DNA of 63,704 nt, filler included, from Octopus bimaculoides (taxonomy: Eukaryota): the NCBI RefSeq assembly GCF_001194135.2. It is 4 parts of 4 records of this genome, joined end to end, with 100 filler letters (N's around TTAATTAATTAA, not from the genome) between each part and the next. Parts side by side here need not be neighbours in the genome. Positions count along the whole stretch, not along the records: positions 1 to 27,629 come from NC_069006.1; 3 more parts are not named here. One strand, 5' to 3'. The notes under the pieces are model-generated. The model worked only from the letters and a program-made list of their open reading frames with translations. It was not told the origin of the DNA and searched no databases. The position numbers and the translations under genes are program-made. Positions 1-63,704 of the stretch are shown here, piece after piece; positions within the stretch are counted from its first letter, which is position 1; the number at the start of each line of letters is the position of its first letter.

Positions 1-340
1 GATGATACACACATATATATGCACATATATAAAAACATATATACATATATACACATATACATATACACATATACATATATACAGACACATATATATATAC
101 ACATATATATATATATATACATATATATACAGACACACACACATATATATAATATATACATAATATATACATACATATATATACATATATAGACACACAC
201 ACACATATATACATACATACATATATACATACAAATATACATACACATATACATACATATATACACACACACATACATATATACACACAGACATACATAC
301 ATATATACATACACACACACTCAAACATATATATATAATT
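1..340. repeat. (TA/CA)n compound microsatellite
   Basis: Degenerate TA/CA dinucleotide run. Confidence 0.95.
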
Positions 341-689
341 GCGTTAACCACTCGGCCAAATATTTATAGAGAGAGAGATAGATAAAAATAGAAAGTCCTT
401 GGTAGAGTACTATGTATTTGAAAGCATGAATAGAAATGGCTCGTCTTGATAATTTTTCCACTTTAATATTTATAAATATTTATAAATCAGTTAATTTTTT
501 AAGAGAAAAAAATTATCAGAAAAGTCATTTCTATTCATTTTTTCAAATATACTAACATACATCTTGTGAATATATACATACATTCATCCATATACATAAT
601 ATACAGGTATACATGCAGACACACACTCATATACATTGTACATATGTATGAAAGTATGTATGTAAACACAATGTGTGTGCGTGTGTGCA

Positions 690-975
690 TGAGGTGTTGT
701 GGTCGTAATCAGGAAATCATGGCTCCAATTCGTAGACCAGGTGGCACATTGTGTTCTGGAGCAAAACACCCCATCTCACAATGCTCTTGCAATCACTTCG
801 ACACCTGATGCACGGCACACCGTGCACCTGTTCAGACGACGTTGATGTGATGGAGGGAGTGAGCCAATATGTGGCACGAAAATTTGATCACTATAAACAA
901 ATCATTCGTGCAAGTCATTTGTCAAAAGCTGAACGTTCATAATTTGTCTTCAATGGAAAAGTCCATCATATGCAC
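690..975 (+). mobile_element. Degenerate SINE-like dispersed repeat (related copy at ~3720-3895)
   Basis: Block gatggagggagtgagc...tttgatcactataaacaaatca...agtccatcatatg is shared with 3720-3895; eroded tRNA-like 5' part. Confidence 0.5.
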
Positions 976-1772
976 ACATACAAACGCACACAGATATATC
1001 TATACATATACTGTATTTGATGGCACATAAGGAATGCATTATTTCCTCCAAAAATGTCTCAAAATAATCACCCCCAGATCCTATCTGCTAAGTTAGGGGT
1101 CTGCATTACATGCTTTAATGCACTAAAATTTTTTTCTCCTGACTATGTACAGCTGGAATTGGAGTGCATCTAGTACGTCCATCCATATTTTATACCCTCA
1201 ATTACAATATATTACACACTAGCTGATCACATGCCATCAATAACGACAGCTAACTGAAGTATTTTATATATAAATAAGGTCCATAATAATCACACATACA
1301 AATATTCACATACTTCCCTTGTACACACACACACACATACACACATATGCTCACACAGAGTTGAAACGCTGATTTTTTTTCTCAGCTCTTCCTTCCTTAT
1401 TCATCTATCACCCCTTCCTTTCTCTCATTGCTATTACTTTCTCTCACTCCCACTCAGTCAGGGCTATTACTCTCACTACTTTTCCTTCACTGAATTACTA
1501 TTTTCTTTCCTCCGCATCCAACGGGATTCTGGACAAATATATATATATATATATATTTGCCCTAACTCTTTGAAATGCCAGTGTTAGAATGGTGGTAGCA
1601 GATGAAGGAAATGTTCTCTATGTGGCCTGTGTGTTTTCTGTACTCTGTTTATCAATTTGTCTACGTTTTGTTTGCAACGTCCTGTACCCAGATATGCATC
1701 TATATATACAGGTAGATGTAGGTATGTACATACATGTATGTATATATGCATATATTCTTTTATTATATATAT

Positions 1773-2098
1773 TGGACTGACTCCTGTGCAGGTGGCACGT
1801 AAAATACACCATTTGAGCGTGGCTGTTGCCAGTACTGCCGGACTGGCTCCTGTGCAGGTGATACGTAAAATACACCATTTGATCGTGGTTGTTGCCAGTA
1901 CTGCCGGACTGGCCCTCATGCTGGTGGCACATAAAAAGCATCCACTACACTCTCAGAGTGGTTGGCGTTAGGAAGGGCATCCAGCTGTAGAAACTCTGCC
2001 AAATCAGATTGGAGCCTGGTGTAGCCATCTGGTCCACCAGTCCCCAGTCAAATCGTCCAACCCAGACGTCAAACGACGATGATGATGATGATGATGAT
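1773..2098 (+). mobile_element. 5'-truncated RTE-LINE 3' UTR copy with ~61-bp internal subrepeats and (GAT)n tail
   Basis: Matches the 3' end of the RT-bearing element at 61960-63704 (opposite strand). Confidence 0.85.
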
Positions 2099-2399
2099 AT
2101 ATATATATATATATATACAAATATATAAAAACACTATGCTTATTATTATATAAGGAGATGAATTTGTGTGTGTGTGTGTGTGTGTGTGAGTGAGAGGAAG
2201 AGTAGAAGATAAAAGCTGTGACTTACTTATGGAAGTCATCAATACAATGAATTTGGTTGGTAGCATCGACTGTAAAAGGCACACCATCAAGACTTTTACC
2301 ACAGACCACACATGTGAAACAGGAAGGATGGTAGGGTTTGCCCGTAGCTCTCAACAACTGGTAGCAGTGCCATAGTGATCATATTGGTGGGTTGAGTGG

Positions 2400-2780
2400 T
2401 GGTGGGAGAGAGAGAGGAATGAAGGAAGGAGGGAAGTAATTGGCAGAGAGAAGGAGGGAGGGAGAGTGGTGGCAGGAGATAGGAAAAGAATTGGAGATAA
2501 AAAAAAGTGGAAAGAGAAAGCAAGAGAGGGGAGGGGAGGGGAGAAATTATAGGAGAAATGGGTGGAGGAAGAGTTTATAAGAGAGGGGTGGAGGAGGGGT
2601 TAAATGAGAGGAGAAGGAGAAAGAGTTAGAGAGAGAGATGGAAGAGGAGTTAAAGGAGAAAGAGAGAGAGAGAAGAGAATGGAGGAAAAGAATCAGAGGG
2701 AAAAGAGAAGTAGAGGGAGGAAGGGTTGGAGTAAGAGTGTGTTTGGGAGGAGGAGGAGGAAAGAGAAAAAAGAAAAAGAA
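2400..2780. repeat. Purine-rich (GA/GGA) low-complexity tract
   Basis: Almost pure A/G on the + strand. Confidence 0.9.
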
Positions 2781-3403
2781 AAATTAATTAAAAATACAAC
2801 AAAGTTCAATAAAAAAAATTTATTCAATGAAAAACTTAATCCAGGATTGAACTACACTACCCATCCTGCCACCTGCATGCTCAAATATCAAAACAAATCT
2901 AACATTACCACACACACCTCCCTCTCCTTTATAACTACCATTCCTTTGTCTCTTTCCATCATCTTCTACTCCTCCCCACCAAATACACACAGAACTACCC
3001 ACATACCCCAATCAACCGTTCCCTTGGTCAAAATTGATAAGCAACCCTCCGTTATACATCCACTGCTTCTAATGTTAATGCCATATCGCCTGAAGAAATG
3101 TACACATGAACCATGATCCACCTGATGTCCATGGATACTAAGGACTGTACAATAGTCATACCAGGAATACAGACTATGATCATAAGAAACATGTGATTTG
3201 TGGAAATGCGCGTAGCAATGCATAGAAATATTTATAAATAATCCACGGATTATTATTATTACTATATTTATCCTACATTATCAGCACAGCTTGATGCAAC
3301 CCCAAAAATTGCTACTGCCAGTTGCTATCATCAGGCTGTACCCAGCATTATTATACAGGACCTTTTAAATGCATATTGAAAAACTATTCTCATAAACAAA
3401 CTT

Positions 3404-3434
<31 letters not shown>

Positions 3435-3904
3435 CTTTATTTAAAAGCAGCAGAAATATAACAAAAAAACCGTTACTCTCAGAGATGTACTTGCATACCA
3501 AGTAACTTGATCTGAGATCAGGTACTGAAACAAAAACAATTGCAGTGTGGAAGATGTTTATAAGCCAATTAAAAACACACAAAAGCCGTTAGATTCACTT
3601 CAACATTTAAATCTAATTTGCGTCAAAATATTTTCGTTGTTTTGAAACCGTGACCTGTTCACTGGTTAGGGTGACCTGTTCACTGTTCACTTCATTTCAC
3701 GTTGCTCTGCGATCATTTCATCATCTGACATGTGGAACATGGTGCACCTGTACAGGTAATGTCAATTTGATGGAGGGAGTGAGCTTATGTCTACACAAAC
3801 ATTTGATCACTATAAACAAATCATCTGTGTGGTTGTTCGGTAAGAAATAGTTGAACTCTGATACATCGTCTAACGATGGGAGAGTCCATCATATGTATAT
3901 ATTG

Positions 3905-4145
3905 GAATCTTATATGTATACCATTCTGCCTAAACAATGGATTTACAAATACAATATCCCTACATTTACTCTCTATTTCCTATCTTATCTAAACTAACTA
4001 TTGCTTAACCATCCTCTCACACCGTCTCCGTTAAAGGGATATAATAAATATCCTGGAAACAGCTGTAAGACCTTCTATTTATAAATGTTCTATATTATAC
4101 ACAGCCTTGGTTTTTTTATCTCATTACGAAAAGTAAATCCTTATA
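3905..4145 (+). mobile_element. Penelope-like pseudo-LTR relic with degenerate hammerhead motif
   Basis: gtct-ccgttaa-aggga..tcct-g-gaaac-agct-gta-agac at 4024-4071. Confidence 0.4.
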
Positions 4146-4146
4146 T

Positions 4147-4177
<31 letters not shown>

Positions 4178-5014
4178 ATTAATAATAAAAGGGTAAAATT
4201 AATTGATTAAATTAATTAATCAATCAATTAGCTATATATAGACTATATATATATATATACTACAAAATGTACATGTAGGACAGACACGACAACCCTAATA
4301 CTTCATCAGTTATCGACCCAAAAATACTAATACCTAGTTTCATGCTTTTAATGTTAAGACTAGGAACTTTGTATATCGGCGGCACCTGCAAGATGTGCAG
4401 AGACAACCTGCCTGACTTGTCTCTACATCACAATATCAGCACAACAATGAGACCAATAACTCTACTTACCCGATCAATAACAGGTTTTGAACAAACTGAA
4501 CATTTTTCAAGGGTGTTCTGTAGAGAGAGAAAGAGAGAGAGAACATATTAAGGACATTATTACTGAGAGGTAAACCAGAAGTAGTAACAACAACAATAAT
4601 AATAACAGGGAACTTAAGTCAATAAGAGGACTTCTAAATGGTCATACAACCAGCTGAAAATAGTAGCCAAATCCCCTCTCAAATCACACTTTGCCATATT
4701 ACAGAATACATACATTAGATAAAATTAGTCCCAGACACCCATAAAATATTCATGACTGAATGTCTTTGGTCATAAGTTAATTCAAACAGGGTTACATAGT
4801 TGCATTATGCACATCTTGTGGATACAGTTAGATGTCTGATGTCTTCTACTGTATGAGTTAGAACTGCACATAGGTTACCATCATCCAGTCAGTTTCCAGT
4901 GCAGTGGTTAATCAACAACTGTACTTAGCAGTGTTACTGGTTATGATACACAGAACATATGTAGTGGAAAATTAAGATTTATCTTAATTCTTCTGATGTG
5001 TGTGGGGGTGGGGG

Positions 5015-5900
5015 GAGATCTGATCACTGAGTATCTGGACTGCTGCTATAGTAGCAAAGCTAAAGGATGGAGAATGAAGCCACTTGGCACAGATTGACCT
5101 TGAGCTTTGCTGTGCATATGCACTAAATTTTAATGTTTTAGCTCATTTCCACTGTTTACAGAAGTGCTTGGAAGGAAGGTGTGTAGTGTGTGATCATTGC
5201 ATTGACCATGACAGAGAAAGTTGAGCAAAAAATTTGCATCAAATTTTGCCAAAAGGCTTGGTCATACCTGCTCATGGGCCTACACAAAGTTTTCAAAAAG
5301 ATTTCATCATTCTCAACACAATCAAGGAGATCTTGTGCCACTGAAACCCAAGTGTCCTTTTGGTCAGCTGAAAGCAGTTTTGGCACAAGCTTGGCAGACG
5401 TGCGTTTCATACCCAAATCTTCTGGAGTAATGTTGAACTGAATTGAACCGTAACTAATCTGCACATCCTCTGATAACTCATGGATGGTGATTCGATGATT
5501 TCCCCTCACAGCTGCATGCACTTCTGTGATGTTTTTCTCAGTTCTGCTGGTTACAGGACTCCCAGAATGTTCGTCAATATCAACATTTTTTTAGCCATCT
5601 TGGAAACGTCTGAACCACTCGTACACTTGTATGCAACTCATACACTCCTCTCCATACACTTTCTGCAACTTCACGTAGGCCCCTGAGCAGGTATCACGAT
5701 GACAACTTTCTCTGTCATGGTCAATGTGATGATCCCATGCCACACACCTTCCTTCCAAGCAAGAGTGAGCTAGTATGTTAAAAACTTAGTGCACATGCAC
5801 AGCAGAGTTCAAGGTCAATTTGTGCCAAGCAGCTTCATTCTGCGTGCTTTAGCCTCATTACTATGGCAACAGTCCAGATACTTATTGATCAGACCTCATA
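5015..5900. mobile_element. Mariner-derived non-autonomous element with long inverted arms and internal transposase HTH fragment
   Basis: Ends gatctgatca..gtatctggac / gtccagatac..tgatcagacctcata. MTEKVEQKICIKFCQK on +; HRITIHELSEDVQISYGS..LGMKRTSAKLVPKLL on -. Confidence 0.85.
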
Positions 5901-6055
5901 CACACACACACACACACACACAAACTATGTATACTGTACAATCACATGGTACCTTTTTACAGGTAGGTGGACTGTACTTTTATGTGATATTTACATACAG
6001 CTAAGTAGATTATATCTCCTTGTGGTACCTATCTGCAGTCTAATAGGCTATATTT

Positions 6056-6520
6056 CATCATCATCATCATCATCGTCGTTTAACGTCCGCCTTCCATGCT
6101 AGCATGGGTTGGACGATTTGACTGAGGACTGGTGAAACCGGATGGCACAACATGATATATATACAGCCATTTGAGCGTGATCATTATCAGTGTTGCCTTA
6201 CTGGCACTTATGCCGCCGGCACGTGATAAAGCATTCGAGCGAAGTCATTGCCAGTGCCGCTGGACTGGCTCCTGTGCAGGTGGCATGTAAAAAACACCAT
6301 TTGAGTGTGGCCGTTGCCAGTACCACCTGACTAGCCCTTGTGTCAGTGGCATGTAAAAGCACCCACTACACTCTCTGAGTGGTTGACGTTAGGAAGGGCA
6401 TCCAGTTGTAGAAACTCCGCCAGATCAGATTGGAGCCTGGTGCAGCCATCTGGTTCGCCAGTCCTCAGTCAAATTTTCCAACCCATGCTAGCATGGAAAG
6501 TAGATGTTAAACGATGATGA
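6056..6520. mobile_element. Two RTE 3' UTR fragments, head-to-head (6056-6147 minus; ~6165-6520 plus)
   Basis: catcatcgtttaacgtccgc..catgctagcatggg motif and its reverse complement. Confidence 0.8.
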
Positions 6521-6673
6521 TAACAGATTGTACCAGGACAGTTGATTGGTACCATGTTTGGGTACAGTCCAAATGACTANNNNNNNNNNNNNNNNNNNNN
6601 NNNNNNNNNNNNNNNNNNNNNNNNNNNNNNNNNNNNNNNNNNNNNNNNNNNNNNNNNNNNNNNNNNNNNNNNN

Positions 6674-6704
<31 letters not shown>

Positions 6705-8671
6705 CTCAGCATATGCTGTGTCTTAAAAGCAACAACAGGAAAATGGTAGAGCAGTGAGAAAATGGTGATGGTGAAACATAGCAGTAGAGGAATAAGTGGT
6801 ACTCACAACATAACAAGATTCACAATAAGGTTTGGTCTCGATAGCATAGAAAGATTTACCACGGAGGATGGTCCCTGGAAATAGAAAGTGACAGTTAGTT
6901 AGGGTACTTGTAGTGGGGTACTATATGTGCTGTAGTGTGTTGCCTAGCATGGTTTGACCTGTAGCAGAGTGTGATGTCCTGGGCATGACCTTAAACTGCA
7001 TCTGGTAGTGGGACCCTGGTTAGGAAATTCCAGGGTTTCAAGCAGTGTGGAATCACTTCTTAGCCACTATTGTTCCAAGGTTAACTCTGACGCAACGTCA
7101 GGGTCCTGGCTATGGGTAAATAAGCATGTAACCACCCAAGCCAGTATATGTTGAAATCATGGGATGCAACATGGTGGATGTGAACTATTACTACAAAGAT
7201 ATCTTGCTGAATCAATTACAAATACCACTAAATGCTGACTGGATGAACAGACAACAAACCAGCAATGACCAGTATCAACAAGTTCGGTTAATGAATTACT
7301 GCTATCATCTATAGTCATGATGTGTGTGCAGATGAGATATTTCAGCTTGCAAAAGGTCAATGTGGCTAAACCCAAGCCAGACATTCATGCTGCATCACTT
7401 GATCTGGACATCTGGCCTGGAAGAGTTGCACTGGTCCAGGCGAGATGGGAAGTGTGATATGTGTCCCATGTGGTATGGTAACGAGTATAGTGTTAGGGTC
7501 TGTAGTATAGTATGGTGTATGCTGAAATGTAATGGGTCTCCACCTACTATTCTTTCTGGGAATAGAGGGTGGAAAATATGGAGGGATGGATAGAAATTTA
7601 TCCAGGGTCAAAGGATCACCAACTGACCAGGGCACACCAAAACCCAAATAGTGTAGTGGGCAGACATGAAAACAACAACACTATAGAGTAATGTGCATAT
7701 ATATATACAATGCAAAGTGTGTTACAATAGTTATGTGTATATGGTACAATATGTATGTATATAGTATAATTATATATATAAACTATAAATTATTTTAGAT
7801 GTTTACTGTTAATTTTTATAATAGTATTGATTATTAATTATTACATATAAGGAACAGAATAAACTATACATATTTTCATTTCCTTGTTTACAAACTATAA
7901 AATAGAGATAACATGTATATGCGTTATGACAGATGACAGTTAATAAATTTAAATCTGACATTGAAATAAGATGTAGATCCTCATTTGGTGTTATCTATAC
8001 GTAAATAGACATGCATTTCTTTTTGACCACTAAGCTGGGGATAAAGGATAGAGATTTTTTATTTACTTATAGTAGGGAGGGAGCTAAGAGTAAACCAAAG
8101 GACATTGTGGAAATACAAGAGTTATCATTTTAGTTTGTTTATAAAGCCTTAGTGCAGAACTGTGAATAGAACTACTTCTTTTGCGTCATGGTAGCTAAGA
8201 CAAAAACCCCTGGTATTGATTTTAAATGTCCTTTAAGTTTAATTACATTCCACTGATAACGTTCAAAAAGAAATTACAGGAGAATAATAATATACATATT
8301 TGTATTTTATTTTTTTATTATTTGCATGATATTGTTCACTTTTTGACAGAAACAGTTGTCTGGAAGTATTGGATAAGGAATTAATAAATCCATAATTAAC
8401 AACATAAATTAACAACATTAATAAATCCGTAATTAACAACATTAATAAATCCGTAATTAACAAAATCTGCTTCAGTTCACTTTATTTGATGTAATGCATT
8501 AAACATCGTTTAATGAATTATCTTTTTATAATGACAGTTTGGCTATAATACATTCAAATGGATATACGAAAATCATTAAAAAAACATACAACAGAAATTG
8601 GAAACCCAGGGAACAGTTCCCTTAGAAGATGAAATAACTTTTTCATCTGAATAAATATAATATATATATAT

Positions 8672-8982
8672 CATCATCATCATCATCATCATCGTTTAAC
8701 GTCCGCTTTCCATGCTAGCATGGGTTGGACATGTGTATATATATATATATATGGTAGTACATAAAAAGCACCATCTGATCATGGTCGATGCCAGCCCCCT
8801 CTGGCCCCTGTGCCAGTGGCACATAAAAAAAGCACCCACTACACTCTCAGAGTGGTTGCTGTTAGGAAGGGCATCCAGCTGTAGAAACTCTGCCAGATCA
8901 GACTGGAGCCTGGTGCAGCCTCCTGGCTTCTCAGTCGAACCATTCAACCCATACCAGCATAGAAAACGTTTGTTAAACGATG

Positions 8983-8985
<3 letters not shown>
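8672..8985. mobile_element. RTE 3' UTR fragments (short minus plus longer plus copy)
   Basis: Same family motif cacccactacactctc..ggaagggcatccagctgtagaaact. Confidence 0.8.
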
Positions 8986-9032
<47 letters not shown>

Positions 9033-9559
9033 CACATACACACACACACACATTCTGCTATATGGAATGTTACAAGTATATAAAGTATGATCTGTGTATA
9101 TATTTTATTAGCGGTGTGTGTATAATGCAATGTGTAAATTATGTGATGTGTGTATATGAGTCAATGAATGTGTCAAGTGTGTGCATATACTTACATATAT
9201 GTGTGTGGGTGTGTGAGTAAGTGTATATTTAGTGTGACCAACACTTGTAGCCAGTGTATTATGTTATGTTGGTCAGTAGGAGTCTTTCATTAAAATGTAC
9301 TCACTACTTGAGTTTTAATGAGGCTGCAATGTGTAATATTTACACACACACACACACACACACACCACACATGTACATATATACATACATACATACATAC
9401 GAACATACAAATAATTACATATAAAAACACAAACCCACCACAGAAACTCACAGACACTTCCTCTCTTATAAGCACTACACAGAAAACACACACACAAACA
9501 AACACAAACACTGTAGTTACCATTATAAGACAAATAGACGCAATGCACTCACAAATTAC

Positions 9560-9611
<52 letters not shown>

Positions 9612-10115
9612 NNNNNNNNNNNNNNNNNNNNNNNNNNNNNNNNNNNNNNNNNNNNNNNNNNNNNNNNNNNNNNNNNNNNNNNNNNNNNNNNNNNNNNNNN
9701 NNNNNNNNNNNNNNNNNNNNNNNNNNNNNNNNNNNNNNNNNNNNNNNNNNNNNNNNNNNNNNNNNNNNNNNNNNNNNNNNNNNNNNNNNNNNNNNNNNNN
9801 NNNNNNNNNNNNNNNNNNNNNNNNNNNNNNNNNNNNNNNNNNNNNNNNNNNNNNNNNNNNNNNNNNNNNNNNNNNNNNNNNNNNNNNNNNNNNNNNNNNN
9901 NNNNNNNNNNNNNNNNNNNNNNNNNNNNNNNNNNNNNNNNNNNNNNNNNNNNNNNNNNNNNNNNNNNNNNNNNNNNNNNNNNNNNNNNNNNNNNNNNNNN
10001 NNNNNNNNNNNNNNNNNNNNNNNNNNNNNNNNNNNNNNNNNNNNNNNNNNNNNNNNNNNNNNNNNNNNNNNNNNNNNNNNNNNNNNNNNNNNNNNNNNNN
10101 NNNNNNNNNNNNNNN

Positions 10116-10735
10116 NGTTGACTATATTGACCCCAGTACTCAAGTTGTTTTATCAACCCCGAAAGGACGAAAGGCAAAGTCGACCCTGGTGGAATTTGAA
10201 CTCAGAAATGCTGCTTAGCAGTTCACCCAGTGTGCTGACAATTCTTATTTCTTTATTGTCCACAAGGGGCTAAACATAGAGGGGACAAACAAGGACAGAC
10301 AAAGGGATTAAGTCGATTACATCAACCCCAGTACTCATCTGGTACTTAATTTATCGACCCCGAAAGGATGAAAGGCAAAGTCGACCTCGGCGGAATTTGA
10401 ACTCAGAATGTAACAGCAGACAAAATACGGCTAAGCATTTCGCCCAGCGTGCTGACAATTCTGTGTTGACAATTCTTCCAGCTCGCTGCCTTCGTTACAC
10501 AAATAATCCTTTCTACTAGAGGCACAAGGCCTCGAATTTGTGGGGAGGGGAATAGTCAATTACATCGACCCCAATGACGGGACTAGTCAATGTTTATCGA
10601 CCCTGAAAAGATAAAAAGTAAAGCCGACCTCGGCAGAATTTGAACTCAGAACGTGAAGACAGACGAAATGCCACCGCTAAGCATTTCGCCCAGTGTGCTA
10701 ACAATTCTGTCAGCTCGCTACCTTCGTTGCACAAA
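10116..10735 (-). mobile_element. Cluster of tRNA-derived SINE copies (family A)
   Basis: Repeated core cgaccccgaaaggatgaaaggcaaagtcgacctcggcggaatttgaactcagaa. On the minus strand it shows A-box-like ggcgagctggcag and B-box gagttcaaattcc. Confidence 0.85.
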
Positions 10736-11329
10736 TAACAACAACACATGCACAGGTTCAATTCCCCTCCTTTATTATTAGTCAATTGGTTAAATATCTA
10801 ATCAACTAACGAATCAATCGTTTGCTTAATTTGTTGGTTAAAGAGTCAGAGTCAATCGTTTATTTTGTTTCTGTTCATCAAAATTTCTTTAATTGCCATT
10901 TGCAACCTTAAGATTGGGTCAGAGAGGAAGATATAGAGATAACAACAGTCAACATAGAAAGCAGGTCTCGTGTCGACTGTGGGATTAAGAGGTTCATTTC
11001 CTAAATGCATAGCTTCAGGTTCAATCTCATGAAACAGCAGCACTAGGGACAAGTGATTTTTTTTTTACCATAGGCTCAGACCAACCCAAGCCTTATAAGC
11101 GATGCCTTCAGTGATGTTCAGTTTGTTGTATAAACAGAGAGGTCAGGCATCGGAGGGAGGGGGGTGAGGATAAGCTCATCACTTCCTGTAGTTGCCATGG
11201 CAATGACCTTCACCTTCTGACTAAGTCATACAGCAAACAACCAAAAAAAAAAGAGGTAAATAATCAAACACTTCACGTATTTTAATTACCAGCATCATCA
11301 GCACAATGTTACTATTACCAGTACTGTAC

Positions 11330-11770
11330 CATGGCCACTACCACTACCACCTTCACCACTACAGTACCACCACTACTACCACCAGTATGACAACAGTATC
11401 ACCACCAACATTTCTATAGTACCGTCACATTCACCAACACACCACTACCACCACTACTACCACCACTACTACCACCAGTATCACCACTAACACCAACACT
11501 TCTATAATACTATCACATTCACTACCACCAACACCACCACTATCACCAGTACCACAGCAGTGTTACCACAATCATCAATGCTTCTAATGGTACCGCCATC
11601 ACCAAAACAAGCACCACTACCACCCCACCACTATTTGACTACCACTATCACCATCACCACTACTATCACCAGTACCACAACAGTATTACTATGATCACCA
11701 ACACTTCTAGGGTACCACCACCACCATCCCCAACATCACTACCTATCACCACCACCACCCCATCGCCACA
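11330..11770. repeat. Degenerate (CAC/TAC)n trinucleotide repeat
   Basis: accactaccacc runs. Confidence 0.9.
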
Positions 11771-12029
11771 CATTACAAGTATTTTACATAAGTATTTTAT
11801 AAGTGACTTTATAAGACAAAAAGCGATTATGAATGTCACCTTCTGACAAATAGGCAAACAGGGACAAACAGACAGACAGAAAAACTGACTGGCACACACA
11901 CACTCACACACAGAGTTTGAGAATGCTAGATGTAAGGTAGGAATTTAACTATATACTAATGGATGTCACATGGAGGTACTAAATACAGGTGCCATGGGTA
12001 TTTGATAACTCTTGATTATCAGAATATAA

Positions 12030-13280
12030 CTCATTTCAAACCAATTAAAAAGTTTTCGTTTCCTTCAGATGCCCCACACACCCCACCCCATGGAATTATA
12101 AAATGCTAAAACAAGAAATGAAAAGCCATCCAGTGATTGTTGACATATGTGAGGAACGCAGTGATTTAGAAATTGCCAATGTTCTAAATGTGGCAGAATC
12201 TTTTGTGCACAAAGTTCAGGCAGAATTAAAAGCCTCCGATGGGAATGTTTTAAATGTATCGAAGAGAGAGAAAAGAAACATTCCAAAATGTTCAGACACA
12301 ATAAGGACACTGCAGTTCATCTAAAGGGTTCAGAACCTTATCAATGATTATCCTGGAAAATCAATGAGGGCCATTGCCAAAGAACCTAAGGTGTCTGAGT
12401 GGGCCATCAGAATGGTGGAACATGAGAATGTTCGACACTCAAGTATGTACTGAGAAGAGGCCACTTCATGCCTGGAAAGATGCAGGAAAACTGTTGGATC
12501 TATATTAAGCAGTCACTTAACAAGGTTAAAAACCCTTACAAACAAGAGAAATGATAGATGGTTATGTAAAGAACCTTCTGATGTCCCCAAATTTTCTCAC
12601 ATTTTTCCACAGGATCTTAAGAAATAAATGCTGCTGGAGAGAGTTATTAAATCCCAGATGGATGAAGTACACAATAGAAGGACATGAACCTTCTCACAGG
12701 GCCAACATAACCCAAGAATAGATGTCAGACAATCTTTGCAACAATATAACATCACATTTGTGCCTTCTAAACAAATTTAAACCTTTAACATTGAGATTCC
12801 TCTGTCAAATATGATGTTTATGTGGTCGTATTGTTTGGAATTGATCATGCATTATCTTGTAGCTGCAAGATTTTGATGATGCAACAGTTTATTTTTAGAA
12901 AGACATTGTAGGCTAGGTGTGAGAGGCTGGATCTGGCCATTTTGAACATAAAACAGGTAGAATATTTGGGCTGGATATGGCCAGTTTAATTGCTAAAGGG
13001 TTGAATCTCAGGACAACTGAATGTCTGGAGCATTCATGAAAGGGAGACAAATCAACATGCTCACAATGCCATAGCTTCACTGAAGCCTGTCAATGTCCAG
13101 GTGATGATCAAAATGAATAGGGACAATTTAGTGCAGGTATGTCAAGGATTCTAGTCTTGCACTGAAGAAGTTATGAAAGCCAAAGGTGGATTCATAGAAT
13201 AGTTATATAAGAAAGCTTATTGACATGTGCACGATTTTTTAATAAAATACATTTGTTTTTTTATGAGTTTAGAGTTGTTT
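12030..13280 (+). mobile_element. Degenerate Tc1/mariner-superfamily (maT-like) transposase remnant
   Basis: ERSDLEIANVLNVAESFVHKVQAELKASDGNV..PGKSMRAIAKE..; frameshifts and stops; interrupted by a MITE. Confidence 0.7.
12777..13004 (+). mobile_element. piggyBac-type MITE (~225 bp)
   Basis: ttaa-(a)cctttaacatt ... tgctaaagggttga termini; homologous to 13283-13894 and 37426-37654. Confidence 0.7.
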
Positions 13281-13282
13281 TA

Positions 13283-13894
13283 TCAACCCTTTAGCAATTA
13301 AACTGGTCATATCAGGCGCAATGGCCCAGGGTTTAGGGCAGCAGACTCGCGGTCATAGGATTGCGGTTTCGATTCCCGGACCGGGTGTTGTGAGTGTTTA
13401 TTGAGCGAAAACACCTCAAGCTCCACGAGGCTCCGGCAGGGGATGGTGGCGAACCCTGCTGTACTCTTCCACTACAACTTTCTCTCACTCTTACTTCCTG
13501 TTTCTGTTGTGCCTATAATTCAAAGGGCCAGCCTTGTCACACTGTGTCACGCTGAATATCCCCGAGAAGTACGTTAAGGGTACACGTGTCTGTGGAGTGC
13601 TCAGCCACTTGCACATTAATTTCAGGCTGTTCCGTTGATCGGATCAACTGGAACCCTTGACGTTGTAAGCGACGGTGTACCAACACACACACATCAAGCC
13701 CAATTGTTTTACTTGTTTTCACATTCAAACAAGTCAGATTCAGCCTTTCACACCTACCCAACACTGTCATTCTAAAAGTAAACTGTATCAGTCATTGAAA
13801 TCTCGAAACTATGAGATATTGCTTGATTAATTCAAAACAATGTAAATAAATAAGCATCACATTTGACAAAGTATTCTGAATGCTAAAGGGTTAA
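13283..13894 (-). mobile_element. piggyBac-type MITE interrupted by a tRNA-derived SINE
   Basis: Left end tcaaccctttagca and right end gctaaagggttaa; body homologous to 12777-13004. A further partial copy follows to ~14050. Confidence 0.65.
13315..13685 (+). mobile_element. tRNA-derived SINE (family B; Arg-TCG-like head)
   Basis: ggcgcaatggcccag..gactcgcgg..gtttcgattcccggaccggg head with A/B boxes, followed by ~300 bp of non-tRNA body. Confidence 0.8.
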
Positions 13895-14479
13895 CCTGGC
13901 CATATCCAGCCCAAATATTCTACCCATCCTATGTTCAGACCAGCCAGATCTGGCCTCCCACAATCATACCCTTGAAATCATGATTAATTCAAAACAATGT
14001 GAATAAATAAGCAATGCACTTGACAGAAATTAATCTGAATACTAAAGAGCTAAATTCCCAAATACAGTCCCAAATATCTCTCACATCCTCTACTAATTCA
14101 CATATTTACATAAAAGCAATTAACTATATATCAATATAGCCATATATTATCACATGGAGGGTAATTAGTGATATACAAATAGATATGTTGTATGAAGGTA
14201 ATTAATTGTACCCTAGTAGATTTATTACATGGAGGGTGGTTAATAGTATATACACTAATGGATATAATTTAAAATAACATGGAGATAATTTACTCTTTAT
14301 AAGTGAGGTGATATATCATGTGGAGGTAATTAACTCATTATACATGAGGTAATCATTTATGTACTACATTCAAACATTCAATGAAAGTGAAGTTTGAAAA
14401 CACATTGATATCTCTATCAGTATCTGAAGCAGCTCACACAACAACAACACAGGCAGCAGCAGCAGCAGCAGCAGCAGCA

Positions 14480-14510
<31 letters not shown>

Positions 14511-14512
14511 TT

Positions 14513-14728
14513 AAGGCAGCAAGCTGGCAGAATCATTAGCGTCCTGAACAGAATGCTTAGCGGTATTTTGCCCATCGCTTCATTCTGAGTTCAAATTCCA
14601 CCAAGGTCGGCTTTGCTTTCAGCCTTTTGGGGTTGGTAAATGAAGTATCAGCAAAACGCTGGGGTTGATGTAATCGACTAGTCCCTCCCTCCCCACAAAT
14701 TTCAGCCCTTGTGGCCAATAAAAAAAGG

Positions 14729-14760
<32 letters not shown>
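14513..14760 (+). mobile_element. SINE family A, full length with (ATT)n tail
   Basis: aaggcagcaagctggcagaa head, gagttcaaattcc B box, core, ggccaataaa..(att)n tail. Confidence 0.85.
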
Positions 14761-14761
<1 letters not shown>

Positions 14762-15320
14762 GAGTGAGAGAGCAGTGCATGCCATCAAAGTGACACTGGG
14801 GTAAAATATACGAAGTCCAGTGTACCCATCATGACTACCCGTCTGATAAGGGTCCACCAGGCACATGCATCATCACAACCATATGTGCGCAAGATGGTGA
14901 TCTCATATCAAGATAAACAGTGCATGACCTTGCAGGTGGAGCCCAGTTAGCATTTACTTCAGATCGAGTAGCCCACCCCACTCAAAAGGTCCCTGAATAA
15001 GGGTTATTTAAGTATGTTGTACAAAACACCCATGTTTCCAAAGGTGAATTATCCAAACCCCAAAGAATTCCTCTCAACACATGACTATGATGCTCTCCCA
15101 CTACTTCTGCTCATGATCAGAGATGCACGTATCGTCAGCCACCAAGGGACATGCTCAGCTGGTTACGGTCAAACAACTGACAAGTAAATCTGTGGTATTG
15201 AGCAGAATATTTGCTGTAGCCCATCTTTTATACCAAGACAAAACAATGTACATGATAACACTTCCAATCAGTTAAGATCAGAAGCCATGAGAACCACTGC
15301 CTGGTACTACATCAGGGTTA
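14761..15320 (-). mobile_element. Dispersed repeat with (AAT)n tail, probably a LINE 3' UTR (second copy 52700-53063, + strand)
   Basis: Long homology to the reverse complement of 52700-53063. Confidence 0.7.
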
Positions 15321-15469
15321 CTATTAACAGTAGAGGTAGTGAGGAAGTTTCACTGCAGCCACTTGACCTTAATATGACAATTAAATTTCCCCACAACAAA
15401 CTCCTTACTGTCATTAAAATAGGGACCACTTAATTCACTGAAGGAGCTTCTTTGTAGTCACTTGATCTT

Positions 15470-15985
15470 AACATTTTGGCACAGGGCCAGCAATGTTTAG
15501 GAGTGGAGTAAGTCGATTACATCAACTCAAGTTCACTACTTTGATAAGAATAACAATAATGGCTTCAAATGTTGGCACAAGGCCAGCAATTTGGGGAGAA
15601 GGACTAGGTCAAAGTAATCACCCCCCAGTGTTCAAGTGGTACTTATTTTTCTGACCACAAAAGGATGACAATCAAAGTCAACTTCAGCAGAATATGAACT
15701 CAGAACATAAAGTCAAACGAAACACCACTAAACATTTTGCCCAGAGTTCTAATGATTCTGCCAGTTCACCACCAGACTTGGTCATAATATTACAACCAAA
15801 TCCAGGGCAGCAAGCTGGCAGGATCGTTAGCAAGCCAGGCAAAATACTTGGTGGTATTCCATCCCATTTTACGTTCTAAGTTCAAATTTCGCCGGGGTCA
15901 ACTTCACCTTTCATTCTTTCAGGGTTGATAAAATAAGTACCAGTTGAGCACTGGGGTTGATCTAATCAACTTAATCCTTTCCCTG
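15470..15985. mobile_element. Degenerate SINE family A copies (minus, then plus)
   Basis: Core motifs ggcacaaggccagcaattt, gaactcagaa, gggttgataaaataagtaccag. Confidence 0.7.
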
Positions 15986-16593
15986 AGTTCCACAAGAGAG
16001 TTCCACCAAATCAAGCCAAACACATCTATGGCCATTTCAGGAGTTCTCTGCTGTGGTTCGAGTGGAACTCTCTTACACTCCTGGACTCCAACCTACCTTG
16101 GTTTTTATGAAATGAACTTTTTTGGCATACTTTTATGAGGGGAGGAAGAACAAAAAAAATTTTTTAGTCAATTGATATTTTATTTTATTTAGATTTTTAG
16201 TCAAATGACACACTTTAGAACTTTTAGTCAATTATATATACCTTCTAGATAGGCCGTTCTATATATTTGTATTTTTATTTGCATTATATATTTTTTACCT
16301 TCTGTGCTTTTTTTATATATGTATTCTTTATATGATAAAGGCCATGGTAATATTTATATATGATCAAATGTATGAAAGCGTGGCATTATATAAAGTCGTT
16401 GACTCAAATTTGATGTTTGTTCTCTAATCAATGTTTTTTTTATCTCTGTCTCAATTAAATTTGAGCACTTCTTTTTAGCAGTCTCATAAACCCTTTTGTC
16501 TCCATAAAAAGAGGCAAAAATTATTTCTTGTCATATATTTCATTTCAAAGTTTTCATTTCAAAGTTTCAGCTCAGAGCTGCGGCCATGCTGAG

Positions 16594-16682
16594 ATGTGGC
16601 ATTAATATAATTTATTAACTGCAAAAATTTAACAGAAAATATGCTGAATTTTTGCAGTTAATGAATTATATTAATGCCACAT
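16594..16682. repeat. 36-bp inverted repeat hairpin, 17-nt loop
   Basis: Arms 16594-16629 and 16647-16682; 1 mismatch. Confidence 0.9.
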
Positions 16683-16954
16683 TTCCTGGATTTTAATTTG
16701 AATACTTATAAACCAAGATTTATACTTAAAACCTATTATTTTATGAATATTACTATTCACAAAAAAACATAGGCAATAAACCAGTAATTTGTTGGATATT
16801 TTTATCCTTTAATGAGGCTATTTTAACTTCTATTTAAATAAATATATATATATAGATAGAAAAGAGTAGAAATTGATATCATTAAATAATATCAATTTCA
16901 ACCAGTGGTCAGCATACTTAAAAATGTCTGAGGACCGTGAATTCTATTTAAACA

Positions 16955-17270
16955 TAAACAATATGAGAGACCACTATATGAATCCCTTGTATGCTAACTC
17001 TATACATTCATATCATTTCACAGAGACGGGTGGTATCCAGTTCCATTGTTGTCAGCACCAATTTCACTGAGGACACACAGACAATTATTGAATTGTTCAT
17101 GTCGAAACCTTGAGGTATGGAATTAAGTGCTATGTTTATTTCTTTTCATTTGTGTAGCTCGTAAACATCTAGTGTGATACTAAGTTGAGAACACAGATTT
17201 AGTGGTAAGACAGTTTGACGTCTATTTTTAGCATACAAGAGATCCACATAGTGGTCTCTCATATTGTTTA
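16955..17270. repeat. 43-bp inverted repeat pair separated by 230 nt
   Basis: Arms 16955-16997 and 17228-17270; 3 mismatches, all transitions. Confidence 0.9.
17008..17108 (-). CDS. Candidate terminal coding exon (GFDMNNSIIVCVSSVKLVLTTMELDTTRLCEMI*)
   Basis: AAG acceptor at 17110-17109 after cttaattccatacctc; phase-1 compatible; TGA at 17010-17008. Weak support. Confidence 0.25.
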
Positions 17271-17296
17271 TATATATAACGATCGTACTGCATTAC

Positions 17297-17407
17297 CTCT
17301 AGATATCCTGTTGCTTATTTCGATTTCAATCACCTTATTTTGAAACTGTATAGATAATACCGTGCTAAATTCTGGTGCCTCAACTTCAGTACCATATTCA
17401 TCTGAAT
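17297..17407 (-). CDS. Next coding exon (111 bp, phase 1-1): (N)SDEYGTEVEAPEFSTVLSIQFQNKVIEIEISNRISR(G)
   Basis: Acceptor ..atttag at 17409-17408 and donor G|GTAATG at 17296. Phase matches the 17778 donor and the frame is open. Polypyrimidine tract is weak. Confidence 0.55.
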
Positions 17408-17418
17408 CTAAATTTTTA

Positions 17419-17476
<58 letters not shown>

Positions 17477-17778
17477 GAGTCAACAGATGAAATCCAGAGA
17501 TGCTCAATATAAAAAACATTTCATAGCGCTCAAATGATTTGAACTTACAATCCAAAATCCAAAGTCCATGGGGTAAAGAATCATTGTAAAGGGAATCCAA
17601 GTGAGAAGATGTAGAGATAATGATGCAAATTAACAAATGAAACAGCTTGAGCCAGACATACAATATATACATATAAATAGAGAGAAAACAAAGATGGCAA
17701 CACCATACCTTCTCCCCTTAATAATGCAACAACAAGAGAAACGTGTAAACAAAATTAAGAAAAAAGAAAATTCCTTAC

Positions 17779-20700
17779 TTTTCTCATAAACCTGATAATG
17801 AAATTGTTCCTGAGTTGCAACAAGGCGTTTGTTGAAGAAACTGCACAAGGGACAGTACAAGTAGCAATGTTCTTGCAACTGGTGTGGCAATGCATAGTTG
17901 CACTTCTGACAATGTGATGCACCATCGCATTCGCATTGCTTGCACTGAGAAAATGAAATGCATTCCGGCTTTGCCCCACCACCCTCATTGAACAATACTG
18001 ATGTGGGACAGAGACTATCAAATGTCCGGTGACGGCAGAAATCCACAGCCTCGAGTTCCTGTAAGGCTTCTTTTATTCTCTGCTCAATGTCTGTGAGGAA
18101 GGGCATCTCACTGTGATTGTCATTTGAATTTGTGATTTGTTTTGGGTTCTCATAAGAAGGGACATACCAAGATGGGGTGCGGATGACTGTGGTGCATGGG
18201 CCGGACTGTTGTTGTGTAGGGGGTTTGAGTCTGTTAGAGGAGGAACCCAAATTGACAGAGTTAGGGTTGTGGATGTGATTTAAAGATATGTGATCTCCGT
18301 CAGATGGGACTAGGTTTGAAACCTCGTTGAAACTTTCGCAGATGTTATGTTTGACATAGGCACCGTCTTGGCTGCTGTCACAGGAGTAACTCGTCGAGAT
18401 GTAGGAGTTGAGATTGTAGCAAGAAGGAGAAGTGCGGAGTTTGTTTGGAAAACACTGAGGTGGGTCAGCATTGGTAGGGGTTACAGGGTCCACATAGTCT
18501 GTGTCAGTCGACCCGTTTCCATGGAAACCTGCCTCCTGTGATATTGATATCTCATCAGCAATTGTGTTCTCAGGCATGGCACTAATACTGCTGTCTTCGC
18601 AACATTCACCAAAATCTTCATCACTCAAGTAATCTGGTACATCGGATTCTGACTTGAGACGGTATATGACTTTGTTTATGCGTTGGTTCAGTTCCTCCGT
18701 ATAAGTAAAAGCATCATCATCATCATCATCATCATCGTCATCATTGTCATCATCATCATCATCAGCATCAGCATCATTATCACCAGTGTCATTATTGGAA
18801 AATGAGTCGGAAAAGTTTTCTGAATTAGAAAGCTTTAAAGTGGAACAGCTGGAAAAATGACGTTCTTTGATATTCTTTTTCTCATCCACATATTTCACTT
18901 TATCAGGAGCACCATCACTGCAGACAGGATCATCATCAACATCATTGCTGTCATTAACTTTATAATAATCATGACGCTTATCATCATCATCATCATCATC
19001 TCCATTACCAACATCATCAGTGTCATAATTATCTGTGGTAACAATCAACTGATTAGAATCCATCCGTGTTAAACACCTGTGGTCAGGTGAGGACTGGTCA
19101 TCAATACTTAAGACAAGACCAGTGTCCAGCTTCTCCACAAGTAAATCATTTGGTAACTCCACTTCCTTAGTTTCTTCATTGTCTGACAACGAAGTATTCC
19201 CCAACACGATGGGCCCATCAAAAGCACAATTGCTCACATCGCAGTCCCTACCAAGATTATTCAAGTCCTCACAGCTTTGACCAATTATTCTCAAAGTTCT
19301 CCACTTTGGATGAGGTCCTGCAAATGATTCCAGCTGTTTTATGATATTTCCGATGTTGCTAGCTCTTTCAGGAATTTCCCGGTTCTTTTTAAAATCCTCA
19401 CAGTCTGAACATTTCGCATTGGATATTTCCAGTTTCCTTACAATGTCCTGAACTTTAAGTAAACACTGCGAATCCTGGAATTTATCAGAATTTTCGACAG
19501 TGGATGAATCAACAGGATTCTGTATTTCAGGAATGCTACAAGGGGGCACTGATATGCAGGTCATAGGTGTATTAATCTCAGTTAAACTTGAACTCCGACT
19601 TAAAGAAAGAAAAGCCTTCCCAGAACTCCTCTTGGTGCTGTAAACAAAACACCGTTCCCCCATGTTAACCGATGGTGATGTAAAATTATTTCTCGACGTC
19701 TGTGACGATGTATTCTCTGCACAGTTTGATGCTGTCTCTTCACGGTTCAATGCATCTTCTGTAAAGTTCTCTACACAATTATTTTTATCTTCATTCAACA
19801 CATCAGTTGGAGCTGATATTTGCTGCAGATGGAATGCTGTCTGAACAGGTGTTTCATTATCGATTTTGTTATCAACTGAAGGTTGACTGATGTCCAAACA
19901 GGAATGAGTGACTATTTGACCACAAGGAACCCAATCCTGATCCGGAGTCCTGTCGCACGTGTCAGCAACACAGGCAGGACTGTTACTCATATTTAAAGTA
20001 GGAGAGATGGTCACTTGAACTGGTGTTTCTGATATAGATTGGCTAAGCGTTTGACTGGGACCACAGTTTCCATCAAGGGAAGAATTCACTGAATCATCCA
20101 AGGATTGATTTTGCAACTTTTTATCAGCAGTCAAGGCTATTTTGTTTTTACTGGATTGGCAAAACTGCAACTCCATATACCGAATGATGTCCCGCACACA
20201 TCTCGAATTGCAACTGAGATCCTGCACACATTCATCAGAGCAACGAGAAAAGTCACATTGGTATTCCCCATCATTGCTAAGTGCTCCGAAGAAACGATCA
20301 CGCTGCTGGGAATGAGGAGAAGATGGTCGAGAATATCGATGAAGATGATGATGATGATGGTGATGATGAAGATGTAGATGCCTATCTGGGCAATTAGAAG
20401 AAACATCTACAATTACTGCACTTGGCTTCTCAAGTGCTCCACTTGCTGTAGAATGATCCAATTGAGATTTAATTCCGGTTGTGTGGAAATCAGAATGATT
20501 AGAATGTATGGAATTGGGTGATAAATCCTGTGCAGGAGAATCATTTGTCACTGCGGCTGTCACTGAACTGGTATCACTGTCCTGCTTTGTGGACCTACAA
20601 AGTACAGAACCATTGGGTCCTGACTCAGGAGTGTCTTTTACTGAAGATACTTCATTTGTAACACAGGGTTTTCTGTTACAGCAGGCAGAGGTCCCTAAAT

Positions 20701-21541
20701 CTGAGTGCAACACACCCCTTCTTTCAAATTGAAATTTTTTATCAGCAACATGCCCGTTTGTACATTTTCCCTGTGGTTTTGTTACTGATGATCTGCAACA
20801 GACAGTCCTTTTAGGGGAAACACCTAATTGCGATAGTAAATCTTCGATCCCTGTCGTGAGGGTTCTGTGTAGAATTTGGTTCAATTCCTCATTGCTTTTC
20901 AAACTTTTCAGACACTCAAATGGCATATAAATACTTGCGAGTTCTGTGAGCAGTTCATCTGAAGACACAAAGCCCATGTTAGCGTTTTGATTGATAGAGT
21001 TCTTTTGAAATTGAACCAGCTTCACACCCAGGCTCCAGTTACTGCTGTTATGCTGTATCATCCAGTTCTTAAGGCTTTCCAGTACATACACATTATTTAT
21101 CATGCTATCATTGCTGCAGTTATCTTCATCTTCTGCTTTATTCTCCTCTTCTTCTTCTTCTTCTCTGGAGTAATTCGACATGTCGACCTGTTGTGTAGAA
21201 TTGAGGCCTGAACTGCAGGCGCCCCACAAAATCCGCATTTCCTGGAGAACTCGTGTCACAAACACATGGCTGCTCTCACTTCTAACAACATTGGGGAAAC
21301 CAACAAGATGAAGAACATCGTGGAGGACTGTTGCAACATGTTGTGGCTTCTTGGACTCGATAGCATGCAGAATGAGCATCTTGCTAGCAGAATCCTGATA
21401 ACAGAAGATGTAGCTGTACTTCCAGTCAGAGAGAGATTCCATGTTAATTACATTCATCGTGGCAGAACTTTGTTTCATCTTAGAGTTGGATCTGGTCCCA
21501 GAATCAGTAAACATACTTGTTGTTGTTGTTGTTGTTGTTAG
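17779..21541 (-). CDS. Giant coding exon of a host gene: N-terminal inactive KRBA2/SCAND3-like (Ginger2/TDD-type) integrase fold, long Ser/Asp/His-rich low-complexity region, C-terminal Cys/His cluster
   Basis: Uninterrupted 1294-aa ORF (21514-17630) in an otherwise stop-riddled window. aa ~20-215 (YSYIFCYQDSASKMLIL..VA..L.D....GFPNVVRSE...W; NWMIQHNSSNWSLGVKLVQFQKN; EELNQIL) match the KRBA2-type integrase pattern from memory. Pyrimidine-rich acceptor ..tcattacag ends at 21542; donor A|GTAAGG at 17778. Only triplet repeats occur inside the ORF. Confidence 0.85.
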
Positions 21542-21852
21542 CTGTAATGATGGAGGTAAGTGGGGAGTAGATGAGGTTCAAACAGTGGTACTATTTTAGT
21601 TGTAGTTGTAATATTATTATTATTATTATTATTATTATTGGTGCTGTTAGTGGTATTGCAGTTGTTGTGGTTGTTGTTGTTGTTGTGTTTGCTGTTGTTG
21701 TTGTTGTTGTTGTGGAGGTGGTGGTGTTGGTGACAGGGAGGAGATTAGGTTGTAATAGTGGTATGCCAAGCTTGTTGCTGTTGTTGTGGTGATATCAGTG
21801 TTATTGCTGCTGTTTGTGGCTGTTGTTGTTGTTGTTATTGTGATGGATTTAC

Positions 21853-21948
21853 CATCATCATTGTTGCTGTTAAAGTATTTTTGTCATAATAGTTGCAAAG
21901 ACTGTTGATGTTGTTGGTAGTGGTGATGGTGATTGTGGTATAATCCAT
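21853..21948 (-). CDS. Candidate first coding exon (MDYTTITITTTNNINSLCNYYDKNTLTATMMM)
   Basis: ATG at 21948 and phase-0 donor ATG|GTAAAT at 21852 join in frame to the phase-0 acceptor at 21541 (311-bp intron). Sequence is low complexity, so this could be chance. Confidence 0.35.
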
Positions 21949-21980
21949 TAGTAGTAGTAGTAGTAATAGTAGTAATCCAT

Positions 21981-22012
<32 letters not shown>

Positions 22013-22267
22013 ATCCTCTGTTTCAATCGCCAGCTACTACATGTCTCCAAGTTGACGTAGTGTAGACTCAAAGCAAGGTGTGATAGTCACACTAGGAAGG
22101 GATATTCCCAACGTGTTGGAATCGCAGTATAAAAGCAAATCTCCATGCCGACCACCCAACCAGACACACAAACAGTAAGAGCGAGAGGGGGAGGGTTGTC
22201 TATCACACACAGTTCCATCTAACACAAAGGACGCAGGAACCTACCAAACTACTTAATACAAGCCCTG

Positions 22268-22670
22268 ACACCTCTCAAAAAAAGCCCAAGATCTTCTATA
22301 TTATCTCTTGTTTATACCATCCAGAAAGACCCAGACCCTACATGACAACTACCTGTTAGGGGCCTACTTTTACTCAGCTAAATGATACACCTCACAAAAA
22401 TGACAAAGAATCTGCTAAAACTTTCAGTTATTAGTCTACATCACACAGTAAAGGACCAGGACTTCGTAAATTAGTTGTTACTTATCAACACCGAGCAAAA
22501 AAGGCCCTGGATTTGCTAAACTATCAGCAACTAGTTGGTACCACCCAGAAAACTGTCATTACTTAGGAGACCGGTTCTACTAAACTACCTAATACTAGTC
22601 AATACCTCACAGAAAAACGGCCCAGGATTTACTAAACTGTTACCAGTCGACACTAACAAGGAAGGCCAGC
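22268..22670. repeat. Degenerate ~50-60 bp minisatellite
   Basis: Recurring cacctcac-aaaaa-ggcccaggattt-(g/a)ctaaact motif, ~6 copies. Confidence 0.5.
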
Positions 22671-22832
22671 ATTAGATGTGATAAACTGCAAGCGCTAACT
22701 TTCTGTTTCACACTGTTACCACTTGACGTTGTGGTCTCAGCAACTAAAGTCTCATAGCAGTCACCAGTCTCTCTCTCGCTCGCATACACATTTTCTATGT
22801 CTTTTTCTCTGTATGTGCGCCCTTCCCTCTTG

Positions 22833-22884
<52 letters not shown>

Positions 22885-24231
22885 CGCACACACACTCTCT
22901 TGTGTATCTGTGTATGATGCACTCTGACTTTCATGTCTCATACACACACACATGCACATACGCACACACACGAGCGTGCACATGCACACACACACTGTTT
23001 GGCAACAGAATTAACTACATACACCAAGAACTATCACATAACATAACATCCGGTGGGGGGGTGGTAGTGGTGGTGGTGAGGGTTTTTTTTTTTTAGTGGG
23101 GCGTGTAATTGTAACGGTGGGTATGGTGGTGGTAATAACAATGAACTAAAACAGTGGTGGTGGTGGTGGTGTTGCTGGTGGTGGTGGTGTNNNNNNNNNN
23201 NNNNNNNNNNNNNNNNNNNNNNNNNNNNNNNNNNNNNNNNNNNNNNNNNNNNNNNNNNNNNNNNNNNNNNNNNNNNNNNNNNNNNNNNNNNNNNNNNNNN
23301 NNNNNNNNNNNNNNNNNNNNNNNNNNNNNNNNNNNNNNNNNNNNNNNNNNNNNNNNNNNNNNNNNNNNNNNNNNNNNNNNNNNNNNNNNNNNNNNNNNNN
23401 NNNNNNNNNNNNNTATCTTCTTTTGTTTTTTGTTTTTATTTGTTTTTTTTTATATCATTGTTGGAGGGGGGGGGACTGTTTCTATTATTTATTTTTTTTT
23501 CAAAGAGGCTAGAGATGACCAATTCTTTGACCAATTCTTTGACCAATTCTTTCACTGTAGCAACAGCAACAGCAGCAGCAGGTGTGAGCCCATGAGAATG
23601 CCTCTGTGTGATTGCATGACTTCCTAGAAATAGCAGCCAAATTTCACTTCAATCAGACATACACAATTGTAAAAAAAAAAAAAAAGATGCATTGAATGAT
23701 ATAGTCCTAAATACACTATTCTTGTAAACTAGATGAGGTGGTCACAACAGGAACAGCTTTGTACTTAAGTTTTCATGATCAAGACTGACCCAGGACTAAA
23801 CAACAACATGGCAAAGCACTATATAGTTGCTTGATTTGCTAGAAATAGCAGCAAATCTTCTTTAATTAACAAACTACCAATTAAAAAATAGGAAGGACAC
23901 ATTAGTTAATATAATCCTAGATACACCAGGTCTGAATAAAGGATGGGATGGCCACAACAGGAACATCTCTGTTAAATGAGTATGTGTGTGTATATATGTG
24001 CATGCATGCTTGTGAGTGTATGTGTGCACACATGCAAGTATTTGTGTGTATACACCCAATTCCCCCTGCCCCTTTTTTTCTTCCCTTAAATGACTCATTC
24101 ACTGTTCACATCCGGTGCATGATTCTAAGTATTGTTCATGCACACTTTTAGCTACATTTTCTATGGAATTGTAATGCACCTGAGCACGATAGACAATAAG
24201 TTCATTATTATTATTATTATTATTATTATAT

Positions 24232-24393
24232 AAAGGATTGAGGTAACTCCTCCAGAAGATATGGAGCCAAAATTAAAAGAAGAGTGCCATTGTGAAGATA
24301 CACGAGATGTCGAAATACCGTTCACTAGATGACAATGGCACTCTTCTTTTGATTTTGACTCTATATCTTCAGGAGGAGTTACCTCAATCCTTT
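24232..24393. repeat. 62-bp inverted repeat (foldback/MITE-like), 38-nt loop; loop plus partial arm duplicated at 24444-24513
   Basis: Arms 24232-24293 and 24332-24393; 4 mismatches. Confidence 0.9.
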
Positions 24394-24512
24394 CTATATT
24401 AACCAAAATGAAGTAGATTGACAAATTTATTTTTTGAACCTGTTGAAGACACACAAGATGTCAAAATATCGTTCACTAGATGACAATGGCACTCTTCTTT
24501 TAATTTTGACTC

Positions 24513-24554
<42 letters not shown>

Positions 24555-24555
<1 letters not shown>

Positions 24556-25200
24556 AGGTGGTGAGCTGGCAGAATTGTTAATACGTTAGATGAAATGCTT
24601 AGCAATATTTCACCTGTCGTTACATTCTGAGTTCAAATTCCGCCAAGGTCAACTTTGCCTTTCATCCTTTCAGGGTTGATAAATTCCCATATTTTAACCC
24701 TTTTTTGTCAAAAATTAGGTTAAAAAATATGGGAGTTTCTTAAACATGGATAGTATTATAATCCCTTACAAAACCTTTATTCCAAATTTTAAGCCCCCAA
24801 AATTAAGGGTTTCCTTATACATGAGGGTCCCTTATACAGGTTAAAATATGGTAAGTACTAGTGAAAACACAGGGGTCGATGTAATCAACTAGTCCCCTCC
24901 CCCAAACTTTGAGGCCTTGTGCCTCCAGTACAAAGGACTATTATTATTATTATCATCATTATTATTATTATTATTATTGAAAGCAGTGAGCCAGCGGAAT
25001 CATTAGCATGCTGGACAAAATGCTTAACGGCATTTTGTCCAGTTTTATGTTCTGAGTTCAAATCCTACTGAGGCCAACTTTGTCTTTCACCCTTTCAGGG
25101 TTGATAAAATAAATATCAGTTGAACGCTGCGAGTTGATATAATCAACTTACCTCTCCCCTGAAACTGCTGGCCTTGTGCCAAAATTTGAAACCATCATTA
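24555..25200 (+). mobile_element. Two SINE family A copies; the first is interrupted by a ~170-bp MITE at ~24685-24853
   Basis: SINE core split at gataaa|..|agtactag. MITE ends ccatattttaacc / ggttaaaatatggta. Confidence 0.75.
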
Positions 25201-26355
25201 TCATTATTATTTTATTATTAGTAGTAGTAGTAGTAGTAGTAATAGCGGTGGTGGCGGCGGCGGCAGCGGCAGCAACAGTACTAGTAGTTGCAGTATTTCC
25301 TTGTCTTGACCTTCTATGATAATTGTTAACGAACATCCTCATCACACAAGCGATGTACTTTGTTTCCATTCATCCCTGGAAACATGTCTGGTTATGGGGA
25401 ACCATTAGCTTGCATTGACATTGCTTGAAAAGAGGTAAAGGTTGGCAACTGGAAGAGCACCCGACCATAGAAAATTTTTCTCAGAAAATTCTGTCTGATC
25501 CCCCCCGCCCCCGTGTAAGCATGGAAAAAATGGAACATTGGAATGATAACGATGATGATGACAACATATATTTAAACATACGGAAAGTGGCACAGTTTTA
25601 TAAATAGAAAGCACTCACACAGTGTGTGTGTGTGTGTGGTGTGTGTGTGTGTGTGGTGTGTATGTATGTGTGTATATATGTGTATACATACATGTGTGCA
25701 TGTATATATGTATACATACATGTGTGTGTGTGTACACACACACACTGGTGAGAAAGAGAAACTGATAGAAGAGAAAGCGGATGCTACACACACACAAATT
25801 CTAATTACAAAGCTCATTAGGAGAGACAAGATCATAATTAGCTTAGCCTGTATCAGAAACAACAATTATATTATTTATTTATTTTGGTAACTATCATCAT
25901 CACACTCACCATTGTCACCACCAACACCACCATCACCACCATCACCACCACCACATATCTATCAGTGCTGCCACCAACACCAGGACCACTCCAAGTGCTA
26001 TCCTCAAACCTCATTATCCCAAAACTAAATACACATCACTGGAAAATTTACTGCAGCCACAATTAATAGATCATTACAAACATACACTACATGCATATAT
26101 AAACACACAAAACAAAGCAATGGTCCTTCCAGAGGTAGAGGCTGATAAAGCTGGTTTCTTGGATTCTCTGGCCTATATATTTGTATAATCCCTTGCTGGA
26201 CATGATGCTAGTTTGTTGCAGGATTATTTATATTCACCAGGTGAGTGGACCAAAAGAACAACATGAAATGAAGTGATTTTCTCAAGAACACAATGCATCA
26301 CCCAGTCAGGGAATTGAAATCACAATCTTATAATGATGACTGTAATACCCTAACC

Positions 26356-26904
26356 CAGCATTTCTCAACCAGGGTTCTCCAAAACCCCGGGGTTCTGCAA
26401 AAAGGTTCCTAGGGGTTCCGTGAGAGTGAGATGAACTAATGCTAATTTCATGATGGTAATATTACTAAACATGCACAACATATTATTGGTTATTGTAATA
26501 TTGTAATATAGACATCATCCTATCTAACCTATTATGTTATCAAAAATAAAATAACAACCATTGGGGATATATTTAGTGATGTCTGTAATTTATGGATCCT
26601 CTGTTGTGTACATACATCAATGACTGATGCATCAGACCCCAGTTTGTGTCCAGATGGCCAGCTAGCTACCCCCATGGCTCTCCTCTTTTGTTCCACAGCC
26701 ATCTTGAGGCCCTCTCTGCCGCATCAGTGGTACTGTGGATGGCCTTCCTCCCCCTCACTTCCTCGATGCCCAAACTGCTGAAGGCTCTTGTCAGGGACCG
26801 GGCTGCGAAACCCCTGCATCCAACCTCCACTGGGAGACACCTTGCTCTCCAACCAGCCTGCATACTTGGATATATTTAGTGATGTCTGTAATTTATGGAC
26901 ACCC

Positions 26905-26949
<45 letters not shown>

Positions 26950-27365
26950 CTCACGTTTTGGAATGCTGCTATATTTCATGTTGAGAACAATTTAGGTCTT
27001 AATAGACACAAGATGTGATCTATTTCTAGCGCATTAATTGTCCACGTTAGTGGTCAACGTTATTTTTTTTAAATGTACCTTAATCCCCTGAGATTGCAGA
27101 CAATATTTCTGAATATCTTTGATTCTTTAGATGTGCTGGCCTCCTGATAATTAATCAATATTAATTAATATATGATTAATTACCAGATTTTATAATAATA
27201 TTATATAGATAGATAGATAGATATATATATATATATACATATATGTGAAGTACAATGAAAATAACATGTGAAAGATATGGCATATAATTTTTTTGTTCAG
27301 GGATTCCTTGAGACATATGATTTATTTTAAGGGTTACACAAGGGTAAAAAGGTTGAGAAACACTG
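26356..27365. mobile_element. Non-autonomous hAT element with 8-bp TSD, inserted in a tRNA-derived SINE head
   Basis: TIRs cagcatttctcaacc / ggttgagaaacactg; TSD ccctaacc at 26348-26355 and 27366-27373. Confidence 0.85.
26597..26868 (-). mobile_element. 3' fragment of a HERO-like RLE non-LTR retrotransposon with ~31-bp flanking duplication
   Basis: GWRARCLPVEVGCRGF..AERASRWLW motif; direct repeats at 26566-26596 and 26869-26899. Confidence 0.75.
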
Positions 27366-27584
27366 CCCTAACCACTGAGCCACACGCCTCCACCTGCATG
27401 CATGCATGCATGCATACATATATACATATAACATATTTTTTACACACACATGTGCATGTGTGTGTATGCATTTATAAGAAAATGAGATGACAAAGAAATA
27501 AACAATTATTCTATGAACTCCATTAGCTTACAGTTGTTTCTGCTAATAAGATGCAGTGGACTCATAGTTGAGTGCTTGAGCAAC

Positions 27585-27629
<45 letters not shown>

Positions 27630-28419
27630 NNNNNNNNNNNNNNNNNNNNNNNNNNNNNNNNNNNNNNNNNNNNTTAATTAATTAANNNNNNNNNNNNNNN
27701 NNNNNNNNNNNNNNNNNNNNNNNNNNNNNGAGGGAGAGGGAGAGGGAGAGAGAGAGAGGGAGAGAGAGAGAGGGAGAGAGAATGAGAATTTACAAAAAAA
27801 CAAAAGACGAAGACGGGTGTGTAAACAACAAACAGATGTATCAATTTAACGCTCAGGAAGTGACAAAGTCTTTTACGCTTCGAGCCTACGCTCTTCAACA
27901 GAAAGGAACACAGAAATAAACAGGGAGAGAAAATAGAAAAAGGTATAGTGGCTATATATATATATATATATATACATAAATTAAATTATACATATATGTG
28001 TGTGTGTATTACTGTGAATCTTCATCGTTGATATGAGCCAGCTTTGCAATATGTGTAGGCCACAGCTTTATTTTTTTGTATAAATGTGATAATTTCCATG
28101 TATGCAATTAGCGTGGTTTAATATCGATATTGTAAAACATTAAATTTTTATACAAAACAGAATTGACTCTATTGATTGCATCCCACCCAACTCCAATCCC
28201 TAGGAGATCACTGGTATTTAGTTTATTGACTCCAGAGGAATAACTGTGAATGTCAACTCCACCTTGGGAATTAAATTCCAATGTAAACGAGGTTTCAGCT
28301 AATTACTGAAATCCATTTATTCATTAAGTTTACCATGTTTTTGCTTATGGCATGGAGTATTAATGATCTCTTTCAAGGGCAAAGAATGGTCTCTGGGCGA
28401 TGGAATGATACTTTCTAAT

Positions 28420-28810
28420 TTTGGCACAAGGCCAGTATTTTTCATGGAGGCGGGGACAAGTTGATTACATTGACCCCAGTAGTTGACTGGTATTTATTGT
28501 ATCAACTCGGACTTGGTGCTATTTGAACTCAGAATGTACAGACCTGACAGAAATGCCAGTATTTTGTATGCTAATGATTCCACCAGCTCATCACCTTAAG
28601 CAAGTCTTTCAAATTTTGACACAAGGCCAGCAATTTTAGCAGAAGGGTGTAAGTCAATTACATTAACCCCAATAGTTGACTGGTATTAATTTTATTAACC
28701 TCAAAATGGATGAAAGACAAAGTTGGTTTTTATGGCATTCGAATTCAGGAGTGAAAACCTGAAGAAATGCTGCAAAGCATTTGTTTAGTGTGATGACCAT
28801 GCTGCCATCT
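28420..28810 (-). mobile_element. Two degenerate SINE family A copies
   Basis: ggcacaaggccag..gattacattgaccccagtagttgactggta..gaactcagaa. Confidence 0.7.
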
Positions 28811-28878
28811 TTTTGTCTTCTGTGGATCAGAGAATAAAAGAATCAAACATCTTGCTGGATTTAGTCACCCGTTTGCTT

Positions 28879-29260
28879 ATTACCTCCATCTTAGCAAAGG
28901 TGGAGGTATTGTTTTTACTTGTATTTGTTTGTTTGTCCATGGACAAGATATCTCAAGAATCACTGGATGGATTTGGATGAAACTTTCAGAGATGTTTGGC
29001 CTCATGATTGGCATGAACTGATTAGATTTTGGGATTGATCTAGTACCGGACGAGGATTCTGGATTCTGGATTCTGGATTTTTTTTTCCTGTTTTTTTTAC
29101 TTAATTTTTGAGAGCGGTCAGATTCATTTTTAGTATTCTTGTATGTGCGAGCATTCGAGTTTATTTCAGATACTCTCATTTAAAAAAAATTATCTCTGGC
29201 TAATCGTTGAGAGGATATTGGTGTTGCCTTGGCAGAGACTTGCGCTGTCTGAGTGCTCAT
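28879..29260 (+). mobile_element. Helentron-associated (HINE/DINE-1-like) non-autonomous element
   Basis: 5' palindrome acctcca..tggaggt, (tttg)n microsatellite, body ggatttggatgaaacttt..gattagattttggg, 3' gccttggcagag..gagtgctc. Confidence 0.5.
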
Positions 29261-29529
29261 TTATTTATGGTTCAGTCAAATGAGGAAAGGCCTCATCAGC
29301 TTTTCCAAGTCCTCTGAGATGGTAGAAGGAAGGGTGAAAGGAAGAATGGGACGAGGGAAAGATGGAAGGGAGGCACTTGCTCTGAATGCTTGCAACAGAA
29401 CGAAAGGCAAAAGTGACCTCAGCAGAATTTGAACTCAGAACGTAAAGACATTTGCTTGTTAGTATCATCCGGATTTTCACATCAATGGCTCGGATCTCAT
29501 CAAGCATCCAATCAAGCAGCCCAAATATT

Positions 29530-29583
29530 CGGCTGTATGTGTGTGTGTGTATGTATGTATATATATGTATGTATGTAGGTATG

Positions 29584-29614
<31 letters not shown>

Positions 29615-29957
29615 ATATGCATGTATGCATGCATGTATGTATGCATGTGTGTGTATGTATGTATGCATGTACATGTATGTATGTATGTATGTATGTATGT
29701 ATGCACGTATGTATGTGTTTGTATGTATACATGTATGTATGCATGTATGTCTATCTGTATGTATGTATGCATGCATGTGTTTGTATGTATGTATGTATGT
29801 ATGCATGTATATGTATGTATGCATGTATGTGTATATATGTATGTATGTATGTATGCATGAATGTGTGTATGTATGCATGTATGTATGCATGCATGCGTGT
29901 ATGTATGCATGTATGTATGCATGTATGTGTGTATGTATGCATGTATATATGTATGTA
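29530..29957. repeat. (TATG)n microsatellite
   Basis: Long tetranucleotide array ending at a gap. Confidence 0.95.
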
Positions 29958-30096
29958 NNNNNNNNNNNNNNNNNNNNNNNNNNNNNNNNNNNNNNNNNNN
30001 NNNNNNNNNNNNNNNNNNNNNNNNNNNNNNNNNNNNNNNNNNNNNNNNNNNNNNNNNNNNNNNNNNNNNNNNNNNNNNNNNNNNNNNNNNNNNNNN

Positions 30097-30406
30097 GTAG
30101 GATTTTTGAGCGAGATCGTTGCCAGTGACGCTGGACTGGCTCCTGTGCGGGTGGCACATAAAATACACCATTTTGAGCGTGGCCGTTGCCAGTACTGCCT
30201 GACTGGCCTTCGTGCGGGTGACACGTAAAAGCACCCACTACACTCTCTGAGTGGTTGGCGTTAGGACGGGCATCCAGCTGTAGAAACTCTGCCAAATCAG
30301 ATTGGAGGCTGGTGTTGCCATCCGGTTTCACCAGTTCTCAGTCAAATCGTCCAACCCATGCTAGCATGGAAAGCGGACGTTAAACGATGATGATGATGAT
30401 GATGAT
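30097..30406 (+). mobile_element. RTE 3' UTR copy with (GAT)n tail
   Basis: Same family as 1773-2098. Confidence 0.85.
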
Positions 30407-30688
30407 GTATGCATGCCTGTGCGTGATAGAGTATATCTTTGTGTTTGTGCCTCACCATCGCCACTTGATTATCAATGTTGGTTTGTTTACATCCATGTAA
30501 CTTAGCAGTTCGGGAAAAGAGACCAATAGGATAAGTACTGGCGTCGATTCGTTCGGCTAAAACCCTTCAAAGCAGTGCTCCAGTATGGGCACAGTCCAAT
30601 GACTGAAGCAAATCGAACACAAAAGACAAGTGGACACGTTGGCAAACGTATAACACTCGAAACCAAAATGTTTGAACGAAGTATGAGC

Positions 30689-30720
<32 letters not shown>

Positions 30721-31153
30721 GATTCAGTTGACCTATTACGATTCAAAGACACTCCAACTGTGGCAATCCTGCCTGTTTTTGTTAGGAACTACTTATTTCA
30801 ATAGTCCCTTTTAAAAAAGGTTGAGTATGATTCGATGAAGATTTGACTTCTATCCCCAGCAGGTCGAAATATCGCATAAAGGCCCCTCGTTGTCTCGACG
30901 CACCAAAATTTATAACAATTCTATGATTTATAACAATTCTAAGCCAAACTTCACAATCTCATAAAAACTGACAAATTAATTCATAAATTAAAAACTGTCT
31001 TGTTTGGAGTTATCTCCCTTGTCTGATGTTTTCCGAAATTTTAAACACAACCATTAAGGGAGTTTGTGTCCGCTAATCGTTTGGATAATCGCATATGATC
31101 GAATGTTCGTTGTTATTATATATGTGTATTTATTATGCATATGAAGCTATTTT

Positions 31154-32076
31154 GGTTAATGTTTACATCTTGACCCGGAAATGAAAATCAAAAAAAAAAA
31201 ATACTGGAATGGGTGTAAAAAAATGTGTAGGAAACGAATAGGAAAAAATAAAATGCGAGCAAAGCAACGGGAGGGTGGGGAGAGGACTTTGGAAAATTCA
31301 CAAGATCCGAGTTTTTCCCTCACAACTTTTAGGAATATGGATTTTTTTAAATGAAACTCTATAGAAATACCTTTCAAACGGTATACATTACGATTATAAA
31401 GAAATTTGTGGGGAAAATCTTTTCCAAGGGGGTGGAGAGAGGATTTCGGAAGATTCACAAGATCCGAATTTTGCGGGTCAAGATGTAGGGGTTAATGTTT
31501 AGGTTAGAAAAGGTTATTTATTTACCGTTACATTGTATATACCGAAACCCACGGCGGGTTGATATGTATAATAAATGGAAAAGCATGCAAGGTAAAAAGA
31601 AAAGTTAATTTCGGCCTGTAAGTGTGTACACGTTCTCGTAGTAAGTAACTCATAGATAAAGATAGAATGATGTTCTAAGAGAAAAGAAATTGAGCAAGTA
31701 AAAGTGATAGAGTCGAGGGGTGTTGTGTCTCATAACCTTCTTTTTCCTTCTGTCCCTAATGGTTGCTGTCAATGCCTTTTCACCAATTCGCTTCTCCAAC
31801 CTCGTTGGAGGTCTGTGATATCTATTCTAGCAAGATCCAACACATATTTTGCAGAAATACGTTTCATTAAACCCCACTCCCATATTCCTAAAAGTGACGA
31901 GTGAAAAACTTGGATCTGGTGAATTTTCCGAAGTCCTCTCCCCAACAACCCGTTGCTTTGCTCGTATTTTATTTTTTCCTATTCGTTTCCTACACATTGT
32001 TTTACACCCATTCTATTATTATTATTTTTTTTTTTTGTTTGATTTTCATTTCCGAGTCAAGATGTAGACATTAACC
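31154..32076. mobile_element. ~920-bp non-autonomous element with ~190-bp terminal inverted repeats
   Basis: Arms 31154-31341 and 31880-32076 (ggttaatgt..tcttgacccggaaatgaaaatc / gattttcatttccgagtcaagatgtagacattaacc). Confidence 0.75.
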
Positions 32077-33197
32077 GAAAAAGACAGGATTAGTCTCAAT
32101 TAATGAGTAAGGGAGAATGCCATAGGATAGCTTTCTGTTTATTAGATGCCAATATCAAAAATAGCGGTTAATGTAAACATTAACCAAGATTTTTGATACT
32201 CATTACATAAAATATATTAAAGGAGACTAAATCGGCCGCCCACACTTTTTTCTGCAAAATAGGGGTACTTTATCCTGTTCAGGCTATATTATTAGCATTA
32301 TCCTGCGTTTGAGAATTTAAAAATCACTTCTTTAACTTTCTAAGACATCTCAACGCTTCTAAAACAAACTTCGTTTTTTTGTTTACGTTCATCGTAATTT
32401 GAATTTAACTTTATAACGTTTTACCAATATTTAATTGACGAATTCCTGAATAAGCAGCTCAATGGTGTAAGGGAGATAACTCTGGTAAACCGCTATTGAC
32501 TGCGCGTCAATTATTGCTGACGNNNNNNNNNNNNNNNNNNNNNNNNNNNNNNNNNNNNNNNNNNNNNNNNNNNNNNNNNNNNNNNNNNNNNNNNNNNNNN
32601 NNNNNNNNNNNNNNNNNNNNNNNNNNNNNNNNNNNNNNNNNNNNNNNNNNNNNNNNNNNNNNNNNNNNNNNNNNNNNNNNNNNNNNNNNNNNNNNNNNNN
32701 NNNNNNNNNNNNNNNNNNNNNNNNNNNNNNNNNNNNNNNNNNNNNNNNNNNNNNNNNNNNNNNNNNNNNNNNNNNNNNNNNNNNNNNNNNNNNNNNNNNN
32801 NNNNNNNNNNNNNNNNNNNNNNNNNNNNNNNNNNNNNNNNNNNNNNNNNNNNNNNNNNNNNNNNNNNNNNNNNNNNNNNNNNNNNNNNNNNNNNNNNNNN
32901 NNNNNNNNNNNNNNNNNNNNNNNNNNNNNNNNNNNNNNNNNNNNNNNNNNNNNNNNNNNNNNNNNNNNNNNNNNNNNNNNNNNNNNNNNNNNNNNNNNNN
33001 NNNNNNNNNNNNNNNNNNNNNNNNNNNNNNNNNNNNNNNNNNNNNNNNNNNNNNNNNNNNNNNNNNNNNNNNNNNNNNNNNNNNNNNNNNNNNNNNNNNN
33101 NNNNNNNNNNNNNNNNNNNNNNNNNNNNNNNNNNNNNNNNNNNNNNNNNNNNNNNNNNNNNNNNNNNNNNNNNNNNNNNNNNNNNNNNNNNNNNNNN

Positions 33198-33636
33198 CGT
33201 CATACGGAGTTGAATCTGATACTCAGGAGGATCTTGGCCCGGGCAAACATCCCCTCCATCTTGGAACCATTTGGATTGTCCAGATGTGATGGGAAGAGAC
33301 CTGATGGCCTCACCCTCTGTCCCTGGTCGCAAGGCAGATGCTTTGCCTGGGATGTCACAATTAGCGACTCCTTTGCTTCTTCTCACATGCTGGATGCTGC
33401 GGTCAGGGCGAGATCCACAGCTTCTGCGGCCGAACGGAACAAAATCCTGAAATACCGCGATCTGTCGGCCAACTACATTTTCCATCTTGTGGCGTTCGGA
33501 CCACTTACTACGAGATTCCTGTCTTCACTGGAAACTCGCCTTGCAGAGGTAATTGGTGAGGCTGGTGAGGGCATTAGCCTCGCCATCAACCACAGCAACA
33601 CTGCAAGCGTGCTGGCGTGTCTCAATCGTCACTAAA
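33198..33636 (+). mobile_element. C-terminal restriction-like endonuclease of a CRE-like non-LTR retrotransposon
   Basis: RHTELN..IPSILEPFGLSRCDGKRPDGLTLCPWSQGRCFAWDVT..AERNKILKY; 5' part lost in the gap. Confidence 0.75.
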
Positions 33637-34739
33637 GACATTTCCCAGTGCCCCCAACTTTTCAACCCAAGGTGGTGAATCGTTTTTTTTTTTTCTTGTT
33701 TTTCCTCTTTATTCTTCTCTTTTTTTTTCTTTTTAATTTTTTCAATTGTGTTCTCTGTTTTGTCCAGTTTTCTAGTTTGATTTTGTAAAACGGTAAACAC
33801 TGTGAAGGCAATAATTTTTTTTTCTTTTTTTCACTAAAAACAAAAACTACCTAAGTGAAGTTGAAAGTTCTTGCGTGTTTTTGAATAAATATGTAACTTC
33901 CATGCTGTAATTATTTTCGTTTCAGCTCAGTCTCTGATTCAAAACACTTGCCTGGCAAATACAACTCCGATATTCTTCTGAAGTTGTTGTAAAAATATAA
34001 CAATAATGTTGTTTGGCATCCATTTCTCCTAGTACTGTGTGATTAACTCTGATAAATCGGTCTTGTTATTAAAGACAGTCTAGCTTTGACCATCCCATCA
34101 TGAATATATTCATTACTACATCCTTCAATGTGCCCTGCCTTTTTTTCAAGACTGCAGACAGTGATTTTTAAAAAACTTTGGCTACTATTTCTAGCTACGC
34201 TTTTATCCTTTCGAGGTCCTTAAATTAATTACCAGTTAAACACTGAGGCCGATGTAATCGAATAGTCCCTTCCCTGCAAAATCAAAATATCAGGCCTTGT
34301 GGCTATAGTAGAAAGGATTGATAATACAGTTCTATATTTAAGAGATGAGGAATTATGTACATTATTTACATTTGACGGACATTTGTCCTCATCTTGTTTG
34401 TTGAGGGTACACCAGCCGATACGTTGTGTTAACAACAAACAAGATGAGGACAAATATCCGTCAAATGTAAATAATATAAAGAAAGGATTGATGTTACTTT
34501 CTCCTTCTGCTTCTTCTATTTCCTCCTCCTCCTCTTCCCAGCACTTGACGCTCTATTTTCTCTTCTTCTCCTCCACCCTATCATCTCCTCCTTCTCCTCC
34601 TCCCAGCATTTCACGAGCTACTTTCTCATCTTCTTCTCCTCCCCTTCATTCGTACTGATTATCAACAGAATGAATGCTTCAAGTAAATCAACTTCAACTA
34701 CGCTTCCCTTCATCCTTGGTGCAACCATTTAAATATACA

Positions 34740-34824
34740 ACCGACTTTTAAATGCAGCGAGTCGGGGGCGAAAAAACACTAAAACTGGCCCAACTGTAGT
34801 GCGTAGACAAACTACGCGCGCGCG

Positions 34825-34866
<42 letters not shown>

Positions 34867-35270
34867 CATACTAGAAAGTAAGGTTGCCTTTTTCAGCCAC
34901 TTCTCCTCTTCTGAGGATCGAATGCCAAAGTTGGCGAATAACTTACGACATTCGAAGATCTTGGAGAAAGTGAAAAGAACAAGGGAGATAACTCTATCGT
35001 GTTTGCCTTTCTTTCTTCCCCGGGGAACCATTTCTCTCTTCCATGCAACACAATATTCGTGTGAACCGGGACGAGGATAATGGAGAATTGAGCATGGGGT
35101 CGCTGAAAAAGACCTACACACAGATAAAAAAAAAGCACGGGATGTTGTTGGTATCGGCGGGGAGAGACTGAACGCAATTGGCCAAAGAGGGACAGAAACA
35201 TTAATGCTGTTGTTTAACCCTGGGTCAGTACGAATCGAGCAAAGCGTCGATCGAACGTATTTAAGCAGTG
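34740..35270. promoter_or_regulatory. CpG-rich non-repeat island, candidate promoter/5' exon
   Basis: Visible CpG enrichment; consensus donors GTAAGT (minus, 34946) and GTAAGG (plus, 34878); ATTGG box near 35177. Confidence 0.3.
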
Positions 35271-35711
35271 ATCATTCTGATTTTGTTTAGAGTAAAATGT
35301 ATCTAGAACAACATTATCACATAGATATATCTCCGTAACTTTTTAATATGGTAAGGTGTAATTATTAGAGGGTGATTTGGCTACTATTTCTAGTAGTTCG
35401 AGGAACTCACTACACAGCCGCCCTCTTACATGTTTATTCAGAATGGATTAAAATGCTTTCGTGTTTTATGGGTCAACTTGGATCAGCTTTGAAGGAGCTG
35501 ACCAGCATCTAACTTTGATCAAAGGCCTTCCTTCGGAGACCATCTCGCCTTTGTTTTAAGGACTAATATATTCAGGATAAACAGGTCTTCTTCCCATTTT
35601 AAGAATGGAAGGATATTGTTAGAGGCTGGTTTAGCTGCTGTTTTGGACATATCAAGCAACCATGTAGAGGTCAACTTTGTATCAAGAGACACAGATCTTG
35701 GGGTAAAATCT

Positions 35712-36600
35712 AAGTGTGTGTGTGTGTCTCGATGTTTCTGTGTGTGTTTGTATGTGTTTGTGTGTGTCTTGTTGTGTGTGTGTCTGTGTGTTTGTATGTG
35801 TGTTTATCTGTTTGTGTGTGTGTGTGTATTTGTGTGTGTGTTTACGTGTGTGTGTTTGTGTTTGTGTGTCTTGATATGTGTGTGTTTGTGTATGTATGAG
35901 TGTTTGTGCGTGTTTATATGTGTTTGTGTGTGTCTGTGTGTTTGTATGTGTGTTTATGTGTGTCTGTGTGTGTTTGTGTGTCTTGATGTGTGTGTGTGTG
36001 TTTGTGTCTGTGTGTGTTTATGTGTTTGTGTGTCTTGATGTGTGTTATTTCTTTACTACCCACAAGAGGCTACACACAGAGGGGACAAACAAGGACAGAC
36101 AAACACGGATTAAGTCGATTATATCGACCCCAGTGCGTAACTGGTACTTATTTAATCGACCCCGAAAGGATGAACGGCAAAGTCGACCTCGGCGGAATTT
36201 GAACTCAGAACGTAGCGGCAGACGAAATACCGCTAAACATTTCACCCGGCGTGCTAACGTTTCTGCCAGCTCGCCGCTTTTGTGTGTCTTGATGTGTGGG
36301 TGTGTCTGTGTGTTTGTATGTGTGTTTATGTGTGTCTGTGTGTGTGTGTGTGTATTGATGTGTATGGTGTGTGTGTGNNNNNNNNNNCCTCGGCGGAATT
36401 TGAACTCAGAACGTAGCGGCAGACGAAATACCGCTAAACATTTCACCCGGCGTGCTAACGTTTCTGCCAGCTCGCCGCTTTTGTGTGTCTTGATGTGTGG
36501 GTGTGTCTGTGTGTTTGTATGTGTGTTTATGTGTGTCTGTGTGTGTGTGTGTGTATTGATGTGTATGGTGTGTGTGTGTGTCTTGATGTGTGTGTGTGTG
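35712..36600. repeat. Degenerate (TG)n array containing SINE family A copies (36045-36280 and 36388-36480, minus)
   Basis: TG-rich sequence plus SINE core. Confidence 0.85.
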
Positions 36601-37425
36601 ATAGTTCAAGGTTAGTGTTTCCTGCAAGATATGTGAACAGGAAGTACATTTTTATGTAAATCCCAAATACCTTTCACTAATAATGTTACTATTCTACTAA
36701 ACACATGTAAATACCAATCAGTTCTCACTATATTCTCATTAGAAATACAATATGTAGATCCAATATACTTTTCCCTACTAACAGTGCTAATCATCATCAT
36801 CATCATCATCATCACCGTTTTAACGTCCATTTTTTCATGCTGGCATGGGTTGGATGTACTTTGTTGAGGCAGACTTTCCACAACTAATGGCTTTCTTGTT
36901 GCCAACCCCCACCTGTTTCCACCCAAAAAAGTGGTGGGGTTGGCATCAGAAAGAGCATCCAGGTGTATAAAACTCTGCCCCAATATATCCTCATCTGACC
37001 AAGGCAAGCATGAAATAGTAAACGCTAAAATGATGATGAGGATGATGATGAAGAGGGTAAAGACAATAAACATAAAATGAACGACAGAGAAAGGACAAAG
37101 TTTGACCATCATAGAATTAGTTTAATGTTTGTGAATTGAAAGATAGTGCCTTAGTGTTTCGAGTGTTAGTCTTTCATCAGGAAAAAGAAACAGGAGGAAA
37201 AGAGAGAGAGAGAGAAATAGTGAGTGTATAAAAGAAAAAAAAAATTACAAAATAACGACAAGAACAGCAACAATAATAATGATAATGTTTACTTTATTAA
37301 ACACACAATACTTGAGGACAGAACAATACAATGTGATTTACTTTAATCATGCAAGCAGTAAAATGACAGAAATAAAGAAATGAAAATTTCAAATAAGAAA
37401 TAATTCCCTAAAAGTGGGGAGACCT

Positions 37426-37654
37426 TTAACCCCCATTTGCATTCGGATTATTAATCTGTCAAATATAATCCTTATTTATTCATATTGTTTTGAATTAATT
37501 CTGGATTATCTTGTAGCTTCAAGATTTTGATAATGTGATTGTATATTTTAAGAATGACATTGTAGGGTAGGTAGAAGAGACCTGATCTGGTCAGTTTGAA
37601 CCTAAAACTGGTAGAATATTTGAGCCACATATGCTTTAAATATTAAAGGGTTAA
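37426..37654 (+). mobile_element. piggyBac-type MITE
   Basis: ttaa-ccc .. aaaggg-ttaa termini; homologous to 12777-13004. Confidence 0.75.
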
Positions 37655-39622
37655 GGGTCATTTACAGATACACCATTAAGCTTCAGTCACCCTGACTACC
37701 AGGGCAACTGCCCTCTCCCTATCTTCTTACCTCAGTCTAAAGGCACACTTTGAGACCAACCCTGTTCACTCAGACCAACTTTACCATTCTCTTTCACCTC
37801 TGAACAAATTTGCTGGGAATCAGAACTTCCTTCTCCACCCTCATTTTCTCTTTTCAAGTGAAACTTCAAAAAAGTTGATGCAAGTTTTCCCAAAGAGGAA
37901 ATTGTGTCTTCAGCTTTTTTCAGTCTTGTCCACCAAGCAACCTCTTTTGCCAAAGTCACCACAAAGACAAGGGAAGGAAATAGGGGGATTTTGGTAACGA
38001 ACTCAGCTGATGGACGGAACCATCCTGCACACAGCAGCAGCAGCATTTCAACATAACTGCACAAGTCAGCAATACTTGGACAGGGGCTGAGTGTGTGTGC
38101 AGAACAGGTTTGTTGCTTTCCATGCATTCTGTACAAGCCCAGCTGACAGTACTTCCATCAGGATGTGGGCACCAGAAAGAACGCTGTGCTGTTGGGCGTT
38201 GGTATGGGGTGTGTGTATGTTTATAGATGTGTGGAGGTGGGAGATGTCAGGGTGTGTGTGCATGGGGGGGGGGGGGTGAGAGAGTATGGTGCGTGGTGGG
38301 AATACGGATGCTGAAGAAGCACATGGGATGGCAACAGCAAGAGGGGAAGTGTTATTTAGTGTGTACAAGAGTACATGTAGGGGTGGGTGGGTGTTTTTAA
38401 GGGTTGCAGCTGTGAAATATTTAAAAATGAGAGAAAAATGTTTGAGATTTAATTTTAGAGATGGGAATAGAAATTGGAGAAATTGGCGAAAAATCTGAGA
38501 AATTGGTGAAATGAATTGAGAAGATGGTAAAAAGTGTCCAAGAAGATACAATCCAAGAATTAGATGAAAATTGGATGTTATTGTATTGAGACAGGGGAAA
38601 CTGAGTTAGTGTATGTGGGGTGTGTGTGTGCTTGGAACAGAGATATGGATAGTGGAAGGGGGATGGGCGTTGGTGCAGGAGGGATTGTGGGGAAAAATGG
38701 TGAGAAGGGGATAAGATGTATACTCCTGGGGCAGCATGGAAGTGCAGGTTAGAAAAAGTGAAGGGATACGTTTAAACTGATAGGCATGAAAATTTTTGTG
38801 GGAAAAGAGGGGTTTCTGATTCCTTTGGAAGCTGGTGGTGGGAAATCTGACATTGGGGGCCAAACCAAAGACTGAGAGATGCTAGGGAGAAGGGGGTTAT
38901 CATTAAGAAACAGGCAACCCATTACCAGGTCAGATGTTTCTGAGATGCTCCTGGAATCTTTCAGCCATTTGGCAGCTGATTTGTACAATGTGGATCCAAT
39001 TGCTGAGAATAAATAGGAGAGTGATTTTGAGGAGGAGGAGGAGAAGGATGTTGATGATGATGATGATGATGATGATGATGACGATGATGATGATGATGAT
39101 GATGATAATGATGATGATGATGATGCAATGGAAGGTGATTGTGATGCCTAAGGTGCAGTGGGTTGGGTTTGATGTCGAGAGGGAAAGAGCAAGTGTAGCA
39201 CCCGGGACAGAAGCAGAAGAAGAATCCCAGGAAGAGGAGGGGGGAGGAGAAGGAGGAGGAGTTATGGAAGAGGAGGAGTTATCGAGGAGGAGGCTACATA
39301 AGAAAACTTAAAAGAGGGGAGGCATAGGAGAGGGAAGAATGGTGAGGAGGCAGGGTCAGGCTAGAGGAGGCAGAAGAGGCAGGGAAGAGTGCAATAGAGA
39401 GGCAAGGTGGCAGGAGGGTAAGGAGATGCAATGGGTTGGATTTCAGAATGGGGTGTGGGGTGGGTCGTGGCATAGATGTGATAAAGTGCAGCTTAGATAA
39501 GGGTGAGTGGGTGGGGTATGTGTTGAGCCTGTGTCTCAAAGATATGGTTATGGCTACAGAAGCCTTAGAGATAAAGAAACTAAGGAAAGAGGTACTTTGG
39601 GTGTATGGTATGGGAGGAACAA

Positions 39623-39960
39623 CAACATCATCATCATCGTTGTTTAACGTCCATTTTCCATGCTGGTATGGGTTGGATGGTTCGACTGGGGTCTGGGAAG
39701 CCAGGAGGCTGCACCAGGCTCCAGTCTGATCTGGCAATGTTTCTACAGCTGGATGCCCTTCCTAATGCCAACCACTTCGAGAGTGTAGTGGGTGTTTTTT
39801 ACAAGCCACCGGCACAGGGGCCAGGAGGCTGGCAACAACCATGATCAGTTGGTGTTTTTTATGCGCTACCGGCACAGAAGCTAGTCAAGGTGGCACTGAC
39901 ATCGGCCACATTCAGATGGTGCTTTTTACATGCCACCGGCACGGGGATCACAACTACAAT
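39623..39960 (-). mobile_element. RTE 3' UTR copy
   Basis: catcatcatcgttgtttaacgtcc..tttctacagctggatgcccttcctaa. Confidence 0.8.
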
Positions 39961-40090
39961 TTCCATTTGATTTTCATTTTGATTTTGATGTTCTTGACTC
40001 AATAGGTCTCCTCAAGCACAGCAGGTCACCCTACAATCCAAGGTACTTTTGAGTGGGCTGGGCCTGGTTATGCAATACATACATGTATTA

Positions 40091-40122
<32 letters not shown>

Positions 40123-41169
40123 AAACACACACACACACACATATATATATACATATAGCACACACCCCCACACACACACACACNNNNNNNNNNNNNNNNN
40201 NNNNNNNNNNNNNNNNNNNNNNNNNNNNNNNNNNNNNNNNNNNNNNNNNNNNNNNNNNNNNNNNNNNNNNNNNNNNNNNNNNNNNNNNNNNNNNNNNNNN
40301 NNNNNNNNNNNNNNNNNNNNNNNNNNNNNNNNNNNNNNNNNNNNNNNNNNNNNNNNNNNNNNNNNNNNNNNNNNNNNNNNNNNNNNNNNNNNNNNNNNNN
40401 NNNNNNNNNNNNNNNNNNNNNNNNNNNNNNNNNNNNNNNNNNNNNNNNNNNNNNNNNNNNNNNNNNNNNNNNNNNNNNNNNNNNNNNNNNNNNNNNNNNN
40501 NNNNNNNNNNNNNNNNNNNNNNNNNNNNNNNNNNNNNNNNNNNNNNNNNNNNNNNNNNNNNNNNNNNNNNNNNNNNNNNNNNNNNNNNNNNNNNNNNNNN
40601 NNNNNNNNNNNNNNNNNNNNNNNNNNNNNNNNNNNNNNNNNNNNNNNNNNNNNNNNNNNNNNNNNNNNNNNNNNNNNNNNNNNNNNNNNNNNNNNNNNNN
40701 NNNNNNNNNNNNNNNNNNNNNNNNNNNNNNNNNNNNNNNNNNNNNNNNNNNNNNNNNNNNNNNNNNNNNNNNNNNNNNNNNNNNNNNNNNNNNNNNNNNN
40801 NNNNNNNNNNNNNNNNNNNNNNNNNNNNNNNNNNNNNNNNNNNNNNNNNNNNNNNNNNNNNNNNNNNNNNNNNNNNNNNNNNNNNNNNNNNNNNNNNNNN
40901 NNNNNNNNNNNNNNNNNNNNNNNNNNNNNNNNNNNNNNNNNNNNNNNNNNNNNNNNNNNNNNNNNNNNNNNNNNNNNNNNNNNNNNNNNNNNNNNNNNNN
41001 NNNNNNNNNNNNTTTTTTAGTTCAAGCAGAACGTACACACCACACACAATGTACTCTGGCATTGCCCAGGTTGCTGATAACAATAACACCATGACCAACT
41101 GGTATTGCTGTACATGTCTCTGATAGGGAAAAATTGATTTGAAATTGTACCAAACAGAGAACATGGAGC

Positions 41170-41640
41170 TGGCCAGCTGAAGAGCTGCTCAGGCTCCAGT
41201 GATCTGTTTTGACATGGTTTCTACAGCTGGATGCCCTTCCTAACACCAACAACTTTACAGAGTGTACTTGGTGCTTTTCCGCAGCACTGACATGGGTGCC
41301 TTTATGTGGAACCAACACCCACAAGCCCGCAAGATTAGGGATACTCAACTGAAGATGAATGCAGGGGACATGGCCCCCATGCTAGGACAACCATGTATTT
41401 GCTCAGCTTGACATGTTTTCTCAAGCACAGCAAACTACCAGGAGTCCTTTATCATCCCCCCTGTGAGGCACAACATCTGAAAATCCTTTCCTATCACTTC
41501 ATTCCACGTCTTCCTAGATTTACCTCCTCTTCACACTCCCTCTTCAATTAGAGCTTGGCACTTCTTCATGCAACTGTTTTCGTTCATATGCATTACATGA
41601 CTGCACCAGCACAATCGTCTCTGTTACACACTACATCTGG
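41170..41640 (-). mobile_element. Older RTE-related 3' fragment
   Basis: tttctacagctggatgcccttcctaac motif plus cttcctagatttacctc, as at 62690-62710. Confidence 0.55.
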
Positions 41641-42036
41641 TTCCCCATATACATACATACACTGGGGCCCTGGGATATGTAATGCACTGCCTATATACAA
41701 GTCTTGAGAAATTAGGCTACATTAGGAGAAAAACTAATTCAAAGACTACAGATCCAATCCATCACTGGAACTGTAAAAATCTGTGAAACTTTCCAGAAGT
41801 TTAGCATTGAAATACATATGAGCGTGACTAGATGTGTAACTATATGCATGAGAATAGATGCATAAATACGTACGTACGTACATACATACATACATACATA
41901 CATACATACATACAAAAATACCTTGTTGTTGATGTTGAAATTCTAATGAAGGAGCCTTGGATCTATGTTAGAAACCGGTTCTTTCTCTATTGGCAAGGAA
42001 TCTTGAAATAAACTAAATAATGACATATACACACAA

Positions 42037-42091
<55 letters not shown>

Positions 42092-42197
42092 GAGAATAGA
42101 GCCAGTTTGGAACCAGGAAAAAACTTAGTTTAAATGTCCTCAGCAAATATATATATATATATATATATATATAAGTATATGTGTATCTGTATCCATA

Positions 42198-42261
<64 letters not shown>

Positions 42262-42282
42262 TGGAGACATATACATGCACAT

Positions 42283-42318
<36 letters not shown>

Positions 42319-42980
42319 ATATGCATACATACAAACATGTATACACATGCATGCAATCACACATGTACACATGCACACACTCATACCACATACATCCATA
42401 TATACATTCTTACATAAATATGAAAAGCAATATTCTTCTCAATTCCCTAATCAGTAATATGCAGACCATAGATTATGTTAGTCCAATTTAATGTTCCACC
42501 ATTTTTGTTGCTGATAAATAATTTTTTTTCCCCAAAAAAATGTACTTTTTACACACATACATTCACATATATACACACATACACACACACACACACACAC
42601 ATGCATACATATAGATATGTGTGTGTATGTAGTGTCACTGATCAGTAATAAAATGATAAAATAGTTCTAGATTCGAATAATATATTACATATGCAATGAA
42701 GTGTGTGTAAGTAGGGTATTTATCTCTTCCTGGGCCGTTATTTGATTTTCCCACTTTCAAAATACTTTTTCCTCCGAAGGGTTAACAGCCAGTCATGAAT
42801 GAACAATAATCTCGTTAATACATTTAATACAGTAACATTCATGAAGCTTCTTTCTTTTTTCTGTTCTCTGTTTCCTTTTTNNNNNNNNNNNNNNNNNNNN
42901 NNNNNNNNNNNNNNNNNNNNNNNNTTAATTAATTAANNNNNNNNNNNNNNNNNNNNNNNNNNNNNNNNNNNNNNNNNNNN

Positions 42981-43225
42981 CCGTCTCGCTCAAGGCATTT
43001 CATGTGTCACCCGCACAAGAGCCAGCCCAGGGGCACCGGCAACGATCCCGCCCGAAAGATTCCATGTGTCGCCCGCACACGAGCCAGCCCAGGGGCACCG
43101 GCAACGATCTCGCTCGAAAAACATCATGTGTCTCCCGCACAAGTGCCGGCCCAGGGGCACCGGCAACGATCTCGCTCGAAAGATTTCATGTGTCGCCCAC
43201 ACACGAGCTGTCGCCCACACACGAG
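42981..43225. repeat. Tandem array of ~61-bp units related to the RTE 3' UTR subrepeat
   Basis: catgtgtc-cccgcac-agagccagcccaggggcaccggcaacgatctcgctcgaaa x3-4; reverse complement resembles 30107-30170. Confidence 0.85.
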
Positions 43226-43520
43226 ATATTCAATAATGAATTTAAAGCAGTGCTACTGCTGTAAACATTATTGATCGTACATACTCAATGTCTGTATGTG
43301 TTTTGTTTGTTCATTGGATACACCTCAGTATTTCAAATGCACACAACAAGAAAAGCATACTTTGTTTAAAAGCATCTTATTTTGGCTACTCCAGATTATT
43401 AACCAAATAGTAATAATAATGATAATAATAATAATTTCTCTCCATCTAATATATATGTACCTTAGGTCTCTGGTTGAGAGCCAGTAAGAAGATGAAGATA
43501 AATGCAAATGAATTGGAAAA

Positions 43521-43582
<62 letters not shown>

Positions 43583-43764
43583 ATATTATCAAAGCTTGCT
43601 TAGCAAAAGCTACCAGACTAACTTTCTTCAAAACAGTTATGACCCTAAATGCAGATTTTGCAACACATTTGATGAAAAATAGACCATCTCCTCTTGGGAT
43701 GTTCTGTGCTTACACCAAATGAATACAAAAATCGCTATGATAGGATAAGACAGTATTTACATTG

Positions 43765-44140
43765 ACAGATATGTAAACACTACAAAATCAGCATTCCTGC
43801 TTACTGGTATGAACATCATCCTGAGTCAGTTGTTGAAGGTAAAAATGTCACTATCCTCTGGAATTTTCCAGTCAAGACTGACAGAACAATCCAGGTTAAT
43901 TGACCAGGTATAGTAATTAAAGACAGGAAAGAAAATACTGGTAGACTAATAGATGTAAGTGTTCCCACAAAAGATGTGGTATCTTAAAGCAAGAACTGTT
44001 CCTGTTATTTTAGGTGCCCTAGGTATGATAAAAAAAAGGGATGTCAGAAACATCTAGGTAACAGCCCAGGAGAACCATGTCTCAGAGAAATCTAAAAGAT
44101 TTTGCTGACAAGTACTGCCCACATCCTTAGAAAAACCCAA
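43765..44140 (+). mobile_element. R4/Dong-like RLE domain fragment
   Basis: WYEHHPESVVEG..ILWNFPVKTDRTI..VPVILGALG..TAHILRK. Confidence 0.7.
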
Positions 44141-44193
44141 TAGCAAGTGACTGTAACAAACATGCAGATTAAAAGTAAATAATAATAATAATG

Positions 44194-44239
<46 letters not shown>

Positions 44240-44245
<6 letters not shown>

Positions 44246-44400
44246 AAAGAAATATAACAAGTAACTGCAGAATATGTGGAGATGGACAAGAAACAATAAA
44301 TCATATTATCTCTGGTTGCCCAGTCCTGGCTAAGAAGGAATATATTCACAGACACGACAGAGCTGGGACCTACATACACTGGAAGCTATGCCAACACTAT
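44240..44400 (+). mobile_element. R4/Dong-like CCHC zinc-knuckle fragment
   Basis: CRICGDGQETINHIISGCPVLAKKEYIHRHD; starts directly after (AAT)n. Confidence 0.75.
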
Positions 44401-44718
44401 GATGTTTGCCTCTCAAACCCTCTTTCATGGGGCTGAAGAGATGATAGTCTGAAGGCGCTAAATTATTCCAGTGACAAGGAAGAGAAAACTGTAGTGAAGA
44501 AGTGGCTCAAAGAACAGTCAACAGAATTTTACAGGGTAGGGACACATGCTTTCATTCGAAGGTGGAACATTGCTATTGAGAGAAACGGTGACTATATTGA
44601 AAAGTAGGGATGTGATCCACAGAGGACCAGCTTCATTTTGATGTATGATACACGTTCCTGTATTGGTAATTATACCTGTCCTAAACAAAATGGCATTACT
44701 TTTTGACTCACCCTTGTA
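44400..44718 (+). mobile_element. Mariner 3' end (transposase C terminus plus TIR)
   Basis: KKWLKEQSTEFY..IRRWNIAIERNGDYIEK*; ends attactttttgactcacccttgta. Confidence 0.75.
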
Positions 44719-44719
44719 G

Positions 44720-45665
44720 ATCTAAGTGGAATGGAGGGAACCTTATTAGAGGTATCAATGTGTGGGTTGTAGGTGTAATATGTTACTACACAACAGTTGT
44801 AGAATGGACAAAGGAAGAACTGGTCAACATGGATAGAAAAACTAGGAAGATAAAGGCTATGCATAGGTGCCTTCATACTAGTGATGTACTGAGGCTTTAT
44901 TTACCTAGGAAGGAAGGTGGAAGAGGACTGGCTGGAATAGAGGATAGTGTTGTGAAGGAGGTCAAGTCTTTGCATGGCTGTTAGAGGAATAGTGATGAAA
45001 GAATGTTGCAGGCTGCACTGAGTGAGAAGGTGATCAGTGACAATAGTGAGATCCTCCAGGAGTACAATATGAGGACTCATAGAGAAAAGATCATCAACTG
45101 AAAAGAAAAAGTCCTACATGGAGAGTTTTTCTGATAAACATCGGATGAAGCTGATGAAGGATCCTGTAGATGGTTAAGACATGGTTTCGTTAAAGAAGGA
45201 GACAAAAGGATTGATTCTTACTGCTCAAGTAGAAGCTTTATGAACCAACTTAACTAAGTGTATCACTGATAAGACAGCAGTATCACCTTTGTGTAAATTA
45301 TATGAAAAATCATCTGAGACAGTTAGACATATAATTAGTAGATACTCAAAACTGGCACAAAAGGAGTACCAAAAAACGTCATGGTAAAGTGGCAATATGA
45401 ATATACTAGGAATTGTGCAGGAAGTATAGGCTAGAACGTTCCAACAAATGGTATGAACACCAACCTTTTCCAGTAGCAGAAAATGATCAGATCAAATTCA
45501 TATGGAATATGTCAATATACCTAGACAAAAAGGTATCAGACATCACACTTCTATGGAAAGAGTCCAAAGAATGGACATTCATCAACATAATGATACTTGC
45601 AAACCAGAACATTGTGAAGACAAAGAACAAGAAAGTCAGAAAGTACCAAGACTTAGCTTTGAAAG
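44720..45665 (+). mobile_element. R4/Dong-like ORF fragment (post-RT region to RLE)
   Basis: WTKEELVNMDRKTRK..RLYLPRKEGGRGL..; WYEHQP..KYQDLA. Confidence 0.75.
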
Positions 45666-45989
45666 TGAATTATTATTATTATGGCTGGGTTCCAACCTGC
45701 ACCATAGCAGCAAAGATCACTCACCATGCTTCTCAGTCTAAAATCTCTGCCTTGAGGTCCTGGATACATTCCAGGCCAGTGTCTGCAATCAGGTTGTCAG
45801 TGTGAACATGACAATGTTTTTGTCTTCTTACACCACTTGAAGTGAGTTCCACAAGATTAATTTGAATGCTTCCAGTTTAGGGTGGCACACAGTGACCAGA
45901 GAGACACAGTCATCTTTGTTTGATCTTCTCACTAACTTTCAGCAGGTCTCCATAAAAGCAATAATTTGTCATATGTTGCTGCCATTTCA

Positions 45990-48130
45990 CATTTTGGGCA
46001 ATCTTGCTGATGTAATTCACTCAATACCAGCTCACAACATAATATTCTTGCTTGGTAACTGTAATGCACATATAGGAACAAAAGATAGTGCTTTCACATT
46101 TCATGAACATACAAACAGCATTATTGACTTACTCCTGGACCCTGAAATAAAAACCAATATGGTTATTACTAATACTCATTTCCCGATGAAAAGGGCAAGC
46201 TCTGGACTTATGTTTCAGGTATGAGGGGAAGTCGCAAGTTGATTACATCCTGATCAATCAAAATAGGAAGATCTCTGTTCAAAATGTTGAAACATACAAC
46301 AGATTTACAAATCTTGGTTCTGACTACAGAAATACAGGTGAAGCAAACTCAACTTGTGTACATGTACAACACCAAAGAAAAGTAAGCACATGACTGGTAT
46401 ATCCAGAAAAGTGATATGGATCAGCAGCAAGTTTACAGTGCCATGGTAAAGAACCAATTTGTTGCACTATAAAACTGTTCAAAATCAATAACCAACCTGT
46501 ACAAACACTTCATCACAGCTAACAGAGAAATGAAAAACAAATGATACCACCGAAGGAGAGCCATTCAAAGAAACAAGCATCAGCTGAACAAATAGGTATT
46601 AAATTAAAGAAGAATGTGTAAAGAGCAGTTAACTCCCATCAAGAGAATCCAAACAACGAACATAAGCTGGGATTACAAACTGCCAAAGCCTCTTTTCAAA
46701 ATGGCTATGACACCACTGACGAAGAGGAAGTGGATCACATGACTGATCAAGGCATCAGATGCAAATTCAATACACAGGAAAAGCTGGAAATTGATCAATG
46801 AGGTAAGTGGAAGGAAAGCAGCAAAGCCGGGTATTTTCAATGGAAACAGCAGAGTGGAGCATGTCCAAAAGTGGTATCAACACTTCAGTCAGATGCTCAA
46901 AAAGTCTCCCCTTGTAAGCAATGAACATGAAGAGACTCAATATATAGAAATGGAACTTTTGATTTTGAAGAACTTCAGACTGCTAAGAATAGACTGAAAG
47001 GAAAAGCTGCTGGCCCTGATGGTATCCCCACTGAAGTTATCAAGAGGTGCAATCTGGATGAAATAATACTGGATCTTGTGCATAAGCTCTTGCAGAACCA
47101 GGAAATTCCAGTGGTCTATGATTGACTTGAAACCAATCCCAAAGTCAGGAAACCTCAGCAATCTTACTAACTACAGAGGAATTGCATTGTCCAATATTTC
47201 ACTCTAAGTTATCCACTGAATGATCCTCAATAGGATCCAACTGGTGCTTAATAGCCATCTGAGACCAAATCAAAATGGATTTAGACCAGGGAGACTCACA
47301 ATTTCTCATATCTTAACCCTAAAGCATATCATAGAAGGATTAAATCAAGACAACTGCTTGCCATTACAACCTTTGTGGGTTTCAGCAAAGCATTTGACTG
47401 CATCCATTGTGACAAATCCATTGTTGAAGATCCTTCGAGTATATGACATTCCAGAACTAGTTCTTGCCATTGCAAAGACCTACAAGAAGACCAGAGCTCA
47501 TGTGTTGTCATCTGATAAAGAAAGAGAATTATTTCAAATATTAACTGGAGTGCTACAAGGGGACATGCTTGTGCCTTACCTGTTTGCAATTGTACTGGAT
47601 TATGCTATGCAGCATGCTATAGACAAGAGTGATAAAGACGTTGGTTTCACTATTGACTGGCAAATATCACAGAACATACCAGCAGTAACCATCATAGACC
47701 TGGACTTCGCAGGTGATATTGCACTCAAACGAAATAGACCAAGCACAGCAGCTGCTCAGCAGAGTAGAAACATCAGCTGCTCAGCAGAGTAGAACCATCA
47801 GCTGCAAAAACTAGACTACACACAAATGTCAAGAATACATGTCTTTCAAACAATCCAGTGATGCTGAACAGTTCCAAATTCAATGTTGTTGAAAACTTTA
47901 AGTATTTAGGTGGCTTGGTGAGAAATTCAGAAGCAGACATCAAGATCAGGAAGGCACACGCATGGACAGCTAGTCACAAACTAAAGAAGGTCTGAAATTC
48001 CACACTGTCCAGGTGGATCAAAATCAAGATGCTCATTGCAACTGTGGAATGAGTACTATTATATGGCAGTGAAACATGAATACTGACAAAGAACTTATCA
48101 AACAAGCTAGATGACTGCTCCACAAGGATG
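45990..48130 (+). mobile_element. Degenerate RTE-clade LINE (APE endonuclease plus RT), different subfamily
   Basis: LLGNCNAHIG..VITNTHFP; LRPNQNGFRPGR..GVLQGDMLVPYLFAIVLDYAM..DLDFAGDIAL; many frameshifts. Confidence 0.8.
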
Positions 48131-48378
48131 CTTGGAAGTGAAACGAATTTATAGAGTCTCAAAAGTGAGTGTGGCACCTATTGTGATCAGTGCACTTGGG
48201 ACCATCTCATAGAAAGCAATATTCAAGCATCAAAAACTGCAAATACCAATCTTCATAGGAAGTATTCAGTTAGCTACAATACTTGAAACATCTCATGAGT
48301 TGAGAGTAGTGCATCTCTGAGGTGCAGGATGGAGCTGAAACATGACATAGATAAATCAAGAGAAATTAAGTAAATAAA

Positions 48379-48421
<43 letters not shown>

Positions 48422-48429
48422 TAATAATA

Positions 48430-49290
48430 ATGGAAAATACCCTAACCGCATGTCCAAGCCAGATATTGATCAAAATCTAAAACACCAATGGTTACAAGGG
48501 ACAGGTCTGAAAGGGGAAACAGAAGGTTTTGTTACTGCAGCGCAAGATGAGAGCTTACCTACTAGAAACTACCATACAAACATCCTTAAAGATGGATCTG
48601 ACCCCTCATGCAGAATTTGCGGAAAATTCACAGAGACAAATGATCATGTTGTTTCTGGCTGCCCAGTCCTCTATGTAAAGGAGCACCTCATAAAACATGA
48701 CAGACTCGGGCAGTACATCCACTGGAATGCTTGTAAATACTACAAAATTAAATCCCATGATAAGTGGTACAGGCATCATCCAGAAGATGTAGTAAACGGT
48801 GATGGCCTCACCTTCCTTTGAAATTTCCCAATACAAACAGACAGAAAAATTGACTCCAATTGACCAGACATTGTGATCAAGGACTACAAGAGAGGAACTT
48901 GTCAGTCCCACAAGATGTCTCAAGAAAGGAATACAAAAAGCTTTCTCACTATAAAGATTTGCAAATTGAAATCACAAAAATGTGGAAGCTTAGTACTATA
49001 GTAATACCAGTAGTAATTGGTGCATTGGGAATGATAAAGAAGGGAACTGAGAAGTATATTAAGCAATTCCCTGGTAACGCCAATCTCCATGAACTACAAA
49101 AGATAACCTTGATGGGTACAGCCCATATACTACAGAAAGCACTCTCCATTTAAAATGGAATAAATGTGATGATAATTTTAGCATGCATAGCAAGACAAAA
49201 GTACCTTTGCTATTCTTGGCCTCTGGAGATGCCCAGTACTAAGGCAGCTGAAATAAAGTTATAATGAAAGGAAACCATAAGTGATGATAA
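48430..49290 (+). mobile_element. R4/Dong-like 3' fragment, copy 1
   Basis: GLKGETEGFVTAAQDESLPTRNY..CRICGKFTETNDHVVSGCP..KYKDLQIEI..PVVIGALG, plus 3' UTR. Confidence 0.85.
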
Positions 49291-49319
49291 CAATGATGAT
49301 GAGGATGATGATGATGATG

Positions 49320-50625
49320 GTGAAATGTTGAAGGCATTTCAATCTCAATCCAGCTAAAAATATCTAGGAATACTTGAGGCAGATGGAATCAAGCATCACA
49401 ACCTGAAGGAAAAGACAAACTGAGAGTATCTGTGGTGAGTGAGAAAAATATTGGCGTCAAAGCTGAATGCCAGAAAATAATTTCGGCAATAAACTTGTGT
49501 GCAGTCACAGTAGTTTGATATGGCACTGGAATTCTGAAATAGACAGAAGAGGAGACAAAGGAGGTGGAAAGGAAGTCAAGAAAGCTCCTAACACTGCATG
49601 GAGCCCATCATCCATGTGAATACACTGATCACCTATACATGAAGAGAGCAAATGGAGGAAGGGAACTAATAAGTGTGGAAGACTGCATGCATATTGAACT
49701 CGAGAGCTTAATGAGATACCTAGCCCCACGTAAGGAAACCTTGCTAGTGACAGTTAAAAACAAGGGAATATTGAGAGCAGAGAAAAAAAAGAAAACAAAG
49801 GAAGAAGTACAAAAAAGACAGGAAGAAGAATTACGCAAGATGGGACTTCACAATCAATTCCCTGTAGCCACTAGAATGCTTGTAAGTTTTGTTACTGCAG
49901 CACAAGATCAGAGCTTACCTGCCAAAAACTACCATGCAAACGTCCTTAAAGATGGATCTGACCTCTTGTGCAGAATTTGCGGAAAATTCACAGAGACAAA
50001 TGATCATGTTGTTTCTGGCTGCCCAGTCCTCTCTGTAAAGGAGTACCTCATAAGACATGATAGACTAGGGCAGTACATCCACTAGAATGCTTGTAAATAC
50101 TACAAAATCAAATCCCATAAGTGGCACACGCACCATCCAGAACTTCACAATACAAACAGACAGAAAATTGACTCCAATTGACCAGACATTGTGATAAAGG
50201 ACTACAACAAAGGAACTTGTCTGTTAAAAGATATGTCAGTCCCACAAGATCAAAATGTCTGAAGAAAAGAATATGAAAAGCTTTCTCGCTATAAAGATCT
50301 GCAAATTGAAACCACAAAAATTTGGAAGCTTAGTACTACAATAATACCAATAGTAATTGGTGTTGGGAATGATAAAGAAAGGAGCAGAGAAGTATATTAA
50401 GCAAGTCCCTGGTAACTCCAATCTCTGTGAACTACAAAAGATGACCCTGATGGGTACAGCCCATATACTACGGAAGCACTCTCCATCCACAGTGGAATAA
50501 ATGTGGTGATAATTTTAGTATGCATAGCAAAACAAAAGTGCCCTTGCTATTCTTGGCCTCCGGAGGATGCCTGGTACTAAGGCAGCTGAAATAAAGTTAT
50601 AATGAAAAGAAACCATAAATGATGA
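49320..50625 (+). mobile_element. R4/Dong-like 3' fragment, copy 2 (tandem to copy 1)
   Basis: Same motifs and same 3' UTR (..gtactaaggcagctgaaataaagttataatgaaa..). Confidence 0.85.
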
Positions 50626-50636
50626 TGATGATGATG

Positions 50637-50707
<71 letters not shown>

Positions 50708-50709
50708 AA

Positions 50710-51350
50710 GAAGGAATATATTCACAGACACGACAGAGCTGGGACCTATATACACTGGAAGCTATGCCAACACTATGGAATAACAACAGAAAAANNNNNN
50801 NNNNNNNNNNNNNNNNNNNNNNNNNNNNNNNNNNNNNNNNNNNNNNNNNNNNNNNNNNNNNNNNNNNNNNNNNNNNNNNNNNNNNNNNNNNNNNNNNNNN
50901 NNNNNNNNNNNNNNNNNNNNNNNNNNNNNNNNNNNNNNNNNNNNNNNNNNNNNNNNNNNNNNNNNNNNNNNNNNNNNNNNNNNNNNNNNNNNNNNNNNNN
51001 NNNNNNNNNNNNNNNNNNNNNNNNNNNNNNNNNNNNNNNNNNNNNNNNNNNNNNNNNNNNNNNNNNNNNNNNNNNNNNNNNNNNNNNNNNNNNNNNNNNN
51101 NNNNNNNNNNNNNNNATAATAAAAAAATATTCAGACAAATACATAACAAAAACACCAGGACTTACAAATATATATAACATACAGAAAATTGCACTACTGG
51201 GTACTGCACACATTCTACGCAAAACACTTTCAATACAGTAAACATAAGAGCACCACAGCAAACCACAGCACATACCCAAGGCGCACAGAGCTGCGCTCGG
51301 TAGTGAAGTGAAAGCATGTTATAAAAATAAAACTACTGAACAATAATAAT
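50710..51350 (+). mobile_element. R4/Dong-like 3' fragment spanning a gap
   Basis: KEYIHRHDRAGTYIHWKLCQHY .. IQKIALLGTAHILRKTLSIQ*. Confidence 0.75.
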
Positions 51351-51452
51351 AATGATAATTGGAATGCATACGAGTTTCTCTGCCCTAGGTGTACGGAAAA
51401 CACTTGGCGAGAAATGGAAGAAAATTTGAAGAAAGAAGAAAAAAAAAACAAC

Positions 51453-51511
<59 letters not shown>

Positions 51512-51512
51512 T

Positions 51513-52525
51513 CTTTCTTTATTGGCCACCAAGGCTGGATACAAAACATAGAGGACAATAGACAGACGAAGGACAGTGTGTTTAAATGGGTAAACAGCCA
51601 ACAAACACGATTAACAAAGAGATTAAATCAACATTATGCTTCCCCAATAGTGGGGAGTTCCACCATAAGGTGACCAAAGAGACAACATGCACTTTGAACC
51701 TCTTAACACCAACGGCTCCTCAGGAAGGCACCCTTTCTTCTCCTTTCGTCCCAGCCTGGAGAGGCACACTTAGAGTAGGCCCATTCACATAGGCCATTCT
51801 TTCCACATTCACCCACCTTTCAACGAACTTACTGGGTGACAGTACCTCCCTCTCAAGGCCTCATTAACCCCAAAAAGTTAATGAGGCCTTGACCAAAGAT
51901 GAATGCATCCATCTTCAACCCTTTCAGTCGCATCCATCACACAATCTCTTTTGCCAAACCCACCAGACAGAGAAAAATTACCCTCCCTTCCCACCCAAAG
52001 GAAGAAGGTGGGGCAATCTTCACAATGGACTTGGATGATAGCTGGATCTGTCCTACACGTGACAATAACTGTTTGACAAATCTCTACAAGTCAGCAATGT
52101 GTGAGCACTGTACGAGAACATGCAGAATGGTTACATTGCTCCACATGCATCTCGGACAAGCCCGACTGACTGCACATCCATGCCTGTAGAGCTTATCTCG
52201 AACTGGTAGCGCCCCCTCACACACACACACCTGCTCATCATTAAGGTATCGCTGGAGATATTGCAGCCTCAGCGCATGTATGTGCATCATCAGCCATGGT
52301 ATGCCCAGACTTCCATGCAATGGGTGCTGACAGCAAATGAACGACCTGACAGCAAATGAACCACTTGACCCTTCCACCAGATGCAGAAGAGCAAACACAC
52401 CAGCCTGTTTAATCACAAAGTGGAGCAAGGGACAACAGTCAGGCAGTAGTATATGATGGATGTGATGTACACATTCGCCACCTCCACCCGACCTTTCAGA
52501 GACAGCATCCTCTCGGCACATAATA
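51513..52525 (-). mobile_element. L1/Tx1-like LINE 3' fragment (zf-RVT, 3' UTR, (ATT)n tail)
   Basis: GALPVRDKLYRHG..CPRC..TILHVLVQC; 3' end ..gtggccaataaagaaaga(att)n. Confidence 0.75.
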
Positions 52526-52700
52526 CCTACAAAAATCAGCATTGCTTAGAACTGCAAGAATTCTTCACAGGGTTCTTGAAACATGACCAGTAAACAAGGG
52601 TCACCTTAGTTTGCTGGCTGTGGACAGCTGACACTTTCCATAATACCCAGCAAAATAAGCTGAGAGTTTTCATCAAATAATACTGATAATAATAATAATA
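52526..52700 (+). mobile_element. R4/Dong-like extreme 3' end
   Basis: LQKSALLRTARILHRVLET* followed by UTR and (AAT)n. Confidence 0.6.
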
Positions 52701-53063
52701 ACGCATGAGCAGAAGTAGTTGGAGGGGGGGGGCAGCATAGCCATGTGTTGAGAGGAATTCTTTGGGTTTGAATAATTCCCTTCTGGAAGCATTAGTGTTT
52801 TGTTCAACATCCTTAAACAACCCTTATTTAGGGACCTTTCGAGCAGGATGGGCAACTTGACCTGAAGAAAATTCTAACTGGGCCCCACCTGCAAGGTCAT
52901 GCTCTGTTTATCTTGATATAAGGTCACCATGTCATGCACATATGGTTGTGATCCATGTGCCTAGTGTACCCTTTTCAGACAAGCAGTCATGATGGGTATA
53001 CTTGGCTTCATATATCTTATCCTGGTGTCACTTTGATGTCATGCACTGCTCTGTCACTCAATA
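52700..53063 (+). mobile_element. Second copy of the (AAT)n-tailed dispersed repeat at 14761-15320
   Basis: Reverse-complement homology. Confidence 0.7.
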
Positions 53064-53072
53064 ATAATAATG

Positions 53073-53129
<57 letters not shown>

Positions 53130-53199
53130 TTAATCACTGTTAAAATTATTATTATTTTACTTTGAAAATATTGTAAATATTTTATTTTATAATTATTTT

Positions 53200-54600
53200 A
53201 TGCATTTACTAGCACTTCGTCAGCAAAAGGTAAGTTTTGTTTTTTTAAAAATGCATTTTGGTTTATCTAACAGCTTGCTTCCAAATTTATTCTTAAATGA
53301 GTAGCAAATTTTTCTATTCCAAGACCTTAAGTATAATAGATATAAGGGGACCAAGCTAACACTTGATGAAACTTTAAGTTTCGAAGTCAAGATTTGATAA
53401 AGTTCATCAATGCATAAATTACAGTGTCTTTTACCAATACCATAAGATTTAGCACTAATAATTTCCCACTAAAGTTTATATTCCTTATTATTATCTTTTA
53501 GCTTCCAAATAAATTTGCTTAGACTGGTAGAATTTAATTTATTCCTCTTTTTAAATGTGTATTCATGGTTTGCAATTCTACACTTCACGAAATTCACAGT
53601 AGTCTCAAAATAAAAATAATATCTACTTTCAGTTTCAACCATGTATCTATATACTACATTATTTTGCTTACAGAAGTTATTAGAATAACATTTTTCCTTA
53701 AATTTACAATCACATCTTTTATTTATATCATTTATCCTATAATCAGTACCCATATTATTAATGTTTATTGTATTAGTTATATTAACATTATTTATAGCTT
53801 TATTGATAAAATGGGAATCTACATGGGTTACTTCTCTTACATCTTTGGATGTTTATATCCCACTTTGTTTAGGGTTAAGTTACAGCATTCCACATTATTA
53901 TTGAAAATCTCTTCATTAGAAAAAGGTATGAAATTCTTCTTGAAATATTTGGAATTAAAGTATGTGTTACTGATTTTGGATGATTACTTTGATAATTAAT
54001 ATATTTTAAGTTAGCATTAGGTTTATGATAGAGTTTGTGTGTACCAGTAATAAGATTAACATTAACATCTAAAAAGTTGACAGAACTATGTTCATTTTCT
54101 ATAGTAATAAATAGTCCATAGTTTTTAAAGAACTTAAGTACATCATCCCTATATAATCCACTGCTAAGATCAGGAAATTCTCTACTTAAGTTAAATTAAA
54201 TGTATATTCCAACAAGATCAGTTACTTGTGCAGAGTTAGCTGATCTCATTGTTATATCAGAACAATTATTAGTATCCTTCCTAATCCAGTAATTATTGTC
54301 AAAGTAAATAATAGATTTCCTAGCTTTTAAAATAATTTTATTTTCCTTCATACTTAGGTTTAAGTTTTTTTTAGTGAATAAAAGTGCTTTGTTTAACAAT
54401 ATAGGATTAACAGAAAAAATATAATTATCTATATCCACTAGTAAGAATTTATTTCTATTTTCATATTCAATGCTATTAAGCCAGTATATTGCTTCCTAAC
54501 TAAAAGAAATTATGGAATTAAACACAGATTATTTCCTCTTTTCTATGGCATATTCAATTATAGATACTACTTTCTCAGTGTTAGTAGCATTAAGAAATAA
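53200..54600 (-). mobile_element. Degenerate Penelope-like element (RT plus GIY-YIG endonuclease)
   Basis: DIDNYIFSVNPILLNKAL..KARKSII..DITMRSANSAQVTDLVGIYI (RT); CDCKFKEKC..VVY..NH..STSLSKFIWKLK (GIY-YIG). Confidence 0.85.
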
Positions 54601-54901
54601 TCCCAAAACAAAATATATGTATGTGTGGGTGCTATTTTCTCTTCATGGTTGGGGTTATAACATTAATGGGTATGCGTTTGAGTGGTAGCAATGATTGTCC
54701 TTGTCCATAATGATACTGTTGATTGATGGTGTTCAAAGAGGAATCATATAAAAAATTTAAAGAAAACAAAATGATTGTATGAAAATCATATATTCTATTG
54801 GTGAAAATAATCAAAGTTAGTGTCAAGGACATGCTCAACTTCTAACTCTAAACTACCACCACCACTACCATCACTTCTACCACTGCTACTCCTCTTTCTA
54901 C

Positions 54902-55773
54902 TGTGGTATGACGTCAGTGTGTGCGGAGGCTGACCGGAAGGGCGAGTTGACCGGAAGAGGAAAAAGGGCAGAGGGAGCCTCGATCGGGATTCGTGCCCTT
55001 TTCGAACGGGGTCGTGGTCAGGACAAGACGTGTTAAGCGACGGACTAGGTTTGGGAGAAGCAGCTGCTATTCCTGGTGTTCTTTGGGTCGGGGCAAGCTT
55101 CAAGGATTGGATACTGCAAGACAGACTTGCAGTCGATGAAAGGAAAACCGAGGTAAGGTGATTACATCTACTCGCACGCATACACCACAAGCTATTTCGG
55201 CCCCACGTGTAGAAATTCGCCGCGATGACAGCCAAGATTAGAATCGCCAGCGATGTCATCAGGCCTTTTAATGGCGAAGGAGATGTGATGGTTTGGANNN
55301 NNNNNNNNNNNNNNNNNNNNNNNNNNNNNNNNNNNNNNNNNNNNNNNNNNNNNNNNNNNNNNNNNNNNNNNNNNNNNNNNNNNNNNNNNNNNNNNNNNNN
55401 NNNNNNNNNNNNNNNNNNNNNNNNNNNNNNNNNNNNNNNNNNNNNNNNNNNNNNNNNNNNNNNNNNNTTTAAGATCAGGGTGGCGTGTGGTATGACGTCA
55501 ATGTCTGGGGAGGCTGACCGGAAGGGCGAGTTGACCGGAAGAGGAAAAAGAGCAGAGGGAACCTCGATCGGGATTCGTGCCCTTTTCGAACGGGGTTGTG
55601 GTCAGGACAAGACGTGTTAAGCGACGGTCTAGGTTTGGGCGAGGCAGCTGCTATTCCTGGTGTACTTTGGGTCGGGGCAAACTTCAAGGATTGGATACCG
55701 CAAGACAGACTCACAGTCGACGAAAGGAAAACCGAGGTAAGGCGATTACATCTACTCGCACGCATACACCACA
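54902..55773 (+). mobile_element. LTR retroelement: 288-bp LTRs (54902-55189, 55486-55773), gag start, TCTAC TSD
   Basis: TGTGGT..ACCACA termini; 16 mismatches over 288 nt by eye; MTAKIRIASDVIRPFNGEGDVMVW from 55225; purine-rich tract before the 3' LTR; TSD at 54897-54901 and 55774-55778; internal 170-N gap. Confidence 0.9.
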
Positions 55774-55919
55774 TCTACTACTACTACTTCTACCACCAAC
55801 ACCACTACCAACACTTCCACAACTACTACTACTACTGTTGCTGCTGCATGCTACTATTGCTCCTACTGCTGCTGCAGCTGCATGCTACTGTTGCATGCTG
55901 CGACTTGCTGTTGCTGCTG

Positions 55920-55951
<32 letters not shown>

Positions 55952-55961
55952 NNNNNNNNNN

Positions 55962-55993
<32 letters not shown>

Positions 55994-56050
55994 TAAGCAA
56001 CATTAATAATACTTGTTTCAAATTCTGGCCCAAGGCCCAGCAATTTTATT

Positions 56051-56345
56051 GCATAGTGGTTAAGAGTGCGGGCTACTAACCTCAAGATTCCGAGTTCGAT
56101 TCCAAGCAGTGACATGAATAATAATAATAATAATGATAATAATAATAATAATAATAATAATATCGAAAAATACCTTAGGAATGAAAACCCAGGTTCGAAA
56201 TTTCCCCAAGACCCCTGATGAAAGTTAGAGGGTATATCAGCTGAAACGTGTTAACAACAAACAAGATGAGGACTAATATCCGTCAAATGTAAATAATGTA
56301 AATAGTGTACATAATTGCTCATCTCTTAAATATAGAACTGTATTA
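56051..56345 (+). mobile_element. tRNA-headed SINE-like element (family C) with hammerhead-like motif
   Basis: A box tagtggttaa, B box gagttcgattcc, internal (AAT)n, ctgatga..gaaacgt motif. Confidence 0.75.
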
Positions 56346-56759
56346 CATTAACTCCCATGACTGGTACTTTATCAAACCTAAAATGATGAAAAGCGAAATT
56401 GTTTTAGGCAGGATTTGGACTTAGAGCATAAAGTATGAACAGAAGTACCACAGATCATTTTTATGATGCTCTTATAGTCCTGTTCATAAAGATAACTTTC
56501 AACTTTTGGCACAAAGCCTGCAATTTTAGTGGACAGGGTTAGTTGATTACATTTACCCCACTACTAAATTGGTACTTTAGTTTATTGGCCCCAAAAGGAT
56601 GAAAGACAAAGTTGAGCTCAGTAGTATTTTGAATTCAGAATGTAGAGTCAGAAGAAATGCCACTAAGCATCTTGTCCAACACACAAGAGATCCTGCCAGC
56701 TCTTGCACTTATAATAATAACAACAACAACAACAATAATAATAATAATAATAATGATAA

Positions 56760-57270
56760 TAATAAACTGACAGAAAGATAGATGCAAATAGGCCAGACAT
56801 CATATTGAAAGACTTCAGACAAAAATCATGCCTCCTCATTGATATGACTGTCCTAATCGATATAAATGTATCTGTCAAGACCTACCAAAAACTGGGCAAG
56901 TATAAAGATCTTGAAATAGAAATTAGTAAAATGGGGAACCTGAGGACTAAAACAATACCTGTTGTCATAGGTGCCCTGGGAATGATAGCAAAGGCGGCTG
57001 ATACCAGGGAACTCCAAAATGGCAGAAATTCAAAAGATAGTGCTCATGGGAATTGCCCATATCCTACGCAAAATACTTTCTATGTAATCTCAAATTTTAA
57101 AACAAACATAATTTTCCTATGGTTTCTTAAACATTATCTAGAACAACACTATGTACAAAACCAAATATATGGCACCCTAGGTATAACACCAACATGAACT
57201 TCTAACTTGTTATCTCTTGAGGTCTCTGGGTGAGACTTGGAGCCAACTTGTACAAATGTAAAACAAAAAA
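56760..57270 (+). mobile_element. R4/Dong-like RLE 3' fragment
   Basis: RPDIILKD..CLLIDMTV..KLGKYKDLEIEI..PVVIGALG; follows (AAT)n. Confidence 0.8.
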
Positions 57271-57289
57271 GTCTAACATAAAATACTAA

Positions 57290-57632
57290 TAATACAGTTC
57301 TATATTTAAGAGATGAGGAATTATGTGCATTATTTACATTTGATGGATATTTGTCTTCACTACACCATATGCCTGTGGGCATATGGCATGGTAGTTAAGA
57401 GCGTGGGCTACTAACCCCAAGATTCCGAGTTCAATTCCAGGCAGTGACCTAAATAATAATAATAATAATGATGATGATGATGATAATAACATCGAAAAAT
57501 ACCTTAGGAATGAGAACCCAGGTTCGAAATTTCCCCAAGACACCTGATGAAGGCTGGAGGGTATATCAGCTGAAACGTGTTAACAACAAACAAGATGAGG
57601 ACAAATATCCATCAAATGTAAATAATGTACAA
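57290..57632 (+). mobile_element. SINE-like family C copy preceded by an inverted copy of its own 3' tail
   Basis: 57290-57360 is the reverse complement of the family tail; forward copy ~57385-57632. Confidence 0.75.
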
Positions 57633-57644
57633 TAATAATAATGG

Positions 57645-57846
57645 TTTTGCAATTTTGGCATAAGGCCACCAATTTTGAGGGAGAGGTAAGTTGATTACAT
57701 CGGCCCCAGTGTTCAACTGGTACTTATTTTATCAACCCTGAAAGGTAAAGTCAACCTTGGTGGAATTTGAACTCAGAACGTAAAGATGGAGGAAAAGCTG
57801 CTAAGCATTTTGTCTGGGATGCTAATGATTTGGCCACCTTGCTGCC

Positions 57847-57894
<48 letters not shown>

Positions 57895-58111
57895 GTCCTT
57901 TCTACTATAAGCACAAGGCCTGGAATTTGGGGGAGGAGGATAGTTGATTACATTAACCAGTGTACACAACCGGTATTTATTTTATCAGCCCTGAAAGGAC
58001 GAAAGGCAAAGTTGACCCCAGCGAAATTTGAACTCAAAACGTAAAAATGGACCAAATGCCACTGAACATTTTTCCCAGTGCACTAACAATTCTGCCAGCT
58101 CACCACCTTGC

Positions 58112-58145
<34 letters not shown>

Positions 58146-58210
58146 CCTTTCTTTTATAAGCACAAGGCCCGAAATTTTTTGGTGAGAGGGGACTAGTCGA
58201 TTACATGCTA
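57645..58210 (-). mobile_element. SINE family A copies separated by (AAT)n
   Basis: Core motifs; a further copy lies at ~56500-56700. Confidence 0.75.
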
Positions 58211-58438
58211 ATGATTATTTAATCAAATAATTCTGTGTAAATTTGATGAAATTCTCCTGTCATTTTATTCATTTCTCCAGGATGTGATGTTAATAACCCA
58301 CAAATATATTTCTCTTCATGCATTTTGAGTATATATATATATATATAAATGGCAGTGCCCCAGCATGGCCACAGCTCATGAGCTGAAACTAGATAAAAAA
58401 ATTTTAAAAAAATGTATGTAAGTATTTATATATATAGT

Positions 58439-58473
<35 letters not shown>

Positions 58474-58574
58474 NNNNNNNNNNNNNNNNNNNNNNNNNNN
58501 NNNNNNNNNNNNNNNNNTTAATTAATTAANNNNNNNNNNNNNNNNNNNNNNNNNNNNNNNNNNNNNNNNNNNNG

Positions 58575-60075
58575 GCCCCTTATCACCAGCTGAGGTGAGA
58601 GCTCTCTGAACTTTGCCCAGGCTATTCTTGTTTTAGCAGCTACACTTTCAGCGCACCCTCCCCCACTACTAACTTGGTCGCCCAGATAGCGGAAGCTATC
58701 AACTAAGTCTAGTTTTTCTCCCTGGAGTGTGGCCAAAGTTGTTTTCTGCACATTTTCTGTGTTTATTGCACCTGAACATCTGCCACATACAAAAACTAAC
58801 TTCCTAGTTAACCTTCCTTTGATATTGCTGCACCTCTTATATGTCCATAGCTTGCACTGGGTACATCTTATGGAGTTTCTACCTACGCCTTTTCTACAGA
58901 TCAAGCAAGGCCATCTACCTGAAGGGGTTTGTGTTTTGTTTACCTTCCTACTTATTAGGACATTGGTTTTAGCTAGGTTGATTCTAGTCCTTACTTCCAT
59001 ACCTGAAACTTCTCTAGTTTTGATAGTGACTCAGCAGTTAGTGCAAGGTCATCAGCATAGAGGAGCTCCCAGAGGCATCCTGTCTTGAATTCCTCTGTTA
59101 TTGCCTGGAGGACTATGATAAATAGGAGGGGACTGAGAACTGTACTCATTTCCAACTGTACTCATTTCCAACTGTACTCATTTCCAACCCTCACCTCACT
59201 GACAGCGTCTCTGTACATGGCTCGCACAGCTCTCACTAACCATTCTTCTATCCCTAGTTTCCTCATTGACCACCAGATAAGGGATCGGGGGACCCTGTCA
59301 AAGGCTTTCTCCATGTCAACGAATGCCATGTACAGAGGTTTATCTTTGGCTAAGTATTTCTCCAAAGTTGTCTTACCAGAAATATAGCATCAGTGGTGCT
59401 TCTCCCTGGCACAAACCCAAACTGCATCTCATCTAAACTGAATCTCTTCCTAATTAGTTGTGCTATGACCTTCTCCGTGACTTTCATTACCTGATCCAAC
59501 AACTTGATACCTCTGTAATTGTTTGTGTCTAAAGCAGTTGACTATGATGCTGCTACACCAGTCATTGTGTATGACTCCTTTGTGTATCACCTGGTTAACT
59601 ATACGGGTGACTAGGCTATAGCCGACACTGCCAGATATATTGAGCATCTCTGCAGTGATTCCTGATGGGCTGGGGTTTTCCCTGTCTTCATACGCTTAAT
59701 TGCTTTATCTACCATGGTACTGTCAACTCGGATAGCTGGTCCCACTGTTGGCTTGACATTCAGCAGACTCTCTTCCTTCCATTCCTTCTCTTTATTGAGC
59801 AATCTTTTGTAGCGGCGTCTCCAAACTTCTTTCTTTGCAGCCTCGTTTAGTGCAAGTATACCATCATCCATGCGAACACATTTCTCTCTCACACACTGTC
59901 TTGCAACACGAAATATCTCAAGTCTTTGGTTCTCACAGTGCAGAACATTGGCAAATTTTTTCTCATCTGCTTCCCCTCTGGCTAAATAAACCTGTCTCCT
60001 AGCTTCTCTTCTGGCAGTCTGATACAATTCCATGCTACTGCCATTCTTCCAGTTTTTCCAAGCCTGTTTCTTTTG
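58575..60075 (-). mobile_element. RTE-clade LINE RT fragment, copy 1
   Basis: YMAFVDMEKAFDRVPRSLIWWSMRKLG..; WPCLICRKGVGRNSIRCTQCK..; FRYLGD. Confidence 0.9.
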
Positions 60076-60126
60076 TCTAATATATAATATCTATATAATA
60101 TATAAATATATATAATATAAAATATC

Positions 60127-60159
<33 letters not shown>

Positions 60160-60179
60160 ATGTATAATATCTATATAAT

Positions 60180-61620
60180 CTCTCTGACCTCGCACATCAG
60201 CAAGGTCATGGAATGAATAGTCAGAAGAAAACTTATCGCCTGCTTTGAATAAAATGACTTGTTGTCTGACACCCAACATGGTTTCTGACAAGGAAGAAGC
60301 TGCCTAACTCAGCTCTTACAAAATTATGACTGGGTGCTGAAACAGCTACTCAACCACTCAAATGTGGAAGTGATATATCTCGACTTTGCAAAGGCCTTTG
60401 ATAAAGTCGATCATGGAATGATATGTCACAAACTACATGATCTTGGTGTAGTTGGAAAATTGGGAGAATGACTTCATGACTTTCTGAAGGATAGAAGTCA
60501 GATGGTAGTAGCCAATGACACGCAAATAGTGAGTGGTGTTCCGCAAGGCATTGTTTTGGGACCACTACTGTTCATAATGGCCCTCTCAGACATGCTCTCA
60601 GCCACACAAAGAGCCATGATCACAAGTTATGCAGATGATACAAAAGTTTCACAGGTAATACAGAACCCTGAAGACACTACCCACCTGCAATGTGAACAGG
60701 ATGAAATATACAAATGGGCTGAAAAGAATTACATGCAGTTTAATGCTGAAAAGTTTCAAGCCTTGTGCTATTAGAATGCAAATCTAAATGCAGTACCCAT
60801 CAAATACACTGGACCTGGAGGGACTACAATTCCAGAGGAACAGTCAGTGTGAGACCTGGGCATTTACATGAATAATAATGCATCCTTTCATGTGCATGTT
60901 GCTAAATTGTCAATGAAATGCAGGCGACTGACCGGATGAATTCTTAGAACTTTTAGAACAAGAGATCAGGAAACCATGATGGTCCTCTGGAGGACACTTG
61001 TCCTAAGCCACTTTGACTATTGCTCTCAGCTATGGTCACCAACCAGTGTGAAATTAATCTCAGAACTAGAGGCAATCCAACAAAGCTATATGAAAAAGAT
61101 AGCGTCTATGGAACATAAAAGCTATTGGGAAAGACTCAAGAGATTAAGACTCTATTCCTTAGAGCATAGGCAAGAAAGATATGCCATAATATACATCTCA
61201 AAGATGCTCGAAGGACTTGTTCCAAACTTTGGCATCAAAAGTTACACAAATAAAAGCACTGGACGCCGCTGCATAGTACCAAGGACTCCAAATTTGCCAT
61301 CAAGATGTAGGACAAGATAGTGTAATAGCCTGTGCTTCAGAGGTCCACAGCTCTTCAATATCCTCCCAAAGGACCTGGGAGACTTGCATAGAGTGGATGT
61401 AGGTATCTTCAAAATAAAGCTGGACCTCTTACTGTCAAGTGTCCCAGGTGAACCAGCTTCATGGCAGGAGGTGCAGATAAGGGCAACTGCATCAAACTCT
61501 CTCATGTACCAAATGTCAATTTCTGAAGTAAAATTCGTGAAGTAAAATTATGTAGCAACACCAAATAGCGCTGCCCCAGCATGACCACAGCTCATGAGCT
61601 GAAACTAGATAAAATGAAAA
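60180..61620 (+). mobile_element. CR1/L2-group LINE, 5'-truncated (RT, C terminus, 3' UTR); a short 3' end copy lies at ~58345-58400
   Basis: YLDFAKAFDKVDH..SGVPQGIVLGPLLF..YADDTK..; 3' end ccccagcatg.ccacagctcatgagctgaaactagataaaa. Confidence 0.9.
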
Positions 61621-61959
61621 AATAAATGAAAATATGTGTATAATATATATATNNNNNNNNNNNNNNNNNNNNNNNNNNNNNNNNNNNNNNNNNNNNNNNN
61701 NNNNNNNNNNNNNNNNNNNNNNNNNNNNNNNNNNNNNNNNNNNNNNNNNNNNNNNNNNNNNNNNNNNNNNNNNNNNNNNNNNNNNNNNNNNNNNNNNNNN
61801 NNNNNNNNNNNNNNNNNNNNNNNNNNNNNNNNNNNNNNNNNNNNNNNNNNNNNNNNNNNNNNNNNNNNNNNNNNNNNNNNNNNNNNNNNNNNNNNNNNNN
61901 NNNNNNNNNNNNNNNNNNNNNNNNNNNNNATATATTATATATATACTTAATATATATAA

Positions 61960-63704
61960 TAGCATGGGTTGGACGATTTGACTGAGGACTGGCAAGCCAG
62001 AAGGCTGCACCAGGCTCCAATCTGATCTGGCAGAGTTTCTAAAGCTGGATGGCCTTCCTAATGCCAACCACTCCGAGAGTGTAGTGGGTGCTTTTACATG
62101 CCACGGCATGAGGTCCAGTCACACGGTACTGGCAACAGCCATGCTCAAAAAGGTGTTCTTTACATGCTACCTGCATGGGAGCCAGTCCAGCAGCACTTGC
62201 AACGACCTCGCTCGAATGATTTTTTAACGTTCCCGATTACATTCTAATGGTGCTATTTACGGGCCACTAGCATGGAAGCCAGACAGCTGCTCCGGCAATG
62301 AACACGGGTGACCAGTCATCGAGTATGGTTCAATTATGATTTCACTTGCCCCAACAGGTCTTCGCATGCAGAGTTTAGTGTCCAATAAAGAAGACGTTGG
62401 CATGGGTGCCAGTCATCGGATTTGATTCGATTTCGATTTCAGATTTCAATTTCAAATTCCAAATTAACTTGCCTTAACAGGTCTTCGCAAGCAGGGTTTT
62501 TAGTGTCCAATCAAGTAAAGATACGGATTAGTGAGCTGGCTACACTTCTGGCAGAGATCACAGATTATGCTCTCACTTGCCTTTCCAGGTCTTCTCATGT
62601 ACTGCATATTTCCAAAGGTCCCGGTCACTGGTCATTGCCTCGGTGAGGCCTAAAGTTCAAAGGTCGTGCTTCACCACCTCATCCCAGGTCTTCCTAGGTC
62701 TACCTCTTCCACAGGTACCCTCAACTGCTAGGGTGTGGCACTTTTTCACACAGCTATCCTCATCCATTCTTGCCGCATGTCCATACCAGCGCAATCGTCT
62801 TTCTTACACACCACAACTGATGCTTCTTAGGTCTAACTTTTCTCTCAAGTGTGCATACTCGACAGAGTGTAAGTACACGCTGTCGAGTATGCACACTTAC
62901 ATAACACATCCATTGGAGCATACTGGCTTCGTTTCTTGCAAGCTTACGCATGTCCTCAGCAGTCACGGCCCATGTTTCACTGTCATGTAGCATGGCTGTT
63001 CATACACATGCGTCATACAGTCTGCCTTTTACTCTAAATGAGAGGCCCTTTGTCACCAGCAGAGGTAAGAGCTCTCTAAACTTTGCCCAGGCTATTCTTA
63101 TTCTAGAAGTTACACTTTCAGTGCACCCTCCCCCACAACAAACTTGGTCACCTAGGTACCAGAAGCTATCAACTACTTCTAGTTTTTCTCCCTGGAGTGT
63201 GGCAAAGGTTGTTTTCTGCAAATTTTCTGTGTTTATTGCTCCTGAACATCTACTTCATACAAAAACTATCTTGCTAGTTAGCCTTCCTTTGATATTGCTG
63301 CACCTCTTATGTGTCCATAGCTTACACTGGGTACATCTTATGGAGTTTCTACCTACGCCTTTTCTACAGATCGAGCAGGGCCATCTACCTGAAGGGGTTT
63401 GTGTTTTGTCTACCTTCCTACTGATTAGGACTTTGGTTTTAGCTAGGTTGACTCTAAGGCCGTTCGATTCTAGTCCTTGCTTCCACACCTGAAACTTCTC
63501 CTCTAGTTCTGATAGTGACTCAGCAATTACGGCAAGGTCATCAGCATAGAGGAGTTCCCAGGGGCATCTCATCTTGAATTCCTGTGTAATTGCCTGGAGG
63601 ACTATGAGAAATAGGAGGGTGCTGAGGACTGAACCTTGGTGGACTGCTACCTCCACCCAGAATTCTTCACTGTACTCGTTGCCAACCCTCACCTTACTGA
63701 CAGA
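61960..63704 (-). mobile_element. RTE-clade LINE, copy 2 (RT C-terminal half plus complete 3' UTR; runs off the window end)
   Basis: VHQGSVLS.LLF..ELLYADDL; GGGCTESVTSRIRIAWAKFREL; LHDSETW; continuous into the widespread 3' UTR repeat. Confidence 0.9.

What the first reader, a model, noticed from the sequence alone, without database searches (positions are those of the whole stretch)
17630..21514. Domesticated, catalytically dead KRBA2/SCAND3-type integrase heading a ~1300-aa host protein
Seen: a 3.9-kb stop-free frame in a region where every true transposon is frameshifted, no TIRs or LTRs around it, and phase-consistent splice sites on both sides. aa ~20-215 follow the Ginger2/TDD-KRBA2/SCAND3 integrase pattern, but all three DDE positions are changed: QVD to TMN (N21), QSD to RSE (E80), and the SVER segment replaced by an acidic insert. 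Established: vertebrate KRBA2 and SCAND3 are integrase-derived host genes. Inference: an independent cephalopod exaptation in which the fold serves as a nucleic-acid- or protein-binding module fused to a large disordered scaffold. Best candidate for an undescribed system in this window.
Basis: partly seen in the sequence, partly recalled or inferred. Interest (0 to 1): 0.85.

Follow-up and report, generated by a model that had tools for sequence, protein, structure and literature searches.

The report
Dead integrase head on octopus LPP
An octopus cell-adhesion scaffold gene of the LPP/zyxin family begins with a protein domain captured long ago from a Ginger2-type jumping gene; the domain has lost its DNA-cutting residues but is strongly conserved, so the animal evidently uses it for something new.

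Summary
A 1294-codon open frame lies on the minus strand at 17630-21514. Residues ~15-218 are homologous to the catalytic core of Ginger2/KRBA2/SCAND3-type integrases (whole-library phmmer E down to 1e-13 for single-domain relatives; cephalopod-only vs relatives-only profile comparison 99.9%, E 3e-34; MSA-based AF2 model matches only retroviral integrase cores).

All three DDE positions are changed: N21, E80, and the GSVER segment replaced by an acidic insert. The H2C2 and SCAND3 zinc fingers, TIRs and LTRs are absent.

It is a host gene, not a transposon:
- The whole window is collinear with the Octopus sinensis locus LOC115224746.
- The core has dN/dS 0.05, against 0.31 for the rest of the exon.
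- A far more distant cephalopod-like locus keeps the domain, the downstream motifs and the same phase-1 donor.

Its last 48 codons are intron read-through. The next exons encode LIM domains ~80% identical to invertebrate lipoma-preferred partner (LPP) homologs.

The gene is therefore an LPP/zyxin-family scaffold with a dead integrase head. I infer a non-catalytic protein-binding or oligomerising role; this is not shown. I found no description of it in the searched literature. It is a new variant of a known kind.

The parts
17779..21514 (-). Coding exon 1 of the gene: ATG at 21514-21512, 1245 codons plus the first base of a split Arg codon. It is orthologous to exon 1 of O. sinensis LOC115224746.
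   Evidence: Nucleotide identity to L002 10001-13736 is 89.8%. Whole-exon dN/dS is 0.225.
21203..21469 (-). Integrase-derived core, N-terminal half (codons 16-104): beta1-beta2-beta3-alpha1-beta4-alpha2 of the RNase-H-like fold. It contains both former catalytic Asp positions.
   Evidence: Alignment A1; hhalign; AF2 pLDDT 88-98 in this span; Foldseek superposes ~82 residues at ~3 A on PFV/MMTV integrase cores; dN/dS 0.038.
21452..21454 (-). Codon 21, AAT = Asn, at the first catalytic Asp column (family consensus Q-V-D). It is Asn in O. sinensis and Cys in L001.
21275..21277 (-). Codon 80, GAG = Glu, at the second catalytic Asp column (consensus Q-S-D-N-G; here R-S-E-S-S). It is Glu in all three cephalopod-type loci.
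21101..21202 (-). Low-complexity acidic insert (codons 105-138, poly-Glu/Asp) replacing the beta5 strand and the G-S-V-E-R segment that carries the catalytic Glu. Counting back from W151 without gaps, the Glu column falls on Met138.
   Evidence: AF2 pLDDT is ~52-68 here and no beta5 is predicted. In L001 the segment is shorter and poly-Gln.
20825..21100 (-). Integrase-derived core, C-terminal half plus the family-specific extension (codons 139-230). It includes the family-invariant W151, W160, G163 and Q168 (W-M...N-W-S-x-G...V-Q-F-x-x-N).
   Evidence: It is 55.8% identical to L001. dN/dS is 0.058.
19235..19534 (-). Conserved block within the otherwise disordered linker (codons 661-760, including ...IIKQLESFAGPHPKWRTLRII...).
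   Evidence: 97% identical to O. sinensis with dN/dS 0.06; 51% identical to L001; no Pfam family.
18641..18709 (-). Short conserved motif FTYTEELNQRINKVIYRLKSESD (codons 936-958), immediately after the poly-Asp tracts.
   Evidence: Conserved in O. sinensis and L001.
17779..18178 (-). 3' end of exon 1 (codons ~1113-1246). It holds the SWYVPSYENP motif, an LPP-like pre-LIM motif (EMPFLTDIEQ..., aligned to E-A-E-V-D-x-L-T-D/N-L of LPP homologs), and a remodelled first zinc finger of LIM1 (CxxC has become CPTS; insertions of 26 and 21 aa).
   Evidence: alignment with LPP homologs; conserved in L001; dN/dS 0.17.
17777..17778 (-). GT of the exon-1 donor (GAG AAA A|GTAAGG), phase 1. The same phase and context occur in L001 (GAA AAA A|GTAAGA).
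17630..17776 (-). Tail of the mechanical ORF: intron read-through, not coding.
   Evidence: Similarity to the O. sinensis protein ends at ...QVYEK.
6807..6874 (-). Coding exon 2: (R)TILRGKSFYAIETKPYCESCYV, the second finger of LIM1. Acceptor tttccag|GG; donor GTT|GTGAGT.
   Evidence: It is 100% identical to O. sinensis at protein level, and homology to LPP proteins of other phyla starts here.
4470..4517 (-). Coding exon 3: NTLEKCSVCSKPVIDR (start of LIM2).
2227..2357 (-). Coding exon 4: [43 protein letters not shown](K), the rest of LIM2. Donor AA|GTAAGT. Exons 5 and 6 (LIM3 and the C-terminal ...TTEL) lie beyond the window start.
   Evidence: L002 exon map. TRIP6 LIM2 (PDB 2dlo) E 2e-34.

Best explanation
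SHOWN. The 3.7-kb frame is the first coding exon of a six-exon octopus gene, the ortholog of O. sinensis LOC115224746. The protein has four parts:
(i) An N-terminal ~200-aa domain derived from the catalytic core of a Ginger2/KRBA2/SCAND3-type DDE integrase.
(ii) About 900 aa of acidic, His- and Ser-rich, mostly disordered sequence carrying a few conserved short motifs.
(iii) An LPP-like pre-LIM motif and a remodelled LIM1.
(iv) Canonical LIM2 and LIM3 of the LPP/zyxin/TRIP6 family.
Only the integrase core survives. The H2C2 finger, the SCAND3-type finger, the TIRs and all three DDE residues are gone, and an acidic loop sits where beta5 and the catalytic Glu used to be. The core is the most strongly constrained part of the exon, and it predates the split between octopus and a much more distant cephalopod-like lineage.

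INFERRED. A Ginger2-like element inserted at or just upstream of the 5' end of the ancestral LPP-type gene's large pre-LIM exon. Its core was captured in frame as the new N-terminus, as happens in host-transposase fusions.

INFERRED mechanism (about 45% likely). The domain no longer cuts or joins DNA. It acts as a folded protein-protein or self-association module, since integrase cores are dimers. This would cluster or recruit partners to a scaffold whose LIM domains target it to adhesion sites, strained actin or nuclear partners.
For: Homology:
- Exhaustive phmmer of aa 1-230 found 290 hits at E<=1e-3 and 30 at E<=1e-10, many spanning aa 16-220.
- The relatives carry rve, Integrase_H2C2 and Znf_SCAND3 and have no retroelement domains. 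One is named KRBA2-like by NCBI.
- Cephalopod-only vs relatives-only hhalign gives 99.9%, E 3.4e-34, over 180 columns.
- The family profile hits PFV integrase at 1.8e-15, and also MMTV, Ty3 and HIV integrases.
- The AF2 model has pLDDT 78.7, and its top 50 PDB matches are all retroviral integrase cores.

Dead triad: N21, E80 and the insert replacing GSVER.

Host gene:
- The window is collinear with O. sinensis over its whole length.
- Core dN/dS is 0.049 [0.02-0.10] against 0.31 for the rest of the exon.
- Versus L001, pS is 0.84 (saturated) and pN is 0.33. L001 has the same phase-1 donor and shared motifs, and its long open segments tile the exon.
- No TIR or LTR is present, no H2C2 vestige, and there is only one integrase-like segment in the window.

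LPP identity: LIM exons have canonical phase-consistent junctions. TRIP6 LIM2 scores 2e-34. Identity to LPP homologs of arthropods and Lottia is ~80%. The pre-LIM motif aligns with LPP homologs.

Non-catalytic, non-DNA role: 21 of 42 family-conserved positions are changed. The changes cluster at the active site and include 5 of 8 conserved basic positions, while the hydrophobic core and the W/W/G/Q block are kept. Both zinc fingers are lost, and a poly-acidic loop sits beside the former active site.
Against: - No expression or protein data were available here. Translation of the domain rests on the NCBI gene model and on dN/dS.
- Pfam rve does not recognise the octopus sequence.
- The AF2 model depends on an alignment of integrases, so its fold is not independent evidence. 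Global TM-scores are modest (0.3-0.45), and the second half of the fold (beta5/alpha4) is not recovered.
- Local dS is inflated by a GC-biased substitution process. Against the exon-wide dS the core dN/dS would be ~0.10-0.13, which is still low.
- L001 has about four frame breaks, is a chimeric contig, and comes from an unidentified organism. The age and breadth of the fusion are therefore uncertain.
- I could not determine whether this is the octopus's only LPP/zyxin gene or a paralog.
- Nothing tested here separates protein binding from nucleic-acid binding directly. Net charge was uninformative.
Confidence: 0.7

Rival explanations
1. The integrase-derived head is a nucleic-acid-binding module. 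It would tether the LIM scaffold to DNA, chromatin or RNA, extending the known nuclear shuttling and co-activator role of LPP-family proteins. Alternatively it binds RNA in the cytosol, as was proposed for the crustacean gene Imagin.
For: RNase-H-fold integrase cores contact DNA. Other dead domesticated Ginger integrases are proposed to bind nucleic acids (Imagin, PMC12863088). Fob1, which falls in the Ginger2 branch (PMC3575427), is known to bind rDNA (my own knowledge). Two conserved basic positions (K45, K55) are retained.
Against: Both DNA-binding zinc modules (H2C2 and Znf_SCAND3) are lost. Five of 8 family-conserved basic residues are lost. A 34-aa poly-acidic insert sits at the former active site. 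The long linker is strongly acidic.
Confidence: 0.2
2. The segment is a decaying Ginger2 transposon fragment that lies in frame at the 5' end of the gene by chance. It would be included in the NCBI model by prediction only and have no function.
For: The catalytic triad and accessory domains are lost, as in dead TE copies. Pfam sees no domain. No expression data were examined. The candidate 5' acceptor is not conserved.
Against: The core is the most constrained part of the exon: dN/dS 0.05, with 11 nonsynonymous against 43 synonymous differences. It remains 48-56% identical at protein level in a lineage where synonymous sites are saturated. The frame, the ATG and the upstream stop are conserved. 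The fold-determining residues are kept.
Confidence: 0.04
3. The domain is still an enzyme: a nuclease or transferase that uses a variant acidic constellation, with E80 plus residues from the acidic insert.
For: Glu at the second position and many Glu/Asp in the insert could in principle coordinate metal.
Against: The first Asp is Asn in octopus and Cys in L001, so that position is not conserved as a metal ligand. The insert differs between lineages (poly-Glu vs poly-Gln) and is predicted to be disordered. From established mutagenesis of retroviral integrases (my own knowledge), single substitutions at any DDE residue abolish catalysis. Residues around the active site are broadly changed.
Confidence: 0.03
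4. The similarity to integrases is spurious (compositional or chance), and the N-terminus is an unrelated fold.
For: Pfam and single-sequence PDB searches were negative. Single-sequence AF2 failed.
Against: 290 whole-library hits, with alignments colinear over ~200 aa. hhalign E 3.4e-34 between independent profiles. Family-invariant W151, W160, G163 and Q168 are all retained.
Confidence: 0.01

Closest known systems
Mammalian KRBA2 and SCAND3 (ZBED9): 'cellular integrases' derived from GINGER2 transposases (Llorens et al. 2012, PMC3575427)
   Same: The source clade of integrase is the same. The nearest relatives of the octopus domain carry Znf_SCAND3 and H2C2 or are named KRBA2-like. All are single-copy host genes under constraint, made chimeric by fusion of the integrase part to host domains.
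   Different: KRBA2 and SCAND3 derive from a full-length transposase fused to KRAB or SCAN (plus hAT dimerisation) modules, and they are restricted to mammals. The octopus gene keeps only the core, has lost the triad, places the core at the N-terminus, and has an LPP-family LIM scaffold as its partner. It is an independent event in another phylum.
Imagin: Ginger1-derived integrase-like gene of malacostracan crustaceans (Hao et al. 2026, PMC12863088)
   Same: An invertebrate domestication of a Ginger integrase, with purifying selection, loss of the DDE triad, and a proposed non-catalytic role.
   Different: Imagin derives from Ginger1 rather than Ginger2. It keeps the H2C2 finger and is a stand-alone multi-exon gene nested in an MMUT intron. 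The octopus domain has lost H2C2 and is translationally fused to an LPP-type protein.
LPP / zyxin / TRIP6 family of LIM scaffolds
   Same: LIM2 and LIM3 are ~80% identical to invertebrate LPP homologs, and TRIP6 LIM2 scores 2e-34. The gene shares the pre-LIM E-x-x-x-x-L-T-D motif and, in the O. sinensis ortholog, the C-terminal T-T-E-L ending.
   Different: The pre-LIM region is about 1,150 aa rather than a few hundred. It has no FPPPP or proline-rich motifs (Pro 4.5%). The first finger of LIM1 is remodelled with two insertions. The N-terminus is an integrase-derived domain that none of the other family members examined carries.
Active Ginger2/Tdd DNA transposons (Bao et al. 2010, PMC2836005)
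   Same: The DDE-core sequence family is shared: 23-30% identity over ~200 aa.
   Different: Ginger2 elements have an H2C2 finger plus an intact DDE triad, 50-180-bp TIRs with TGTNR termini, and 4-bp TSDs. None of these is present here.
GIN1/GIN2 (vertebrate Ginger1-derived genes) and yeast Fob1 (Ginger2 branch)
   Same: They are host genes built on a Gypsy/Ginger-type integrase core.
   Different: They have a different source lineage (GIN1/2) or kingdom (Fob1), a different architecture, and no LIM fusion.

Membership tests
DDE integrase catalytic core (rve / RNase-H-like), Ginger2-KRBA2-SCAND3 clade | Significant sequence or profile homology to family members across the core | tested here: met
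   phmmer found 290 hits at E<=1e-3 in 1.84 billion proteins. hhalign gave 99.9%, E 3.4e-34. The family profile hits PFV integrase at 1.8e-15.
DDE integrase catalytic core (rve / RNase-H-like), Ginger2-KRBA2-SCAND3 clade | Pfam PF00665 (rve) match above the gathering threshold | tested here: not met
   No Pfam family at E<=10 for the ORF or for aa 1-235. In the 10-protein scan the relatives' rve scores were 24-32 bits against a cutoff of 32.6; 29 of 42 relatives match rve at E<=1e-3.
DDE integrase catalytic core (rve / RNase-H-like), Ginger2-KRBA2-SCAND3 clade | RNase-H-like fold | tested here: inconclusive
   The MSA-based AF2 model (pLDDT 78.7) shows beta1-3/alpha1/beta4/alpha2. All of the top 50 Foldseek PDB hits are integrase cores at prob 1.0. 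However, the model is informed by an integrase alignment, beta5 is missing, and TM-scores are 0.3-0.45.
DDE integrase catalytic core (rve / RNase-H-like), Ginger2-KRBA2-SCAND3 clade | Catalytic D, D, E triad | tested here: not met
   D1 is N21 (Cys in L001). D2 is E80. The GSVER segment is replaced by the acidic insert, and by ungapped register the Glu column falls on M138.
Ginger2 transposase / transposon | N-terminal H2C2 zinc finger | tested here: not met
   tblastn of full-length relatives hits only 21487-20840. A relaxed search of the upstream DNA of the window, L001 and L002 found nothing consistent.
Ginger2 transposase / transposon | TIRs of 50-180 bp with TGTNR termini and a 4-bp TSD (Bao 2010) | tested here: not met
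   No inverted-repeat pair brackets the segment. The repeats found are microsatellites and dispersed SINE-like copies.
Ginger2 transposase / transposon | Assignment to Ginger2 rather than to Ginger1 or LTR-retroelement integrases | tested here: inconclusive
   This is supported indirectly. The relatives have Znf_SCAND3 and H2C2, carry a KRBA2-like name, and lack RT, RNase H and protease. Single-sequence search finds no retroviral or Ty3 integrase. I built no tree that included Ginger1/GIN1 sequences.
Domesticated (exapted) transposase gene | Single-copy, syntenic orthologs across species | tested here: met
   The window is collinear with O. sinensis CM016884.1 over ~27 kb. A distant ortholog-like locus, L001, has the same exon end. 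No near-identical paralogs appear in the protein libraries. Genome-wide copy number could not be tested.
Domesticated (exapted) transposase gene | Purifying selection on the TE-derived part | tested here: met
   dN/dS is 0.049 [0.02-0.10] vs O. sinensis. Vs L001, pN is 0.33 with pS saturated at 0.84. Caveat: local dS is raised by GC-biased substitutions.
Domesticated (exapted) transposase gene | Expression as part of a host transcript or protein | not testable with these tools
   The only evidence is the NCBI Gnomon models X1 and X2, both of which start at the same Met.
LPP / zyxin / TRIP6 LIM family | Three C-terminal LIM domains closest to this family | tested here: met
   In the O. sinensis ortholog, Pfam finds LIM in two stretches. 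TRIP6 LIM2 scores 2e-34, against 1e-14 for the next LIM protein. Identity to LPP homologs is ~80%. The window itself holds the exons for the second finger of LIM1 and for LIM2. The first finger of LIM1 is degenerate.
LPP / zyxin / TRIP6 LIM family | Proline-rich pre-LIM region with FPPPP (Ena/VASP-binding) motifs | tested here: not met
   There is no [FLWY]PPPP motif and no PPP run; Pro content is 4.5%. Xenopus and Gryllus LPP homologs in the same test do have these motifs.
Mammalian KRBA2 / SCAND3 genes themselves | KRAB or SCAN domain N-terminal to the integrase; hAT dimerisation domain (SCAND3) | tested here: not met
   There is no Pfam domain in the ORF, and the domain starts 15 aa after the initiator Met. 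The gene is not an ortholog of either.

The most novel reading that the evidence does not exclude
In coleoid cephalopods the LPP/zyxin-type mechanosensitive scaffold, possibly the lineage's only one, has been rebuilt. It lost the Ena/VASP-binding proline motifs, remodelled LIM1, expanded its linker to ~900 aa, and acquired a dead integrase head as a new interaction or oligomerisation (or nucleic-acid-tethering) module. On this reading a transposon-derived domain rewired an ancient adhesion-to-nucleus signalling protein in the lineage that evolved the most complex invertebrate tissues.
Probability: 0.2. Interest if true: 0.75.

Novelty: new variant of a known kind. Interest (0 to 1): 0.6.

Why it matters
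Domesticated transposases and integrases are well documented in vertebrates but rare in invertebrates. A comparable crustacean case, Imagin, was published only in 2026.

This case has an unusual architecture. Only the catalytic core of a Ginger2/KRBA2-type integrase survives. It is catalytically dead and is fused as the N-terminal head of a cytoskeletal or adhesion LIM scaffold, rather than to a DNA-binding or transcription-factor module. The public annotation is 'uncharacterized protein' with only LIM recognised, and the standard Pfam model misses the domain. Similar fusions are therefore likely to be overlooked elsewhere.

The case offers a tractable test of what a stripped integrase fold can do without catalysis and without its zinc fingers. 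It is also a marker for how cephalopods modified a conserved mechanotransduction protein.

Tried and rejected
- Single-sequence Pfam on the ORF and on aa 1-235 gave no family.
- Single-sequence phmmer against PDB found no integrase.
- Single-sequence AF2 gave pLDDT 34 and was unusable.
- The word-indexed homolog search with the full ORF was swamped by low-complexity words and returned one hit. With aa 1-230 it returned only P0002. These searches appear not to return proteins much longer than the query.
- Look-up of isoform X2 failed. It succeeded with the longest isoform, X1.
- I suspected an H2C2 vestige upstream of the core after reading '...EYKNSQYLHKFC...' in L001. It was rejected: no consistent tblastn signal in any of the three loci.
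- The TIR/LTR search found only microsatellites and SINE-like dispersed repeats.
- The candidate 5' acceptor at 21542-21543 is not conserved in O. sinensis.
- Two metagenome scans with cephalopod-only profiles found no further orthologs.
- The ENA accession of L001 was not found in the literature, so its organism remains unidentified.
- Net charge of the core compared with active relatives was not discriminating.
- No LIM domain or linker homology was found in any of 149 integrase-like representatives.
- The last exon of the upstream neighbour gene was not identified in the window.
- Other ORFs of 110 aa or more in the window have no Pfam hits, and there are no tRNAs.
- I considered A-to-I 'hard-wiring' as the cause of the excess synonymous change. 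It was rejected because T>C equals A>G on the coding strand.

Full report
OBSERVATION.

The window contains a 1294-codon ORF at 17630..21514, on the minus strand. Pfam finds nothing in the ORF even at E<=10. A single-sequence search of PDB finds no integrase. The integrase claim therefore could not be accepted from standard annotation and needed deeper tests.

THE GENE.

The only close database relative is Octopus sinensis 'uncharacterized protein LOC115224746', with isoforms X1 (1404 aa) and X2 (1332 aa). It is 88% identical, and LIM (PF00412) is its only recognised domain.

Mapping that protein onto the window shows that the ORF is coding exon 1:
- It ends at 17779 with donor GAG AAA A|GTAAGG in phase 1. 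The last 48 ORF codons are intron read-through.
- Three small exons follow on the same strand, at 6874-6807, 4517-4470 and 2357-2227. All have canonical, phase-consistent AG/GT junctions.
- In O. sinensis the gene has six coding exons. Exons 5 and 6 lie beyond the window start.
- Both isoforms start at the same Met. X2 lacks an internal 72-aa segment flanked by poly-Asp tracts.
- The ATG and an in-frame stop upstream are conserved between the species. The plausible acceptor 27 nt upstream (cattacAG, 21542-21543) is CTG in O. sinensis, so the 5' boundary of the exon is unknown.

IS THE N-TERMINUS INTEGRASE-DERIVED?

Sequence evidence:
- An exhaustive phmmer of aa 1-230 against 1.84 billion representatives gave 290 hits at E<=1e-3 and 30 at E<=1e-10. 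Many cover query residues ~16-220 in a single stretch.
- Sampled hits carry rve, Integrase_H2C2 and the SCAND3-type zinc finger PF23663.
- Across 42 relatives, 29 match rve, 21 match H2C2 and 6 match Znf_SCAND3. None has reverse transcriptase, RNase H, protease or a chromodomain.
- NCBI names one relative 'KRAB-A domain-containing protein 2-like'.
- This is the architecture of Ginger2 transposases, the clade from which mammalian KRBA2 and SCAND3 derive (PMC3575427; PMC2836005).

Profile evidence:
- A profile of only the three cephalopod-type sequences was compared with a profile of only 19 relatives. The result was 99.9% probability, E 3.4e-34, over 180 aligned columns.
- The combined family profile reaches solved integrase cores: PFV 1.8e-15, then MMTV, Ty3 and HIV.

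Structure evidence:
- With a 45-sequence alignment, AF2 gives mean pLDDT 78.7. Blocks covering aa 21-100 score 88-98, and the order of elements is beta1-beta2-beta3-alpha1-beta4-alpha2.
- All 50 best Foldseek matches in PDB are retroviral integrase catalytic cores at prob 1.0. The best-superposed part is ~82 residues at ~3 A.
- The model is informed by an integrase alignment, so I count it as consistency rather than as independent proof.

CATALYTIC RESIDUES AND WHAT SURVIVES OF THE ELEMENT.

In alignment A1:
- The first Asp (consensus Q-V-D) is Asn21 in both octopuses and Cys in the distant locus.
- The second Asp (Q-S-D-N-G) is Glu80 in all three.
- The G-S-V-E-R segment is replaced by a 34-aa poly-acidic insert in octopus and by a shorter poly-Gln stretch in L001. 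By ungapped register from W151 the Glu column falls on Met138.
- The insert has low confidence in the model, and beta5 is not formed.

Of 42 positions that are at least 85% conserved in relatives, 21 are changed. The changes cluster at residues 17-24 and 80-84, in the S-P-Y...F-G motif, and at 5 of 8 conserved basic positions. The hydrophobic core and the invariant W151, W160, G163 and Q168 are kept.

tblastn with 12 full-length relatives hits only 21487-20840 in the whole window. A relaxed search for an H2C2 vestige upstream in the window, L001 and L002 was negative. No LTR or TIR pair brackets the segment. In short, only the core and its family-specific C-terminal extension remain, with none of the features that define a Ginger2 element.

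HOST GENE OR TRANSPOSON?

Evidence from O. sinensis. I retrieved the locus through the longest isoform (L002, CM016884.1).
- The window is collinear with L002 from the upstream intergenic region through intron 4.
- Nei-Gojobori estimates for exon 1 are:
  - whole exon: dN/dS 0.225
  - integrase core (codons 16-104 plus 139-230): dN 0.026, dS 0.53, dN/dS 0.049 (bootstrap 0.02-0.10)
  - rest of the exon: 0.31
  - block 661-760: 0.06
- Protein identity follows the same pattern: 95.5% and 92.4% for the two core halves against 85.9% for the rest.
- One oddity needed checking. dS in the first ~240 codons is 2.5 times that of the rest (Fisher p = 2e-6). The excess is directional: 46 AT-to-GC against 12 GC-to-AT changes from window to O. 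sinensis, with GC3 of 0.65-0.68 against 0.47-0.53. It is symmetric for T>C and A>G. This looks like lineage-specific GC-biased substitution, not editing. It inflates local dS, but the core's dN is the lowest in absolute terms, so dN/dS stays at or below ~0.13 even against the exon-wide dS.

Evidence from a distant locus. L001 comes from ENA assembly ERZ21867824.
- It encodes the same domain at 48% and 56% identity in its two halves. It also has the downstream motifs (IIRQLESFAGPHPKWRTL, FSFTEDVEQRLNTVIFRLKSESD, SWYIPGYENP), the Cys-rich exon end, and the same phase-1 donor, GAA AAA A|GTAAGA.
- Synonymous sites between the window and L001 are saturated (pS 0.84), while pN is 0.33.
- L001's exon is broken into five long open segments of 173, 363, 98, 333 and 326 codons, against a maximum of 121 in 8 kb of flank. 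This indicates a coding exon with about four indels, several of them at A-runs.
- The contig is chimeric. GC falls from 68%, where there is a bacterial phn operon, to 34% about 600 bp upstream of the domain. Its organism is unidentified.

Other checks. No other orthologs were found in JGI metagenomes. None of 149 integrase-like representatives carries LIM domains or the linker.

THE PARTNER.

- The C-terminal 165 aa of the ortholog are ~80% identical to 'lipoma-preferred partner homolog' proteins of arthropods, Lottia and vertebrates. The similarity begins exactly at exon 2.
- In PDB the best match is TRIP6 LIM2 at 2e-34, against 1e-14 for the next LIM protein.
- An alignment with LPP homologs shows a shared pre-LIM motif (E-M-P-F-L-T-D-I aligned with E-A-E-V-D-x-L-T-D/N-L).
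- It also shows a remodelled first finger of LIM1: CxxC has become CPTS, a conserved (N/G)EGSG is kept, and there are insertions of 26 and 21 aa.
- The exon has no FPPPP or proline-rich motifs, and its Pro content is 4.5%.
- I could not determine whether octopus also has a canonical LPP/zyxin gene.

MECHANISM.

What is shown is the architecture, the loss of catalytic and accessory features, and strong long-term constraint.

I infer the origin. A Ginger2-like element was captured in frame at the 5' end of the large pre-LIM exon of an LPP-type gene, in the manner of host-transposase fusions. This happened before the octopus/L001 split.

I infer the function at about 45% confidence. The head is a non-catalytic, folded protein-binding or self-associating module delivered by, or clustering, a LIM scaffold. 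Four points lead me to prefer this over nucleic-acid binding (about 20%):
- Both zinc fingers are gone.
- Most conserved basic residues are gone.
- A poly-acidic loop sits at the old active site.
- The helices that form the dimer interface in retroviral cores are the best conserved part.

Residual catalysis (about 3%), a neutral TE remnant (about 4%) and chance similarity (about 1%) are disfavoured by the data above.

COMPARISON AND NOVELTY.

The kind of thing, a domesticated integrase, is known: KRBA2 and SCAND3 from Ginger2, GIN1/2 from Ginger1, and Imagin in crustaceans, which is likewise DDE-dead and under purifying selection.

This case differs in three ways. It retains only the core. It sits at the N-terminus. 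It is fused to an adhesion or mechanosensing LIM scaffold rather than to a transcription-factor module or standing alone.

Five full-text searches found no description of it. Public annotation lists only LIM. I rate it a new variant of a known kind, with interest 0.6.

Noticed in passing
window 20795-21514 (codons 1-240) vs L002 10001-10720: Synonymous divergence in the first ~240 codons is 2.5 times that of the rest of the exon (Fisher p = 2e-6). It is strongly AT-to-GC biased toward O. sinensis: T>C 23 and A>G 23, against C>T 6 and G>A 6. GC3 is 0.65-0.68 in O. sinensis against 0.47-0.53 in the window. This looks like lineage-specific GC-biased gene conversion or a mutational hotspot at the 5' end of the gene. 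The cause is unexplained.
   Followed up: partly
L001 1-9000 vs 9000-21062: The ENA contig ERZ21867824:ctg121405l is chimeric. About 8.5 kb of 65-70% GC bacterial DNA (PhnG/I/J, an ABC transporter, DctP) is joined to 26-42% GC cephalopod-like DNA, only ~600 bp upstream of the integrase-like domain. The likely cause is misassembly of a host-associated metagenome. It truncates the upstream context of the only distant ortholog.
   Followed up: partly
L001 9474-13070: The distant ortholog's giant exon has about four frame switches, several next to A-homopolymers or a TG run. One falls exactly at the poly-Gln segment that replaces the GSVER region. I could not decide whether these are assembly indels or recent pseudogenisation.
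   Followed up: partly
P0003 (Tribolium madens XP_044271340.1), P0004 (Zophobas morio XP_063929970.1), P0013: The top-scoring hits are tenebrionid beetle proteins with an N-terminal THAP domain followed by three or four tandem Ginger2-like modules whose second catalytic Asp is mostly replaced (for example GSKEDW, QSREGA, ESSIGSQ). They look like another, unrelated domesticated array of dead integrase cores.
   Followed up: no
window ~18760-18980 (codons ~845-917): O. sinensis isoform X2 removes an internal 72-aa segment flanked by poly-Asp tracts inside the giant exon. This is an exitron-like alternative splice, or an artefact of the gene prediction. The window encodes the long (X1-like) form.
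   Followed up: partly
window 14513-14680, 15623-15971, 24555-24704, 24980-25147 (also 10117-10724): A dispersed ~150-170-nt repeat family, SINE-like, occurs in both orientations. It is also present several times in the O. sinensis locus (L002 ~23400-23830, 29260-29500, 40490-40830). ARAGORN found no tRNA-like head.
   Followed up: no
window 21515-22040: The region immediately upstream of the start codon is almost entirely trinucleotide microsatellite (CAA/ACA, TAA and TAC runs). It is less conserved with O. sinensis (84%) than other non-coding blocks. The promoter and 5' exon could not be located.
   Followed up: no
window 20320-20385 (codons ~378-392): A His-rich run (HLHLHHHHHHHHLH) in the linker is perfectly conserved between the two octopus species. 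It could be a metal-binding or low-complexity interaction element.
   Followed up: no
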